A DNA stretch of 64,000 nucleotides from Rebecca billardiae RCC1528. Taxonomy: Eukaryota > Protista > Haptophyta. The translations under genes were made by a program, and so were the position numbers. The stretch spans positions 1,116,001-1,180,000 of the forward strand of contig OZ251227.1 of NCBI GenBank assembly GCA_965240325.2. The letters run 5' to 3'. The number at the start of each line of letters is the position of its first letter. The stretch's first letter is position 1. The notes beneath the pieces are model-generated. The model made no database searches and was not told the DNA's origin. It worked only from the letters and a program-made list of their open reading frames with translations. Below, piece by piece: positions 1 to 64,000 of this stretch.

Positions 1-2332
1 GCCTTGAGCGCCTCGAGCTCGCGCGCGTCCGCCACGGCCGAGAGGTCGCACCCGCCCTCGTACGTGAGGTAGAAGAACACGTTCAGCGCGCGCACCGCCT
101 GCCGCGGGGGAGGGGGAGTGCGAGGGCGCGCGGTGCGCGCGTCGGCGGGCGCCGGGCGCGCCGGCGCGCGAGCGCACACGCGCGCGCGCGCGCGCGCGCG
201 CGCGCACCTCCGGCCCCGTCTGCTTGTAGCCGAAGATGAGGTCGATCCACTCGTGCAGGTGGGCGGACACGTGCTCCGACTCGAGCGCCGCGCGGTGCTT
301 CGCCACGAAGTCGGCCGCGGACGAAGCCCACGGCGGCAGCTGCACGTCGCCGAGCGGCTCGCCCGACGAGCGCACGCCGAGCGGCACGCCGTTGTTGTTC
401 TTCAGAAAGTGCGCGCAGTAGAAGAACTCGGGGGTGAGCTCCTTGACGTCGGCGGCGCCGCGCGTGCACGCGCGCCACGTGTCGCCCACGCTGTGGAACA
501 GCCGGTCCGCGTGGTCCAGCTTGCCCGACTGCAGCGCCACCGCGTACGAGGTGAACGGCTCGAGGCGCAGCAGGTAGAAGAGCACGTACCCGAGCGTCGA
601 GTAGTGCGAGCCGTAGTGGAAGGGCGGCACCTCGGGGTCGTCGAAGGCGGCGTACGTGGCCGAGGCCGCGGCGGCCTGCGCGTCGCGCTGCGCGCCCATC
701 GGCCGGCCCAGCTCGCGGAAGCTCGCCGGCTGCGCCAGGTCGAGCTCGTCGCTCTCATAGTCCGCGAGCACCCACGGCATCACGGGGTACTGGTTGAGGT
801 CGTGGTAGGAGCGGCCCGCCAGCGTGTTCAGGCCGAGGAGGTACTCGAAGTTGGAGAGCTCGCGGCGGTCCCAGCGCGCGCGCAGCGCGGGCAGCGCGTC
901 CGCGTCGCCGTCGCGCACGCCCACGCGGCGCAGCGCCTTCGCGAGCCGCGCGCGCGCGGCGGGCGTGCGCACGGACACGAGCACGGAAGCGGGCCCGCTC
1001 TGCGCGCGGTAGAAGACCTCGACGCCCACGTGCTGCATCAGGTGGCGGCGCCGGTGCCACAGCGTGAGGCTGGAGGTGGGCACGGCGAAGGCGACCCAGT
1101 CGGACGCCTCCGCCGCCACCAGCTCGACGCCGTGCGCCGCCGCCTCCGCGGCCACGCCCTCGAGCGAGCCCTCCGCCGCGCGGAACGCGAGCGCGGTGCG
1201 CGTGAGCGTGAGCGCGCCGCGCAGCAGCACGTACGGACGGATCAGCTCCGCGTCCGCGCAGCTGAAGAGGGCGTCGGGCGTGCACGCGCCCGCCGCGGCG
1301 GCCGCGCTCGCGAGCGAGTCGTTGGGGGGCGGCAGCTCGGCCGCGTCCACCAGGATCGCCTCCTCCGAGCTCGACGCGCGCACGGGCTCGGCGGCGGCGG
1401 CGGCGGACGGCGCGTCCTCCTCCTCGTCCGCGCCGCCGCCCGCCGACCGCGCCGAGCCTTCGCGCGCGCCGCCCGCGCCCTCCGCCGCGGCCGCGGCGGC
1501 TGCGGACGACGAGATGTCGCGCGCCGCGCCGAGCCGGCGGAGGGACGCGCGGTCCGTCGAGGCGCGCGCCCACGGGTTCGCGCCCCCCGCCGCGTCCGCG
1601 CCGTCCGCGCCCGCCTCGGTCGCGTGCCGCGGCGCGTGCGCGCGCAGCGCCGCGTCGGGCAGCGCGAGCAGCCGACGCCGCTGCCGGTCCTCGACCTCGA
1701 GCAGACGGCGGAGGCGCGCGCCGTCGGCGGCGCGGCAGCGCCACGCGCCCGCGAGCGGGTGGAGGAGCTGCTCGCGCGCGCTCGCCCACGCCTTGGCGCC
1801 CGCCACGCCCGCGCGCGAGAAGAGCTCGCGCCGCGCCGCGGCGGCGGCGCCGACGCGCGCACACATGGCCACGCGCTCCGCGAGCGCCTCGGCGCGCGGC
1901 CGCTCGGCGGCGGTCGCCGCGTCGCGCGCCGCGCGCTCGTGCCGCGCTCGCAGCTCGTCGGCGGCGCGCGCACGGCGCTCGGCCGCGGCGCGCGCGACGC
2001 CGACGCCCGCGCCGTCCGCGCGCGCGAGGGCCGCCATCACCGCCGCCGTCGGCTCGTGCGACGCCGCGAACTCGTGCGCAGCGTACATGGCCGCGCGCGC
2101 GGGCGCGGACGGCGGCGGCGCCCACGCGAGTCCCGCGCGCCGCAGCAGCTCGGTGGCGAGCGGGAGCGCGGCCGCCGCGAGCGCGTCGAGGGCCTCGGAG
2201 CGCGGCACGCCGGGGAACGCGCCGCAGCCCAGCCGCGCGGCGCGCACGAAGCGCGAGGCCACCTCGGCGGGCTCGAGCGCGCAGCTCGGCTGCGGCGGCT
2301 GCGCCGCGTCGTCCGACGCGCCGCCGCCGTCC

Positions 2333-2386
<54 letters not shown>

Positions 2387-3395
2387 GCACCGGACGGCGT
2401 GGCCCCGCCGGCGGCAGCGCCCGGCGGGCGCGCGCGCATGTGCAGGCACAGCTCGCCCAGCCGCTGCATCGCGCGCCGGTCGCCGCCCACGTCGGCGCTG
2501 CTCACCAGCCTGAGCGTGAGCCGGAGCGCCAGCTGGCGCAGCGAGTCGGCGCGCGCCGAGTTGGCGAGCGCGGCGGCTGCGGCCGCGCCGTCCGCGGGCA
2601 CGCTCGAGTCGGCGCGGCGCAGGAAGGCGGTGGGCAGCGCGTCGCGCGCGCTCGCGAGCACCCCGCGCGCGCCCGCCGCGCCCACGGCCGCGCTGCCCAC
2701 CTCGCTCAGCGCGTCGCGCGCGCACGCGAGGGCGCTGCTCAGGCGGCCGGCGCCGAGCGACGCCGTCGCGGCCGCGCGCAGCTCGAGCCCGCCTAGGCTC
2801 GAGTCGACGAGCACGGAGGCGTCCGCGTCGGCGAGCGCGCGCACGAGCGGTGGGTCGAGCAGCTGCAGGCAGAGCACGACGAGCTGCCCGTCGGACCAGC
2901 CCGTGCTGCGCGCCGCCTCGGCGGCCGCCGCGCGCATCGCCGCCTCAGCCGCCTCCGCCTCGGCCGCCGCGGCCGCGGGCGCGGCCGCCGCGGCCGCGGC
3001 CGCGGCGGGCTCGGGGGCGCGCGCGGCGGGCGGGCGCGTGGGCGGCGGCGGCAGGCACTCCTCGGCGAGCAGCACCAGCCGCGCCAGCTCCGCCCACGCC
3101 GCCGCGTTCGCCGGCGTCGGCGCGAGCGTCGCCGCGAGCGGCGCGCAGCGCGAGAGAGCACACGCCACGACCGAGCGCCGCAGCGCGGCCGCCGCGGCCT
3201 CGTCGGGCGTGTGCGCGCGCAGCGCGGCGTCGATGGTCTCGACGGTCTCGATGCCGATGGCCGCGACGGCGGCGGCGGCGGCAGCCGTCCCCGCCGCCGC
3301 CGCCGCCGCCGCGGCGGACGCCGCGCTGCTCGCCGCGGCCGTGGCGCGCGCTGTCGCCAGCACGCACGCGCCGCCGCCCGCTCCGGCGCCCGGCA

Positions 3396-3471
<76 letters not shown>

Positions 3472-6074
3472 GCCGCCACCGCCGGCGGTCCCGGCGGCCC
3501 CGGCGGCCGGCGGCGTGCTCGGGCTCGCCGCCGCGACGCACTGCGCCACGCACCACGCCATGTACTGCCCCGCCAGCTCGGCGGCGAGCGCGCTGCTCGC
3601 GCCGTCGCCGTCGGCGGCCGCGCGCGCCGCGCACGCGCACAGAGGTGGCAGCCACGCGGCGGCAAACCCGCCGCCGGCCGACGCGCGGCCGAGCGCGGCG
3701 AGGCAGGGCGGCGAGTGGCGCAGCGCGAGGCTGATGCGCTGGAGCGCCGCGCCGCGCGTCGACGCGTCCGCGCGCGCGCACAGCTGCAGCGCCGCGGTGA
3801 GGGCAGCGACCGAGACGAGCTGTGAGTCCTCGCCGCCGCCCTCCGCGTCGGCGGCGCGGCCGGCGCCGCCCGCGCCGCCGCCGCCGCGCGCCGCGCCGCC
3901 GTCGGCGGGGCCCATGGCGTCGGCGTCGGCGGCGCAGCCGCGCACGCTGCCGCCCGCCAGCGCGGCCGCGCCCTCGCCGCTCGGGTCGCGCGCGAGCTCG
4001 CCGAACGCCCAGTCGAGCGCGGCGCCGACGAGGCGCGCGCTCGGCGCCGCCCCCTGCAGTGAGCACATCAGCAGCGCGTCTGCGGCGGGCGCGCGCCACG
4101 CGGACGCGCGCCAGCGGCGGAGGAGGGTGCTCGCGGCGGGGCGGTCCGCGCAGCAGACGAGCCAGCCGACGAGCCGCAGCGCGAGCGGCCGCGCGCGCTC
4201 CGCCACCGTCCACACCAGGCACACCGTCGGCTGCCACAGCTCGGCGCCGCCGCCGATCAGCCGCTCGGCCGCGGCCGCGCCGTGTCGGTGCGCGTGCCGG
4301 AGCAGCGCGCGCAGCAGCGCCTCCTGCTGCGCGGCGCCGCGCGCGCGGTTGACGCAGTACAGCACGTGGCGCAGCATCTCCGCGGGCACGCCGGCGCCGC
4401 CGTGCCCGAGTACCGCCGCCGAGGCCCCGCCGCCGCCCGCGCCGCCGCCGCCCGCGCCGCCGCCGCCGCCCGCGGGCGCGCACAGCGTGCCGCCGCCGTC
4501 GGCCGTCGACGCGCGCGCCGCGTCGAAGGCGATGGCGATGGCGTGCTCCCACAGCGCGGCGCGCGCGTCGGGCGCCGCGCCGGCGGGCGCGCCGTCCGCG
4601 GCCGCCTCGCCCAGCGCCGCGCCGTCGAGCAGCACCAGCGCCGCGCCCGTGCGCGCCCACTGCGCCGCGTTGGCGGCCGCGTGGTGTGTCAGATGCGCGA
4701 GGTGGCGCGCGCGCGCGTCGGCCGGCGCGGCGGCCCAGAGCTCAAGGCGGAGGAGGAGCGCGCTGAGCAGCCGGTCGGCGAGCGGCGCGTGCGGCTGGAG
4801 CGCGCGCTGCAGCTCCCACAGCGCGTCCGCCACGCCGGCCGTCAGCACCACCGCCCCCTCCGCGCGCGCCAGCCCGCTCAGCAAGTGTGCCAGAGCGCCG
4901 ACCAGCTCGTGACATCCAGGCTCGGACCCGGCGCGCTCGGGCGCGGGCAGCACGGAGGCGACGGCGCGGACGAGCGCGGCGAGCATCGACGCGGCGGCGG
5001 CGCGCGACTCGGCCGTCGGGCCCGCCGCCGCCTCCGCCACGAGCCCGCCCTCGTCCAGCGGCGGCAGGAAGAAGCCCGGGCCGAGACGCAGCGAACACAG
5101 CGGGCGAGTGTGCAGCGCGCGCGCGGGCGGCGCGCGCAGCAGCGCGCTGAGCTGGAGCGCGCGCGCCGCGCCGTCGAGCGGCGCGGCGGGCGGGAGCGCG
5201 AGCACGCCGCCCGCGCCGACCGCGCCGCGCTCGTCCAGCAGCGCCGCCGTGTACGCGCACTGCAGCGCGCACGCGCGCGCGCCACCGCCCACGACCTGCG
5301 CTGCGAGGCCGAGCGAGCGCTCGGCGCGCGCGAGCGCCGCGCTCGGGTCCGCGCACGCCGGCCCGGCGTCGAAGAGCGCGGCGGCCTCGGCGTCGGAGAG
5401 GGCGCCGCGGAAGAGGCACAGCGCGCCGAGCTGGCCGTCCAGCGCGTTCGGGCTGCCGCCGCCCGCGCCGCTCGCGCCGCCGGCGCGCGCGCGCCCGCCG
5501 TCGGCGTGCGCCGCTCGCCCCGCCGCCGCCGCCGCGTACGCCGCCGCCGCCGCGCCGAGCGACGCGCCGACCACGCAGCGCGCGCGCGAGGCGTCGGCGC
5601 CCTTGGGCAGCGCGTACCTGCACGGCGCGCTCGAGACGCGCCGCCCGTCCAGGTGCAGCGTCGCCGCGTCGCCGCCGAGCCCGAGCCGGCCGCCTCGGCG
5701 CAGGTTGAGGCAGACGAGGTGCCACGCGCCCACACGCAGCGCGCACCGGCCGAGGGCGGCGAGAGGCGGCGGCGCGTGCGCGGTCGCGCGCGCGAGGAGC
5801 GAGGGGCGCGCGTCCGCGCCCTCGCCGTAGTGCCGCACCACCGCCGAGCCCGCGCGCAGCAGCACCTCCACCCCCACGCCGGGCTCGGCCGGCTCGAGCG
5901 CCAGCAGTGTCGTCCCCTCGGGCGCGCTGCTGTCCAGAGCTAGCCACAGGCTCACGCTCAGCGAGCCGTGCTGCAGGGGCTCGGCGAGGGCGGCGGCGGG
6001 GAGCCACAGCGCGCAGCCCGCGGAGGCGGGGAGGTGCAGCGCCACGCGCGGCGCCGCGACCGCGCCGCCGCCGA

Positions 6075-6106
<32 letters not shown>

Positions 6107-6298
6107 TGCTGCGCTGCCGCCGCCGCGGCAGCCGCCGCCGCGCCGCCGCCGCCAGCGCGGCCGCCACCGCCGCCGCCGCCGCCACCGGCGGGGGCCATGG
6201 CGGCGAACGCCGCCGCCGCGGCGGACGACGCTGCGTGCGAGACGCTCGCTGCCGCGCTCGACGAGGAGAACGCCGCGCCAAACGCACAGGCTGAGAGC

Positions 6299-6349
<51 letters not shown>

Positions 6350-7299
6350 GCAGGGCCGCATGGGGCTGACGCGGCGCCACCGCCGCCCGCGCCGCCGGGG
6401 TGCACGCTCGCGAGCGCGGCGGCGGTGGCTGCCGCCGCGTGCGCCGCGGCGGAGGGCTGCAGCAGCTCGAGCACCGCCCCGAGCAGCTGCACCGCGCGCG
6501 GCGTCGCGCCCACCGCCACGCAGTGCGAGACAGTGGCTGCAAGCTCAGCCGCGTCCGAGCGCGTGAAGTGGTGGGCGCCGAGGAGCTTGATGAGGTGGAT
6601 CATGAAGGCGGAGGCGGGGGCGTGCGCGGGGCGCAGCGCCGCGAGCAGCGCGGGCACGCAGCCCACCTCGCGCGTGAGCACGTGCCGGTTGTACGCCGAG
6701 CGCGCCGCGGCGTCGTGCACGCGGCCGAGCACGCCCACGCGCTCGCGGGCGTCGAGCGAGGGGAGGAGGTGGAGGACGAGGCGGGCGGCGCGCGGGTCGC
6801 TCATACGGCCGGCGGCGTCGACGAGGCGCGAGAGCGCCTCGTCGAGCGTCGCGCCGAGCGTGCCGGCGGGCAGGCCCGCGAGCGTCGCGAGCGGCGGCGG
6901 CGCGTCCGCCCACGCTCCATAGGAGGAGCCCGCGGCGCGCACGCCCGGCGGCGCGCGCGCGGCGGGCAGCGGGGGCGCCGCCATCGGCGTCGCGTCGCGA
7001 GGGTTGGCGGGCTTCGGCACGGCCGGTGCCGCCGAGACCGGCGCGGCGCTCGGCTGCGCGCTGCGAGGCGGGGCGGCCGCGCTCGGCGCGGGCGGAGGCG
7101 CCGCCGCCGACGAGCTCGCCGTCACCGCCGCCGTCACGGGCGGCGGCGGCGGCGGCGGCGGGAGCGGGCCGCCTGGCGTCGGCGCGGCAGGCGCGAGCGG
7201 AAGCGCCACATCGCCTCGCGAGGACGCGGATGGCGGCGCGCCGAACAGGCTCTGCGCCATGTCGGCCGCCCGAGCGGCCGCGTCCGCGCGCTCTGCCAT
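1..7299 (-). CDS. BEACH-domain (neurobeachin/LRBA-like) protein, 3' end outside window
   Basis: Minus-strand frame, absent from the ORF track, apparently open from ATG 7299 to 208; GT-AG intron 207-99; then exon 98 to <1. Translated motifs: RRHLMQHVGVEVF (PH-BEACH), WDRRELSNFEYLLGLNTLAGRSYHDLNQYPVMPWVLADY, PPFHYGSHYSTLGYVLFYLLRLEPF, DVKELTPEFF, WIDLIFGYKQTGPE^AVRALNVFFYLTYEG. ConA-like segment near 5650-5970. Start codon and absence of further introns are inferred. Confidence 0.93.
3398..3483. repeat. (CCG)n trinucleotide tract encoding poly-Gly in the BEACH gene (similar tracts at ~2333-2382 and ~6301-6347)
   Basis: Near-perfect run of about 28 GCC/CCG units visible directly. Confidence 0.9.
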
Positions 7300-7453
7300 C
7301 GCGTCCACGCCGTCCGGGAGGTCCCTCGCGAGTCGCGAGTTGAGAGTCGCGGGACTCGCCAGCGCGGCTCGTCCGCCGCCCGGACACGGACCTTGCTGCC
7401 GCCTGCCGCTCGCCAGCTCTCGGCGGCGGCCCGGCCTCGGCGCGGCGGCGCCC
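7300..7453. promoter_or_regulatory. Putative bidirectional promoter between the BEACH and GRIP-golgin genes
   Basis: Only ~154 bp between divergent ATGs at 7299(-) and 7454(+). Confidence 0.45.
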
Positions 7454-10400
7454 ATGGACTTCTCGGCGTTCAAGCTCGACAGCCTGGGCGACAAGCTCGG
7501 CCTGGGCGGCGAAGGCTCGAGACGTGCGCGCAACGGCTCGCTCGCGCGCGCGCGCGCGCGCCCGTCGCGCCGCGCGCCCCCGCGCCCCGCCGCGGTGCGC
7601 GCGCGGCCGGCCCCGAGCCGGCGCGTCCCGCCCCTTCCGCGCGCGCGGCCGCCGCGCGGCGCAGCCAAGGCGGATGGCGAGCCCGGCGGCGCGTCGGGCG
7701 GCGGCTCGAGCGGCACCGCCGACACCGCCCGCGCGCAGATGCAGAAGCGGCTCACCTCGCTCACCAAGGACGCGGGCAAGTCGATGCTCTCGACCGGGAT
7801 GAAGCTGCTCGAGGACCCGTTCATGGTGGGCGACGAGGAGCGGCTGGTGCGCGAGCGGCTGGCGAGGGCGAAGGAGGCGAAGGCGCGCGCGGCGGGTGGC
7901 GTGCCCTCGCCCTCGCCGCCCACGCCCGCGTCCGCCGCCGCCGCGGGAGACCTCGGCTGGGCGGCGGACGCGGCGGGCTGGGCCGAGCTGCCAGCCGCGG
8001 GCGGCGCCGCGCCGCCGCTCCCGCCGCCGCTCGGCGCGTCGGCGGCGGACGGCGGTGGTGGCGGCGGCGCGGCGGCGGCCTCGGCGGCCGAGCTCGCCAC
8101 CCTGCGCGCCGAGCTCGCGCAGCGCGCCCGCGCCGACGCCGAGCTGCGCGCGCGCGTGGGCGAGCTGCAGCAGCGGCTGGCCGCGGCAGACGAGCGCGCG
8201 GCCGCGGCGGACGCGCGCGCGGCCGGCGCCGAGGCGGCGGAGCGGCGGGCGAGCGCGGCGGCGGCGGCGGCGGCGGCGGGGGCGGAGGGCGGCGGTGCGG
8301 CCGCCGCCGCCGCCGCCGCCGCCGCGCAGGAGCGCGTCGACGCGGCCGAGCGGCGCGCGAGCGCGGCCGAGCACGCGGCGGCCGCGGCGGCGTCGCGCGC
8401 GGCGGCCGTTGAGAGCCGACTGGCTCAGGCGACGCAGGCGGCGGCGGAGGCGGCGAAGGCGGCGCGCGGCGCGGAGCCCGCGGGGAAGGCGCACGCGGCG
8501 CTGTGCGCCGCCACCTTCGCCCTGCTCGCCGCCGTGCAGCGCGCGCTCAACCCCGAGGGCAAGCCGCTGCAGCCCACCGCGGACGCGGCCGCGCTGATGC
8601 GCCTGCTCAAGGCGGCGGAGCGGCGCATCGTGGAGGAGCTTGGCGCGGCGAGGGCGGCGCGGGGCGCGCTCGCGGGGGAGCGGGCGCGCGCGGCGAGCGC
8701 GGGGGCGCACGCGCGCGAGGCCGCCGCGCTCGAGCGCGCGCTCGTCGCGCACGCCCTCGAGATGGAGCTCGAGCGCGCGGAGGCGGCGGAGGAGGGTGCG
8801 CGGCTGCGCGCGGCGTGCGAGCGCGCGGCCGCGGGCGGCGCGGCCGCGGCCGCTCCGCCGCCGCCGCCGGTGGAGGCGGCGGGCGGCGGCGGCGGCGGCG
8901 GTGGCGCGGCGGCGGAGGCGGCCGCGGCGGAGGTGGCGGAGGCGAAGGCCGCCGCCGCCGCCGCGAGCGCCGCGGCGGAGCAGGCGAGCGCGCGCGCCGA
9001 CGCCGAGAGCGCGCGCGCGGACGCGGCGGCCGCCGACGCCGCCGCCGCCGAGGCGCGCGCCGCCGCCGCGGAGGAGGCGCGCGGCGCGGCGGAGGCGCAG
9101 GCGGCGTCCGCCGCGGCGGAGGCGCAGGCCGCGTCAACGGCGGCGGAGGAGGCCGCCGCGTCCGCCGCCGCCGAGCGCGCCGCGCTCGCCGAGCGCGCCG
9201 GCGCGCAGGTGAGCGCAGCCAAGCTTGCTGTTGCGGCCGCGCGCGCGGACGCGGCCGCGCGCGGCGCCGCGCTCGGCGCCGCGCTCGGCGCGCTGCGCGA
9301 CGCGGACGCGGCGGTGGGCGCGGGCGCGCGCGCGACGGCGGACGCGCGCGCAGCCGCCGACGCCGCCGCCGCCGCGCTCGCCGCCGCCGCCGAGGCCTCG
9401 AGCGGCGCCGAGTCCGAGTCGCAGACGGCGGCGGCGCGCGCGGCGACCGCCGAGGCAGACGCGGCCGCGGCGCGCGCCGCCGCCGAGCGCGCGGACGCGG
9501 ACGCGGCCGCGGCGCGCGAGGCGGCGGCGGCGGCGGACGCGCGCGCGGCGGCGGCGGACGCGGCGGCGGACGCGCTGCGGCTCGAGGCGCGCGAGCTGCG
9601 CGAGGCCGCGGCGGAGGCCGCGGAGGCCGCGCAGGCGCACGCGGAGAGCGCCGCCGCCGCGCTCGCCGCCGCCGAGCGCCGCGCTGCCGCCGCCGAGGCG
9701 GAGTGCGCGGGCGCGGGCGCGGGCGCGGGCGAGGCGCGCGCGCGCGCCGAGGCGGCGGAGGCGGCGGCGAGCGCGGCGGCGGAGCGCGCCGCGGCTCGCG
9801 AGGCCGAGCTCGACGCCGCGCTCGCCGAGGCGCGCGAGGCGGCGCGCTCCGCCGCCGCCGAGCGCGACGCCGCCGCCGCCGACGCGGAGGCGGCGGGTCG
9901 CGAGGCGGCGGCGGCCGCGGAGCGCGCGCGCGCCGCGGAGTCGGAGGCGCGCGGCGCGCGCGAGGCGGCGGCGGACGGCGCGGCGCGGACGGACGGCGCG
10001 GCCAAGCGCGCGCGCGCCGCGGCCGAGCGCCGCGCGGCCGACGCGGCGGCCGCGGCCGACGCCGCCGCCGCCGACGCCGCCGAGTGCCGCGAGCGCGAGC
10101 GCGGCGCGCGCGCGGACGCGGCCGAGGCGGAGGCCCGGCTGGCCGCGGCCGTGGCGCGCGCGGACGGCGCCGACGCGGAGGCGGCGGCGGCGCGCGCCGA
10201 CGTGGAGCGCGCGCGCGCCGAGGCGGAGTCCGCGCGGCGCGCAGAGGCCGACGCCGCCGCCGACGCCGCGCGCGCCGCCTCCGAGCGCGACGAGGCGCGC
10301 GCCGCGGCCGAGGCGGCGGCGGCGCGCGCCGACGATGCGCATGCCTCGGTCAGCGCCGCGCGCGCCGACGCGGACGCGGCTCGGCGCGCGGAGGAGGCGG

Positions 10401-11024
10401 CGCGCGCGGAGGCGGCGACGGCGCGCGCCGAGCTCGCGCGCACGCGCGACGACGCCGACGCGCTGCGCGACGCGCTCGACGAGGCGCGGCGCGAGGCCTC
10501 CGCCGCGGCCGAGCGCGGCGCGGCCGCGTCGGCCGCGCGCGCGCCGCCCGACGCGGCCGCGGCCGAGGCGGCCGCGGCCGAGCTCGCCGCCGCGCGCGCC
10601 GCGGCGAGCGAGGCGGCGGCGGCGCTCGCCGAGGCGCGCGCGCGCGCGCTCGGCGCCGAGGCCGAGGCGACGGGCGCGCGCACCCTCGCCTCCACGCTGC
10701 AGGAGACGCTCGGCGCCGTGAGCGGCGCGCACGCCTCTTCCCTCGGAGCGCTGCACGACCGGCTGATCAGCGCGACGCGCGAGGCGGCCGCGGTCGAGCC
10801 GCTGAGGCGCGAGGGCGAGCACTCGCGCGCGGAGCGCGACGCGGCGCTGGCGCGGCTGGCGGTCGAGCCCGACGTGCTCCGCCTCGCGCTGCGCGACGCG
10901 GAGAGCGCGCTGGGCACCGCCGTCCGCGAGCTGCGCTCCGAGCTCCGCGCCGCCAAGGCTCGCTCGCGCGAGCTGCTCGTCGCCCGAGACGCGGAGCTGC
11001 ACCGGCTGCGCGCGGCCGCGCAGC

Positions 11025-11056
<32 letters not shown>

Positions 11057-11638
11057 GAGTCGAGGCGGGCGAGCGAGGCGGCGGCCGTGGCAGCCGCCGA
11101 CGCCGACGCGGCGGCGCCCGAGTCAGGCGGCGGCGGCGCCGACACGGCGGCGCGCGCGAACGGCGGCGCGCCGCCGCCGCCCGCGACGCCCGCCACCGCC
11201 GCGCGCGCCTCAGCAGAGGGCGACCCCGAGCGCACGGCGGCGGCCGCGGCCGCGGCGCAGTCGGCGGAGTCGACGCCCGCGCCGCGCGCGAGCGCCGCCG
11301 GCGCGGACGGCGGCGCGCTCGCCGCGTCCCTCGAGCTGCAGCGCAAGCAGGAGCAGATCGCGCAGCTCGAGCACAAGCTGCTGCGCTCGTCTGAGCTCAA
11401 GCGGCGCGCGGCGGTGCGCATCGCCGCGCTCGACTCGCAGCTCGCGCGCGCGAACAACATCAAGAACCTGGAGTACATCAAGAACGTGCTGGTCAAGATG
11501 CTGCTGCTCGGCGACGAGGGCGTCGAGTCGCTCCTGCCCGTGATCGCCCACTTCTTTGCGTTCACGCAGGACGAGCTGCGCCAGATCGAGGCGGCGCGGC
11601 GCGAGCGCGCGCGCCAGAGCTGGCTGCCCGTGCTGTGA
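7454..11638 (+). CDS. GRIP-domain golgin (long Ala/Glu/Arg coiled coil)
   Basis: Starts MDFSAFKLDSLGDKLG at ATG 7454; probable in-frame intron ~7515/7524-7664; long coiled coil; C-terminal GRIP motif NLEYIKNVLVKMLLLGDEGVESLLPVIAHFFAFTQDE; stop 11638. Confidence 0.88.
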
Positions 11639-12152
11639 CGAAGTTCGGGTCACGCAGCCGTACTGAGACTTTGACAACGATGAATTGCGATGTATGATGG
11701 TGGCTTGATACTATGGCCCGTGCGAGCGCTCGACGTGCAAGGCGGGGGAGGATCCGGCCCCAGGTAGCACGATCATGTCGACGCGCCGCGCGTGGCCTCC
11801 AAACGCGTCGACTTTGGCCCCCGTTCGACCTGCACGCGAGACGACGAGGGCAGCAATCGTGAATCGGGCGAAAACACTCTTCGGTAATCCTCGCGCGATG
11901 TCCGCGCCGGCGTTGGATTTGGCGCGCGCGGCCCACGCGCTCCGCGCCACCGGGTACTGTCTTTTCGGCCGAGCGTCCCCAGAATTCAGGGAGCTGCGAG
12001 GGCGCCCGGTAGTGAGCGACGCGATTTTCTTTTCTTGGCGAGTCGATTTTCTTTTTCCTTTTCTTTTCTTATCTTTTCCCCGGGCACTGTCAATCTCGCC
12101 TGCCTAGTGCCTGAGCTGTGTGCGTCAGTCTTATTCTTAGTAAACTGTACAA

Positions 12153-12670
12153 GCTGGCGGGTTGAGACCCAGTCTAATCAGGAGACCCGCGTCGTCCTAC
12201 CTGTGTCGTTAAACGGCATCATAGAATGAGTCTGCAGCCATAATTACACGCGGCACCCGCCGCCGGACGGCGGAGGGTGCCGTGTAACGGCTTGGCTGCA
12301 GACTGCCTCCGCCGTGTAACGGCTTGGCTGCAGACTGGGTTGAGACTCCCTGGCTGGTACTCTCCGCCATCGCACTCGCTTCACGCGAGGGCTGTGCCCG
12401 CCCGCCGAGTAACGATGGCGGCGCAGTCCGGAGGAGAGTACCAGACAGGTTGAGCAAGGGGTCTTACAAATAACGTCTCCTTGGGTTGAGACGGTCCCGC
12501 CTTTTCTCATTTCTGACGAGCTCCGCGCTGGCGCGGCGCAGAGCAGCTCGCCAGAAAATCGACGTCGCGGAGATGAAACGGCTGGGTCTCAATCAGCCAG
12601 CACTACAAGGGGCGGACCTACCCATTCTATGATTTAACGACACAGGTAGGACGACGCGGGTCTCCTGATT
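12153..12670. mobile_element. Small non-autonomous TIR element/MITE remnant with two sets of inverted repeats
   Basis: 38-bp perfect IR AATCAGGAGACCCGCGTCGTCCTACCTGTGTCGTTAAA at 12176-12213 and 12633-12670, extended inward by TCATAGAATG; second IR at 12153-12172/12582-12601; 27-bp direct duplication at 12279-12305/12311-12337. Confidence 0.6.
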
Positions 12671-12863
12671 CGTCGGCGGCAGTGCGCCCGATCGTCGACA
12701 CGAAGTCGGCGTTGGTGGCAGAGCATAGCCTGCACCGCGATCGGATTGCTTGAGCGCGGCCTTGAGCTGCTGGAGCGCGATCCACCTGCGCTGCGCGGCT
12801 CGCATGGCCCTGCTGTGCCCCGAGCGAGGGCGATGGTGCAGGTCCGGATGTCAGCTGGCAGTC

Positions 12864-13439
12864 TCAGCCGCTGGTGGCAGCTGGTCGAGCCTGCCCCGTG
12901 CTCCCCGAGCGGTCGCGTACGCGCCTGCCGCTCGAGCCAGCTGGCTGGCTGGCGGCGGCTGGCGCTGCGGCGTCGTCCAGGGTGCGCTTCGTCCGCTGCT
13001 GCGGCAGCTCCTCGTCGTCCAAGTCGTCGCCCGGGGGCGAGTCTCGGTCCTCGTGGAGCGGGGCAGCAGGGACTGGCGTGGGTGCAGCGGCCGGTGCCAG
13101 GCGCGCCGCCTTGCGCGCCTGGCGTTCCTTGACGGCGCGGCGCGTCGAGGAGCGACGGCTCGATGGAGAACGAATCCGTCGGCCCTCGGCGTCGCGCCGT
13201 TGCTCGCGCTTCCCACGCCGGGGCTTCTTCTTCCGCTTCTGAGAGTGCTGCTGCTCGTCGTTCGCCTGCAGCGCCTCAGCGTCCGAGCCCTGCGCGGCGG
13301 GCGGGCGCACCGGCGAGGCCGGCGTGCGCGCTGCGTGCTGGGCGGTCCGCGGGGGAGCAGTAGGAGGCGCGCCACGACCTCCCTTGCGCCGCCGGCGGGG
13401 GCCGGCGGGTTTTCCCTGTGGAGAAGCACCTGGGGCCAT
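12864..13439 (-). other. Basic, low-complexity ORF (191 aa), possibly a TE-derived fragment
   Basis: ORF with NLS-like KRKKKPRRGKR and acidic DDLDDEE, located among TE remnants; no recognisable domain. Confidence 0.2.
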
Positions 13440-13894
13440 CCTCCTGCGTGGCCGGCCTGGCGATGGAGTGCGTCAGCCGCGTGCTGCATCCGGAAGCGTG
13501 ATGGTCCACCAGCGCGAGGGGCCATCCGCGGCGGTGCGCTTCGATCCGTCACACAGTGCGCGGTCGGAGAAGCGCAGCTCGCCGGGGAAAGTCCCCTCGG
13601 GCTCGGTGTTCGTGGCGACGCTGGGCATCCTCGGTCTGCGTGGCCATGCTGGGAGGCACTGTGGCCGGTACGGCCGCCATTATTAGTCATATGGCAGTTC
13701 GTATTTTCGTAGTCGTTCATGCAGTTCTTCACTTCATATCGCGTCATTACAGCTCGTCTCCAATCACCCGCGACGCGGCAACTGCCCCGCCGGCATACCG
13801 CGCAGGTTCATAGTTACGGCGAGCCCGTTCGGTGGTTTGATTGGACGCAGGCCACTTAAACGACCCCACGATTTTTACCGCTCTTGATTGCAGG

Positions 13895-15345
13895 TATCAC
13901 CGATTTCGGGCAACCGTGCTCATAAAGTCTGATTGTGTGACTTCAGATTGGAAAGTCAAGTCGAACCGACTTCGACTTCCAAAGCTTCTGTCGAATCCCA
14001 AAGCGAAGTGAGCTTGCGGTTTGCGTTCCACTTTGGAAGTCGAAGCGGAACACGTGTCAAAGCGGTGACCCCTCTTCTGAGAAGCTGGCTTCACACGTTG
14101 GGAGCACTTTGCCCAATCGGGTTCGCTTGTGCGGCGGCGGCGGCGGTGGCGGCGGCGAGGGCTTCTCCGGCGGCGGGGCGCGCACGGGGCACGGCGCGGC
14201 GGGAGCGGATGTGCTCGCACAGCCGGCGCGTGTGGACGGGCTGTTGTGGAAGTGCACGTGGCGCCCTCCTGCGCCGCGCGTCTTGCGCCACGCCTCTCTC
14301 GCCGCGGCTCAGGGCAGCGCGCATGCGCGCGCCGCCTCAAGGCCAGCCTAGTGCCGCGCCGCAGCCGACCGCGCGCGCGCCGTGCGCGGCGTGGCCGGGA
14401 AGGAACGGGCGCGGCTGCCGGGCGAGATGGCGACGCCATACGCGCACGCCATGCCGCCCCGCGACGCCGCGAAAGGGCACAATAACGGATCCACACAGCT
14501 GTTGACGAGTTGGCTGACCACTAGTCGTAACAAGCCAGACCTGAGCTCGAAGAAGATGATGATGAACGATCATCAGCGCGAGAAAAGCGTCGCATGGCGC
14601 ACCTTCTACATGGCCGTATGGTGATAGACACGCATGCACGCACAGCACTTGTGCCCGTCTGGCACCGTTCTGCGTCTCAATGATCGTCCCGATAAGGGTC
14701 ACGACCGCGAGGCCGTGCACGCCATTTGTGACCAGCCGAAGAGGCATGCAAACGGACCGACGACACGGTCGTCAAGGCGTGGCGGGGCGGCATGGGGAGC
14801 ACACGTGGGGTCGCCATCTCGCCCGGCAGCCGCGCCCGTTCCTTCCCGGCCACGCCGCGCACGGCGCGCGCGCGGTCGGCTGCGGCGCGGCAAGGCTGGC
14901 CTTGAGGCGGCGCGCGCATGCGCGCTGCCCTGAGCCGCGGCGAGAGAGGCATGGCGCAAGACGCGCTGCGCAGGAGGGCGCCATGTGCACTTCCACAACA
15001 GCCCGTCCGCACGCGCCGGCTGTGCGAGCACATCCGCTCCCGCCGCGCCGTGCCCCGTGCGCGCCCCGCCGCCGGAGAAGCCCTCGCCGCCGCCGCCGCC
15101 CGCTGACCAACTCGACCCTGTACTTTGGCTTCGCTTCGGAACGACTTTGCCACTCCGAGCCGTCAAGTTTGCGAAGCGGTACCGAAGCGAGACCCGTTCG
15201 CAAAGGACGTTCGACTTCATAGGACCGAAGGTGTTCTGAACTAGGAGCTGGCTTCCGAACACACTTCCGAAGAGGGGATGAAGTTGAAGTCTCACTTCAG
15301 CTTGAGAATCACTTTGATGAGCACGGTTGCCCGAAATCGGTTATA
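13895..15345. mobile_element. Non-autonomous foldback/MITE-like DNA transposon (~1.45 kb)
   Basis: 25-bp perfect TIR ACCGATTTCGGGCAACCGTGCTCAT at 13899-13923 and 15317-15341, with TA just outside on both sides (13895-96, 15344-45); internal ~300-330-bp inverted repeat at ~14140-14469/14775-15100. Confidence 0.75.
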
Positions 15346-15352
15346 AAGTCAT

Positions 15353-15841
15353 GGGAATCCTCCGGAAGTCCGACGAGGACCGACCGAGCAACCAGAACTC
15401 CGACAAACCTCCGCATCTCAGCACGGCGATTTCCGGACTGGCACCCCCGCCAGTTTTCCGACGGCCAGAAGCTTCGGGAGCGAGCAAATGGCGCCGCTCG
15501 CCCGCAACGCGGAAGATACCGCTCGCGGCGAACCGGCGCGAACGCCCGCCTTGTATTCGGGCGGAGTACCCTAATGAGCGGGGGTGGGCACTTTCGTATT
15601 GCGCGCAGCCTGACGCCCACCCGCGACGAAACGACGCCGTCGACTCCTCCCGCCCGGACCGCCGCCGGAACGTTGCTCGTCAATTAGTTAGAGAAATGCG
15701 ACGCCGGGGGGCGCGCCGCAAAACTTGCTCCCGAGCTCGCCACGAGGGAGGGCTGGGCGTGAGCACGACGTTAAGGGGGTACGCCTTCCACGCGCGCGGG
15801 CGTCGTGCGCGCGCCGCGCGGTCGCGCGCGGCGCATCGCGC
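15353..15841 (+). repeat. Left TIR of the MULE
   Basis: Reverse complement of 32630-33118 apart from a few substitutions and one short diverged patch (~15751-15763). Confidence 0.95.
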
Positions 15842-18800
15842 ACACGCACCGACCGTTCTTGTTCCCTGCGGCCTCCCCTCGCAGGAGTTCCCCCTTCTCG
15901 CATCCGAGTCGGTCTGAGGCGTCGACGGTCGCCGGCCGCGACGAGCAGGCAAGTCGCACTCGTGATTCGTGAATGGTGCGAGGTCGCGGTGGGCCGGGGC
16001 GGGTGTGTGTGGTCGGCAGCGATGTTGGTGGCGTGCGCCGCCGCGCGCGCGCACACCGCACCACTCCCATGCGCCCCCGTCCCCTGTCTGACGATGTGCC
16101 CCGTGTGTGTGCTCGCGCGCGCCTGCGTTTGCCTCTCCGCCGCACGTGCTGGCACGTACCGCGCAGGCGGGCATGCGGCATGTGTCCGCCGGCCCCAGCA
16201 GTCAGGACGACCTGCTGCTCGTGGACGCGGTGATCGCAGCGGCTGACGACGCGTTGTGCACGCTGCAGTTCTCCTCGGCAGCAGCCCCGTGGACGTTCAC
16301 CTTTGGTCTGGTGCTGTGCACCCTCGGCGTGGTCCACAGCACCGACGTGGGCCTTGGCGCCGCCGCCGCGCAGGTCACAGTGCCGCGCGTATGGGGTGGC
16401 AGCGGCGCCGACGCGCTGCTCACTGTGGTGGAGTGTGCGGAGTTGTTGGCTTCGCACCCGGACGCGCTGCGTGAGCGCGCGGACTCGGTGGCGCGCGTGT
16501 GCGCGGCGGCCCTTTGGTTCAGGGCCGTCGCGCAGATCGCCGTGCGCGCTGCCTGTGGTGCTTCCGCCGACGGGGCTCTGGCGGAGGAGGGCAGTTTCGC
16601 GGAGACGGCGCGACTGACGGCGTCCGCAGCGGCGCTCGGAGGGAAACCGGCGCCGCCGCCCGCAGGCACGTCCCACGCGCGCCGCTCGGGTGGCGCGGAG
16701 TCGCTGTCGCCGTCGTCCTCGGCGCCGACCCCAGGGCAGCACGCACGCGCCGCTGAGCACGCGCAGGGCGCATGCGCGTGGGCAGTGCGTGCGGCCTGGG
16801 CCGCCGCTCCGTTCCGGACGAAGCTGGCTCTGGCGGCGTTGTGCGCCCCCCGTCCGGATGCCCGCCCAGGTGCTGGGACTGGCGGAGGCGTCGACGACGT
16901 GCTCCCGGCGACGACGGCGGCGGCGGCGGCGCCGTCGGGCGCTTGGACGGGCGCGCCCCCCCCGTGCCCGCCGCTGTCATGCCCGTCCGAGGCGGTGATG
17001 TACTACGCGCGCGCCGTCTTCGGCGCGGACGCTGGCCAGTCCGAGCCTCTGTTCGTCGCCTTCGAGCGCGTGGCGTCGTGGCCAGCAGGCCGCAGCAGCC
17101 TCTGCGCGGACGCGCTGCGTGCGCGAGCGGCGGAGCTGCGCACGCAGGCGTACGCTGCCGTACGCGCGCTCTGCGCGCCCGTGCCGGCGCAGCCGCGCGC
17201 GTTCGTTCCCGCGTCGGCTGAGCAGGCACGCTGGCGCGACCAGCAGCTGCGTGCGGAACTCGAGAGCGCCCGCTTGGCGTGGCTCGGCGCCGTCTCGCAG
17301 GCCGTCGTGGGGGCCGGCGAAGGGGTGGCGGCAGATGGAGCGCCGCGCGCTGCCACGTCCGGCGCCGCCGCTGGACGTGACGCCGCCGTGCGCGCAGCCG
17401 CCGTCAGGCTGCGTGCTGCCGTGGTCGCCGACGGCCACGCCGGTCTTGCGGCCTTTGTGGCCGCGTGCGAGGACGGCTCGCTGCGCGAAGGGTGGCTGGC
17501 GCGGCCGTTGCTGCGGGCCGCCTCCACCATCGCCGAGCGCACCGTGTGGGCAGTGGTCATCCCGCTCGCGCCCGCGCTGGTGCACGTCGGCGAGGGCGCG
17601 CGTCTGCACCCCTTGCTCGACGCCACCTTCGCGCAGGCCCTCGTGGCCGGCGCGGCCGTCTCGCAGCCGCCAGTGACGCTGGTGCTGACGCTGTGCGGTG
17701 CGCACGCTGTCGTGGGCGCCGCTGCGCCGTGGCGCGACGAGGTGACGAGCGCGGCGTCGGGCGCGATGCGCCCTGCCTCCGCCGTGGTGGTGCCGCGCGC
17801 GCTGCCGCCTGCAGGCGAGCCGCCGCTGGGCGACGCGCTGGCGCCGACGCCTGCGGCGGCGCCCGCGCCCAGCCTCGACGACATGCTCGCGCATAACACC
17901 GCGGTTGGGCGCGCGCTGCAGGCCGCGTTTGGTGCCGCCGCTGCGGCACCGCAGCGTTTGGACATGGACATGGGCGTGCTGGTTGGCCCGTTGCGCGAGT
18001 ACGTGCTGCAGCACGCAGGCCTCGGCGGGGACGGCGATGCGTCCATGCCCTTGCTGGATGAGGGTGGCGGCCTCCTGCGCACGGTGCACGCGTACCAGTC
18101 CGCGGACGCGGGCGGCGAGGCGGCCGCGCAGCGGCGCTGGGGGGTGGGCGACCACGGCTCCTCTGCGCGCTCGGTGCTGGGGTGCCGCGCCTTTGAGCGC
18201 GTGGTGGCGGCGCTGAAGGGCGTCGTGAGCTCGTTGTTCCGCGGCGACGCCTCTGACGGTGTCCGCGGCCTCGACGCGCTCGACCTCACGGCCTGGCATG
18301 TCTTCGGGCGGCCGATGCGTCCGCCCGACGGGGGCCGCGGCACGTGCGACGACGGCGACGTCACGACGTACGGGTGGCACGTCGACGGCACGACCGACGA
18401 GGACCATCTGTGGACGGCAGTGGTCCTCTTGCACTTGCCGCAAAGTGTGCCCACCAATCCCTTCCCGCTGCAGACGGTCGGCGCGCGCCCCCCCGGTGCG
18501 CGCGCCGACGCCGTGCCGCTGCACGGCGACGTTGCCCTGCAGGAAAGCGCAGGTGCAGTGCACATCTTCCCCGCCATGTGGCATCACCGCTCGGCCCCCA
18601 GTGCGCGCGCCGCGTCCTCGGGGTCCGTGCCGTCGTCCTCGCGCAAGAGGCCTACGCGTCAGGGTGCGGCGGACGCGCTCGTCCTGAAGGCTGTGTTCTC
18701 ATTCGGGGGGCGGGGCCTCGCGGACACATTCCGCGCTTCGTTCACGCCGCCGCCGAGCGCGCCTCGCCCCGCCGCCACGCCGTGCGCGGCGCGCTCCGAC

Positions 18801-21800
18801 CCGCCTCCCACGCCGTATCGGCTCGTGCCCGCCCTCGAGCGCGGGCTCCAGCACTCGTTTGAGACCAGGCTGCGCTGGGGGGCTGAGCCCACGCGCGCTG
18901 GCGCTGACGCCCGCTTCCGGCTCGGCTCGCCTGCGCACCACGAGTACGTCTCCCGCCTGGTGGTCGACCTGCCGACCGCGGCGCACGGCCAGCAGGCGCC
19001 GTCGGACCACGAGCAGCGGGCCTGGGCGCAGTCGGCGCTGCAGCTGGCGCTGCCCGTGTGCGCTGCCGACGGCGCGCAGCTCGCACATGAGCGCGCAGCG
19101 GCGCCTGCCGTGCCCCACGTCGTGGGGCTTGCGGGCGGCCACCCCGCGCCTCACGCCGACGGCGGTGGGCGCGCGCCCACCGCCGCGGCCGCGCACGGCA
19201 CGGGCGCGCACGTGGGCGCCCCCTTTGACGAGGGCGCGCGGCCCCCACGCGCCGATGGCGTTGACGACCCGGCTGTCGGGCCGCGCGCGCCCACGGCCGT
19301 GCGTCGCCCCGACGCAGCGTCCGCCCCGCTGCGGCACACCGGCGCCCGCCAAAGCTCGAGCTCGGACGCGCCGGGCGCGCACGAGCCCGCGTCGCCGCGG
19401 CCTGGCGATGGGCACTCTTCGCCCGCTCGCGTGGCAACGCCAGCGCCGGGCGCACCCTGCGCTGCGGGCGACGCCGTGCCCTGCGTCGCGGTGACGGTGC
19501 CCGGCGCTGCTGTGTGCGCCGCGACGGCGCGCCCGCCACTCCACCCGGCGGGGCCGCCCCTCGACAGCAGCAGCGCGCGCGCGGTGATCGCGCAGCCGCC
19601 CGGCTGCGCCTCGCGCGCGCCGCCGCAGCCGCGCGGCGCCTCCGGTGGCGACGGCGGCAATGACGACGACGACGCGCGGCTGAGGGCCCTCCCTGCGCTG
19701 CCGCACGCAGGTGGCCTCTTGTCCGGCGGGGACCTCGCCCTGGCCCTGCACGCCGGCCAGCGTGCCCACCTCGGTGGCCACCTTGCCGACGCGTTGGCGA
19801 CGGAGAAGTCGGCGCCCGCATGGGCGCGCGGTGGAGTGCCCCTCGTCGACGCGTCCGTGGGCCATAGGACGCACACGACGGCGGCCGCCCGCGGCAACGC
19901 GCCGCTGTTCGCCCTGAGCGCGGACTGGCCGACGATGCGCGTCGGCGAGTCCGACGCCCGCGGCGAGCCGCTCGTCACGGACGCCGATCCCGCCAGTGCC
20001 GCCATCGACGTGCGCGACTGGGAGGAGGGCATCGCGGACGACGACTGCGCGGACGCCCGCGCGCGCGCGGCGCAGGCGGCACTGCAGGCGGACGAGTCCG
20101 CCGACAGCGACGCCGCTCGCGCGCGCGACCCGCTGGCTGCCCTCATGCCGTGTCCACCCATCGTCGCTCGCGCGCAGCCGCCCTCCACCGGTCCCGCCGA
20201 GCCCCGCGCCGGCCAGGCCGGCGCCCGGCTTGTTGCGCCGGAGTCGCTGCACCACGGCGGTGACGCCGGGTACTTCCGCTACTCCGCGCCGTCGAGCACC
20301 TCGGCGAGCACGTCGGCGGCAGCGCACCGCCTCGAGCTCCGGCCCCTGGCACTGTGGAGGAAAATGGGCTTGCGGGCGCCGCGCCCGTACTCCCAGGTGA
20401 AGGCGGACGCCACCCTGCTCGAGCCCCCGATGGTGCGCCAGGTGTACCCGCGCCTCGCCGACGCGCTCACGCACGCCTCGGAGTGCGCGCTGCACCGGGG
20501 GGCCATGCCGCCGACGCGGCGCGTCGACCGCGCCAAGCTGACGATCGGATGCCCCACGCCCGGGTGCCCGTCCGTGGTGGTGGTGGGCCCGTCGAAGTAC
20601 GTGGACACGTTTGGCGCGCCGCCGTGGGCCGTGCAACGCTCGGTCGCGCACGGCTCCATGTGCCGCAACCTGCGCATGGGCAAGGGGTCCGAGGAACACC
20701 CCATCGGCTCGCTGCCGCGCCCGACCAACCAGCCGGGCGTGCGCACGACGCCGTACTCCCAACACGAGCTCGGGCGGGCGATCGTCGAGGACTGGAAGGC
20801 GCGCTTGGCCCGGCGCGGGACCACGCACGCGCAGCTGTGCTACGGCCCGCAGCAAGCACGAGAGGTCGCGCGCCAGCTGGACGCAGAGCTCCCCATGGGT
20901 GAATCGCTCATCGCGCGAGCGCACAAAGAAGCGCGCGCCGAGATCTACGGGGACGACACGGCCATGTCGCGCGACCTCGTGGCCGTGTGCGCGTCGCTGT
21001 CGCAGGAGGGCAACGAGGTCGCGCCCATCATCTTCCACGAGAACTCGGTCGAGGACGCGCTGCTGGCCATGTTCGGCCGCGTGCACGACGAGGTGCAGCA
21101 GGGGCTGCCGGCGGGCGCGCAGCGCGCGGCCTTCAACCCCGACGCGGCGGAGGTGCAGAAGGCGCTGGCTGACGTGCGCGGCAAGAAGGCAGTGGGTGGC
21201 TTCCACTACGTGCCCAAGCAGGCCAAGGCGCTTTACCGCGAGCACTTTCACGCGAAGGGCAACACGGCCGCGTTCAGCGACGCGTGCTTCCTGCACCGCC
21301 CCGCCAGCGGTGGCGCGAAGCGCGCGGGTGCGCGCGCCCGCCGCACCCGGGCACGCCCTCGCGACGCCGCGTGCGTCCGTGCCGCCTCAGCGCCCGCCCG
21401 TCTGACCTGCCCGCGCGCACGCACGCGCGCGACGCAGGCATGCTCTTCGTCACGCTGGCCGTGAACGCCAACCGGCAGCTGTTCGTCTTGTGCGTGTCGT
21501 ACATCGTCGACGTGGAGTGCCTGGACTCGTGGTGCGCGCACGTCGGATACCTCATGCAGCACCTCGGCGGGGCGGCTGTGTGGGACGACCCCAACGGCGT
21601 CACCATCTCGGACGGCCAGAAGGGCCTGCGCGGCGCGTGGAAGCTGCTGTGCCCGCGCAGGCACCTCTTCCTGTGCACGTTCCACAAGCGCCAGACCTTC
21701 ATCACGGGCTACGCACACTCGGCGAACGAGGTGCCCACCATCCTGCGCGTGTTCGACGCGTGCGTGGACGCGTTGACCGAGGAGGTGTGGGAGGCCGCCT

Positions 21801-24800
21801 GGGTGGAGATGCCAGAGTCGGCCAAGCGCATCCTCGACGTCATCCCCCGCGAGGAGCTCTTCCCGTGCTTCGCGCCGGTGTCCCTGCGCGGCTACGTGAC
21901 GTCCGCGCCGGCGGAGTCCTTCATGCACTGGCTGCTGCCGGTGCGCAAGGCGCAGGGCCCGGTGTGGATGCTGCTCGACCTGCACGACAACCTCTTTCGC
22001 CTCTACGCGACGCACCGCAGCGTCGCCGTGCGCCACGCCCTGAAGCCCGACGCCGATGATGAGGTGCACGGGTTGCCGCCACGGCACCTGGAATACGTGC
22101 GCCAGCAGGTGAGCACGGCGCGCACGCTCTCTCAGGTGGAAGTGCACCGTGTCCTCGACGGGCCGCACGCAGGTGCCCTGCGCATGCTCAACACCACGGA
22201 CGGCTCGGCGCCGCGCCACGTGTACCTCGACGAGTTCCGGTGCTGCGCGTTGCTGCGCCGCAAGCGCCTGCCGTGCATGCACTTCTGCCGCGTGGCGACC
22301 TCCGTCGGCCGTGCCATGGGCACGTGCTTGCCCCAGGACCTGCGCTGCGAGACGTGGTTCGCGCAGGTGGGCCTTCGGGTCGAGCGCGACGCACACGACA
22401 CCCGGGTGGACACGCTCGGGCGCGTCGTGGCCATCACCAAGCTCGACGTCATCACACCGCCCCAGCGCCTGGAGGACGCCATTGCGGCTCTGCTGCTGCC
22501 CGCTCTCGCCAAGCGCGCCCTGCTCGAAAAGTACGTGGCCATGCCAGCGGTGCCCGCGCGCGTGGGCAGGCCCGCGTCCTCGGCGCGACGGCTGGCGTTC
22601 TGGGAGGGCCGCGCCGGGGCGCGCCACCCGCGCGCACCGCGCGCGCGCGCGCCGCGCGTGCAGTTGGGCAAATCCGCGGCGTCGTACGTGCGCCCCTTGA
22701 GGGAGCAAGCCCCGGACGGCGACTTCGCCCGGCGCGTGCGCGAAGCGCACCGCGACGAGCTCGCGCGTGTGCTCGAGGGGCTGCCGGAGCACCTGTACGG
22801 CATCGCGCACACGCACGTGCTCGACGACACTAACGTGCTCGTGCGCGTGGCCGGCCCGCTCCGCGAGGGTGTGGTTGCGAACCAGCGACGTCGCCACTTT
22901 GCCACGTACACGGCCGGCACGACCGCCGCCGCGCAACTGCGCTGCTGCGCGTGTTTCGACCCCGAGGCCGCGGACCTCAGCGCGGCGTGGCCGGCGGACT
23001 CGCCGCCGATCGACCCCCGACTGGCGTGCCAGGGCTGCGCCTGCTTCATCCACTCGCCCGCGCAGTGCAAGTATGTGTGGCACCTCGGCGCGCTGGACAG
23101 CGGGCTGTACATGTGCACGTGCTGCTACTTCCTGCTCGTCGCGGGGGCGTGGAAGCGCCTGCGCGAAGCGCGCGCAGCCGCGGCGGGCGAGGCGGCGGCG
23201 CCCGACGGGCCGCGCGGCGCGAGGCCGGAGGACGTGCCATACCACCGTATGCGCGGACAGCACGGCGGTGGGGCCGCGCGCGGCGACCCCGCGCGCACCG
23301 CAGGCGCGCGCGGGGGCCGCGCAGGCGGCCGCGGGGGCCGCGGCGCGGCGGCGCCCGCGCCCGGGCGCGCGCAGCCGGCGGCCGCCCAGACGCGCGACGG
23401 CGCCGCCGCGGCGGGCGCGGGCGCGCGCGGCGGCCCGCGCCGGCACTGCGCGCGCGCGATCGCCTCGCAGGCACTTGGCGGCACCGGCGTACGCATGGGC
23501 TTCGCGACGGCACCGATGCCAAACGCCGCCACGCAGCGGCCGGCCGCACCGCCTGAGGGCACGACGGGCCCGCGCAGTGGCGCGGACGCCGGCACGACGC
23601 CCGCCGCGCGCGCGCGCGCGCACGCCGCGGAGCCGCTGCCGGCCACGGGCGACACAGTACCGCTGGCGGCGACTGAGCATCCCTTCCGCCCCCCGTGGCC
23701 CGGCGCCCACGCGCCACCGCCACCGGGTGCGCGAGTCCCTCGGGCGCGCGCGGGCGCGGCAGAGCCACCGGCGGAGGCGGCGGAGTCCGAGTCGGCGTAC
23801 GCGCGCCTCGCTGACGACAGCGCCGCAGTGCTCGCGGCGTTGCGGCGCATACCTGGCATCGGTCGGGGCAGGGCAGCCATGTTCATGTGCAGTCGCGGCC
23901 TGTCAGCACCGTGGCCCACGCTCAGCGAGACGGCCGGTGACGCATTCGGCGCGTCCAGCGCGACGACGGGCAAGGTGCTGGCACAGTTTGCGCGCGCCGC
24001 CGCCGCCCCCGCCGAGCTGGCGCGCGCGCACGCGTCGCCCGCCGTGCCCGCCGAGGGCAGTGGCGGCGCGAGGGGCTCGGGCGGCGCCGCTCCGAACGCG
24101 GCCTCCCACGTGTGGGCGCACGCAGGCGCACACGACGTCGCGGCGGCGGCGGCGGGCCTGGCGGACGTCCTGGCTGGCGGCGGCGGCGCGGGCGCAGGCG
24201 CCGCAGGCCAGGCGGGCGCCGCGGCTGGCACCTCCCGCGCGGGCGCGGGGGCCGCGTCTGCGCCGTGCGCGCCCAAGCGCCCTCGGACTGCGGCCGCCGC
24301 CGACGACGCGGGCGGTGCGGCCGCGGATGGGCGCCTGCCGCCGGCTTCGCGCCAGGCGGCGGGCGCCCGCGCGTCCACGGCGGGGCCATCGTCGGCGGCG
24401 CGGTCGGTGCCGACGCCGGGCCCAACGCGCGCAGGCGCCGACCTGCTGGGGACGGCGCGTGGCACGTCTGGTGCCGCGGACGACACAGCCGTCGCCACCG
24501 CGGACGACGCGGTCGCCCACTTGGCGCGCACTGGTCTGCCGGTGCGCGACGCTGGAGCGCGCGCCGCGGGCGATGACCGCCACGCGCCGGTGCGCCTGTT
24601 CCACGCCGCCGACGCCGCCGCCGGCGCAGACGACCACGACGCCGAATTCGCCCGATTACGGCTCTGCTGCGCCCAGGCAGTGCTCGACGACCTCTGGGGC
24701 GCGGGCGCCGCACAGCCGTTGCCCGTGCCAGCCGACGGTGACGACGTGCTGCACGCGGTGCTCGCGCACGCGCACGCGCGGGCGCGTCCGCCCAGCACGC

Positions 24801-27079
24801 TTGAGGCCCTGTGGTGGGCGTGCTGCGCGCGGCGCCTGCGCGCGGCGGCCGCGTCGTGGCTGGCCGCGCACGCGCATGCCACGCCCACCGAGCACTCCGT
24901 CGGCTGGGGTGGCGCGCTGGGCCCGGCCGAGTCGGCAGAGGACCTGCGAGCGCAGGCGCGCTTCATCGGCTTGTGCGGCGCTGACGTGCGCGCACTTCCC
25001 CCGGAGAGCGCAGGTGGCGACGAAGCTGGGCAGGCGCGTTTGCGGGCTCTGCGCATGGTGGCCCCCGACGACTCGTCGTCGTGGCACACCCCCGGCCAGG
25101 GCGTGCGCGATCTGGACGACGCAGTGACGCTGGCAGTGCGAGCGGCGGAGTACACGTGCGACGGGTACGTCAGCAGCCCGGGCAACACGTGCGATGGCCC
25201 TGAGTGGTACGCGGCAGTCGCTCGCGCCGCCGGCGTGCACCTCCTCGTCTTCGACATGGCCTACGCACGCCGAGCTCGCGACGTGCACGGCGTCGCCATG
25301 CGTGAGCACGTGCGGTGGTATCCTCCGACGGCAGTGCGCGTGCCGCCGGCGCCGGCGGCGCCACGCGCTCGCGGGGGCGCCGGCGCGAAGCGCCGGCGCG
25401 CCGACACGCCCGACGCAGGCGCCGCGCACGCGGACGCACGTCCGCTGTGCGAAGCGCGCCTGAGCCTGGGACGCGAGACGCACGCACGCGTCCTGCGCAC
25501 GCTCGACGTCGGGGCGATGGGCACCGGCTGGGTGGCCATCGTGCGCAACGTGTGTCCTCGCCGGCAGTTCTACGCAGTGGTTGCGCCGCAGGCCACCCCG
25601 CGCGCGCACGGGGTGTTGCCGGCGTCGCGCTGGAGTGCGTTCCAGCCGGCTGCGGACGCGCACGTGAGGCTGGCGTCCAGGCGGCGCGGGTGCGAGGTGG
25701 ATGCGCTGGACCCGAGCGCGTTCGGCACCGAGGTGGTCCCTCTCGACGGCTCCGACGGGGCATGGCGGTGCGACGTGGGCTTGGGGCTGCGCCTGGCCTT
25801 GGGCGAGACCGCCGCTGACGTGACGGCGGAGCGATGCCGCGCTGACGTGACGGCGGGTGATGCCGCGCCACGCGGCGCAGCCGCGCCGCGCGCCGCGGCG
25901 GCGACGGACGCCACCGTGGACGCGGGTGCGGCGGCGCCGGCGCCCGCCGGGCACGGGGCTGCGCCGGCTGCGGTGGCTCCGGCGGCCGCCGCACACGTGC
26001 ACGCGCCGGTGGACGACGCCGCGGTCCTGCTCGAGCGCCTGGGCTTCCCCGTGCTGCCCCTGCCGCCGGCGTTGCCGCCCGAGGCGCGGGCTGGTGCACA
26101 GACCGGAGCACCCGGCGGCGTGGATGGCGACGGCAACGTCGCCGCGGCCATCCGCGAGCTCTTCGGCGGCGGCACGAGCGTGCAGGACGTTCCCGGCGAT
26201 GGCGACTGCTACTTTCACGCGTGGCTCGCGCACGACACGCGTGGCGTGCGGGCCGACCTGCCCGCCGCCAACGCGCGCGCGCAGACGCTGCGCGACGGCG
26301 TGTGCTCGTACATCGCGTCGTGGGAGGACGAGCACGGACCGGGCGAGACGCTCGGCACGGCGTCGGCCACGGCGTCGGCGGCAAGCGCGCTCGGCATGCT
26401 TGGCGTCAAGCCAGCATCCATCCCCCGGGCCCGCACCGGCCAAGGACTCGAAGTGCAGGACGAGGACTGGCAGGAGGTGCTGCCACTGCCACTGCGACAT
26501 ACTGGAGGCGTGCGGACGCTGGGAGCAGCGGCGCGCGCGTACGCGCGCGGCGCCCGGTACACGGGCGACGGCGCTGGCGCGCATGCGGCGCGCGCTGGTG
26601 CGTGGTCGGCGTGGGGCTCGCACGTCGCGACGGCGCGCGCCACGGGCCTGCCGCTGGTGGTCCTTGAGCTGCGCGGCGGGGCTACGCCGGAGGAGGCGGC
26701 GTGGCGCGCGTTCACCGACAACGTCTGGTTCTACCCCGTGCAGACGCGGCCGGGCCTTCGCTGGCGGCGGACTGACGACGGCGGGCGCAAGGGCAGCGTC
26801 GCCGTGAGCACGCATGCGCACCTGCGCCTGCGTGACGAGCGCACGCGGCGCGCCTTGCAGCGTCTGGACGTCACGCAGTTGGGCACGACGTGGATGGCCG
26901 TGGTGTACGACGGCCGTTGCCACTTCGGCGCGGTGGTGTCGGCGACGGCGCCCCTGGAGGCGCGTTCGGCGCGCGACAACAACGAGGGGCGTCTGGCGCA
27001 CTTCATGCGAGCTACATCACCCTTGCAGGGGTACGTTGAGTGCGCACCACGCCGCCTGAGCACGCCAGGTGCCAGCTAA
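15696..27079 (+). CDS. MULE transposase polyprotein (2OG-Fe(II) dioxygenase + Zn-finger DBD + DDE + SWIM + PHD-like + HhH + 2x OTU), ~3,600 aa
   Basis: Predicted exons 15696-15778, 15885-15948, 16167-21327, 21438-27079, all joining in frame (10,950 nt); alternative start ATG 16173. Intron 21328-21437 joins FSDACFLHRPASGGAKRA^GMLFVTLAVNANRQLF. Also ISDGQKGL...HLFLCTFH, TSAPAESF, SWIM CCALLRRKRLPCMH, DBD CPTPGC...W...HGSMC. Catalytic D 21279, D 21611, E 21914. Confidence 0.88.
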
Positions 27080-30000
27080 CAGAACGACAGGCGCCGACTC
27101 ACGGCACCGGCCGGCCGGCCTGCGTCCGAGCTGACGACGACATAGCACGGGCCGGCACAGTGTGGGCCCCCGGCGGCGTGTATCAGTGTTGTCGCGCGTG
27201 GCGCTGCTTGCATCCCGCTAAGACCTGCGCTAAGACCTTCTCGGCGGGCCCCGCCGTAGGCCCTTGTGGCGCCGTCACTGCGAGTGGCGCAGAGGCGCTG
27301 GCCGGGGGGGTGCCTGTGGCCGTGTGCTCGGAGAACCGGGCTCAGGCCACGGCGATTCCGACGAGCCACTCCGCCGGCACCCCGGGTGCCGAGCTCGTGG
27401 CCAGATGCTGCCAGCGGTGGCGGCCACCCGCGTGGCCGCCCCGGGTGGCGCGCAGCCTGTGCACGCCACCGCGACGCGCGCGCGCGCACGGGGGCGGTCG
27501 GGCGCGACTGAGCCAGGGCTGCGCGTACACGCCGCTCGGCGTGCGCACGGCTGGCGCCGCCCGATGTGGTGTGTGCGCGCACCTGTGGGCGGCGCGTGGG
27601 CACGTCAGGACGCGCCCTTGTGGGTCGGCGTCTACTGCGCGGCCGGCGGGGGCTGGCCCGCGGGGGCTTCGTCGGCCTGCGCGGCCGGCGCACGGAGCGA
27701 CAGTGCAGCGGCCTGGCGGGCACACGCGAGTCAGGGGGCGGCACTCGGCGCCGCGCGCGCTGGCCGAATGCGACCGGCGGCGGCGCGCCACGCCGTGCCG
27801 TGGGTGCGCGCGACGTGGGCGCAGCGGACGCAGCGCTCACCGACGGGCCCGCAGCCGGGGCGTGCGCGCCGTGCGGTGCTTCGCCTGTTGGCAGCTGGAC
27901 GCACGCCGCGTGCGCCGACGCGTGCGGGCCGGGCTGTGCGCCACCTGCGCTGCGGTCCATCATGAACTGCGTCAACGCCTGCATAGACGCCACCATCGCG
28001 CTCGCGATCTCGTCACGTTTCATTGCGGCCGCGCGATCCTCGTCGCGTCGGCGCGCCGCCTCCGCGCGCTCCTGCTGGCGCCAGGCCTCGTCCGCCGCGC
28101 GCTCCTGCCGGCGCCGCTCGTCGTCCGCCGCGCGCCAGGCCTCGTAGTCCTTCTGGCGCTTGGCGTCGTTCGCAGCGAGTTGTCCGATCGCTTGTGCCAT
28201 TGCGTTGGGGATGCCGTGCACCATCTCAGCGAGCTGGGCGTGGGCCGCAGCGAGCTCGGTGCACATGCGCGTCGCCTGTTCGGGTGGCCCGGGTGCGCGC
28301 GCGACGGCGGATGGCCGTGTGACGGCGACGCGGCCCGGGTCGCCGACCGGCCGGCGCGCCACCACACGCCCACCGGCGGCGCCGCCCGCGCCGCCCGCGT
28401 CGGCGCCGCGTTCGTTCAGGCGACGCTTGCGCGCTGGCGCCGCCTGTACGTGCCGCGCCAGCGAGGGCGCGCGCCTGTGGAGCGCGGCGGCGTACATCTT
28501 CGGCGCGTCCACGCCGCTGCTTTTGCCGGTGACTGGGTCCGCCGGGTGCGTCCAGAGCCGATCCTGGCAGAACGGGACGATGTCAGCCCACACGCTGATG
28601 CACAAGGGGCGAAAGTCCACAATCGCACCCACGGGCGGCGCGGCAGGTGGCGTCCCGGCAGGCGGCGGGCGCGCCAGGGCGGCTGCCTTCACGGGGTCGC
28701 GCATGTGCGGGACGAAGAACAGCGTGCCGAAGTTGCCGGCGTCGGCGTCGTCGCCGGCCGCCGCGCGGCTGTGCGTTGACAGCGCCTCCGTCGACTTCCA
28801 CGAGCGCGTCTTCGAAGGCACGTAGGTGAACTCGAGCACCTCGTCCCGGTGGAGTGCCCGCGAGCTCGTGTCGGCGTTGAGCACGCGGTCGTAAGCACCG
28901 GCGTTATCCTCGGAGACGGCGAGGAGCTCGAAGGTGAGCCGCTTCTTCCGCTCGGGCGCGACGAGCCGTGCGCTGACGATGCGCACCTTGGTGAGGTAGT
29001 CCGCCGCCTCGAAGGACGCACCATCGCCCACGCTGACGTCGGCGAGGGCGTCGTATCGCAGGTGTGCCGCCTTGACGCGCAGCACGAGCGCCGAGGCGCA
29101 CGCGATGGCCGCCGCGACGCACGTGTGCTTCGAGGCGAGCATCAGCTCTTGTTCATGGACGGGCAGCTCGCCGACGACGCCTGCGACGCGCACGCGCGTC
29201 CCACCGCCCGGCCGGGGGAGAGGCCTGTCAAACGAGCGCTGCGGGCGGCCGGCGACCATGATCTGGTGGAGCGTGTGCAGCAGGTCCGCCGACGCCGCCG
29301 TGCCCCCAATCACGTCGTAGTTCGACTGCACGTACGTGAGCGCCGCCTCCGCGATGGCCGCGGCGTTCGTCATGAGCCCGGGCGGGTCGCCATCGGGCGC
29401 CCAATGGCATGGCCCGATGCCGAGCGCGCTGCACACCGCGGAGGCGCCCATGAGCACGTCCGTGGACGTCGGGACCACGTCCCGGCGCGGGCGGGGCGGC
29501 AACGCGTCCGTCTCGTCCGGGCTGGGCGGCGAGTCGTGGAGCGCGGGGGCGGCGTGCTGGACGGGGGGCGCAATGGCCCGCGGCGGCGCTGACTGCAGCT
29601 CGCACGCAGCAACCTCACGCCGGCTGACGGCGGCGGCGAAGGCGTCGACCGTGAGGTCCGTGCACGTCGCAGCCGTCATCGCGCCCGCCGCACCACTGGG
29701 CGGCCGCGTGGCGAAGGTGAGGAGGCGCCAGCCCTTCTCGAAGCGGATGGCGTACGCGTGCGCGCCGACGACGGGCTCCGACTCGTCGGTGTCGTCGGTG
29801 TCCACGGACCGGTAGTCCACCACGGCCACGGCGGCGTGCAGCAAAGGCGACGTCCCCTGCTCAGCGGGCGCCCGCAGCGGCGTGGGCACAAGCGCGCACC
29901 AGGAGGGCGCCTGTGCAACCACGGCGGGGAGGCCGAACACCGCCTGTCCCGAGCGCCGCATCGAGGGCAACGCAAGCGCCCGGTGAACCCAGGGCGCGTC

Positions 30001-32775
30001 GCCGCCTGCGACGCCATCGTCGTCGGCCTCAGCGTCCGCTAAGGCGACTCGCACGTCCGCGTCGAGGACGTAGGGCAACGGGCCGTGCACACCGAAGTGC
30101 TCGCCTGCTGCGCGCAGGGCGAGCTCAGAGACAGAGCCGCCGACGCTCGCGGCGGCGCCGGCGTAGAACTCGCGCACCGCATCGTCCACCTCGCTGCGCG
30201 TGTACATGGCGCCCGAGGCGCACAGCTCGCGCACAGCGTCGGCATCCGTGAGCACGCCGAAGTGCTTGTTGTTCGTGGCATCGCACACCACGTTCACCAC
30301 GCGGACCGTGCCGCCGCCGCCGCCGAGATGCCGTGACGCGAACGCGCGGTTGAACCTGAGGATGGCCGGCACCAATCGGCCGTTGTTCGGTTGCGGCCCG
30401 TGCTTCGTCGTCCGCGCGTCCGCATCCGCCACCGCGCTGGGGCGCACCAGCACGTGCGCGTGCGCCTGCGCCGGCGCGGCGGGCGTGTCTCCGCCGAACC
30501 TCCGGCGTTTCCCGTAGATGCCGCTGAAGAAATGATCCACGTGCTGCAAGACATCGCTCATCGCGAACAGCTCGCGTGAGCCGCCGTCGCCGCTGCCGTA
30601 GACGCCGCCGCCGTCGTCAGCGTGGCCGCCACCGCCGGGTTGCGCGGCGGCGGGCGCCTGCTGTGGTGCATGGGAGTGCGACCCCGCTGCGCCAGCCGCC
30701 GCTCCACCCATCGACGCCGTCGCCGCCCGTGCCACCTCGCCCGAGGCAGCACCACCGGAGTCATCTGAGTTGACGCCCGCGGGGCCGTCGGCGGCCGCAG
30801 CCGGCGCCGGCGGCGCCGGCGCCGCCGCGGTGACGCCGGTGGCAGCCGCCCGCGCCTCGGCGGGTGCGCGTGGCGGCTCGGCGCGTTCGGCGCGCGTCGC
30901 GGTCGACGCCGTCGCCGCCCGTGCCACCTCGCCCGAGGCAGCACCACCGGCGTCATCTGAGTTGACGCCCGCGGGGCCGTCGGCGGCCGCAGCCGGCGCC
31001 GGCGGCGCCGGCGCCGCCGCGGTGACGCCGGTGGCAGCCGCCGGCGCCTCGGCGGGTGCGCGTGGCGGCTCGGCGCGTTCGGCGCGCGTCGCGGGGCCGC
31101 CGGCGGCCGCAGGCGGCGGCGCCGGCGCCGCCGCGGTGACGCCGGTGGCACCCGCCAGCGTTTCGACGGGTGCGCGTGGCGGCTCGGCGCGTTCGTCGCT
31201 TGTCGCGGGGCCGCCGGCGGCCGAAGGCGGCGCCGCCGGCGCCGCCGTGACGCCGGCGACCGCCGTCGGCGCCGGCGGCGGCGGCGGCGCCGGCGCCAGC
31301 GTTGCGACGGGTGCGCGTGGCGGCTCGGCGCGTTCGTCGCTTGTCGCGGGGCCGCCGGCGGCCGCAGGCGGCGCCGCCGGCGCCGCCGTGACGCCTGCGA
31401 CCGCCGTCGGCGCCGACGGCGGCGCCGGCGCCGAGGTGACGCCGGGCAGCGCTTCGGCGGGTGGCGCAAGTGGCGGCTGGCGGCGCATGGCCCGCGTCCG
31501 CACGCCGCCGCGCCCGTTGTGGTGAGCCGCCCCCTGCGCGCCGCGCTGCCCCGCAGCCTCCTGCTGGATGCCCTGGGCGGCGTAGCTGCCGCCGCCCACG
31601 CGCGTGCTGCCGTGGCGGGCCGGCCGGCCGTCGGCGCCCTGCTCGGCGCCCTGCTCGGCGCCCGGCTGGGCGCCCTGCTCGGCGCCCTGCTCGGCGCCCG
31701 GCTCGGTGCCCTGCTCGGCGGCCTGCTTGCCATGCCCGGCGCCCGGCTGGGCGCCCTGCTCGGCGCCCTGCTCGGCGCCCTGCTCGGCGCCCTGCTTGCC
31801 CTGCTCGGCGCCCGGCCCGGCGCCCGGCCCGGCGCCCTGCCCGGCGCCCGGCTGGGCGCCCTGCTCGGCGCCCTGCTCGGCGCCCGGCTCGGCGCCCTGC
31901 TCGGCGGCCTGCTTGCCCTGCTCGGCGCCCGGCTCGGCGCCCGGCCCGGCGCCCGGCTGGGCGCCCTGCTTGCCCTGCTCGGCGCCCTGCTCGGCGCCCG
32001 GCTCGGCGCCCTGCTCGGCGGCCTGCTTGCCCTGCCCGGCGCCCTGCCCGGCGCCCGGCTGGGCGCCCTGCTCGGCGCCCTGCTCGGCGCCCGGCTCGGC
32101 GCCCGGCTCGGCGCCCTGCTCGGCGGCCTGCTTGCCCTGCTCGGCGCCCGGCTCGGCGCCGAGCAGGGCGCCGAGCAGGGCGCCCTGCTCGGCGCCCTGC
32201 TCGGCGCCCTGCCCCTGCTCGGCGCACTGCTCGCCGGCGGGCGGCGCACGCACGTGCGCCGCTGGCACCCTCTTCAACGAGCCTGCGCCCTCGACTGTTC
32301 CATCCGCGGACGCACCGACGGTGTCGCCAGGGACCGCAGCCCACGCATGAGCAGACACTCCCTCGGCAGCCCGGAGGACGTACGTCTGCACTCGCCCGTG
32401 TGCGCCGACCCCAAGCGCCGCGACCACAGCACGGACTGCCGGTGCACCCTGCTCGTACACCACGTCCACAGCAGCCCCGTTCGCGAAGCTCGTCGCAGTC
32501 GGAGTCGTCCCCGCAGGCGGCGGCGGCCTGCGCGCGGCACGCGGGCACGACGCCGCGCAACGACGCAGAACGCACGGCGTGACGACATGCGCGAGCGCAC
32601 GCCGCGCGCGCGAACGAAGACACACGCGCGCGCGATGCGCCGCGCGCGACCACGCGGCGCGCGCACGACGCCCGCGCGCGTGGCAGGCGTACCCCCTTAA
32701 CGTCGTGCGAGGCATCGATCGTCCCTCGTGGCGAGCTCGGGAGCAAGTTTTGCGGCGCGCCCCCCGGCGTCGCAT
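27076..32775 (-). CDS. Second (accessory) MULE gene, ~1,800 aa, unknown function; Tudor-like N-terminus, peptide repeats, C-terminal coiled coil
   Basis: Uninterrupted 1,899-codon ORF starting inside the right TIR (ATG 32775 or 32715); probable in-frame introns 32692-32528 and 27582-27457; protein-like globular segments and coiled coil ([36 protein letters not shown]). Confidence 0.75.
30711..31440. repeat. Coding tandem duplications (192-bp x2 and 141-bp x2) in the accessory gene
   Basis: Segment starting at 30711 recurs at 30903; segment at ~31165 recurs at ~31306; both periods are multiples of 3. Confidence 0.85.
31630..32225. repeat. 12-bp coding minisatellite (GGCGCC + 6-nt cassette) encoding ([12 protein letters not shown])n
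   Basis: About 50 units such as GGCGCCCTGCTC and GGCGCCCGGCTC. Confidence 0.92.
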
Positions 32776-33118
32776 TTCTCTAACTAATTGACGAGCAACG
32801 TTCCGGCGGCGGTCCGGGCGGGAGGAGTCGACGGCGTCGTTTCGTCGCGGGTGGGCGTCAGGCTGCGCGCAATACGAAAGTACCCACCCCCGCTCATTAG
32901 GGTACTCCGCCCGAATACAAGGCGGGCGTTCGCGCCGGTTCGCCGCGAGCGGTATCTTCCGCGTTGCGGGCGAGCGGCGCCATTTGCTCGCTCCCGAAGC
33001 TTCTGGCCGTCGGAAAACTGGCGGGGGTGCCAGTCCGGAAATCGCCGTGCTGAGATGCGGAGGTTTGTCGGAGTTCTGGTTGCTCGGTCGGTCCTCGTCG
33101 GACTTCCGGGGTTTTCCC
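32630..33118 (-). repeat. Right TIR of the MULE
   Basis: Inverted copy of 15353-15841, ending ...GACTTCCGGGGTTTTCCC. Confidence 0.95.
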
Positions 33119-33200
33119 TATAAAATTAAATCACATTTTGACTTTTCGTCTGCGCTTTTGACTTTCCACGCCGCGTGTTTCGAGCGGGCCGCTGACCGAA

Positions 33201-34179
33201 ATGCCGCGGCGCGTGCACCTGGAGGGCACGGCGGCAGAATGCCGATGCGCGCCGTGTTCGGTGATCCGAATAGCCATCTCGCCGATGGTGCTCTTCGTGA
33301 TCGGGCTTGTCGTCCTCTCGTACATCCCACTGGTCGTGTGGCGCAAGCACACGGGCGGAGTGCTGGACGTTGCGCACCTGGTCTTCTTCCACGCGATGCT
33401 CGTGATGCTGCTCATGTCGTACTTCATGACGCTGTGCGTGGACCCCGGGACGCCGCCGGACTGGTGGGTGCAACAGCAGCTCGAGAGTGGGAACCCCGAG
33501 CAGTACAGACGGTGCGCCAAGTCGGACAAGCTCAAGCCGCCGCGCGCGCACTTCTGCTCCGTGACGCAGCGGCTCGTGCTGAACATGGACCACTTCTGCC
33601 CGTGGGTGGACAATACGGTGGGGTACTACAACCGCAAGTTTTTCATCCTTTTCCTCGTCTACAGCTGCATCACGTGCCTCTACGCCGCAGGTGCGCATGC
33701 CTGCCGCCCGGCACGTTCCGTCAAGCGCGGGCGCCGACGTGTGTCGTTCGTCCCGCCCCTGCGCCCATGCAGGCATGCTGTACTTCGAGGGCGCACTGGA
33801 CGTGCGCGCGCAGCGCTCGGAGGGCTTCGCGCCGGCGACGACGAGGCTTATGGCCATGATGGTCGACGGCGCCCTCGGCGTCGCCCTCATCTTCTTCGCC
33901 TTCTTCCACCTGAACATGGCGGCAAAGAACGAGACGACGATTGAGAGCTTTGGGTACGCCGACCCGAGATACGATCTTGGCGCTGAGGCCAACCTGGAGC
34001 AGGTGTTCGGCCGGAACAAGCTCATGTGGCTACTCCCCGTGTACGGCGATGGGCCCTGCGGCGACGGTATGCACTGGCCCATGCGTGAGCTCCGGCCTGC
34101 GGAGGATGACCCGTCGAGGCTGAATCCGTCCGTCCTCGCAGGCGATGCGCTGAGTGATGACACAGACGGCAGCAGTTGA
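33201..34179 (+). CDS. DHHC-family protein S-acyltransferase (DHFC variant)
   Basis: Exons 33201-33690 and 33773-34179 (GT-AG intron 33691-33772). TM helices, DPG motif, KPPRAHFCSVTQRLVLNMDHFCPWVDNTVGYYNRKFFILFL, NETTIE, YDLG..NL.QVFG, GDGMHWP. Confidence 0.93.
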
Positions 34180-34660
34180 CGAGGCCCCTCCGAGGCCGCC
34201 TGGCTGCTCAGCTTGATGCCGACGACCCGGCCGCATGCGGTGATGATCATGATGACGATGGCGATATAGTGCGCCTGAGGGCCCGGGCCTCATCAGGGCC
34301 GCTGAGACAGCTGAGGCCGTGGCCCGGGAGCGGCCGCGGGCGGCGGGGGCGACGGGCCGCCGCCGCGGGCGGGGGCTCGGCCACATCATCAGAATAATCC
34401 TCCGGCACGCCCTCGCCCTGATGATAGTGTCAGCATCACGACAAAGCCGTGCCAGGATGATCTGTGATGAGTCTGTGGCTTCTGATTGCCCGCGAGTGTC
34501 AGTGCCTACTGGTACTGTACGCGTCTCAGTGACGACGTACTGAGACGTTATTGTGGATGACCTCGTCATCACCGCATCACCGCCGCATCACCGCATCACG
34601 GTGCGGCATCACGCACCCGACACGGATCGAGTCATCGCACGTTGGCTCAGCTCGGCGGCG

Positions 34661-36892
34661 TCACCGCCGCTGCCGCCGCCGAGCAGCCGCGGATGGCGTG
34701 TAGAGGTGGGAATCCCCGCTCGTGGCAAGCACCGCGCTCAGGCCCGCCACCGGCTCCGCCTGCGGCACGCCGTCCACGCTGCCGCCGCCGATCGGTCGGT
34801 GCACGTACGGCACGAGCCCGCCACGTGGCTTGAACGCCGCATCCGTCGAGCAGCACCAGGAGGAGAGGGTCGCGGCGAAGCGGCGGTCGAACTCGGCGCC
34901 CTGCGCGGGCGAGGCGAAGCCCGCGAAGAAAGAGCGGGCGTCGCCGACGTCGAGGATCCGCGCGGAGCAGCGCCCAAGCTCAGCGCGCAGCGTCTCGTCC
35001 GTCGGCACGCGCGCGCCTGACAGGCAGCAGCCGGGCGGCGTGCGGCCGCTGCATCTCCGCGGGTCGGCGCGCGAGCGCTGCACGGCGTCCGGCACGCGCG
35101 GGTCGTCGAGGAAGCCGCGCTCGCGGTGCAGGAAGCCGGACTCGAGAAACTGCCGCGGCTTGAGCCAGTGGTCGATCGCGCAGTCGTACGGCAGCCGGAT
35201 CGCCGAGTCCGCGTCGCAGCCGGGCCCGACGTGCCCCGGCCCAAAGCCGAGCTCACACGCGCACCGCATGCGCGGCAGCACGAGCGAGCGGTTGAGGGCG
35301 GTTGCGGCCGCGAGCGCGAGCGCGAGCTGCGCGATCTGCTCGTGCACCAGCCGCATGTGCACCTCGGGGACCGCTCCGCGCGCGACGCGCGGCTGGTGCA
35401 GCAGCTCGCGCGGCACCTCCGGCGTGTACGTGAGGAAGTACCCATCTGAGTAATACTCAGGCGGGTCGATGTGCAGCCCCGCCTCGCGCAGCCGCATCAG
35501 CTTGCTGGCGGGCTCCTGCAGCCGGAGAAAGGTGGCATGCACGCCGATGGGCTCGACTGCGCGCACCTCGTGCAGCCGGCGCACGGTGTACCTGCGGGCC
35601 GCCGAGGGCGGTCCACGCTCGCGCGCACGGTGGGCAGGCGTGCCGCGCAGATGGTGCGCGCGCTCGGCGCGCGGCGCGCGCGAGGCGGCGCGCGCGCACC
35701 CGAGCAGCGAGAGGAACTGCGCGGCGGGCAGCACGCCGAGCGTCGCCTGGCCGCCGAGCATGGGGCACGCGTGGCCGCGCAGCGCGCGCCACTCGCGTCC
35801 CGTCGTGTTCCCCTTCCACCGCCGGTTGATCAGCCCCTGGTCGATGTCGTGCGCTCGCCTCGCCGCCACCGCCTCGTGCGCGGCGCGCAGCAACCGGAGC
35901 GCGCCCGGACGATCGGCGCGCGCGAGGAGGATGCCGATGTTGAGCGACTTGGCGCACGTGCCCGCGGGCTCGAGCTGCAGGTCGACCGGCGCAGCGCGCA
36001 TGCGCGCAAGCGGCTTGAGCGGCTTGTCCGAGTCGGACGTCATGTCCGTCGAGATGAGCATGTCCAGGCTGCCGTGCTCGGCGAGCGCGGCGCGCACGTA
36101 CGGCGTGGGCGAGCGCAGCCAGACGACATCCGCATCGCTCAGCAGGAGGTGCGAGCCCGCCTGCGCGGCGGCCTCGAGCAGCGCGACGGCGTGGCGCCAG
36201 CGCCCGGCCTGCGAGCCCTCGACCGTCGGCGTCGGACCCGTCGCGTACACGCCCACGCCAAACGCGCGGAGGCGCCGCTCGAGCCTCGACGGCTCTGCGC
36301 CGACGAGCGACTCGGCCGCGCCCTCGTCGACACCACCGCTGCGCGCCGCCCGCTTCCGATCGCGCTTGGTGAAGCCCGGCGGCGGGGTCCACCTCATCAG
36401 CCCGACGAGCACTGCACACTCGCCCACGATGGGCACGGCGTGGCCCACAAAGTTGAGCAGCATCGATTCAAGCTCGCGCGTCGCGACCGTGCCGATCACA
36501 ATGCCTTCGCGCGTGTGCGCGCGCACAATCTCCGCGCTCACCGGCGGCAGCGGCCCCGTGCCGAGCGAGCAGGGTGGCGTGCGCGAGGGCTCGAGCTCGA
36601 ACAGCTCGCGCTGCTGCCGAGCAATCGCCTCCTCCACGCCCGGCCGTGGCAGCGCGACACTGTGCGGCCGAGCCGCCGCGAGGGCCGCCGGGGTCGCCCA
36701 CACGAGAGCGCCAGGCTCGCGCACGGTCTCGGCCGTCGAGCCCGTCCGGGCCCACGCGAGCACGGCCACGCCAACGACGAGCACACCTGTCGCGGCGAGC
36801 GCCCCGCTCGACGCTCGGCGTCGAGGCCGCACGCCTAAGAGCCTGTCCCCCAACTTTGGCCCCAGCTCGTGGCCGTCGGTCGCCGCCATCAT
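34661..36892 (-). CDS. Nucleotide-diphospho-sugar transferase (GT77, XEG113/arabinosyltransferase-like), type II membrane protein
   Basis: Probable start 36892; N-terminal TM anchor; LLSDADVVWLRSP (DxD), LNIGILL, DQGLIN, LGVLP..QF, VHATF, KLMRLREAGL..DPPEYY, ALNRSLVLPRMRC; in-frame intron 35699-35592. Confidence 0.85.
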   Translation of the reverse strand: MMAATDGHELGPKLGDRLLGVRPRRRASSGALAATGVLVVGVAVLAWARTGSTAETVREPGALVWATPAALAAARPHSVALPRPGVEEAIARQQRELFELEPSRTPPCSLGTGPLPPVSAEIVRAHTREGIVIGTVATRELESMLLNFVGHAVPIVGECAVLVGLMRWTPPPGFTKRDRKRAARSGGVDEGAAESLVGAEPSRLERRLRAFGVGVYATGPTPTVEGSQAGRWRHAVALLEAAAQAGSHLLLSDADVVWLRSPTPYVRAALAEHGSLDMLISTDMTSDSDKPLKPLARMRAAPVDLQLEPAGTCAKSLNIGILLARADRPGALRLLRAAHEAVAARRAHDIDQGLINRRWKGNTTGREWRALRGHACPMLGGQATLGVLPAAQFLSLLGCARAASRAPRAERAHHLRGTPAHRARERGPPSAARRYTVRRLHEVRAVEPIGVHATFLRLQEPASKLMRLREAGLHIDPPEYYSDGYFLTYTPEVPRELLHQPRVARGAVPEVHMRLVHEQIAQLALALAAATALNRSLVLPRMRCACELGFGPGHVGPGCDADSAIRLPYDCAIDHWLKPRQFLESGFLHRERGFLDDPRVPDAVQRSRADPRRCSGRTPPGCCLSGARVPTDETLRAELGRCSARILDVGDARSFFAGFASPAQGAEFDRRFAATLSSWCCSTDAAFKPRGGLVPYVHRPIGGGSVDGVPQAEPVAGLSAVLATSGDSHLYTPSAAARRRQRR

Positions 36893-37061
36893 GTTCCTGG
36901 TAGGATCGCACCGGTCAGGCGGTATTTTAGACAGCGCGGGCGGGCGGCAAGGCCGGCAGCCGGCGGCAGGATGCACAGCAGGCCGGACTGGACCCGCCTC
37001 GTTCACGGCTTCACGCGGTCGTCGCGCGCCCGCGGAGGAAGAAGGCCTGACCGTGAGGGCC

Positions 37062-39269
37062 ATGCGCGTGCTGGTCGTCGCCGCGCTGGCGGGGCTGTTC
37101 GGCAGCTCGTCCAAAAAGGACCCCTCCAAGCCCGTAACCAAGTCGGGCTGGACCTGCCCGAGCGGCAGCCAGTCGAGCAAGTCCGCCAAGTCCGGGCCCC
37201 AGTACCACTTCCTCGAGCACAAGGGCACGACGCGGTGCTGGATTCAGTATGTGCCGCGCGAGGCGCAGCGCGAGCCGCGGCCGGTGGTGATCGACATGCA
37301 CCCGCTGCAGGCGACGGCCGAGCTGATGCACAAGTCCGATGGCTTCGAGCGCCTCGCCAAGGCGGAGGGCTTCATCGCCGTCTGGCCGAACGGCTTCCGC
37401 CGCTCATGGAACGCTGGCGGCATCTGCTGCGGTGCGGCGTCGTACAACGACATCGACGACGTCGGCTTCCTTCTCGCGATGATCACCCGGCTGCGCGAGA
37501 CGCTCAACGTCGACCCATCGCGGATCTACGTCACCGGCCACTCCAACGGCTGCGGGATGGCGCAGCGGCTCGCTGTCGAGGCCTCGGCGGTGATCGCGGC
37601 GGTCGCGTGCATGTCCGGCTTCTGGACAGCGCGGCTCCCGGACGAGGCGGCGGGCGCGCTGCTGCCCATGCCGTTCCTCGCGGTGCACTGTCGCGACGAC
37701 ATGGAGTCGCCCGCGAAGTACGACCCGCTCGCGCTCCGCAACCTCCAGCGCTGGCGCCAGCACGACGGGTGCTTCGGCGAGCCGTCGAGGGTGTGGCAGA
37801 ACTCGACCTCGATGTTCGAGCTGTACACCGAGTGCGACCACGGCGTGGAGGCGGGGCTGGTGACGCTCGAGGTGTGCGGGCACTGGCCGTACAAGGCGAA
37901 GCGGCCGCCCATGTTCCTGCTCAATCGGCTGATCCAAGGCCCCGACCCGGTCACGACGATGCCGGAGGATGCGATCCAAATTGCATGGGGCTTCCTCAAG
38001 AAGTTTCGGCTGCGCGCGGACGGCGGCTCGCGGCAAGAGGACCCGCCGCCGGCGGCGCTGGCATCGGGGCGCGTGGGCTTCGGGGCGAGCGCGAGCACGC
38101 ATGGCGCACACGACGCCGCGCACGACGCGCACGACGACCCGAACCCCGCGCTCGGCTGGCCGGACCCGCCCTCCGCGGCGGACGGCGGCGCGTCGGACGC
38201 TTACGGCACCGCTGGAGCGCGAGGGTCGCTCGGTGGTGCGCACACCGCAGCCCATGGCCAGCCGACCGTCGCCAGCGGCGGCGCGCCGCCGCTCGCGGCC
38301 GAGCTGCAGGCGACGATATCAACGCTTGAAGCTAGCATCTTTGACGGGCCGTCGGCAGCGCCGGCCGTCGCGGCCAGCCACCCGGTCACGCCCGCGCACG
38401 GCGCAGCGAATGCGACGACGGCCATGGCGCCGGCCTCAGCGCACCCTGCTGGCCTTGCCAACGCGACGGCGGCTGTCGCCCCTGCGGCCTCCGCGGCTGC
38501 TGCGCCCGCGGCGCGCACAGGGACGGCGAAGCCTCCGGCCTCAGCGGTGGCGGGCCCAGCCCGCCGTGCGAATATCACGGCGCCTGCGGCAGCTGGCGGC
38601 GCGGAAGAGGCTGGCCAGGGCAACGCAACGGCGCGCGTGGCTTCCGCTGCCGTTGCTGCTGCGCCCGCGGCCAACTCCACTGCTGCACCCACCGCCGCCG
38701 CCGCCGCTGATGCCGCCGCCGCCGCGCAACGCCCGCACCATGCCAACGTGAGCGAGGCGAGCGCAGCGGCGCCCGCCTCTGCGGCCACTGCGGCCGTCAC
38801 AACAGCTCCGGCAACAGCGGGCACGCCGCGCGCGGCGAACGCCACGGCGCCCGCTGGCGCTGCAACCATCGTTGCCGCTGCCGTCAAGGCCGGCCCTGCT
38901 GCTGGCCCGGCGCGCCCGCCCGGGCGTGCCAACGTAACGGCTCCCGTCGCCGCTGCCACCGCAAGCGCCTCGTCGCGGCCACCCAGCCAGATCAACGAGA
39001 CGGCGCCTGCTGGGGCTGCACCCAGCGCGGTTGCGGCACACTTGGCCACGGCATCGAACGCAACGGCTGTTGCCGCCGCAGCACGCCCAACCGGCCAGCC
39101 GTATGTGCTGACGCCGGCTTCCGCCGCGCCCGCGCACGCGCCCGCGCACGCGCCCGCCCCTGCCACCATGGCGCGCACTGCGCCTGCCGCAAGCTCAGCC
39201 GGTGGAAAGCCCGCGTCGAGCACAGCGGCGACCGTGCTGCGCCCGCTGCGGGAGTCCCGTACTGATTGA
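37062..39269 (+). CDS. Secreted alpha/beta-hydrolase esterase (LpqC/PHB-depolymerase-like) with Ala/Pro/Thr-rich tail
   Basis: Signal-like MRVLVVAALAGLFG; PVVIDMH, GFIAVWPNG, SWNAGGICCG, DDVGFL, VDPSRIYVTGHSNG (nucleophile GxSxG), GHWP; low-complexity C-terminus. Confidence 0.88.
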   Translation: MRVLVVAALAGLFGSSSKKDPSKPVTKSGWTCPSGSQSSKSAKSGPQYHFLEHKGTTRCWIQYVPREAQREPRPVVIDMHPLQATAELMHKSDGFERLAKAEGFIAVWPNGFRRSWNAGGICCGAASYNDIDDVGFLLAMITRLRETLNVDPSRIYVTGHSNGCGMAQRLAVEASAVIAAVACMSGFWTARLPDEAAGALLPMPFLAVHCRDDMESPAKYDPLALRNLQRWRQHDGCFGEPSRVWQNSTSMFELYTECDHGVEAGLVTLEVCGHWPYKAKRPPMFLLNRLIQGPDPVTTMPEDAIQIAWGFLKKFRLRADGGSRQEDPPPAALASGRVGFGASASTHGAHDAAHDAHDDPNPALGWPDPPSAADGGASDAYGTAGARGSLGGAHTAAHGQPTVASGGAPPLAAELQATISTLEASIFDGPSAAPAVAASHPVTPAHGAANATTAMAPASAHPAGLANATAAVAPAASAAAAPAARTGTAKPPASAVAGPARRANITAPAAAGGAEEAGQGNATARVASAAVAAAPAANSTAAPTAAAAADAAAAAQRPHHANVSEASAAAPASAATAAVTTAPATAGTPRAANATAPAGAATIVAAAVKAGPAAGPARPPGRANVTAPVAAATASASSRPPSQINETAPAGAAPSAVAAHLATASNATAVAAAARPTGQPYVLTPASAAPAHAPAHAPAPATMARTAPAASSAGGKPASSTAATVLRPLRESRTD

Positions 39270-41699
39270 TGAGCCGCAGTATTCGCGGCCAGGCTGGCCG
39301 GCAGCGGCGGTGCCGCTGGGAACAGTGTCAGTGTCACTGCAGAGGCTGCTGCGCCCTCGGTCAGTTGGCTTCGGCCAGCCTGGTGGCGAACTTCGGCAAC
39401 AGACAACAGTCCCGCGCGCTCCCCGGGCCGAACTCGACGCCGCACCGATCGGCGAAATTAATCACGATCGACGATGACGGCGGACGATTCATCCACGACT
39501 CTGGCAAGAGTGAAGAGAGCTGAGCCATCAGGCGTCATCCCCCCGGATCATGTCAGACCAAGGCTTCAGACTGGCCGTGGACTGAGATTCTTAGCACGGT
39601 ACTCACGTAAGACTGTCATCACCGCGGTGACTGTGACGGTCCGACCGAGACCTGGCCCGCTGCCCGCGGTCCCTCAGCCATGGCGGGGGTGGGTAAGTCA
39701 CTTACTAAGTCACTGGGTAGTGGATCACTGGATCCTACCCTAGATCGCCATCTCAAACTGCCTGCATCACTTGTTTCATAGCACATCTTTATACGAGCCA
39801 CGGGGCATGAGTAGATTCGAATACTGTGAGAATCGTAACGGAGTGCATGGAGAACTGCATGGACAACGAAACCGACTTCGCAATTCATGGGGTCCCAACC
39901 CGGTTTGGCGCTTTTCGGCCAACTCAACAGAAGGATGTTCTGTTGAGTTGGCCGATCGGCGAGGGGGGGGGGTGGGCTCGACAACAGGGCCCAGGCTCTG
40001 TTGAGTTGAGCTTGGAGGCCAGCTGGACTCGACAGAAGAATGCTCTGTTGAGTCGGTCGGACCTTGGCGGCCTCTCGACAGAGCCCTGGTCTGTTGAGTG
40101 ATCGTTGGTGGACACCGGTGATGGCTGAAGGGGGTGCCTTGGGGCGCACCGACGGCGTAAAGGCGCTGCGGGCGCTGCGGTGCGCGCGACGGCGGCGCGC
40201 CCGGTGGCGCTGCTGTTGGAAGCTACTGCGCCCCTCTCCACCTCGCGCGCTTCGCTCGTCGTCGCCGTCTCCGCACCTGCTACCGGCATGCACGCATGCG
40301 CAGCGCCTCGGACGCCCGTTGACGGCGCGCGCCCCGGCAACCGCCCATCACCGGCGGCGGCGAGTGCTGTTGCGGTTGGATGGAATCGGATGGTCTGCTG
40401 ATAGTTGGACCAACCAACCAACGCCCTCGGTGGGCTTGGGCTTTGGTGTACGGAGCGTTCGGTGGAACTTGAGCCTCGGCACATTTCCCAGCGAAGTGGC
40501 CCACCTCGACGTGGCTGGCACGCTCGTCACGCGCTCCCGAGCGCTCGTTTCGCGGTGCCGCAGGCCTTGGGCAGACCAGTCAGACATGGCGCGACCGCAT
40601 TACCGGGCCATGTGCGCACCACATCCGCGCTACGTGGCCTGCGCTCTGGACGACTGGGAGTCAATGCCCGGACCCACTGCATTCCACTGCCCCGCATGCA
40701 CCCCGAGTCACCGTCAGAAGGCGTCGACGAGCGCAGAGCGGGTGCGCGGGAGTTCAACCAACTCGTGTACCTTCTTGCAAGCACCAGTGGCGAGGTCGCA
40801 CGCCCAATCGTGACCAGCCGTGGAACTTGAGCCGGTCGGCAGCAAAACCACCGTGTGGCGGCCGAGATGAAGTAGCAGCGTGCAACTGCAAGGAGGAGGC
40901 GCGGTGCGTGTCCGCGGCTGGCGAGAGGCGTCCGGACCGTGATGTTCTCGGCCGCGTCCGCGCGCTTCCCGCCGCCGCAGGCCCCGTGTACGCCCGTCGT
41001 CGCCCTCGCCGCGTGGGGCGTGGGCGCCCACCGAGCTCAAGTTCCATGGCAAGGAAGTACTGTACTGATCTACAGTTTACTATGATACAGTACGTAGTAA
41101 GATTTAACGTGCACACTTGGTTCAACAGTACGTAGTGATCTTGACAATGTGGCCGTGCACGCGGCAACAGGGCTCAGGCGGCCCAGTTGTCGAGTGCAGG
41201 CGTGTGTGGCTTGCGATGGCAGCCAGCCGTCAGCCGGGGCGCCACGCCCACGGTTCGCTGGTGGGCTGGCCCGATGGCGTCGCAGAGCTCACGCGTACGG
41301 GGGAGGAGGGCATCGACGAGGAGACGACCAAGGGCGAGAAGCAGCCGGGGGCACGCAGCACGGGGCTCGGAGCATGCCGCCAGCACGCGTGCCTCCACAC
41401 CGTCGCACGTCACCCTTGCTCGTAGCTGTGCGCTGTGCTGCACTCATCTCACCATCGCCCATGCTACGGGCGCGGCCGGGTGGTGGACATCTACCTGTCG
41501 GCGCAGCACTGGCATCGGTGGTCGCCAGACACTTCTCGACTTGCTCTGCGCGTGACAGCAAGGAGACGGCAGCGCCACAGCTGTGTGAGCAGATGAGGTC
41601 CTACTACTCTACTCGGCGAGGCAGTACTGGCATGGACTGCAATCCTGGTGCATGCAATCCTGGTGCCGCTACTGGCATGTTCCCCTACTCAGACGGCAG

Positions 41700-44600
41700 G
41701 GCCATCAATACAGTACGGTGCTGCTTCGGATACACGCGCCCAGCGCTGCTGGTAATAGTAGTAGCGGCGCTGTTGATGCTGCAGCAGCAAGCAGCAGTAC
41801 AGTACCACGACGGGCGGCGGCAGTCGCTCCAGCTATCAGCTCGGTGGTGCTCGCTTGAACGGCCTGGGCAATGGCGCGCCGAAAGTAGCGACCTAGCCCA
41901 TCGCGTCCACCGCGATGGGGTCGCTGGCAACTGATGATGCTGCGCCCGCGCCCATCCGGGCCAACACCAGCAGCAGCCACGCTCGGCGAATCTGCACCGC
42001 ATGCGGCAGCAGCTGCTGGGATGGTCCCGCTGCGGATGACGGCGTTCGCCGCAGATGACAGCTCGGTGTCGCTCGCTCGAGGGGCCACGGCGACGGACGC
42101 GTCGAGCGCGTTGACGTCACTCCACGCGACCACGGCACTGCCCAGCGCGCTGGAGCCGCTCCCATCTGGTGCTGCTGTGCCTGCGCCCAGCTGGGGCCCA
42201 GCTGCAGCAGCGCTCGACTCCGCGCCGCATTGGCGGCACAAGCAGGGATGGTGCCACGGCGGGCGGCGGCGGTCAACGCAGCTGGAAGCTCGGCGGTGCA
42301 CGCCCGAGAGGCGTGGGCGCTGGGCGCACCGAGCGCCGTGACGCTGCTCGCCTCGCCCATCGCGCTGGAGCCGCTGCCATCCGGTGCTGCTGCGCCCGCG
42401 CCCAGCCGTGGCAGCAGCAGCAGCGCTCGACTCCGCGCCGCGTGCGGCAGCAGCAGCAGGGATGGTGCCACGGCGGGCGGCGGCGGTCGACGGAGCTGGA
42501 AGCTCGGCGGTGCACGCCCGAGAGGCTTGGGCGCTGGGCGCACCGAGCGCCGTGACGCTGCTCGCCTCGCCCATCGCGCTGGAGCCGCTGCCATCCGACG
42601 CTGCTGCGCCCGCGCCCGGCCAGGGCAGCAGCGGCAGCGCTCAACTCCGCGCCGCGTGCGGCGGCAGCAGCAGGGATGGTGCCACGGCGGGCGGCGGCGG
42701 TCGACGCAGCTGGAAGCTCGGCGGTGCACGCCCGAGGGGCGTGGGCGCTGGGCGCACCGAGCGCCGTGACGCTGCTCGCCTCGCCCATGGCGCTGGAGCC
42801 GCTGCCATCCGACGCTGCTGCGCCCGCGCCCAGCCGTGGCAGCAGCAGCAGCGCTCGACTCCGCGCCGCGTGCGGCGGCAGCAGCAGGGATGGTGCCACG
42901 GCGGGCGGCGGCGGTCGACGGAGCTGGAAGCTCGGCGGTGCACGCCCGAGGGGCGTGGGCGGTGGGCGCACCGAGCGCCGTGACGCTGCTCGCCTCGCCC
43001 ATGGCGCTGGAGCCGCTGCCATCCGGTGCTGCTGCGCCCGCGCCCAGCCGTGGCAGCAGTAGCAGCGCTCGACTCCGCGCCGCGTGCGGCAGCAGCAGCA
43101 GGGATGGTGCCATGGCGGGCGGCGGCTGTCGACGCAGCTGTCAGCTCGGCGGTGCACGCCCGAGGGGCGTGGGCGCTGGGCGCACCGAGCGCCGTGACGC
43201 TGCTCGCCTCGCCCATCGCGCTGGAGCCGCTGCCATCCGGTGCTGCTGCGCCCGCGCCCAGCCGTGGCAGCAGCAGCAGCGCTCGACTCCGCGCCGCGTG
43301 CGGCAGCAGCAGCAGGGATGGTGCCACGGCGGGCGGCGGCGGTCGACGGAGCTGGAAGCTCGGCGGTGCACGCCCGAGAGGCTTGGGCGCTGGGCGCACC
43401 GAGCGCCGTGACGCTGCTCGCCTCGCCCATCGCGCTGGAGCCGCTGCCATCCGACGCTGCTGCGCCCGCGCCCGGCCAGGGCAGCAGCGGCAGCGCTCAA
43501 CTCCGCGCCGCGTGCGGCGGCAGCAGCAGGGATGGTGCCACGGCGGGCGGCGGCGGTCGACGCAGCTGGAAGCTCGGCGGTGCACGCCCGAGGGGCGTGG
43601 GCGCTGGGCGCACCGAGCGCCGTGACGCTGCTCGCCTCGCCCATGGCGCTGGAGCCGCTGCCATCCGACGCTGCTGCGCCCGCGCCCAGCCGTGGCAGCA
43701 GCAGCAGCGCTCGACTCCGCGCCGCGTGCGGCGGCAGCAGCAGGGATGGTGCCACGGCGGGCGGCGGCGGTCGACGGAGCTGGAAGCTCGGCGGTGCACG
43801 CCCGAGGGGCGTGGGCGGTGGGCGCACCGAGCGCCGTGACGCTGCTCGCCTCGCCCATGGCGCTGGAGCCGCTGCCATCCGGTGCTGCTGCGCCCGCGCC
43901 CAGCCGTGGCAGCAGCAGCAGCGCTCGACTCCGCGCCGCGTGCGGCGGCAGCAGCAGGGATGGTGCCACGGCGGGCGGCGGCGGTCGTCGTAGCTGGAAG
44001 CTCGGCGGTGCACGCCCGAGGGGCGTGGGCGGTGGGCGCACCGAGCGCCGTGACGCTGCTCGCCTCGCCCATGGCGCTGGAGCCGCTGCCATCCGACGCT
44101 GCTGCGCCCGCGCCCAGCCAGGGCAGCAGCGGCAGCGCTCAACTCCGCGCCGCGTGCGGCAGCAGCAGCAGGGATGGTGCCATGGCGGGCGGCGGCGGTC
44201 GACGGAGCTGTCAGCTCGGCGGTGCACGCCCGAGGGGCGTGGGCGCTGGAGGCACCGAACGCGGTGACGCTGCTCTCCTCGACCATCGCGCTGGAGCCGC
44301 TGCCATCCGGTGCTACTGCGCCCGCGCCCAGCCGTGGCAGCAGCAGCAGCGCTCGACCCCGCGCCGCGTGCGGCGGCAGCAGCAGGGATGGTGCCACGGC
44401 GGGCGGCGGCGGTCGACGGAGCTGTCAGCTCGGCGGTGCACGCCCGAGGGGCGTGGGCGCTGGAGGCACCGAACGCGGTGACGCTGCTCGCCTCGCCCAT
44501 GGCACTGGAGCCGCTGCCATCCGACGCTGCTGTGCCGGCGCCCAGCTTGGGCAGCAGCGGCAGCGCTCGACTCCGCGCCGCGTGCGGCGGCAGCAGCAGG

Positions 44601-45300
44601 GATGGTGCCATGGCGGGCGGCGGCTGTCGACGCAGCTGTCAGCTCGGCGGTGCACGCCCGAGGGGCGTGGGCGCTGGAGGCACCGAACGCGGTGACGCTG
44701 CTCGCCTCGCCCATGGCGCTGGAGCCGCTGCCATCCGGTGCTGCTGCGCCCGCGCCCAGCCGTGGCAGCAGTAGCAGCGCTCGACTCCGCGCCGCGTGCG
44801 GCAGCAGCAGCAGGGATGGTGCCATGGCGGGCGGCGGCTGTCGACGCAGCTGTCAGCTCGACGGTGCACGCCCGAGGGGCGTGGGCGGTGGGCGCACCGA
44901 ACGCGGTGCCGCTGCTCGCCTCGCCCATGGCACTGGAGCCGCTGCCATCCGACGCTGCTGCGCCGGCGCCCAGCTTGGGCAGCAGCGGCAGCGCTCGACT
45001 CCGCGCCGCGTGCGGCGGCAGCAGCAGGGATGGTGCCACGGCGGGCGGCCGCAGCAGCTGAAAGCTTGGCAGTGCCCACCCGAGAGGCGTGGGCGCTGGA
45101 CGCACCGAGCGTGGTGTCGCCGCTCGCCTCGTTCCGTAGCGCGCTCGAGCCTCTGCCATTCGATGCCGCTGCGCCCGCGCCACGGCGCCGCTGCACGGCT
45201 GCAGCTGGCAGCAGCTGCGCTCAGGAGGCTTCGCGCCGCATGCGGTGGTAGCAGCAGGGAGGTGCCACAGCCAGGCCGGCGGCGGTGGTCGGGCGGTGCT
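41700..45300 (+). repeat. 214-bp tandem repeat array (about 16-17 units, degenerate at the edges)
   Basis: Identical ORF-track motifs recur at multiples of 214 bp (42384, 43026, 43240, 43882, 44310, 44738). Confidence 0.93.
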
Positions 45301-46099
45301 GAGTACTGCTTGGCACGCCGACGACCGGTCGTTATAAACTACGACTCTACTAGCTGCTGACCAGCTGACCGTGTCGCGCCGGAGTGTAGCACGGTGCCCG
45401 GATGAATATGACGCCTATAAGCTGACGGTCGGCGCGGATCTAGTACCGCGCGCGTCACGTAGTCGCCTCATCATCGTCGTCAGCTTAGTCACTGAGCTTA
45501 TTACTCTGATGAGTGATGTCGACTACTGCGCGCTGCTACATCATTGAGTTTATTGAGCCGTATAGTCCCGTAAGACTAAGAACAGCAGTAGTCGTAATAA
45601 GCAGATCGACGACTGCTAAGCCATCAGCGCAGCAGACTATACTCATACTAAGTACTGCTTCATCGCACTTATTATTATACCCGGACGCGACGACTGATCG
45701 AGTGTGACTGTGAGCCGCCAGCACAACCGTGGCGCCATCAGGCATCACGACTGCGTATATGTATGCTCCGGATATATATATATCTGCGCTGTGACGGTGT
45801 GGTCATGTGGTGATGTGACTTCGTCGGACGAACGGTGGCCGCGGATCGGGAGACGGCCCGGTCGGACTGCCTGCTGATGCTCAGTTGCGCGCGGACTGCG
45901 TCAGTCTGATCGACGCGATATATATATATATACGCCACTCCGCCTCCGTCCCGTGTAGGCCGGGATGCGCTGATGTCGTAGCCAGTGATGATGCGCGTGA
46001 TCGATGCTGATCGATTGACTCATCGATGCTGACGAAAACTACGCTACTACTGTGCCGCCTACCTGCCGGGCTACGACTCGGGTCTGCGCCGCCGGGCTT

Positions 46100-48400
46100 G
46101 CGTGTATCAGCGTCACTGCATTGCGCGCGCCTTCCGCCCAGGCCCCTCGCGCGTGCAGCACCGAGCTGATAGCTGCATCCACCGCCGCCCGCCCGCCGTG
46201 GCGCCATCCCTGATGCTGCAGCCGCACTCAGCGCGCCAGGGCGCAGGCGCAGCAGCATCGGATGGGAGCGTCTCCAGCGCGCCAGGCGAGGCGAGAGGCG
46301 TCAGCGCGCTCAATGCGCCCGCCGCCCAGGGCCCTCAGGCGCACACCGCCGAGCTTTCAGCTCTAGAGACCACCGTCGCCCACCGTAGCACGATCCCTGC
46401 TGCTGCCGCCGCACGCGGCGCGGAGTCGAGCGCAGCCGCTGCTGCCCAAGCTGGGCGCGGGCGCAGCAGCGTCGGATGGCAGCGGCTCGAGCGCCATGGG
46501 CGAGGCGAGCAGCGGCACCGCGCTCGGTGCGCCCACCGCCCACGCCCCTCGGGCGTGCACCGCCGAGCTTCCAGCTCCGTCGACCGCCGCCGCCCGCCGT
46601 GGCACCATCCCTGCTGCTGCTGCCGCACGCGGCGCGGAGTCGAGCGCTGCTGCTGCTGCCACGGCTGGGCGCGGGCGCAGCAGCACCGGATGGTAGCGGC
46701 TCCAGCGCGATGGGCGAGGCGAGCAGCGTCACGGCGCTCGGTGCGTCCAGCGCCCACGCCCCTCGGGCGTGCACCGCCGAGCTTCCAGCTACGACGACCG
46801 CCGCCGCCCGCCGTGGCACCATCCCTGCTGCTGCCGCCGCACGCGGCGCGGAGTCGAGCGCTGCTGCTGCTGCCACGGCTGGGCGCGGGCGCAGCAGCAC
46901 CGGATGGTAGCGGCTCCAGCGCGATGGGCGAGGCGAGCAGCGTCACGGCGCTCGGTGCGTCCAGCGCCCACGCCCCTCGGGCGTGCACCGCCGAGCTTCC
47001 AGCTACGACGACCGCCGCCGCCCGCCGTGGCACCATCCCTGCTGCTGCCGCCGCACGCGGCGCGGAGTCGAGCGCTGCTGCTGCTGCCCGAGCTGGGCGC
47101 GGGCGCAGCAGCACCGGATGGCAGCGGCTCCAGCGCGATGGGCGAGGCGAGCAGCGTCACGGCGCTCGGTGCGTCCAGCGCCTATGCCCCTCGGGCGTGA
47201 ACCGCCGAGCTGACAGCTGCGTCGACCGCCGCCGCCCGCCGTGGCACCATCCCTGCTGCTGCCGCCGCACGCGGCGCGGAGTCGAGCGCTGCTGCTGCTG
47301 CCACGGCTGGGCGCGGGCGCAGCAGCACCGGATGGCAGCGGCTCCAGCGCGATGGGCGAGGCGAGCAGCGTCACGGCGCTCGGTGCGTCCAGCGCCCACG
47401 CCCCTTGGGCGTGCACCGCCGAGCTTCCAGCTACGTCGACCGCCGCCGCCCGCCGTGGCACCATCCCTGCTGCTGCCGCCGCACGCGGCGCGGAGTCGAG
47501 CGCTGCTGCTGCTGCCACGGCTGGGCGCGGGCGCAGCAGCGTCGGATGGCAGCGGCTCCAGCGCCATGGGCGAGGCGAGCAGCGCCACGGCGCTCGGTAC
47601 GCCCACCGCCCACGCCCCTCGGGCGTGCACCGCCGAGCTGACAGCTCCGTCGACCGCCGCCGCCCGCCGTGGCACCATCCCTGCTGCTGCCGCCGCACGC
47701 GGCGCGGAGTCGAGCGCTGCTGCTGCTGCCCGCGCGGGCGCAGCAGCACCGGATGGCAGCGGCTCCAGCGCGATGGGCGAGGCGAGCAGCGTCACGGCGC
47801 TCGATGCGCCCACCGCCCACGCCCCTCGGGCGTGCACCGCCGAGCTGACAGCTCCGTGGACCGCCGCCGCCCGCCGTGGCACCATCCCTGCTGCTGCTGC
47901 CGCACACGGCGCGGAGTTGAGCGCAGCTGCTGATGCCCCGGCTGGGCGCGGGCGCAGCAGCACCGGATGGCAGCGGCTCCAGCGCGATGGTCGAGGCGAG
48001 CAGCGTCACCGCGCTCGGTGCGTCCAGCGCCCACGCCCCTCGGGCGTGCACCGCCGAGCTGACAGCTACGTCGACCGCCGCCGCCCGCCGTGGCACCATC
48101 CCTGCCGCTGCCCGCGGCGGGGAGTTGAGCGCAGCTGCTGCTGCCCAAGCTGGGCGCAGGCACAGCAGCACCAGATGGCGACGCCTCCAGCGCGCTGGGC
48201 AGTGCCGTGGGCGCATCGAACAGCGTCACCGTGCTCGGCGCGTCCGTCGTCCAGGCCCGTCGAACCAGTGACACCAAGCTGTCAGCCGCGGCGACCGCCG
48301 TCATCCGCGCAGGACCATCCCAGCGGCCCAGCTGCTGCCGCCGCGTGCGGCGTAGAGTCGAGCGCCCCTCATCCTGCCTGCAGCGTGGGGCGCAGGTGTT
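46100..48400 (-). repeat. 214-bp tandem repeat array, inverted relative to the left array (about 10-11 units)
   Basis: Reverse complement of the same unit; 214-bp period (e.g. 46769 vs 46983). Confidence 0.92.
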
Positions 48401-50924
48401 TGAAGCAGCACCGGGCGGTTGGTCCTGCGCTCCTGGGCACGGCTATGCACCTGTTGGGCTCATGGATGCGGGGGAATGCCAGCGCCCGCCATGCGTGCTC
48501 AGTCTATCAGCCTCACTGAGCAGAGCAGCACCTGACATCTGCTCACACAGCTGTGGCGCTGCCGTCTCCTTGCTGTCACGCGCAGAGCAAGTCGAGAAGT
48601 GTCTGGCGACCACCGATGCCAGTGCTGCGCCGACAGGTAGATGTCCACCACCCGGCCGCGCCCGTAGCATGGGCGATGGTGAGATGAGTGCAGCACAGCG
48701 CACAGCTACGAGCAAGGGTGACGTGCGACGGTGTGGAGGCACGCGTGCTGGCGGCATGCTCCGAGCCCCGTGCTGCGTGCCCCCGGCTGCTTCTCGCCCT
48801 TGGTCGTCTCCTCGTCGATGCCCTCCTCCCCCGTACGCGTGAGCTCTGCGACGCCATCGGGCCAGCCCACCAGCGAACCGTGGGCGTGGCGCCCCGGCTG
48901 ACGGCTGGCTGCCATCGCAAGCCACACACGCCTGCACTCGACAACTGGGCCGCCTGAGCCCTGTTGCCGCGTGCACGGCCACATTGTCAAGATCACTACG
49001 TACTGTTGAACCAAGTGTGCACGTTAAATCTTACTACGTACTGTATCATAGTAAACTGTAGATCAGTACAGTACTTCCTTGCCATGGAACTTGAGCTCGG
49101 TGGGCGCCCACGCCCCACGCGGCGAGGGCGACGACGGGCGTACACGGGGCCTGCGGCGGCGGGAAGCGCGCGGACGCGGCCGAGAACATCACGGTCCGGA
49201 CGCCTCTCGCCAGCCGCGGACACGCACCGCGCCTCCTCCTTGCAGTTGCACGCTGCTACTTCATCTCGGCCGCCACACGGTGGTTTTGCTGCCGACCGGC
49301 TCAAGTTCCACGGCTGGTCACGATTGGGCGTGCGACCTCGCCACTGGTGCTTGCAAGAAGGTACACGAGTTGGTTGAACTCCCGCGCACCCGCTCTGCGC
49401 TCGTCGACGCCTTCTGACGGTGACTCGGGGTGCATGCGGGGCAGTGGAATGCAGTGGGTCCGGGCATTGACTCCCAGTCGTCCAGAGCGCGGGCCACGTA
49501 GCGCGGATGTGGTGCGCACATGGCCCGGTAATGCGGTCGCGCCATGTCTGACTGGTCTGCCCAAGGCCTGCGGCACCGCGAAACGAGCGCTCGGGAGCGC
49601 GTGACGAGCGTGCCAGCCACGTCGAGGTGGGCCACTTCGCTGGGAAATGTGCCGAGGCTCAAGTTCCACCGAACGCTCCGTACACCAAAGCCCAAGCCCA
49701 CCGAGGGCGTTGGTTGGTTGGTCCAACTATCAGCAGACCATCCGATTCCATCCAACCGCAACAGCACTCGCCGCCGCCGGTGATGGGCGGTTGCCGGGGC
49801 GCGCGCCGTCAACGGGCGTCCGAGGCGCTGCGCACGCGTGCATGCCGGTAGCAGGTGCGGAGACGGCGACGACGAGCGAAGCGCGCGAGGTGGAGAGGGG
49901 CGCAGTAGCTTCCAACAGCAGCGCCACCGGGCGCGCCGCCGTCGCGCGCACCGCAGCGCCCGCAGCGCCTTTACGCCGTCGGTGCGCCCCAAGGCACCCC
50001 CATCACCGGTGTCCACCAACGATCAACTCAACAGACCAGGGCTCTGTCGAGAGGCCGCCAACGTCCGACCGACTCAACAGAGCATTCTTCTGTCGAGTCC
50101 AGCTGGCCTCCAAGCTCAACTCAACAGAGCCTGGGCCCTGTTGTCGAGCCCACCCCCCCCCCCTCGCCGATCGGCCAACTCAACAGAACATCCTTCTGTT
50201 GAGTTGGCCGAAAAGCGCCAAACCGTATTGGGGGTCCACCCAACGCTCAAAGTTGCGTCCGGGACGCCCCCCTGCGCTTTTCGATTTTTCAAAAGCGGCT
50301 GAAATTGGCCCGAAAAAGGGGCTGTGTTGGCGACCGGGCATTTTTTCATCAAGCACTGCTCCGCGCGCAAGCTCTCGTATTTGCGGTTGCTTCTGAAGCG
50401 CAACGAACCCTATTATGGTGTCCGAAATTCTGATCATAAGCGTCCGCGGGCACTCCGAAGACTCGCTGGAAGGGAGCAGGGGAGTCGCGCTGACTCTGAA
50501 TTATTCGACTCAGGCGCCGCCGAGAACTCTCTCGAGGCAGAAAAATGGCGGCTCACAAACCGGGCGTGCCGGCGGGAATAGGTGGGATTCCCAAATCAAT
50601 CTCGGGCTCCCGCTTTTTACCGTTTTAACCAATCGATATGTAAGACTCGGTTCACGCCCAGGCGAGGTGGAGGGAGATACAATTTCGTCGTCATATTCAA
50701 CGTGGACCAATGAGCTCGTCACACACACGTGTTCAACCGTTCCCGGCGCGCGAACAATCTTTCAAAGATCCCGTCTCATGGCGTCACAGAACGTCATTTG
50801 GCGCTCCGCCGAGCAGCGTGGTGCCACTCAAGCCCTTGCCCGCGTCGCATCGGCAAGCACCCGGCCTCCTCATTTTGGGCGCCAGCGTCCGCCGTCACTC
50901 CACCGTGCCCCCCTCACCGGGGAC

Positions 50925-52200
50925 ATGACGCTCTCGACGCCTTTCTCGCCCATGGCGCAGGCCGACCTGCCCAACGCGCTGCTTGCCCTCGAGCCGGTCC
51001 TCCGAGACCTCCGCGACCGCCGCGTGCGCCTCGCCGTCTTCTCAGACTACGACGGCACGCTCACGCCGATCGTCGCGGACCCGGACAAGGCGACGCTCGC
51101 CGAGGACACGCGCACGGCGCTTGCGGCCGTGTCTGATCGTCACTTCACAGCCCTCGTCACTGGTCGCTCCACGGACAAGATCCGCTCGTTCGTGCAGCTC
51201 GGCGGCGCCCGCGCCCCGTACTACGCGGCCTCCCACGGCCAACACATCAGCGGCGGGCCCGACGCGGAGGGCCTCGATATGCTCCACCCGGTGCGCGCGC
51301 GCGCCTCTCGGCATGCGATCGTGCGCCCGTGTCGGCCCGCACCCCACGCGAAGCGTCTCTGACGTGCCCCCCCCCGCGCTGCATGCTCGCGTGACGCACC
51401 TGCAGGTGGCCCAGCGCGCGCGCGGTGCCCTGGAGTGGACGTATGACGAGCTGAAGCGGCGGCTGTCCGACGTGCCCGGCTTCTCGGTGGAGGACAACGT
51501 GCTGTGCATCTCGGCGCACTACCGCCGCGTGCCCTCCGAGCACCACGCACACGTCACCGCCGTCGTGGACGACGTCCTCGACGACGTGATGAAGCTGCGC
51601 ACCTCTGCGTCCGATGCGGACGCGCTGAGCGAGCGCGCGACTAGCATGAGCATCGCCGGCAGTGATTGCGGCGACTCGTCGACGGCGGGACTGTACGCCA
51701 CCGGCGGCACCGTCAGCGCGCACGTCTCCACAGACCACCTGCCGATGGCCGCGTCCGAGCCCGCACCCGGCGCTAGCAGCCACACCTCGTCCCCGCAGCA
51801 GTTGGATCGCCGCTCCGCGCTGCCGCCGTCCGTGCCGCTGTGCCGGCGCGAGGGCAAGATGGTGCACGAGCTGCGCCCTAAGGTCGAGTGGGACAAGGGC
51901 GCCGCCGTGAGGTGGCTGTACGAGCAGATGCTTGCGCGCGTCCGCGCCGAGCTCCCGAGCCCAGCGGCTCACGAGGCGGACGCGGAGCCCGAGCTGTTGC
52001 CTGTGTACGTCGGCGACGACGTGGCGGACGAGGATGGCTTTGCGGCCGTCCGCGCGCTGCATCCGCGCGCCATCGCCGTCAAGGTGACGGCGCGCGACCT
52101 CGCTCCTGGCGCGCCGGAGCCGCGGGCCACGATGGCGCAGTACGCGCTGGAGGACCCGCAGCAGGTGGCGGCCTTCCTGCGCCACCTGGCTGACGTGTAG
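50925..52200 (+). CDS. Trehalose-6-phosphate phosphatase (HAD IIB, stand-alone TPP)
   Basis: Exons 50925-51290 and 51406-52200 (intron 51291-51405). FSDYDGTLTPIVADPD, ALVTGRS, YYAASHG, VEDNVLCISAHYR, GKMVHELRPKVEWDKGAAV, PVYVGDDVADEDGF. Confidence 0.93.
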
Positions 52201-52620
52201 TCGTCCCGCGCGTGAGGCTGGCCTGCCGCAGTGCTCAGTGTCAGCTCAGTGCCAGAGTGAGTGCGGCGGGCCGGGGCCGCTGCGCCTGCGGCGCGCCTGT
52301 GGCCTGCGGGTAAGCGCCTAGCCTACATCAGCTAAGTCTAATCTATAAGACTAGTAGGCTCGTGAGCGCGGCCCGCGGCTGGGGAGCGCCAGAGCACGGC
52401 ACGTGGACGAACCGCCGCCGCAGCTGCGCTTTTTAATTTCGATTTCCCTGCGGCCTCCGCCATCGTGAACCAGGCCGGGAAGGCGGGATCCCCGGCCAGC
52501 CCTGCGCGGCTGCGCCGTGCCTCCGGGGAGCATGATGACATGCGCTGCTCACGGGCACTCCCAGAACAAGTTGCCCAGAGGCATCAGAGCTGCATATCGC
52601 GTTCGAGGAGCGACACGGAA

Positions 52621-52664
52621 GCCTATGCCCTTCTGCGGTCCCGCCTATGCCCTTCTGCGGTCCC
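52621..52664. repeat. 22-bp perfect tandem duplication
   Basis: GCCTATGCCCTTCTGCGGTCCC x2. Confidence 0.9.
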
Positions 52665-53831
52665 GTCCAGTCGGCATGCGGAACGGCTTACTGTAGCTTG
52701 TGGCCAGTGTGGGCGGTCTGCGCTCGAAACTCGGGGCTGCCTACGGGTGCAATCATCATCGGCACGGTTGAAAATAGTAGCAATGACAGCGGCGTCGCAA
52801 TGCATCGAGCATTCAGCATTCTGATCTTCTAGAACAACCGATACGGAGCCCCGACCAACCGGCTCCTGCGCCGAGTGGCGCGGCGCCGTTGGAGTACAGA
52901 CACGCGACGCGGTCCGATTTTTGAGTTACTGCGGCGGTCAGACTGCTACTTGCTAGTATTAGTTTGAGCCTCTGCTAGCGGCTAGCAACACTAGGATGCC
53001 TAGTCTGATGTACTAGAAGTAGCCAGCAAAGACACATGTACTGGGTTGTGGCACTTCTCTGGCAGCGGCTGCACTGGCGGCAGCGGCGCCTCCCCGCGTC
53101 CGCCGCCGTGACTGGCACAGTGACGCGTGCAGCAGTCCCTAGGCCGTGCAACCGCCCGGCCGTGCCCACTCGCGGCCCGTGCGTCGCCGCCCGCGCCGTG
53201 GGCCACAGGCGCCGCCCGCCAGGCCGGCCCGCGGCCCGCGACGGCAGCCGGCGTAGGCGCGACGCGCGGACCAGCCACTGCTGCGGCGGCCACGGTCCGG
53301 CCCGGACTGTCCGCCAGAGCCCGGATCACGCTGTCCTTGCTGACTGAGACTGGGTTCGTGACAGTCGGGCCATCAGTCTGCGGTGGTGACTGTCTGACTG
53401 GACACTGTAGTCAGTCGTCACTCGTCACTACACTGGTGCCGGTGGCGCGGCGGTGGACCTCCGCCTCGGATCGATTGATGAATGAATAACGCGCGGTCCG
53501 CTGCGTCTGGGGCCCCTGGCAGATTATCTAGTAGGCAGCATAGCGTCGATGGGAATTTGTTCCGAGCATCATACTGACTCCGGAACAGTACTCTGTACTG
53601 TCAGTAGCTATTATCCGCAATCAATTGAAACATTATTAGGTCAAGACGAGACCGATGGCGAAGCCGATGCTTGGAAGGCATCGCTGCCATCGACATCATC
53701 AGACGTCATCGTGCCATCGCCCGCATCGGTCGTCGCCTACTCGCCTGTGACTGCCTAGCGCCGTCGGCCCGTCGGGCGTCGGCGCCGGGAGCCGGGATTC
53801 ACCTCGCTCGGCCGCATCGCCGGCGCCTGCT

Positions 53832-53931
53832 NNNNNNNNNNNNNNNNNNNNNNNNNNNNNNNNNNNNNNNNNNNNNNNNNNNNNNNNNNNNNNNNNNNNN
53901 NNNNNNNNNNNNNNNNNNNNNNNNNNNNNNN
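53832..53931. other. Assembly gap (100 N)
   Basis: Run of 100 N. Confidence 1.
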
Positions 53932-54202
53932 CTGCACAAAGACCGCCACAAAACAGACCGGCGCAACAGGTGAGTCGCGCGTTGCCGCACCTCATCGAGG
54001 CGGCCATTGCAGCAAGAACGGCCGCCCGCGCTCGGAGGCACGCGCGCGAGAGCGCGCTCTGACATCACACGGGGAGGGTGCTGCATCTGGATTTTGTATC
54101 TCAGCCGCCTCGAGAGTGCAGCCGCGCCAAACATCAGTGTGCCCGCGTCAAGAGCGGCAGGAGCCATGTTCGGCGCGGCAGTTTTTGGTCAGCAGCCACG
54201 GA

Positions 54203-57200
54203 GCGTTGCGCCAGCTGGACAACCAGGGGCGTTCCCAGCACTGGTCATACGCCAAATCGAACCGCGTTCCTATTGAAATGGGCTTCCTCTATTTCAAGCG
54301 GGTACATTTGATTACGGCCCGCGCCAGTCCGGTAGCAATGCCCCCCCCAGGGGGGGGCATTGCTTTCGGGAGCGTGTGGCAGAAGGCTGTCTTGACGAAC
54401 CCGAGTCGGCTCAGTAGTTGGAGGAATGCGGGCCGCTCCCCAAAACGACGAAACTTGAAAGCCAAGCGCGATGACGGACGTCGGTGCGCCCTCCTGACCG
54501 ACCCGGCGCTGCCTCGCCGCTGCTTTCGAGGCATGGGGCGGGCTGGTGCACGCTCTGAGGGGCGACGATGAGGGTGAAGTGTATCGTCTGGCCGTACGGT
54601 GCGTCCGTGCTCACGCCAGCTGCCGTGGCGCGCTCTTGCAGCCGGCCGCGACAGATGTTTGCGAGATCTCTCGGCGACGGATGCGGGGCCGCGCCGGTGG
54701 GTACATTCGCGAGAGCGTGAGCGTTGGGTGCCAGTGGATTGCGCGGGTGGGCATTCGTGCATCGGGACGCCACGTCCCGTCCAGTCCAAGCCACTGGGCT
54801 CGACACTGCCCCGGCAGGAGCTGCCCTTGGCGTAGCTGGTGCAAGGCCAGCTTGCATGCTTGCATTCAACAGTGAGGGGGGCAAAAGCGGTGGGTGCGGA
54901 AGCCAGGCGACGTGCGCGTCTGTCACGATCAGGTGTGATATGTGAGTCGCACCGCGAGGGCGCCTTGCTGTTGGCACGGCGCTAGACATGGGCGTGTTGA
55001 GACTGCCGACACGAGCGCACAAGCTAGGCGTCCATTAGCAGCACGTGGTCTCATGCTCAAGGCAGCACTACCTGGTCGGGATCCCGAGCGGGACTAGGCG
55101 GCGCCATGAGGCACGCGTCATTGGTACGAAACTGCGGCATAGGCTGTGCTCATCCGGGCGCGAGCACATGGCTCGCCGCTCGGCGGCGGTGCGCTCCGCA
55201 ACGCAAAGCACAGTCCGGTCAACTGCAAGCGTCATGGGCTGCGTGGGCCGGACGGCACGCTTGGGAGCGCATAGGTCTGACCGGAAAGTCGGGCGCTGCT
55301 GACGCTGCGCGGTAGTGCTTGGGTTGTGACAAGTGAAGCGGCAAGCGGCGAGGCCAGCAAGCAGTTGGCGGCACGAGCAGCACAGGCACGCTAGGCTCAA
55401 GGCTGGCCAAGCCGGGCCAGTGACTCGTCGCTTGCTGAATGCTGGCGATAGCCGCTGATGATGGATCTGAATTGGGCGCCTACCTGAAGCGTGATGCTCT
55501 AGCTGCTGCTAGTTGATGGAGTATACCTCGCCGGCGAGTCTAGATTCAGTTGCAGGTAGACGCTACTGCTGCCACGTCATTGAGCTGGTCACCCGCGGAA
55601 CCGCGACTGGCTGACACGCCGTAAGCCGCGCCGCCGCTGCACTCACTACTCCGAAGGCGATGCAACCGTATTGCCGAGCACTGTTGTCGGTGCCCTGATC
55701 GACGAGCTCGACCCCAGGCTGGCCATGGCGCGGGTCGAAGCCGAGCCCACGATCAAGCCGCGGTGCCACCGTATCGACTGCGGGCGCCAGTGCACGAGTG
55801 CTGCGTACAGCCCGCCTGGGCTGCCCCTGCTGTGCTGCCGCCATCAGCTCCGGAAGGTGGCAGAGGCCGGAGCGGGTTAGGTGAAGATGGCGCTGGAGTA
55901 AGTGCACGCAGTCCTCCAGCACATGTGCCACAGCAGGCTGGTTGTCGAGGCCGCATTCGACTTGATGCACGGCTGCTGTAGTGCACACCTAGTTTGGAGC
56001 ACTGGTGACAGAAGCCCAGCGCGCTCGGAGTGCTGCGCACACAGCTGGCAGCGGCCGCAGCAGCAGCTGCCACTGCTTTCGCGCCAAAAGGACGACTGCG
56101 GTGGAGTAGGTCGGCATAGGGGTGCTCTCCACCTCACCGCCCAGCGAGCATGCAGGCGGTGCTGCCGCATACCGCGCTGTCGGCAGCAATGCAGCGAGCT
56201 CTGCGCCGGTGCTGCGCGCAAGCCCTCGTTTAGCGCCGTGCCGCCAGCCAGCAAGGCGCCATCGCGGTGCGACTCACATATCACTCCTGATCGGGACAGA
56301 CGCGCACGTCGCCTGGCTTCCGCACCCACCGCTTTTGGCCCCCTCACTGTTGAATGCACGCTTGCGAGCTGGCCTTGCATCAGCTGCGCCAAGGGCAGCT
56401 CCTGCCGGGGCAGTGTCGAGCCCAGTAGCTTGGAGTGGACGGGACGTGGCGTCCCGATGCACGAATGCCCGTCCGAGCAATCCACAGGCACCCAACGCTC
56501 ACGCTCTCGCGAATGTACCCACCGGCGCGGCCCCGCATCCGTCGCCGAGAGATCTCGCAAACATCTGTCGCGGCCGGCTGCAAGAGCGCGCCACGGCAGC
56601 TGGCGTGAGCACGGACGCACCGTACGGCCAGACGATACACTTCACCCTCATCGTCGCCCCTCAGAGCGTGCACCAGCCCGCCCCATGCCTCGAAAGCAGC
56701 GGCGAGGCAGCGCCGGGTCGGTCAGGAGGGCGCACCGACGTCCGTCATCGCGCTTGGCTTTCAAGTTTCGTCGTTTTGGGGAGCTACCCGCATGGCGAAT
56801 ACTGGGGCTGTGTCGCTCTAGTCAGTATCGTCAGTTCTCCGCTTCGTCAAGACAGCCTTATCCCGGGAACGCCCTTGCGCGAGGACGCTAGCTTTCGTAG
56901 ATCACGAAGCTACGGAGGGCCTCTGACGAGAGTCGCCTTCGGATCGGGGCCCTCTCCCGCTGTGCCGCATCGGCGCACGCTCGGCGGGCTACGTTTGCGC
57001 ACGCCGTGCAGCTCGCGGCGCGTGCGCGTCGGCTAGCTGGCACACTGCTCCTGACGCACAAGTCGAATGGCCGCAGCTGGGATGCCCTTTCGCGCGGCGA
57101 GGACGCGTGCGAGGCCGGTCGCTGCGGCCGAGCGGCGTGACCGTGCCGCCTGCACGCTGGGCGCCCATGGACGTGGCATCGCCGCGCGCGCTGAGGCTGG

Positions 57201-57418
57201 CGAGCGTCGCGACCGAGTTCCACGACGCGTACGACGCGTCATCTGCCCGCTTCCGTGCCTCCGACGCACGTTTTATGCGGGCAACGGCCATCGCCCGCCC
57301 ATGCGGCGGCGAAGCCGCCATCCGCCGCGCTTTGCCGTTGGACAGAGCGCAGAACATTTCGTTTTGAAAAGCGCAGATCTGAAAAGACCGGAAGGCGTTT
57401 GTCCAGCTGGCGCAACGC
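54203..57418. mobile_element. Degenerate non-autonomous TIR element with ~560-bp internal inverted repeats
   Basis: IR ~54426-54984 vs ~56231-56793; further outer IR patches 54383-54399/56843-56859 and 54203-54222/57399-57418; left end may run into the gap. Confidence 0.65.
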
Positions 57419-57653
57419 CCCTGGAGCCAACGGATTGCACGCAAGGAGCTACAGATTACTAAGAATAAGAGACGCACACAGCTCAGGCAGAGCGACGTCA
57501 CAGCGCGGTCCAGTGGTTTCCGGCCACCCAAGGAGACTTTGGGAATAAAAATGTGGCGGGTTACTTTGTATTTGTAAGACCCCTTGGGCCACCGGCAAAG
57601 AGAGCGCGCGCCGTTTTTCCCCAGGACCGTCGCCGTCCACGACTTCCGCGCGG

Positions 57654-58531
57654 ATGCCGCTCCTCGCGCCGTTCGCCTTGGCGTTCGCAGCTAGCTCAGC
57701 AACACCCATCCCTGCACCCGGCTCAGACACCCCAGTGCTCCACGACTGGACGACGTGGACGTGGACGCAGCGAGCTCTGTTCTGTGCGACCATCCTTGCG
57801 AGTTACGACATCATGGAGTGGCTGGTCAGCCGGGCGTTTGCGGGGTCGAAGCAGCTGCCGATGACGAAGGGAAAGCACCTCGACCAATTTAGCGCGAAGG
57901 ACGTTTGGTTCATTGCCTTCAACCGCCTAACAGGTGCGCTCGCGGGAGTGGCCGGAAGCAGCCGTGCCCTACGCACTCCTGGCATTCACCCTTCCCTCCC
58001 CGGTGGCGGGTGGCCCTGCTGCGTGCAGGCTTGGCGTTCGTGTACCACTGCCTGCAGTACTGGTGCCTTTCGGCTCGCGTGCCGTGGGCACTTGGAGAGC
58101 TCTCACTGGCCAACACGGTGCTCGCCCTGCCTATGCTCTTTATCTTTTACGACTTCTTCTACTGCCTGTGGCATCGTCTGCTACACGTGCGTGCGATCTA
58201 CGGTTTTGTGCACAAGCACCACCACAGGCAGGTGGTGCCAACGCGTGGGAACTACGACGCCATGAATGTCCACCCGCTTGAGTTCATCGTCGGCGAGTAT
58301 CTTCACCTGCTGGCCATGGCCGCCGTCCCGGCGCACGTGACCACGTACGGCTTCTTCTTCTTGCTGCTCGGCGTGCTAACTGGTCTCAATCACACACGGT
58401 GCGACATCACACTGCCGGGGCTGTTCAGCGTGCGCTGGCACGACCTGCACCATCGCATCCCACAGGTGAATTACGGTCAGTACACCATGGTATGGGACAT
58501 TCTCTGGGGCAGCTTCCGCACCGATGCCTGA
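57654..58531 (+). CDS. Fatty acid hydroxylase superfamily / sterol desaturase-like membrane di-iron enzyme
   Basis: Exons 57654-57933 and 58029-58531 (intron 57934-58028). His boxes WHRLLH, VHKHHH, NH, WHDLHH; HPLE; NYGQYTMVWDILWGSF. Confidence 0.92.
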
Positions 58532-58688
58532 GGCTGAGCCCCTGTCTGTGCTCGGAGAGTAGTAGAGTACGTGTTGCCGCGACTGAGCTGAACTGATGAT
58601 GATATTACTGAATAAAAAATATATTGCGACGCGGTTAGCAGTCGTCAGCAGATTCTGCGTAGATGGTGGCGAGCAGACTTACAGAACA

Positions 58689-58720
58689 AGAGAGAGAGAG
58701 AGAGAGTCGAGAGAGATCTC

Positions 58721-58765
<45 letters not shown>

Positions 58766-58774
58766 TCACACACA

Positions 58775-58861
<87 letters not shown>
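58689..58861. repeat. Compound microsatellite (AG)n-(ACAG)n-(AC)n-(AG)n
   Basis: Directly visible between two convergent genes. Confidence 0.97.
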
Positions 58862-58864
<3 letters not shown>

Positions 58865-59036
58865 ATACAATAAGTGCTGCGGCTGAGCCTGAGGAGCGTC
58901 GCTGTCGCGGCCTCGCGGCGATCCAGCGGCAGCGATCACGGAGCAACGCGCGACGCAGTGGCATCAACACGGCTACGCTGCACACGCAAGGGCGCAACGA
59001 ATAGCAGCCAGATCGCCTCGACCAGGGCCGCGCAGG

Positions 59037-60080
59037 TCACGCCTCGCCGCGCCGCCGACGGATCGTGTACGTGTCGTTCTCCGCGAGCAGCTGGCCGAGG
59101 TCGAAGGGCAGCTGGAGCGCCGCGCACAGCGCGCTCGACCGTGCGATGGCATCAGCAGTCGAAAGCCCGCTCGCCTGCGGCAGGGCGACAAACATGCTGT
59201 TGCGCGGCGTGGTGCGCACGATGTGCACCTCCGCAAACTGCGCGAGCAGCTGCTGCAGCACATTGCCCAACAGCACCAGCCTGCGGGCGCCCTTCGCCTC
59301 GAGGAAGACGTTCTGCACGAGCACGCCGCCCGGTGCGACAATGCGCCGCAGGTGCTGGATCGAGTCGTCCTTCACGAGCGTGCCGACGTCGAGATCACAC
59401 ATGACGATGCGGTAGGCCGCATCGTGCGCGCTCGCGATGAACTCGGCGCCATCGCCCTCGATGACCCGTGTCCGCCCCGCGGCACACTCGGCGACATCGA
59501 AGAATTCGCGCGCGGCGCTGATCACCGCCCACGAGATCTCGACCGCGTCAATCGTGCAGCCGGGCATCACGCGCCGCCAGAAGTGCACGAGCGAGCCACC
59601 ACCGAGGCCGATCATCAGCGCCGACAGGCTGCTCGCGCCATCAGCAGCCGCCGGCGCCGAGCGGCCGTCCACGCCAGCCAGCACAAGGCCAAGCACCGTG
59701 TACTTGGCATACGGCTTGTCGAAGTGCAGCGGGTCGAGCGCCCAGTCATCTGGCTGTCGGCGTGCGCGCGCGCGAGAGGTGACGGCCGCGGACACGCAGA
59801 GGGCAGCGGCAAATCCGACCGAAGCGCCTCGCGCGGCGAGCCCCGCGAGCAACCCAATCGACAGGCCCACCCACAACTGAGGCCACTCAGCCGCGGCTGC
59901 GCGCGTCCACAGCATGACGGTCTCCGGCGTGACGTTCGGCACGCCGAGGTGCATCGAGCGCAAGCGGCGTTCGGTGCCCGCCGCCTTGGTTCGCTGCTCA
60001 AGCACGTACACTGGCTCGAGCGGCGGCTTGGCGCCGTAGCACCGCAGAACGCGCCATGGCTCCTCGCCGCCGGTCGACAT
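59037..60080 (-). CDS. Class I SAM-dependent methyltransferase, spermidine-synthase/METTL13-C-terminal-like
   Basis: ALMIGLGGGSL (motif I), IDAVEIS..V..AAREFF, VIEGDGAEFI, YRIVMCD, PGGVLVQNV. Confidence 0.85.
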   Translation of the reverse strand: MSTGGEEPWRVLRCYGAKPPLEPVYVLEQRTKAAGTERRLRSMHLGVPNVTPETVMLWTRAAAAEWPQLWVGLSIGLLAGLAARGASVGFAAALCVSAAVTSRARARRQPDDWALDPLHFDKPYAKYTVLGLVLAGVDGRSAPAAADGASSLSALMIGLGGGSLVHFWRRVMPGCTIDAVEISWAVISAAREFFDVAECAAGRTRVIEGDGAEFIASAHDAAYRIVMCDLDVGTLVKDDSIQHLRRIVAPGGVLVQNVFLEAKGARRLVLLGNVLQQLLAQFAEVHIVRTTPRNSMFVALPQASGLSTADAIARSSALCAALQLPFDLGQLLAENDTYTIRRRRGEA

Positions 60081-60213
60081 TGAGGGCCGCGGCCAACCCG
60101 GTGGGCGAGCGAACGCCCACGACCCCGAGACCGGCCCCCGGACCGGGCCGGACTGGCGCCTCTACCAGTACTGCACACCTCAACAGGGAGGGACGAGAAT
60201 CACGAGATATATC

Positions 60214-61737
60214 ATGCGCGGCCCGCGGGTGCACCCTCCGCTCAGCGAGGCGGAGACGCTCGAGCTCTTCGTTCTGACGCGGAGCCTGGACGCGCTTGGC
60301 GCTGCCGAGGCGAACACTCGCGCGCAGCTCGGTCTCACCCGGTTCGGATCTCTCCTCGCCACGCCGCAGGTAGCGTTTTCGTGGTCGCCGATCGGTGACT
60401 GGCTCCTCAAGTGCTGCGCGCGCGCACGTGCAGAGACGTTGGACGGCGAGGCTATGAGCTTCCTTGCCTACGCGGCGTGGCACGCAAGCGATATGCTCAC
60501 GCCGCTCAGCATCTTGGCCGCGGCCTTCGACTGGCGTCAGAAGGACGTGCTGCTCGCGCTCGCGCTCGATGCGCATGCGCCCAGCTTCCGATCGCTGAAG
60601 GTCATTGGGTGGCTCATGGCGCACACGGCGCCGGGCTGCGCCGACGAACTTGCGCTCGCGCTCGCAGCCACGTGCGAGCGCCACGTGGGCTCGATGCTGC
60701 AGCAGCGCGAGCTCCATCGTGCCGCGGCCATCGAGCTGCTCGCCGAGCTGTGCATGCATGCGCCCGCGAGTGCCGAGCCTTTCGCGCCCGTCTTGCGCCG
60801 CGCCCTCCTCCTCGAGAGCGCGTGCGTGCGCGAGCTGGCCGTCGCGGCGGTGTCAGACGTGCTCTTCTCGCTAATCTCGCGCTCGTACGACGGGCCGCCG
60901 GCCCCGCCAGCCTCCGAGCTGGGAAGCATGTACGAACTACTCCGCTGGCTGCCCGGGCTGATGTGGGCGCCGACAGCCGCCATGCAGAAGGCTGCGGTGG
61001 TCGGCGTGACGCGCATCATCGTGCACACGGCGGAGCCGGCTTTCGCCGCCTCGCTTGAGCGCGCGGCGAATGAGGATACGTTTGGAGACCGTCTCCTCTT
61101 CAAGCTCGTCCTGCGCCACGTCGACGTGGGCGCGGCTGCGCCAACGTCGGGCGCTGACGAGCCAGGTGGCTGCAGCCGGATCGCGACGAGCCTGAGCTTT
61201 GAGGCCAACCAGGAGGTGCTGAAACTCATCGACAAGGCGCTCGAGGCCGTCGACGACGGCATGCTCGCCGACTGCGTCATATTCGTCGCGCTGAACGCCC
61301 TCGCGAACGGTGACATCGCGCCGAGCAGCCCCGACTGGGCCTCACGAAGCGGCGGCAAGTACAGGCGCTCGCTCAACGAGTTGATCCGCCGCGTGCGCTC
61401 GCCAGCGCTGTGCCAAGGTGTGCCCGAGTCGCTCGCGGACATGTGCTTCGAACACTTTGGTGTGGCACCGAGTCTGGGCTGCGTGCGCAGCTGGCTCGGC
61501 ATGCAGCAGCCGCACGGCGAGCGCGATCGTGGCGGTGGTGCTCGTGATCACGACGTTGATGGCTCCGGCACCATCACAGCCATGCGCACGCCCGGTGCCG
61601 TCACGACAGACTCCGAGGGCCACGCTGCAGAGCAACTCGCTGGCAGCCACGTGCAAGCACATGGATCGCCAGGCGCGCGGCCGCACGCGCCAAGTGCGCT
61701 GCCGTTCGCTCTCCGTTTCGATGAGTTTGACCTGTGA
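60214..61737 (+). CDS. Helical HEAT/ARM-repeat protein, resembling the Cnd3 (condensin CAP-G C-terminal) domain
   Basis: 507-aa ORF with protein-like composition; AAAIELLAELCMH..A..F...L.......VRELAVAAVSDVLF and Q.AAVVGVTRII resemble the Cnd3 pattern; family call tentative. Confidence 0.6.
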   Translation: MRGPRVHPPLSEAETLELFVLTRSLDALGAAEANTRAQLGLTRFGSLLATPQVAFSWSPIGDWLLKCCARARAETLDGEAMSFLAYAAWHASDMLTPLSILAAAFDWRQKDVLLALALDAHAPSFRSLKVIGWLMAHTAPGCADELALALAATCERHVGSMLQQRELHRAAAIELLAELCMHAPASAEPFAPVLRRALLLESACVRELAVAAVSDVLFSLISRSYDGPPAPPASELGSMYELLRWLPGLMWAPTAAMQKAAVVGVTRIIVHTAEPAFAASLERAANEDTFGDRLLFKLVLRHVDVGAAAPTSGADEPGGCSRIATSLSFEANQEVLKLIDKALEAVDDGMLADCVIFVALNALANGDIAPSSPDWASRSGGKYRRSLNELIRRVRSPALCQGVPESLADMCFEHFGVAPSLGCVRSWLGMQQPHGERDRGGGARDHDVDGSGTITAMRTPGAVTTDSEGHAAEQLAGSHVQAHGSPGARPHAPSALPFALRFDEFDL

Positions 61738-61991
61738 TCTGCCCGAAGTGTACGTGACGTGACACACCTACGACAGCATTGCACGCACCCATGCTATCTA
61801 TTGATAGCTACGTTGGGTACTTGTACCAAGGACACCCTTGCTTGTACAGTCGTTCGCCACCCGGATACGTACATTCTAGGCCTACTGGTACATTCCAATA
61901 CTGTATCGGACTCGAGCCGGCGACCGGACCGAGTCGCCTGGTCCCCGCGCTGGCAAAGGAAGCACCGACAGCCAAGCCCCCGACCGCCGCC

Positions 61992-62565
61992 ATGAGCGAG
62001 TCCGAGGGCCTCTCCTTCAAGGCGAAGGTCACCCTCGCGGTGGGCGGCATGCTCACGGCGCTGGCCATCGAGGCCTTGATGAAGCTGATCAAGCGGCTGA
62101 GTAAGCCAAAGGTGGAGGAGAAGACGTCGGCCACCAAGCAGGAAGGAGCTGCGCCCACGACAGCAGCCAAAGCGGGCGCTGCGGTGAAGGCACAGGTGTC
62201 GATCCAGTACTGCGGGTGCGTACCGCGCGTGCTCGCCGCAACGCAGCCGTCAGGTCAGGCCGACGTGCCCTCACCCCCTCTGCTCTGGGGCTGTCGCGTG
62301 CGCGTGCGTGCCCCGCAGAGGCTGAGGCTACGATCGCTACTACCGCGCTCTCAAGTCGGAGATCAACAACAAGTTTGGGGACTCCGTCGAGGTCACACCG
62401 CTGCGTGACCCCGGCAAGACGGGTAACTTTGAGGTCCGCCTCAAGGGCGCCACCGAGGAGCTCATCCACTCCAAGACGACTCGCAAGCAGGGCAAGTGCG
62501 AGTCGGAGGCGGAGATTGATGCAGTCCTCGATGCCATCGAGGCCTTCCTCGAGAAGTCGAAGTGA
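61992..62565 (+). CDS. Rdx/SelW-family selenoprotein (CxxU) with N-terminal hydrophobic anchor
   Basis: Exons 61992-62215 and 62319-62565. Splicing gives VSIQYC-G-G-U(TGA 62323-62325)-GYDRYY...GKTGNFEV...LIHSK...; downstream SECIS present. Confidence 0.92.
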
Positions 62566-62709
62566 GCGGCGATGCGCTCACCGCGGTGGTGTGAACTGAC
62601 CGCAGAAGCACGTTCCGTGCGACGGCGAGCCCGCAGCGACACCAGCCGCAGCACACGGCTGCTTGTGTGATCCCACTGCGCCACGCACGCTCTCCACCGA
62701 CATGCATGA

Positions 62710-62770
62710 GTACGATGTGACGGGTGCTCCACAAAACCACACCTCCGTGGTTGGTGCACCCCGAGAACCC
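62710..62770 (+). promoter_or_regulatory. SECIS element (type II, GUGA_AA_GA)
   Basis: GTGAC core at 62717-62721; helix GGGTGCTCCA (62722-31) pairs with TGGTGCACCC (62752-61); apical AAA; mini-stem ACCAC/GTGGT; closing CGAG; ~150 nt after the stop. Confidence 0.88.
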
Positions 62771-63656
62771 CGGCCCGCGGGCCTCCCGACTGGATCGAGC
62801 GCGGTCTTCGGGAGGCCTGCGCGCCAATGTGCTCAAGCGTGTTTGTGAAGACGTAGTCGTTGTGCTGACCTGACCGGTTGCCAGCCGACAGCTGAGCGGT
62901 GCTGCAGCCGTCTTTTTATTCGATCTGACTTATAGCTTATAATAATATGAATAATGATACTAATATTTATACTAATTCTATTATTTAAAGACACAATCTT
63001 CTGCTGCGTGACTTTTTTAAAAAAAAACTACTGCTATAGCTACTCTAGCTAGCTACGGCGGTATATTTATTTTTAAATTTAGCCTGATGATTGACCGCGG
63101 GTGGCCGGCGGGTTCACCGGTAGTCTAGATCGGAGTGCGGCACGACTCGCCACTCGGTGACTCCGAATATAAGCTCAGCGACGCCCGTACTACCGCGGGA
63201 GCCCTACTACGTTAACGTTATATATATATATATATAGTACTTAGTAGTACTGCTAGCTGCTGCATCAGAAAGGCAGAAAGCGAATTAACTACCCGGCAGC
63301 CGTCTGGCGCCTGCCGTGCCAGACTGACAGACTGTGTCCCATTATATTTAAAAAAATAATTAGACGGCGACGAATATATAGTAGTCTATTTGTATAGCGC
63401 CTACTACGCCCAAACTAACAAACTGTGTACTGACATAAAGCAGCTCGCAATGATGATATGCTTCATAGCTATTCATGCAGTATGATACACTCTCACAGCA
63501 GCCACCTGCTTATCACAGCTGACGCCAAATTCTCGCGGCCAACGCGGTGCGGCACTCTGGTGCGCGTCACGGGACAGGAGTCCGACGGCGCGGCGCTCAT
63601 TGATGACCGCATCCTGATCATGCAGCCCGAAGATGACGACATCGCATGGTCGGTGG

Positions 63657-64000
63657 CTACGACGCCCCCCCAGAATCGCCCATGCGAGTCGCGGGGTCGC
63701 ATCTCGCCCAAATCTCGCGCATGGCCACCTCGTCGTGCACAATGCCAACCGGGTCAACGTACAGCGATCGGCCGTCAGCCAATCGCATGTTGCCAAAAAG
63801 GCGCAGCGAGCCAGCGGGGCCCAGCTCGGCAAGTGAGACGTCATGCGATGCGATGCTCGCAAGGAACGACACCGTTGAGATTCGAACACGAGCATCTGGT
63901 AGCGCGTGGATCGATGTCACGTATGGCTTTGAAGCGACGTGCAGCATGGCGGTCGTCGTCACAGAGAAACCGACAACGGTGGCGATGAGCAATGCGCGTG
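63657..64000 (-). CDS. TMEM70-like mitochondrial membrane protein, 5' end outside window
   Basis: ...VVGFSVTTTAMLHVASKPYVTSIH...ISTVSFLA...LFGNM..DGRSLYVD resembles the TMEM70/TMEM186/TMEM223 family pattern; stop at 63657. Confidence 0.6.
   Translation of the reverse strand, partial: RALLIATVVGFSVTTTAMLHVASKPYVTSIHALPDARVRISTVSFLASIASHDVSLAELGPAGSLRLFGNMRLADGRSLYVDPVGIVHDEVAMREIWARCDPATRMGDSGGAS

Follow-up and report, generated by a model that had tools for sequence, protein, structure and literature searches.

Two questions were raised by a sequence-only reading of a locus in the haptophyte Rebecca billardiae RCC1528: does it hold an intact Mutator-superfamily element, and do the domains that appear to be fused to its transposase form an unfamiliar chromatin-modifying toolkit? 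We analyzed the window, which is the whole stretch of 64,000 nt on contig OZ251227.1, and all positions below refer to it. The host alga is very GC-rich, and at ~76% GC stops are rare.

Ends and gene layout of the element

The element occupies positions 15353-33118 (17,766 bp) and carries two convergent genes that meet at 27076-27079; the first claim, a 17.8-kb Mutator-superfamily element with two convergent genes, was upheld. Its terminal inverted repeats (TIRs) both face inward, each with a start codon, and they measure 494 nt, compared with the ~489 bp originally claimed (Table 1). The two arms aligned without gaps and matched at 475 of 494 positions, which agrees with their description as near-identical. 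Of the 19 mismatches, three fell within the first 9 nt, 11 clustered in a block of 13 nt (TIR positions 398-410) and five were scattered; over the longest arm the match was 396/397. The terminal 41-mer was present at the two element ends only, against a chance expectation of 0. The left TIR has an ATG at 15696 and, in this arm only, a GTGAGC donor-like site at 15759, from which a candidate intron would extend to 16166, while the ATG of the right TIR (32775) opens the long minus-strand frame.

No clean target site duplication (TSD) of 8-11 bp was found in the flanks of the one copy examined. The best candidate (TATAAAGT/TATAAAAT) agreed at 7 of 8 positions with a 3-bp offset, and was not significant because it had been picked from 1024 combinations in flanks that are rich in AT. 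The right end is 83 bp away from a DHHC palmitoyltransferase gene, on its upstream side, and a site just upstream of a gene is typical for MULE insertion. No further copy of the element was found inside the 64-kb window, and contigs of run X1 with 90-99% identity to the element suggest that further copies exist.

Analysis of the reading frames revealed three open frames of 1785, 1931 and 1899 codons, free of disabling stops as had been proposed. Stop-free stretches in 200 composition-preserving shuffles reached at most 1087 codons, versus 1785-2013 codons in the element, whose frames were thus 1.6-1.9x the longest frame among the shuffles. Codon periodicity was observed in all three, with GC content peaking at codon position 3 and reaching its minimum at position 2 when read on the strand given in Table 1.

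The two plus-strand frames appear to be linked by a predicted intron to form gene 1. Its donor at 21310 gives exactly the spacing between the first catalytic Asp (D1) and the next strand that is found in relatives, and restores D1; the other possible donor (21328) would add six residues. The predicted spliced product has 3,592 aa and a single, terminal stop. Its first exon codes for an Ala-rich N-terminal part, a 2OG-like region, long linkers, the N-terminal part of the transposase and D1. Long Ala/Gly/Pro-rich linkers flank both the 2OG-like and the OTU-like regions, and some 500 low-complexity residues (~500) lie between the 2OG-like region and the transposase N-terminal region. No splice joints were seen in the sole run holding the element (kind not stated; low-depth contigs).

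With regard to gene 2, codon periodicity was clear at 27900-30600 and 31500-32200, and the last ~290 codons (27076-27960), which are Arg/Pro-rich and without periodicity, may be untranslated. Its in-frame repeats comprise a minisatellite of 12 bp x 50 copies at 31631-32212, coding for AEQG/AEPG peptides, and duplications of 192, 141 and 114 bp at 30711-31433; all repeat unit lengths are multiples of 3. Sequence searches of Pfam, NCBIfam, PHROGs and the PDB detected no relatives of gene 2.

Table 1. Positions of the ends, frames and predicted or candidate domains of the element in the window
Feature	Position	Strand	Remarks
Left TIR	15353..15846	+	494 nt
Long frame 1	16107-21464	+	1785 codons
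Gene 1, first long exon	16173..21309	+	first in-frame ATG 16173; frame open from 16107
2OG-Fe(II)-oxygenase-like region	18309..18740	+	motifs WHVDG, VHIFPAMWHH, LKAVFSF
Mutator-type transposase core	20890..22290	+	conserved N-terminal region, D1, D2, C(2)H, E, SWIM-like; contains predicted intron
D1	21279-21281	+	AAFSDACF
Long frame 2	21284-27079	+	1931 codons
Gene 1, intron	21310..21437	+	predicted from homology; 128 nt, phase-1 GT..AG
Gene 1, second long exon	21438..27079	+	ends at stop codon
D2	21611-21613	+	ISDGQKG
C(2)H	21674-21685	+	after second Asp
E	21914-21916	+	APAESF
SWIM-like CC..C.H	22235-22288	+	in transposase core
Cys-rich C4HC3 finger	22940..23134	+	Cx2C..Cx2C-x4-H-x4-C..Cx2C
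Single helix-hairpin-helix-like motif (LRRIPGIGRGRAAMF)	23831..23890	+	Pfam HHH, weak
OTU1-like domain, predicted inactive	24596..25639	+	motif losses
OTU2-like domain, full motif set	26147..26959	+	Cys loop, middle block, His loop
Gene 2 (long frame 3), convergent	27076..32775	-	1899 codons
Gene 2, coiled-coil-like segment	~27960-28270	-	after globular-looking core
Gene 2, globular-looking core	28396..30588	-	731 aa
Gene 2, in-frame repeats	30711..32212	-	N-terminal part
Right TIR	32625..33118	-	494 nt

Transposase core and its relatives

An exhaustive phmmer search of 1.84 billion representative proteins with the transposase yielded 14 matches at E<=1e-3 (best 1.8e-27). In alignments with relatives, D1, D2 and E as well as the C(2)H motif all fell in invariant columns, and the DDE triad is therefore intact, as first claimed. 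Six relatives (P0003, P0010, P0011, P0012, P0013 and P0014) were at or near the Pfam cut-offs for MULE, Transposase_mut or SWIM; the cut-off of Transposase_mut (PF00872) was passed by P0003 and P0012, and that of MULE (PF10551) by P0011, P0013 and P0014. The element's own protein reached 17.4 bits (E 0.006) against PF10551, under the cut-off of 27.6. Membership of the Mutator superfamily is thus shown by linked homology, through relatives that are found by the element's protein and themselves reach or approach the Pfam cut-offs. A profile of the transposase family also matched the solved Mutator-family transposase 6xg8 weakly (E 0.15).

Other searches returned little. Pfam gave no match with whole frames, and weak MULE and weak HHH matches only with shorter pieces; a word-based search of long proteins found no homologue of the transposase region, and the PDB sequence search had no match for the N-terminal 578 aa or for the transposase N-terminal region. 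Related loci were absent from the genome and viral scans, and two short contigs were recovered in the metagenome scan. Conservation in the relatives starts only at a position matching ORF1 residue ~1595. The best explanation of the DDE core appears to be a sparsely sampled algal/metagenomic MULE clade, whose transposases would consist, in this order, of an N-terminal region, DDE, C(2)H, a SWIM-like finger and a C4HC3 finger.

The Cys-rich finger downstream of the core had been described as PHD-like and as a 'reader' module. The C4HC3 pattern was kept in all five aligned relatives (P0004, P0005, P0006, L001 and L004), or 6/6 sequences with the element, but the finger has H-x4-C where the canonical PHD has H-x2-C, and no PHD domain was matched at E<=10 in Pfam, NCBIfam or PHROGs. 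On this alignment the finger belongs to the conserved make-up of the transposase clade itself rather than being an added 'reader'. The proposed HhH amounted to a short motif (LRRIPGIGRGRAAMF) with a Pfam HHH match of E 0.17, but 12.2 bits is below the cut-off of 24, and the region is at best a weak HhH candidate.

Regions fused to the transposase

The two OTU-like domains in the C-terminal part of the gene 1 product are homologous to each other (E 2e-6). OTU2 possesses a Cys loop (VPGDGDCYFH, C at 26207-26209), the block WG..A..G.P.VV and a His loop (GRCHFGAVV, H at 26921-26923) in the right order, with the block between the two loops. OTU1 is without both Cys and His: DGDD replaces DGDC (24743-24745), and the His of its His loop is changed to Q. 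The language-model search gave a score of 0.93 with 175 shared features, and the named matches were all OTU families; the OTU2 Cys loop was also identical at 12 of 16 positions to a viral OTU structure (7y5m, E 0.08). No OTU domain (PF02338 included) was matched at E<=10 in Pfam, NCBIfam or PHROGs, and a word-based homologue search with the OTU piece found no match. The earlier assignment was thus supported by motifs, score and the inactive tandem copy, but not by curated profiles. Judged by these motifs, OTU2 is probably a catalytically complete OTU-like domain and a putative deubiquitinase, and the contrast with OTU1 is what a maintained enzyme next to a copy that has degenerated would show.

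A similar division was seen for the proposed 2OG dioxygenase. All the HxD..H..K motifs are present, with the H and D of WHVDG at 18378-18380 and 18384-18386, and the language-model search gave 0.85, a score that one third of shuffled proteins also reach, with named matches nearly all to 2OG oxygenase families (OGFOD2-like, DUF4246, 2OG-FeII_Oxy_3, PhyH and similar). But no 2OG domain was matched at E<=10 in Pfam, NCBIfam or PHROGs, and the piece had no match in the PDB sequence search, in phage tblastn or in the word-based homologue search. It is plausible that this region is a 2OG-Fe(II) oxygenase, nearest to protein hydroxylases of the OGFOD2/prolyl-4-hydroxylase type.

The 'eraser' of the sequence-only reading, if taken to be of the TET/JBP or JmjC kind, was rejected: TET/JBP (in a weak test) and JmjC were absent from the named matches, and the sole lead was to OGFOD2/prolyl-hydroxylase-type families. 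AlphaFold, proposed earlier as a check and run without alignment, gave pLDDT values of 34.7 for the 2OG piece and 33.6 for OTU2, which are no evidence for either fold.

Competing readings and known transposons

The TIR ends, the frames and the catalytic triad are established. We consider it probable that the element is an intact autonomous MuDR-like MULE, whose gene 1 encodes a transposase with added 2OG- and OTU-type domains and whose gene 2 is lineage-specific. The transposase would cut and paste the element via its TIRs. N-terminally the lineage would have gained ~1,400 residues, among them a probable 2OG-Fe(II) oxygenase (OGFOD2/prolyl-hydroxylase type). Its C-terminal gain would amount to ~1,300 residues and contain a tandem pair of OTU-type cysteine protease domains, one inactive and the next complete. 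No 2OG or OTU parts were seen on the relatives' contigs L001-L005, which are too short to tell; since the transposase gene of L005 stops soon after the finger, the additions appear not to be common to the whole clade. Gene 2 would encode a repeat-rich protein in the place held by mudrB or VANC. Family resemblance allows some guesses about function: the active OTU might cut the giant protein into functional pieces or, alternatively, act on the transposase or on host factors by stripping them of ubiquitin-like modifiers, and the oxygenase might hydroxylate a protein substrate.

The anti-silencing 'toolkit' goes further. Here the hydroxylase and OTU2, with the inactive OTU1 as a binding module, would form a post-translational toolkit that, together with gene 2, counters ubiquitin- or chromatin-based restriction; we regard this as speculation, and unlikely. 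It is also unlikely that, in a real MULE, the 2OG- and OTU-like stretches are passengers (Pack-MULE-style host fragments or GC-rich filler) without a role in transposition. Curated profile libraries all miss these stretches, long Ala/Gly/Pro-rich linkers surround them, the relatives seem to be without them, stops are scarce at ~76% GC, and MULEs are known to capture host fragments (PMC6446971). However, filler would hardly give frames exceeding every shuffle to the extent described above or strong codon periodicity across both regions, and the proposed catalytic residues are complete in OTU2 and the 2OG-like region and lost in OTU1.

We think it slightly more doubtful still that the plus-strand half consists of two units, i.e., a separate or trapped host gene bearing the 2OG-like region (16.1-20.3 kb) followed by the transposase. 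Such a split might be drawn from the low-complexity residues that separate these two regions and from the late onset of conservation in the relatives, but from 16107 as far as the first catalytic Asp the frame (1785 codons) is unbroken and its periodicity unchanged, and no gene boundary is marked in the sequence. Finally, a composite, such as two copies or solo ends brought together through recombination or assembly, would explain the missing TSD despite near-identical TIRs, and the ends differ at 3 of the first 9 nt yet at 1 of the next 388, but it is very improbable given the symmetrical layout, the same inward ATG in both TIRs, genes that converge exactly and an element interior that is not repeated elsewhere in the window.

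The element can be compared with known transposons. Maize MuDR is autonomous, ~4.9 kb long, with TIRs of ~220 nt, a 9-bp TSD and convergent genes, mudrA and mudrB, that are read inward from the TIRs. The element shares with it a Mutator DDE transposase, long TIRs, two convergent inward genes and a second gene without homologues outside the lineage. On the other hand, it is much larger (17.8 kb, with TIRs of ~494 nt), no 9-bp TSD was seen, and its 3,592-aa gene 1 product has OTU-like and 2OG-like regions. The two transposases are distant kin only, the Pfam MULE score of the element being under the cut-off.

OTU domains are also carried by Helitrons. MULE transposases have been found joined to an OTU-superfamily protease in Medicago and to a PHD finger in Ciona and C. 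elegans (PMC1702500), and Ginger1 transposases carry OTU, Ulp1 or PHD (PMC2836005); it has been suggested that transposase-linked proteases process the polyprotein or are connected with the ubiquitin pathway (PMC1702500, PMC2836005). Like these, the element's transposase appears to have a C-terminal papain-like protease of a ubiquitin-related family and a PHD-type finger, whereas the tandem OTU-like pair (one inactive), the N-terminal 2OG-like region, a protein several times longer and an algal host set it apart. Rehavkus, a MULE-related group of arthropods and annelids, has TIRs that can reach 400 bp, a PHD-type finger in its transposase and a minisatellite immediately internal to the 3' TIR (PMC6446971). 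By description the element is similar, with its C4HC3 finger and, ~410 bp internal to the right TIR, a minisatellite of 12 bp x 50 copies; however, Rehavkus has one ORF with no OTU or oxygenase reported, whereas the element has two genes and its minisatellite is part of the gene 2 coding frame.

Epigenetic functions have likewise been described on transposons, such as the regulator VANC of VANDAL (PMC5735166), SET genes in Phytophthora MuDR/HarbingerS, and TET/JBP dioxygenases in fungal KDZ and other DNA transposons (PMC12730594). The shared concept is a transposon that codes for a protein- or DNA-modifying activity which may counter host control. TET/JBP enzymes are 2OG-Fe(II) dioxygenases, the class to which the 2OG-like region may belong, but the latter is OGFOD2/prolyl-hydroxylase-like and fused to the transposase rather than a separate gene. 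The searches with gene 2 gave no match to VANC or to any other protein. With OTU, PHD and epigenetic enzymes already published from transposons, the element stands less alone than first thought, and most of its individual features have precedents.

If the fused domains are active, the element would offer a compact example from nature of a deubiquitinase, a hydroxylase and a cut-and-paste transposase in one protein, and would widen the set of transposon-borne counter-silencing functions represented by VANC, SET and TET/JBP. Were the toolkit reading true, it would reveal that transposons in algae can counter host defence by a new route. The element also documents a sparsely sampled Mutator transposase clade, with only 14 detectable relatives among the proteins searched, and, as a young-looking autonomous element, could prove a useful genetic tool for an alga of very high GC content.

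Boundaries and coding capacity of the element

The sequence-only reading had described a 17.8-kb element with near-identical TIRs, and this was borne out. The element was 17,766 bp long, and ungapped alignment of its ends matched 494 nt with 19 mismatches, 3 of them within the first 9 nt and 11 within a 13-nt block at TIR positions 398-410 (15750-15762 versus 32709-32721). The terminal 41-mer was present at 2 places in the window, both of them element ends (expected 0), and the element sequence did not recur elsewhere within the 64 kb. A target-site duplication was looked for at the ends and not found, which is odd given insertion with nearly identical TIRs. Both TIRs carried an identical ATG followed by 18 residues. 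The divergent block of the left TIR yielded a consensus splice donor (GGC/GTGAGC at 15759), from which a predicted splice onto the AG at 16165-16166 would lead in frame into gene 1; the equivalent GTGAGC site was absent from the right TIR. A separate foldback at 14142-15100, approximately 250 bp left of the element and unrelated in sequence to its TIRs, had inverted arms of 208 nt (98%) and 117 nt (93%) around an AT-richer centre of ~300 nt.

On the right, the ATG of a DHHC palmitoyltransferase host gene lay 83 bp beyond the element, which occupies the 5' region of this gene; the 5' flank of a gene is a typical MULE position. The sole public run with element sequence consisted of low-depth contigs of 200-400 nt (run type unspecified), among which no splice joints were seen. 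Twelve contigs matched the element at an identity of at least 99%, and four at 90-99%, the latter hinting at further, diverged copies.

Coordinates of the element and its features in the window
Feature	Position	Strand	Size or identity	Basis
Element	15353-33118
TIR arm pair 1	15353-15749 / 32722-33118		397 nt, 99%	inverted-repeat search
TIR arm pair 2	15763-15846 / 32625-32708		84 nt, 95%	inverted-repeat search
Long frame 1	16107-21464	+	1785 codons
Long frame 2	21284-27079	+	1931 codons
Long frame 3	27076-32775	-	1899 codons
Predicted phase-1 intron	GT at 21310, AG at 21436-21437	+	128 nt	splice-site sequence
2OG-like region	18309-18740	+
OTU-like copy, first	24596-25639	+
OTU-like copy, second	26147-26959	+
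Minisatellite	31631-32212		12 bp x 50	tandem-repeat search
DHHC palmitoyltransferase host gene	33201-33944	+		Pfam DHHC, E 1.9e-21

GC content ranged from 57 to 88% per 2-kb bin across the window and was ~67-80% in the bins covering the element, so long open frames by themselves mean little here; positions 1-12000 (78-88%) were above the rest. The three frames nevertheless stood out: over 200 shuffles that kept the composition, the longest run without a stop had a mean of 519 codons and a maximum of 1087. In each of the three long frames, read on its own strand, GC peaked at codon position 3 and reached its minimum at position 2; this periodicity weakened in Ala/Gly/Pro-rich linkers and was absent from 27000-27900 and the TIRs. 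Tandem-repeat units inside the frames (12, 21, 27, 33, 39, 42, 93, 105, 114, 141 and 192 bp) were all divisible by three, which fits frame-preserving expansion in coding sequence. Two convergent genes, as claimed earlier, were indeed found, the plus-strand frames (16107-27079) facing the single minus-strand frame.

Transposase core and its relatives

Frame 1 of gene 1 ended in AAFSDACFLHRPASG, and frame 2 included MLFVTLAVNAN, ISDGQKGL, CTFH and APAESF in this order. Joined at the predicted intron, the gene encoded 3,592 aa from the ATG at 16173, with one terminal stop. With the 21310 donor, the spacing from the first catalytic Asp to the next strand was exactly as in relatives; an alternative donor at 21328 would lengthen the product by six residues. 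An exhaustive HMMER search of 1.84 billion representative proteins with the residues encoded by 21440-23500 matched 14 proteins at E<=1e-3 (best 1.8e-27, identities 25-32%), nearly all from metagenomes or raw-read assemblies; one matched cluster came from the green alga Pycnococcus provasolii. Among these homologues, P0003 and P0012 reached or neared the Pfam cut-off for Transposase_mut, as did P0011, P0013 and P0014 for MULE, and the SWIM scores of P0011 and P0014 (19.1 and 19.4 bits) were just under the cut-off of 19.6. The window's own piece scored E 0.006 against MULE, under the cut-off, and a profile of close relatives weakly matched a solved Mutator-family transposase (PDB 6xg8, E 0.15). 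Alignments of the relatives showed an invariant second Asp, Glu, K/G after Asp and C-x2-H, with a SWIM-like CC...C.H downstream. The homologues' Pfam scores, the 6xg8 match and these motifs place the element within the Mutator superfamily, in a clade that is divergent and has been sparsely sampled. The DDE triad, previously called intact, is borne out by invariance with relatives and by the spacing of its first Asp once the frames are joined at the predicted intron.

Downstream of the SWIM-like motif we found a finger, CCAC...CQGCACFIH....C...CTCC, whose ligands were invariant in three homologous proteins (P0004, P0005 and P0006) and in translated contigs L001 and L004. Since these ligands are conserved across relatives, the finger belongs to the transposase of the whole clade and is not a module gained by the element. 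The earlier PHD-like label holds only in part: the ligands follow the C4HC3 order of PHD fingers, yet with H-x4-C, and Pfam did not recognize the finger.

Five contigs carrying related transposase genes (L001-L005) had in common ~3.2 kb of conserved coding sequence, which corresponds to a transposase of ~1,000 aa (N-terminal region, DDE, SWIM-like finger, GRP motif and C4HC3 finger); the gene called in L005 stopped a short way past the finger and a CCHC knuckle. None of the five contigs resembled the window in its 2OG, OTU or gene-2 sequences, but they are short, so that absence is not certain. In the gene 1 product, ~1,400 residues at the N-terminal end and ~1,300 at the C-terminal end therefore look like additions in the element's lineage. 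P0023 of P. provasolii (1234 aa), annotated as 'methyltransferase', clustered at 90% identity with MULE/SWIM transposases from that alga; Pfam found MULE at residues 841-924 only, and nothing in the N-terminal 800 residues.

Putative accessory domains and gene 2

Near its C-terminus, the gene 1 product contained VQDVPGDGDCYFHAWLAH, AWSAWGSHVATARATGLPLVVLEL and MAVVYDGRCHFGAVV, which are the three conserved OTU blocks in correct order. A language-model search placed the second OTU-like piece among OTU clusters of haptophytes and giant viruses (score 0.93, 175 shared features, ten best named matches all of one clan), and its Cys loop was identical at 12 of 16 positions to a viral OTU domain of solved structure (7y5m, E 0.08). 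Pfam and NCBIfam were blank, homologue searches retrieved none, and AlphaFold gave an uninformative model (pLDDT 33.6). Although profiles and modelling thus did not back the OTU domain proposed earlier, we regard the assignment as very probable. The upstream copy, ~490 residues before the second and homologous to it over 129 residues (E 2e-6), had DGDD in place of DGDC and Gln in place of His, so at sequence level the pair holds one predicted inactive and one intact copy. The proposed helix-hairpin-helix was not upheld (one LRRIPGIGRGRAAMF motif; Pfam HHH E 0.17, not significant).

The 2OG-like region contained GWHVDGT, AVVLLHLP, VHIFPAMWHH and LKAVFSF in order, consistent with the HxD...H...K/R arrangement found in enzymes of the prolyl-hydroxylase type; an insert of ~30 residues precedes the basic residue. 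A language-model search gave a lead only (0.85): most of the nearest 100 clusters were 2OG oxygenase families (OGFOD2-like, 2OG-FeII_Oxy_3, PhyH and others), including one oxygenase cluster from a haptophyte, and 29 had no family. Searches of Pfam (E<=10), PHROGs, NCBIfam and PDB, phage tblastn and the homologue search were blank, and the AlphaFold model had a pLDDT of 34.7. The 2OG-Fe(II) dioxygenase of the sequence-only reading remains a putative one; a 2OG oxygenase fold seems fairly likely. The region would resemble protein hydroxylases rather than TET/JBP, and JmjC was absent among its named language-model matches; the 'eraser' label is thus without support and was rejected.

Gene 2 opened with an ATG at 32775, within the right TIR. 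Its short N-terminal segment was followed by AEQG/AEPG repeats and by Pro/Ala-rich segments that are duplicated; next came a core of 731 aa, in which periodicity was good, then a charged helical segment and an Arg/Pro-rich tail without periodicity, which may be untranslated. The repeat units of gene 2 at 30711-32212 (12, 39, 93, 105, 114, 141 and 192 bp) were all multiples of three, and one 192-bp unit occurred as two copies 98% identical, which suggests that expansion was recent and kept the frame. No method found relatives of the core (language-model best 0.40), with Pfam, PHROGs, NCBIfam and PDB blank. On the contig of a distant relative, P0009 (ENA ERZ27265164, 11,068 bp), a transposase-like gene of 456 aa was followed by a convergent 941-aa gene without a Pfam family, an arrangement recalling that of the window.

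Comparison with known systems

Like MuDR, the element has two convergent genes in long TIRs. PHD fingers occur in MULE-type transposases of Ciona and C. elegans, and an OTU-superfamily protease is fused to a MULE transposase in Medicago (PMC1702500). Rehavkus elements also have a PHD finger in their transposase, and a minisatellite lies immediately within their 3' TIR (PMC6446971), a likeness to the C4HC3 finger and 12-bp minisatellite found here. OTU or Ulp1 accompanies PHD in Ginger1 and Helitrons (PMC2836005). Among transposons that carry epigenetic functions are VANDAL with VANC (PMC5735166), Phytophthora MuDR with SET genes and fungal DNA transposons with TET/JBP dioxygenases (PMC12730594). 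In agreement with the earlier claim of an undescribed domain combination, the literature (Repbase/Dfam being outside the search) yielded no published description of a MULE protein with a 2OG-type oxygenase and tandem OTU domains. The element is real: an autonomous, apparently intact member of the Mutator superfamily whose fused transposase protein is unusually large, and its putative accessory domains could possibly serve as an anti-silencing toolkit.

Follow-up and report, generated by a model that had tools for sequence, protein, structure and literature searches.

The window analysed in this study is a 64-kb stretch of DNA from Rebecca billardiae, a very GC-rich alga. It contains a 17.8-kb Mutator-type element, with ends at positions 15353 and 33118. 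A repeat search showed that the left terminal inverted repeat (TIR; 15353–15749, plus strand) spans 397 nt and is 99% complementary to the right TIR (32722–33118, minus strand), and an ungapped comparison of both arms showed that their identity begins with GGGAA. Bounding arms of 397 nt are long TIRs in the sense used to recognize MuDR/Mutator elements. A clean target-site duplication of 8–11 bp was not found in the flanks of the element, which have only a TATAAA hexamer in common, the left-side copy being offset by 5 nt. With its near-identical TIRs and coding frames without stops, the element is apparently intact, and the 99% identity of the TIRs makes it look young.

The transposase gene of the element appears to consist of two coding stretches on the plus strand. 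The first (16107–21309) lies in the stop-free ORF 16107–21464, of which the earliest in-frame ATG is at 16173. In this frame GC3 was 0.83–0.96, against a second-position GC (GC2) of 0.55–0.65, and this periodicity was steady from 16107 to ~21200. Because GC3 exceeds GC2 along its length, we regard this frame as the real coding frame. The antisense ORFs of >500 aa that overlap it are by-products of a GC content of 77%. From the N-terminus onwards, the first stretch comprises an N-terminal extension that includes an oxygenase-like island, a zinc-finger region and the first catalytic-Asp block. The zinc-finger region is a CX4C...HX3C block (20547–20663, plus strand), recognized by its sequence pattern, that is likely the zinc-chelating DNA-binding region of the transposase. 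It had no Pfam match, and we infer from PMC1702500 that it may be a MULE finger of the WRKY-GCM1 type. The first catalytic-Asp block, FSDACFLH (21273–21296), follows in the same stop-free frame.

Directly downstream, a GT-AG intron of 128 nt in phase 1 (21310–21437, with the GT donor at 21310) was predicted from a direct reading of the sequence and coincides with a switch of the GC3 frame. It would link the two frames as ...FLHRPAS to G-MLFVTLAVNAN. The second coding stretch (21438–27076, in ORF 21284–27079) contains the transposase catalytic core, a CxC...CxH-like block (22271–22294) and a long tail with an OTU-like motif, DGDCYFHA (26198–26221). The best and essentially sole Pfam match was to the MULE family PF10551 (21440–21685, E = 0.0077); it covered 80 of the 99 profile positions and scored 17.1 bits, with the cut-off at 27.6. 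A word-indexed protein search with ORF residues 1350–1785 returned no relatives of the transposase, and no relatives of its core were found among the JGI metagenome contigs. The predicted joined protein has ~3,600 residues. A second long ORF in the element (27076–32775, 1899 aa in the ORF list) runs convergently on the minus strand, and its GC periodicity fits that strand.

Inside the first coding stretch, the segment at 18186–18704 (plus strand; about residues 694–866 of ORF 16107–21464) is an island of globular composition in the low-complexity N-terminal extension. Its fraction of A, G, P, R and S was 0.32–0.35, compared to 0.55–0.73 in the flanks, and its entropy was 3.65–3.68. Coding periodicity in the island (GC3 of 0.90 versus GC2 of 0.55 over 18207–18506) is continuous with the remainder of the ORF. 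Composition, ESM-Atlas and hhalign mark it as a candidate double-stranded beta-helix (DSBH) domain that resembles the 2OG/Fe(II) oxygenases. The sequence-only reading had proposed a dioxygenase domain here, in one uninterrupted exon with the DNA-binding region of a MULE transposase. All motif strings that it quoted were recovered by translating 17901–18800 in the frame of ORF 16107–21464, and at the DNA level the frame is indeed free of stops from 16107 to 21309. The proposed fusion to a Mutator-type transposase also agrees with the 397-nt TIRs at 99% identity, with PF10551 as the best, though sub-threshold, match and with the GT-AG intron that joins the frames.

The motifs of the candidate domain, all on the plus strand, begin with LTAWHVF (18282–18308). 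Next come YGWHVDG (18369–18389), which has the family-type Tyr and an HxD (His at 18378–18380, Asp at 18384–18386), and LWTAVVLLHL (18408–18437). The putative distal-His block, AGAVHIFPAMWHHRSAP (18555–18599), aligned to the family block aG..v.yP....HrV.PV and includes WHHRS (18579–18593); GAVHIFPAMWHHRS has the pair HH at 18582–18587. It is followed by an insert of 25 residues rich in Ser, Ala, Arg and Pro (18600–18674), and then by the strand-like segment LVLKAVFSF (18678–18704), in which the Lys is at 18687–18689.

These motifs were compared with those of the PF13640-type oxygenases. Every sequence returned by a search seeded with E. coli YbiX was an orthologue at 80% identity or more, and hence annotated phage genes and loci of IMG/VR served as sources for the profiles. 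The first profile comprised 15 PF13640-type sequences, namely YbiX and oxygenases of cyanophages and pelagiphages. hhalign aligned the candidate domain to it with a score of 29.2 (P = 8.3e-4), placing HxD on HxD and distal His on distal His. The second profile (25 sequences, mostly from other sources, with YbiX orthologues and near-identical phage proteins in common with the first) gave an identical register at P = 2.3e-3 and has the family consensus Y.WHvD. With both profiles, YGWHVDG fell on the invariant Y..H.D columns, and the second His of WHH (18585) on the invariant distal His of the family. As aligned, Tyr-x-x-His-x-Asp and, 66 residues on, Gly...Phe-Pro...His-His-Arg-x-x-Pro follow the order, spacing and register of the family.

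ESM-Atlas pointed to the same family. For the 218-aa domain, the best cluster was 'prolyl 4-hydroxylase alpha subunit Fe(2+) 2OG dioxygenase' (PF13640, score 0.93), and 20 of the 30 matches were in the same prolyl 4-hydroxylase family set. The C-terminal 122 aa, which lack the HxD, matched solely 2OG-Fe(II) oxygenase clusters (PF13759/PF13640, score 0.86).

We consider it somewhat better than an even bet (a probability of about 0.55) that 18186–18704 encodes a very divergent DSBH domain of the prolyl-4-hydroxylase/PKHD type, in the 2OG-FeII_Oxy_3-like branch of the cupin clan, inside a Mutator-type transposase. The DSBH fold itself is an inference. The assignment to the prolyl-hydroxylase/PKHD type rather than to TET/JBP had already been suggested, and it is in agreement with both the PF13640/PF13759 neighbours in ESM-Atlas and the hhalign register. 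If the domain were a base oxidase of the TET/JBP or AlkB type, it could remove or oxidize 5mC or 6mA at the element and thereby evade methylation-based silencing; HxD...H is common to all these dioxygenase families, and fungal DNA transposons that carry TET/JBP, for which such an escape has been proposed, offer a precedent (PMC12730594), but Pfam reported no similarity to PF12851 or PF13532, the ESM-Atlas neighbours were exclusively PF13640/PF13759 with zero TET/JBP or AlkB clusters, and the Y-x-W-H-V-D signature belongs to profiles of the P4H/PKHD type, which makes this explanation very improbable.

A far more serious competitor is a chance resemblance, in which a fast-evolving extension that is largely disordered or has a novel fold carries YGWHVDG and a later His by coincidence, in a patch with His and Trp, with neither a jelly-roll nor an oxygenase. 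The HxD...H pattern is very permissive, and it was picked by eye out of 64 kb. Moreover, a single 8-residue motif, TYGWHVDG, accounted for ~27 of the 29 units of the hhalign score; this motif is identical to YbiX (TYGFHVDG) at 7 of 8 positions. The distal-His block alone scored 13.8–21.9 (P = 0.17–0.015), and the score of 13.8 was not significant against shuffles at 11.0 ± 2.0. With flexible aligners, a shuffled sequence fits the conserved columns just as well as the real one: MAFFT preserved six of the columns that are invariant in the family, but this count was discarded as evidence, as shuffles averaged 7 of 16 and natural control windows 5.6. ESM-Atlas scores of 0.86–0.93 likewise occur when proteins are shuffled; the notes that come with the tool put the share of shuffles scoring at least 0.9 at 4–10%, and of those scoring at least 0.8 at about a third.

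Libraries of HMMs and sequence databases were blank as well, which also favours coincidence. For the candidate domain, hmmscan with four cuts of the segment found no Pfam family at E ≤ 10, and the gathering threshold of PF13640 was not reached. NCBIfam and PHROGs gave nothing relevant at E ≤ 10. Among PDB sequences, phmmer returned two chance matches only (TEF14 and galectin, E about 0.17–0.18). Zero matches were obtained in an exhaustive phmmer search of 1.84 billion representative proteins and in a word-indexed protein search. Homologues of the domain were absent from JGI metagenome contigs, IMG/VR viral contigs and phage genomes, and from the rest of the 64-kb window. One public low-depth DNA run, with contigs of 200–400 nt, contained no variants or diverged contigs over the domain.

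Several results speak against coincidence, however. The score of 29.2 lies 7.6 sd above that of 300 shuffles (mean 12.4, sd 2.2, maximum 20.3) and clearly exceeds those of 286 natural GC-rich control windows. The six frames of the 64-kb window contain 122 stop-free stretches of 218 aa or more, and among the 288 windows that cover all of them the candidate site ranked first with 29.6; the next best scored 21.7 and the median was 10.1. On the side of chance, hhalign's own P-value multiplied by the 288 windows corresponds to ~0.2 matches expected in the window. Yet two different methods picked the same family among thousands, and the half of the domain without the HxD was placed in the same clan. 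The motif blocks are also collinear with the family, with 66 residues from HxD to distal His compared to 62 in YbiX, and the segment is a distinct island of globular composition. On balance, we judge a chance resemblance to be unlikely, though it is the explanation that comes closest to the divergent oxygenase domain.

AlphaFold had no confidence in the single sequence (pLDDT 33), which weighs on the side of coincidence. A family-guided model did no better than a pLDDT of 56 and a pTM of 0.47; this model is circular by construction and hence counts as a non-refutation only. Its strands were WTAVVLL, LQTV, VHIFP, HHRS and VLKAVFS, with a pLDDT of 78–82 about both motif blocks. LVLKAVFSF was modelled as a strand (model residues 194–200) with a pLDDT of about 51–54, and the 25-residue insert stayed below 50 in both the single-sequence and the family-guided model. 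In VIA, PHD2, P. putida P4H, PiuC and vCPH matched the circular model at Z scores of 5–6, below the tool's stated noise bar of Z about 8. Foldseek with the same model gave a best E of 0.09 at a TM of about 0.3. The comparison by Foldseek that had been suggested to check the fold thus returned oxygenases as neighbours, the top ones all being of the PHD/P4H/PiuC type, but at E values of at least 0.09. Taken as a whole, the claim of a DSBH dioxygenase domain was partly supported: the HxD...H register was recovered with two profiles, and neither a match to a curated HMM nor a confident model of the fold was obtained.

In PF13640-type oxygenases, the last core strand carries a basic residue, as a rule Arg and only rarely Lys, that binds the C5 carboxylate of 2OG some 9–10 residues past the distal His. 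The column of this Arg in the family (+10 from the distal His) is a Ser in the candidate domain. An Arg inside the 25-residue insert (18606–18608) lies 7 residues past the aligned His. The Lys at 18687–18689 lies 34–35 residues past the His pair, beyond the insert. The sequence-only reading took this Lys as a replacement of the usual Arg. That substitution was not borne out, as no alignment placed the Lys of LVLKAVFSF, not even an extended hhalign run, and removal of the 25-residue insert in silico neither improved the score nor brought the Lys into register. With its doubtful 2OG-anchoring residue, the candidate domain may be catalytically weakened.

Possibly, then, the domain is a decayed or non-catalytic DSBH from a captured gene of the P4H/PKHD type, which has lost 2OG binding and is left with a structural or binding role, or with none. 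This would be consistent with the missing Arg or Lys at the canonical position, the missing GGEL turn and the Ser/Ala-rich stretch in place of the near-invariant G-x-R...W strand, and the 25-residue insert sits exactly where the 2OG-anchoring strand would be expected. Conversely, nothing is missing from the presumed metal triad or from the Tyr, Pro and Gly around it, coding periodicity is strong, and the element looks young, with TIRs that are 99% identical. In addition, the Lys-bearing strand modelled at LVLKAVFSF, after the insert, could substitute for the Arg strand. Decay is in our view improbable, clearly more so than coincidence.

If the divergent oxygenase-like domain were active, His 18378, Asp 18384 and His 18585 would bind Fe(II), and the domain would decarboxylate 2-oxoglutarate and hydroxylate a substrate. 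Characterized members of the nearest (PF13640-type) family hydroxylate proteins. By analogy with this family, a protein side chain would be favoured over a nucleic-acid base, and candidate substrates would be a chromatin or translation factor of the host, or else the transposase. In this way, the transposition complex could receive a modifying enzyme encoded by the element. The earlier proposal that 5mC/6mA or chromatin proteins are the substrates is pure conjecture. That an active Fe(II)/2OG enzyme of the prolyl-hydroxylase type resides within this DDE transposase, and modifies protein (or nucleic acid) at the transposition site, seems doubtful to us, and is a good deal less probable than the domain assignment.

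The candidate domain shares several features with PF13640 enzymes such as E. coli YbiX/PiuC and the oxygenases of cyanophages and pelagiphages. Both have Tyr-x-x-His-x-Asp, a hydrophobic strand with Ser or Thr and then a Pro after the HxD, and later Gly...(F/Y)-P...His-Arg-x-x-Pro. In contrast to these enzymes, the candidate lacks the near-invariant GGEL turn, the G-x-R at +8/+10 and the subsequent Trp, and it has a 14-residue insert ahead of the HxD in addition to the 25-residue low-complexity insert past the distal His. Furthermore, PF13640 enzymes are free-standing proteins of about 200 residues, whereas the candidate sits within a transposase of ~3,600 residues.

Transposons with enzymes that act on epigenetic marks are known, and their list is short (TET/JBP, SET, VANC). 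Plant MULEs, for their part, carry ULP-like proteases. In fungi, TET/JBP genes are carried by Kyakuja, Dileera, Zisupton, hAT, Harbinger, IS3EU, EnSpm, ESTA, Plavaka and Helitron elements (PMC12730594). The Rebecca element resembles these fungal transposons in that a (here candidate) 2OG/Fe(II) dioxygenase rides on a cut-and-paste element, with a plausible counter-silencing rationale. It differs from them in the P4H/PKHD-like family of the domain, in the GC-rich algal host and in the position of the domain in the transposase's own reading frame; moreover, MuDR/Mutator is outside the TET/JBP-carrying lineages named in PMC12730594. Accessory functions described for MuDR/Mutator include the anti-silencing VANC of VANDAL elements and a SET histone methyltransferase in Phytophthora MuDR (PMC12730594), and oomycete MuDR and Harbinger elements carry SET domains. 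Like these accessory-bearing elements, the Rebecca element combines long TIRs with extra protein functions, and the known cases target chromatin or silencing. In the published literature that we searched, no Mutator element was found to have been reported with an oxygenase-like domain. To our knowledge, an oxygenase–transposase fusion of this kind is undescribed for any transposase.

If the YGWHVDG motif and the later His are a chance pattern, the locus is a warning that HxD...H in GC-rich ORFs invites over-reading. If the divergent oxygenase domain is real, it would extend the list above by a new class of enzyme and, with this very GC-rich haptophyte-like alga, by a new host group. A transposon so equipped could disarm a host silencing factor, or tie transposition to the oxygen/2OG state of the cell. 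It would also offer a testable handle on the persistence of giant, apparently recently inserted elements. Compared to known MuDR/Mutator elements, 17.8 kb is unusually large for the element, as are ~3,600 residues for its transposase.

The segment at 18186-18704 (+), inside the ORF 16107-21464, encodes what we regard, with a probability of about 0.55, as a genuine, highly divergent P4H/PKHD-type DSBH domain. The GC content of the window ranges from 57 to 88% (2-kb bins), and at such values stop-free frames occur on either strand; hence, the ORF by itself is weak evidence. The frame was therefore tested by GC content at the codon positions. From 16107 to ~21200, GC at third codon positions (GC3) in this frame was 0.83-0.96, against 0.55-0.65 at second positions (GC2), and in the core of the candidate domain (18207-18506) codon positions 1, 2 and 3 had GC fractions of 0.73, 0.55 and 0.90. 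This pattern is the signature of genuine coding sequence in the frame of 16107, and it was not found in the antisense ORFs of >500 aa overlapping 16107 to ~21200. Translation of 17901-18800 gave, on the plus strand, YGWHVDG (18369-18389, with the HxD at 18378-18386), LWTAVVLLHL (18408-18437), GAVHIFPAMWHHRS (His pair at 18582-18587) and LVLKAVFSF (18678-18704). All strings quoted in the sequence-only reading, which had proposed a 2OG-Fe(II) dioxygenase domain fused to a MULE transposase, were recovered at these positions.

The composition of the segment is consistent with a folded domain. Ala, Gly, Pro, Arg and Ser make up 55-73% of most 60-residue windows of the 1,400-residue N-terminal extension, but just 32-35% of residues 691-810 (18177-18540). 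This island also has the highest sequence entropy in the extension, the transposase proper excepted.

The candidate domain lies within a 17.8-kb element, apparently of Mutator type, bounded by inverted repeats of 397 nt (15353-15749 and 32722-33118) that are 99% complementary. The frame of 16107 is open up to a GT at 21310, and an AG at 21436-21437 leads into the frame of ORF 21284-27079. The interval 21310-21437 (128 nt, phase 1) is a predicted intron joining the two ORFs; the predicted splice (...FSDACFLHRPAS + G-MLFVTLAVNAN...) coincides with the switch of the GC3 frame, and it has the block of the first catalytic Asp (FSDACFLH) on its 5' side and GMLFVTLAVNAN on its 3' side. The joined transposase would have ~3,600 residues. 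Its top Pfam match, 3' of the junction, was PF10551 (MULE), which covered 80 of 99 profile positions at 17.1 bits, below the cut-off of 27.6 bits. Upstream of the junction, a CX4C...HX3C block at 20547-20663 fits, by its pattern alone, a zinc-chelating DNA-binding finger of the kind described for MULE transposases (PMC1702500). This block shares its frame with the candidate domain, so the claim that the oxygenase-like motif stands in one uninterrupted frame with the DNA-binding region of the transposase was borne out at the DNA level.

Language-model comparison pointed to one family. In an ESM-Atlas feature search with the 218-residue domain, the best cluster was a diatom set of 'prolyl 4-hydroxylase alpha subunit Fe(2+) 2OG dioxygenase' proteins (PF13640) with a score of 0.93, which is to be taken as a lead, as shuffled proteins reach 0.9 in 4-10% of cases and 0.8 in about a third. 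The PF13640 family set accounted for 20 of the 30 matches, a giant-virus cluster among them. The search was repeated with the C-terminal 122 residues, which exclude the HxD, to check whether the family signal depends on that motif alone; 2OG-Fe(II) oxygenases (PF13759 and PF13640) once more made up the best clusters, at 0.86, likewise a lead on this calibration. With thousands of families possible, it is unlikely that both searches arrived at the same clan by chance.

Profile comparison placed the motifs in the register of this family. A first profile combined E. coli YbiX, a PKHD-type hydroxylase by annotation, with two orthologues and twelve genes from cyanophages and pelagiphages, which carry the annotation 2OG-Fe(II) oxygenase and were retrieved by tblastn with YbiX; its invariant columns are Y..H.D, GG.L, G, H, G.R and W. 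Against it, hhalign scored the candidate at 29.2 (P 8.3e-4, probability 24%), while 300 composition-preserving shuffles gave 12.4 +/- 2.2 and never more than 20.3. TYGWHVDG fell on the Y..H.D columns and AGAVHIFPAMWHHRSAP on aG..v.yP....HrV.PV. The same register was obtained at P 2.3e-3 with a second profile of 25 sequences, chiefly IMG/VR loci and YbiX orthologues, in which the family consensus reads Y.WHvD. When every stop-free stretch of 218 aa or longer in the window was scanned in six frames (122 stretches, 288 windows, 58,572 residues), the candidate ranked first and second (29.6 and 26.5), followed by a score of 21.7, with a median of 10.1.

The best-surviving alternative, unlikely in our judgement, is a chance resemblance with no oxygenase at all. 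Over the 288 windows, ~0.2 chance matches are expected by the hhalign P and ~0.04 by the extrapolated empirical tail. The hhalign result is not independent of site selection, because the site had been chosen by the same motif. The hhalign signal consists of one strong short motif and a weak second motif in the correct place, since a window with only the eight residues TYGWHVDG among the motifs already scored 26.5-27.6, and removal of the distal-His block lowered the score by only ~2.5 units. The segment after the HxD, taken alone, matched best at the correct block (13.8, P 0.17; shuffles 11.0 +/- 2.0), and against a phage-only profile the distal-His block reached 21.9 (P 0.015). Retained invariant columns were discarded as evidence. 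When the candidate was aligned to 24 family members with MAFFT, six columns remained invariant (Y, H, D, P, G, H), but of 16 conserved columns shuffled domains kept 7 on average, unrelated natural windows 5.6 and the real domain 6; such counts are unfit as evidence for an outlier in a family alignment of this kind.

Database searches with the domain returned no relatives. Pfam at E<=10 gave no family for four different cuts, NCBIfam and PHROGs gave no relevant match, and phmmer against all PDB sequences gave two matches at chance level. Among 1.84 billion representative proteins searched exhaustively with phmmer, there was no match at E<=0.001, and none were found in a word-indexed search, JGI metagenome contigs, IMG/VR, phage genomes or the window itself. 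Protein and metagenome searches likewise found no relatives of the transposase parts. The element is a sequence-level orphan in public collections.

Structure prediction left the DSBH reading neither refuted nor confirmed. AlphaFold on the single sequence of the domain was uninformative either way (mean pLDDT 33). A model guided by 24 PF13640-type sequences is circular, as the alignment imposes the fold, and can refute but not confirm; it had a mean pLDDT of 55.8 and a pTM of 0.47, with blocks near the two motifs at 78-82. Strands were predicted in this circular model at WTAVVLL, LQTV, VHIFP and HHRS, and also at VLKAVFS, where the alignment had not put the family's last strand. Among the best 50 PDB matches of the circular model in Foldseek, nearly all were named 2OG oxygenases (E 0.09-0.5, TM ~0.3), chiefly PHD1/2 and P. 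putida P4H, with a Shewanella 'putative oxygenase'. A fold search independent of Foldseek, with the same circular model, returned PHD2, P4H, PBCV-1 collagen prolyl hydroxylase and PiuC, together with other cupin-type folds, at Z 5-6, below the stated noise bar of ~8.

A real DSBH fold that is catalytically decayed is improbable, and the 2OG-anchoring residue is where it bears on the argument. The PF13640-type family has G-x-R at +8/+10 from the distal His, then Trp. In the candidate, HHRSAP is followed by a 25-residue stretch rich in Ser, Ala, Arg and Pro (18600-18674), with an Arg at +7 (18606-18608), a Ser where the family has its Arg, and no Trp. The Lys that the sequence-only reading had put in place of the Arg is present (18687-18689), 34-35 residues past the His pair within the strand-like LVLKAVFSF; in-silico removal of the insert neither raised the hhalign score nor aligned the Lys. 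Possibly, this Lys substitutes for the family Arg. Alternatively, 2OG binding may have decayed.

If the P4H/PKHD-type domain is active, Fe(II) would be held by His-Asp-His as in the family, and the enzyme would decarboxylate 2OG to succinate and use a ferryl intermediate to hydroxylate a substrate; all steps beyond the presence of the motifs are ones that we infer. In the nearest family, the members characterised so far appear to be protein hydroxylases, and for this reason we would put a protein ahead of a base as the substrate, with the transposase itself, a host chromatin factor or a host translation factor as candidates. An oxidase of nucleic acids like TET/JBP or AlkB is highly improbable; none of the present results point there.

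DNA transposons that carry dioxygenases are known. In fungi, TET/JBP genes travel with Kyakuja, Dileera, Zisupton, hAT, Harbinger, IS3EU, EnSpm, ESTA, Plavaka and Helitron elements, and the genes are believed to oppose methylation-based silencing (PMC12730594). MuDR is absent from this list; VANC and SET domains are known as accessory functions of MuDR-type elements (PMC12730594). A full-text literature search of incomplete coverage turned up no account of a 2OG oxygenase carried by a Mutator element. If real, the domain would be a variation on an established theme, that of modifying enzymes carried by transposons, without amounting to a new type of system.

Public reads on the stretch were fragments in one low-depth DNA run (X1), and none of the public RNA runs contained it. 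Across 16100-21999, 7 of 20 short contigs of X1 were <95% identical, 4 of these <90%, which suggests diverged element copies in that sample. The listed X1 variants lie at 18922, 20951, 21036 and 21667-21696, with none in the oxygenase-like segment. The flanks (15339-15352 and 33119-33130) had no clean 8-11 bp repeat as a target-site duplication. TATAAA occurs in both, the left copy 5 nt (GTCAT) from the GGGAA terminus, and the two terminal repeats differ by 3 mismatches over their first 15 nt (GGGAATCCTCCGG and GGGAAAACCCCGG). The C-terminal tail of the transposase (24500-27076) contains an OTU-like DGDCYFHA motif at 26198-26221. Pfam matched no family to these 859 residues at E<=10, and the tail, like the oxygenase-like island, is too divergent for curated HMMs. 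A convergent ORF in the same element (27076-32775, minus strand, 1899 residues) contains an extended tract of repeats with a period of 12 nt (and 9 nt) at ~31531-32100, as well as four copies of a ~140-nt repeat at 30847-31433.

Elsewhere in the window, positions 1-12000, used as control sequence, have a GC content of 78-88% and very long coding-like frames rich in GCC/GCG-type trinucleotides, among them ORF 7004-11638 (1544 aa) with Ala/Glu/Arg-rich repeats. A foldback at 40126-50005 has arms of 1470 nt (40126-41595 and 48536-50005) that are 100% complementary and surround two opposed arrays of a 214-nt satellite (42232-45099 and 46234-48243).
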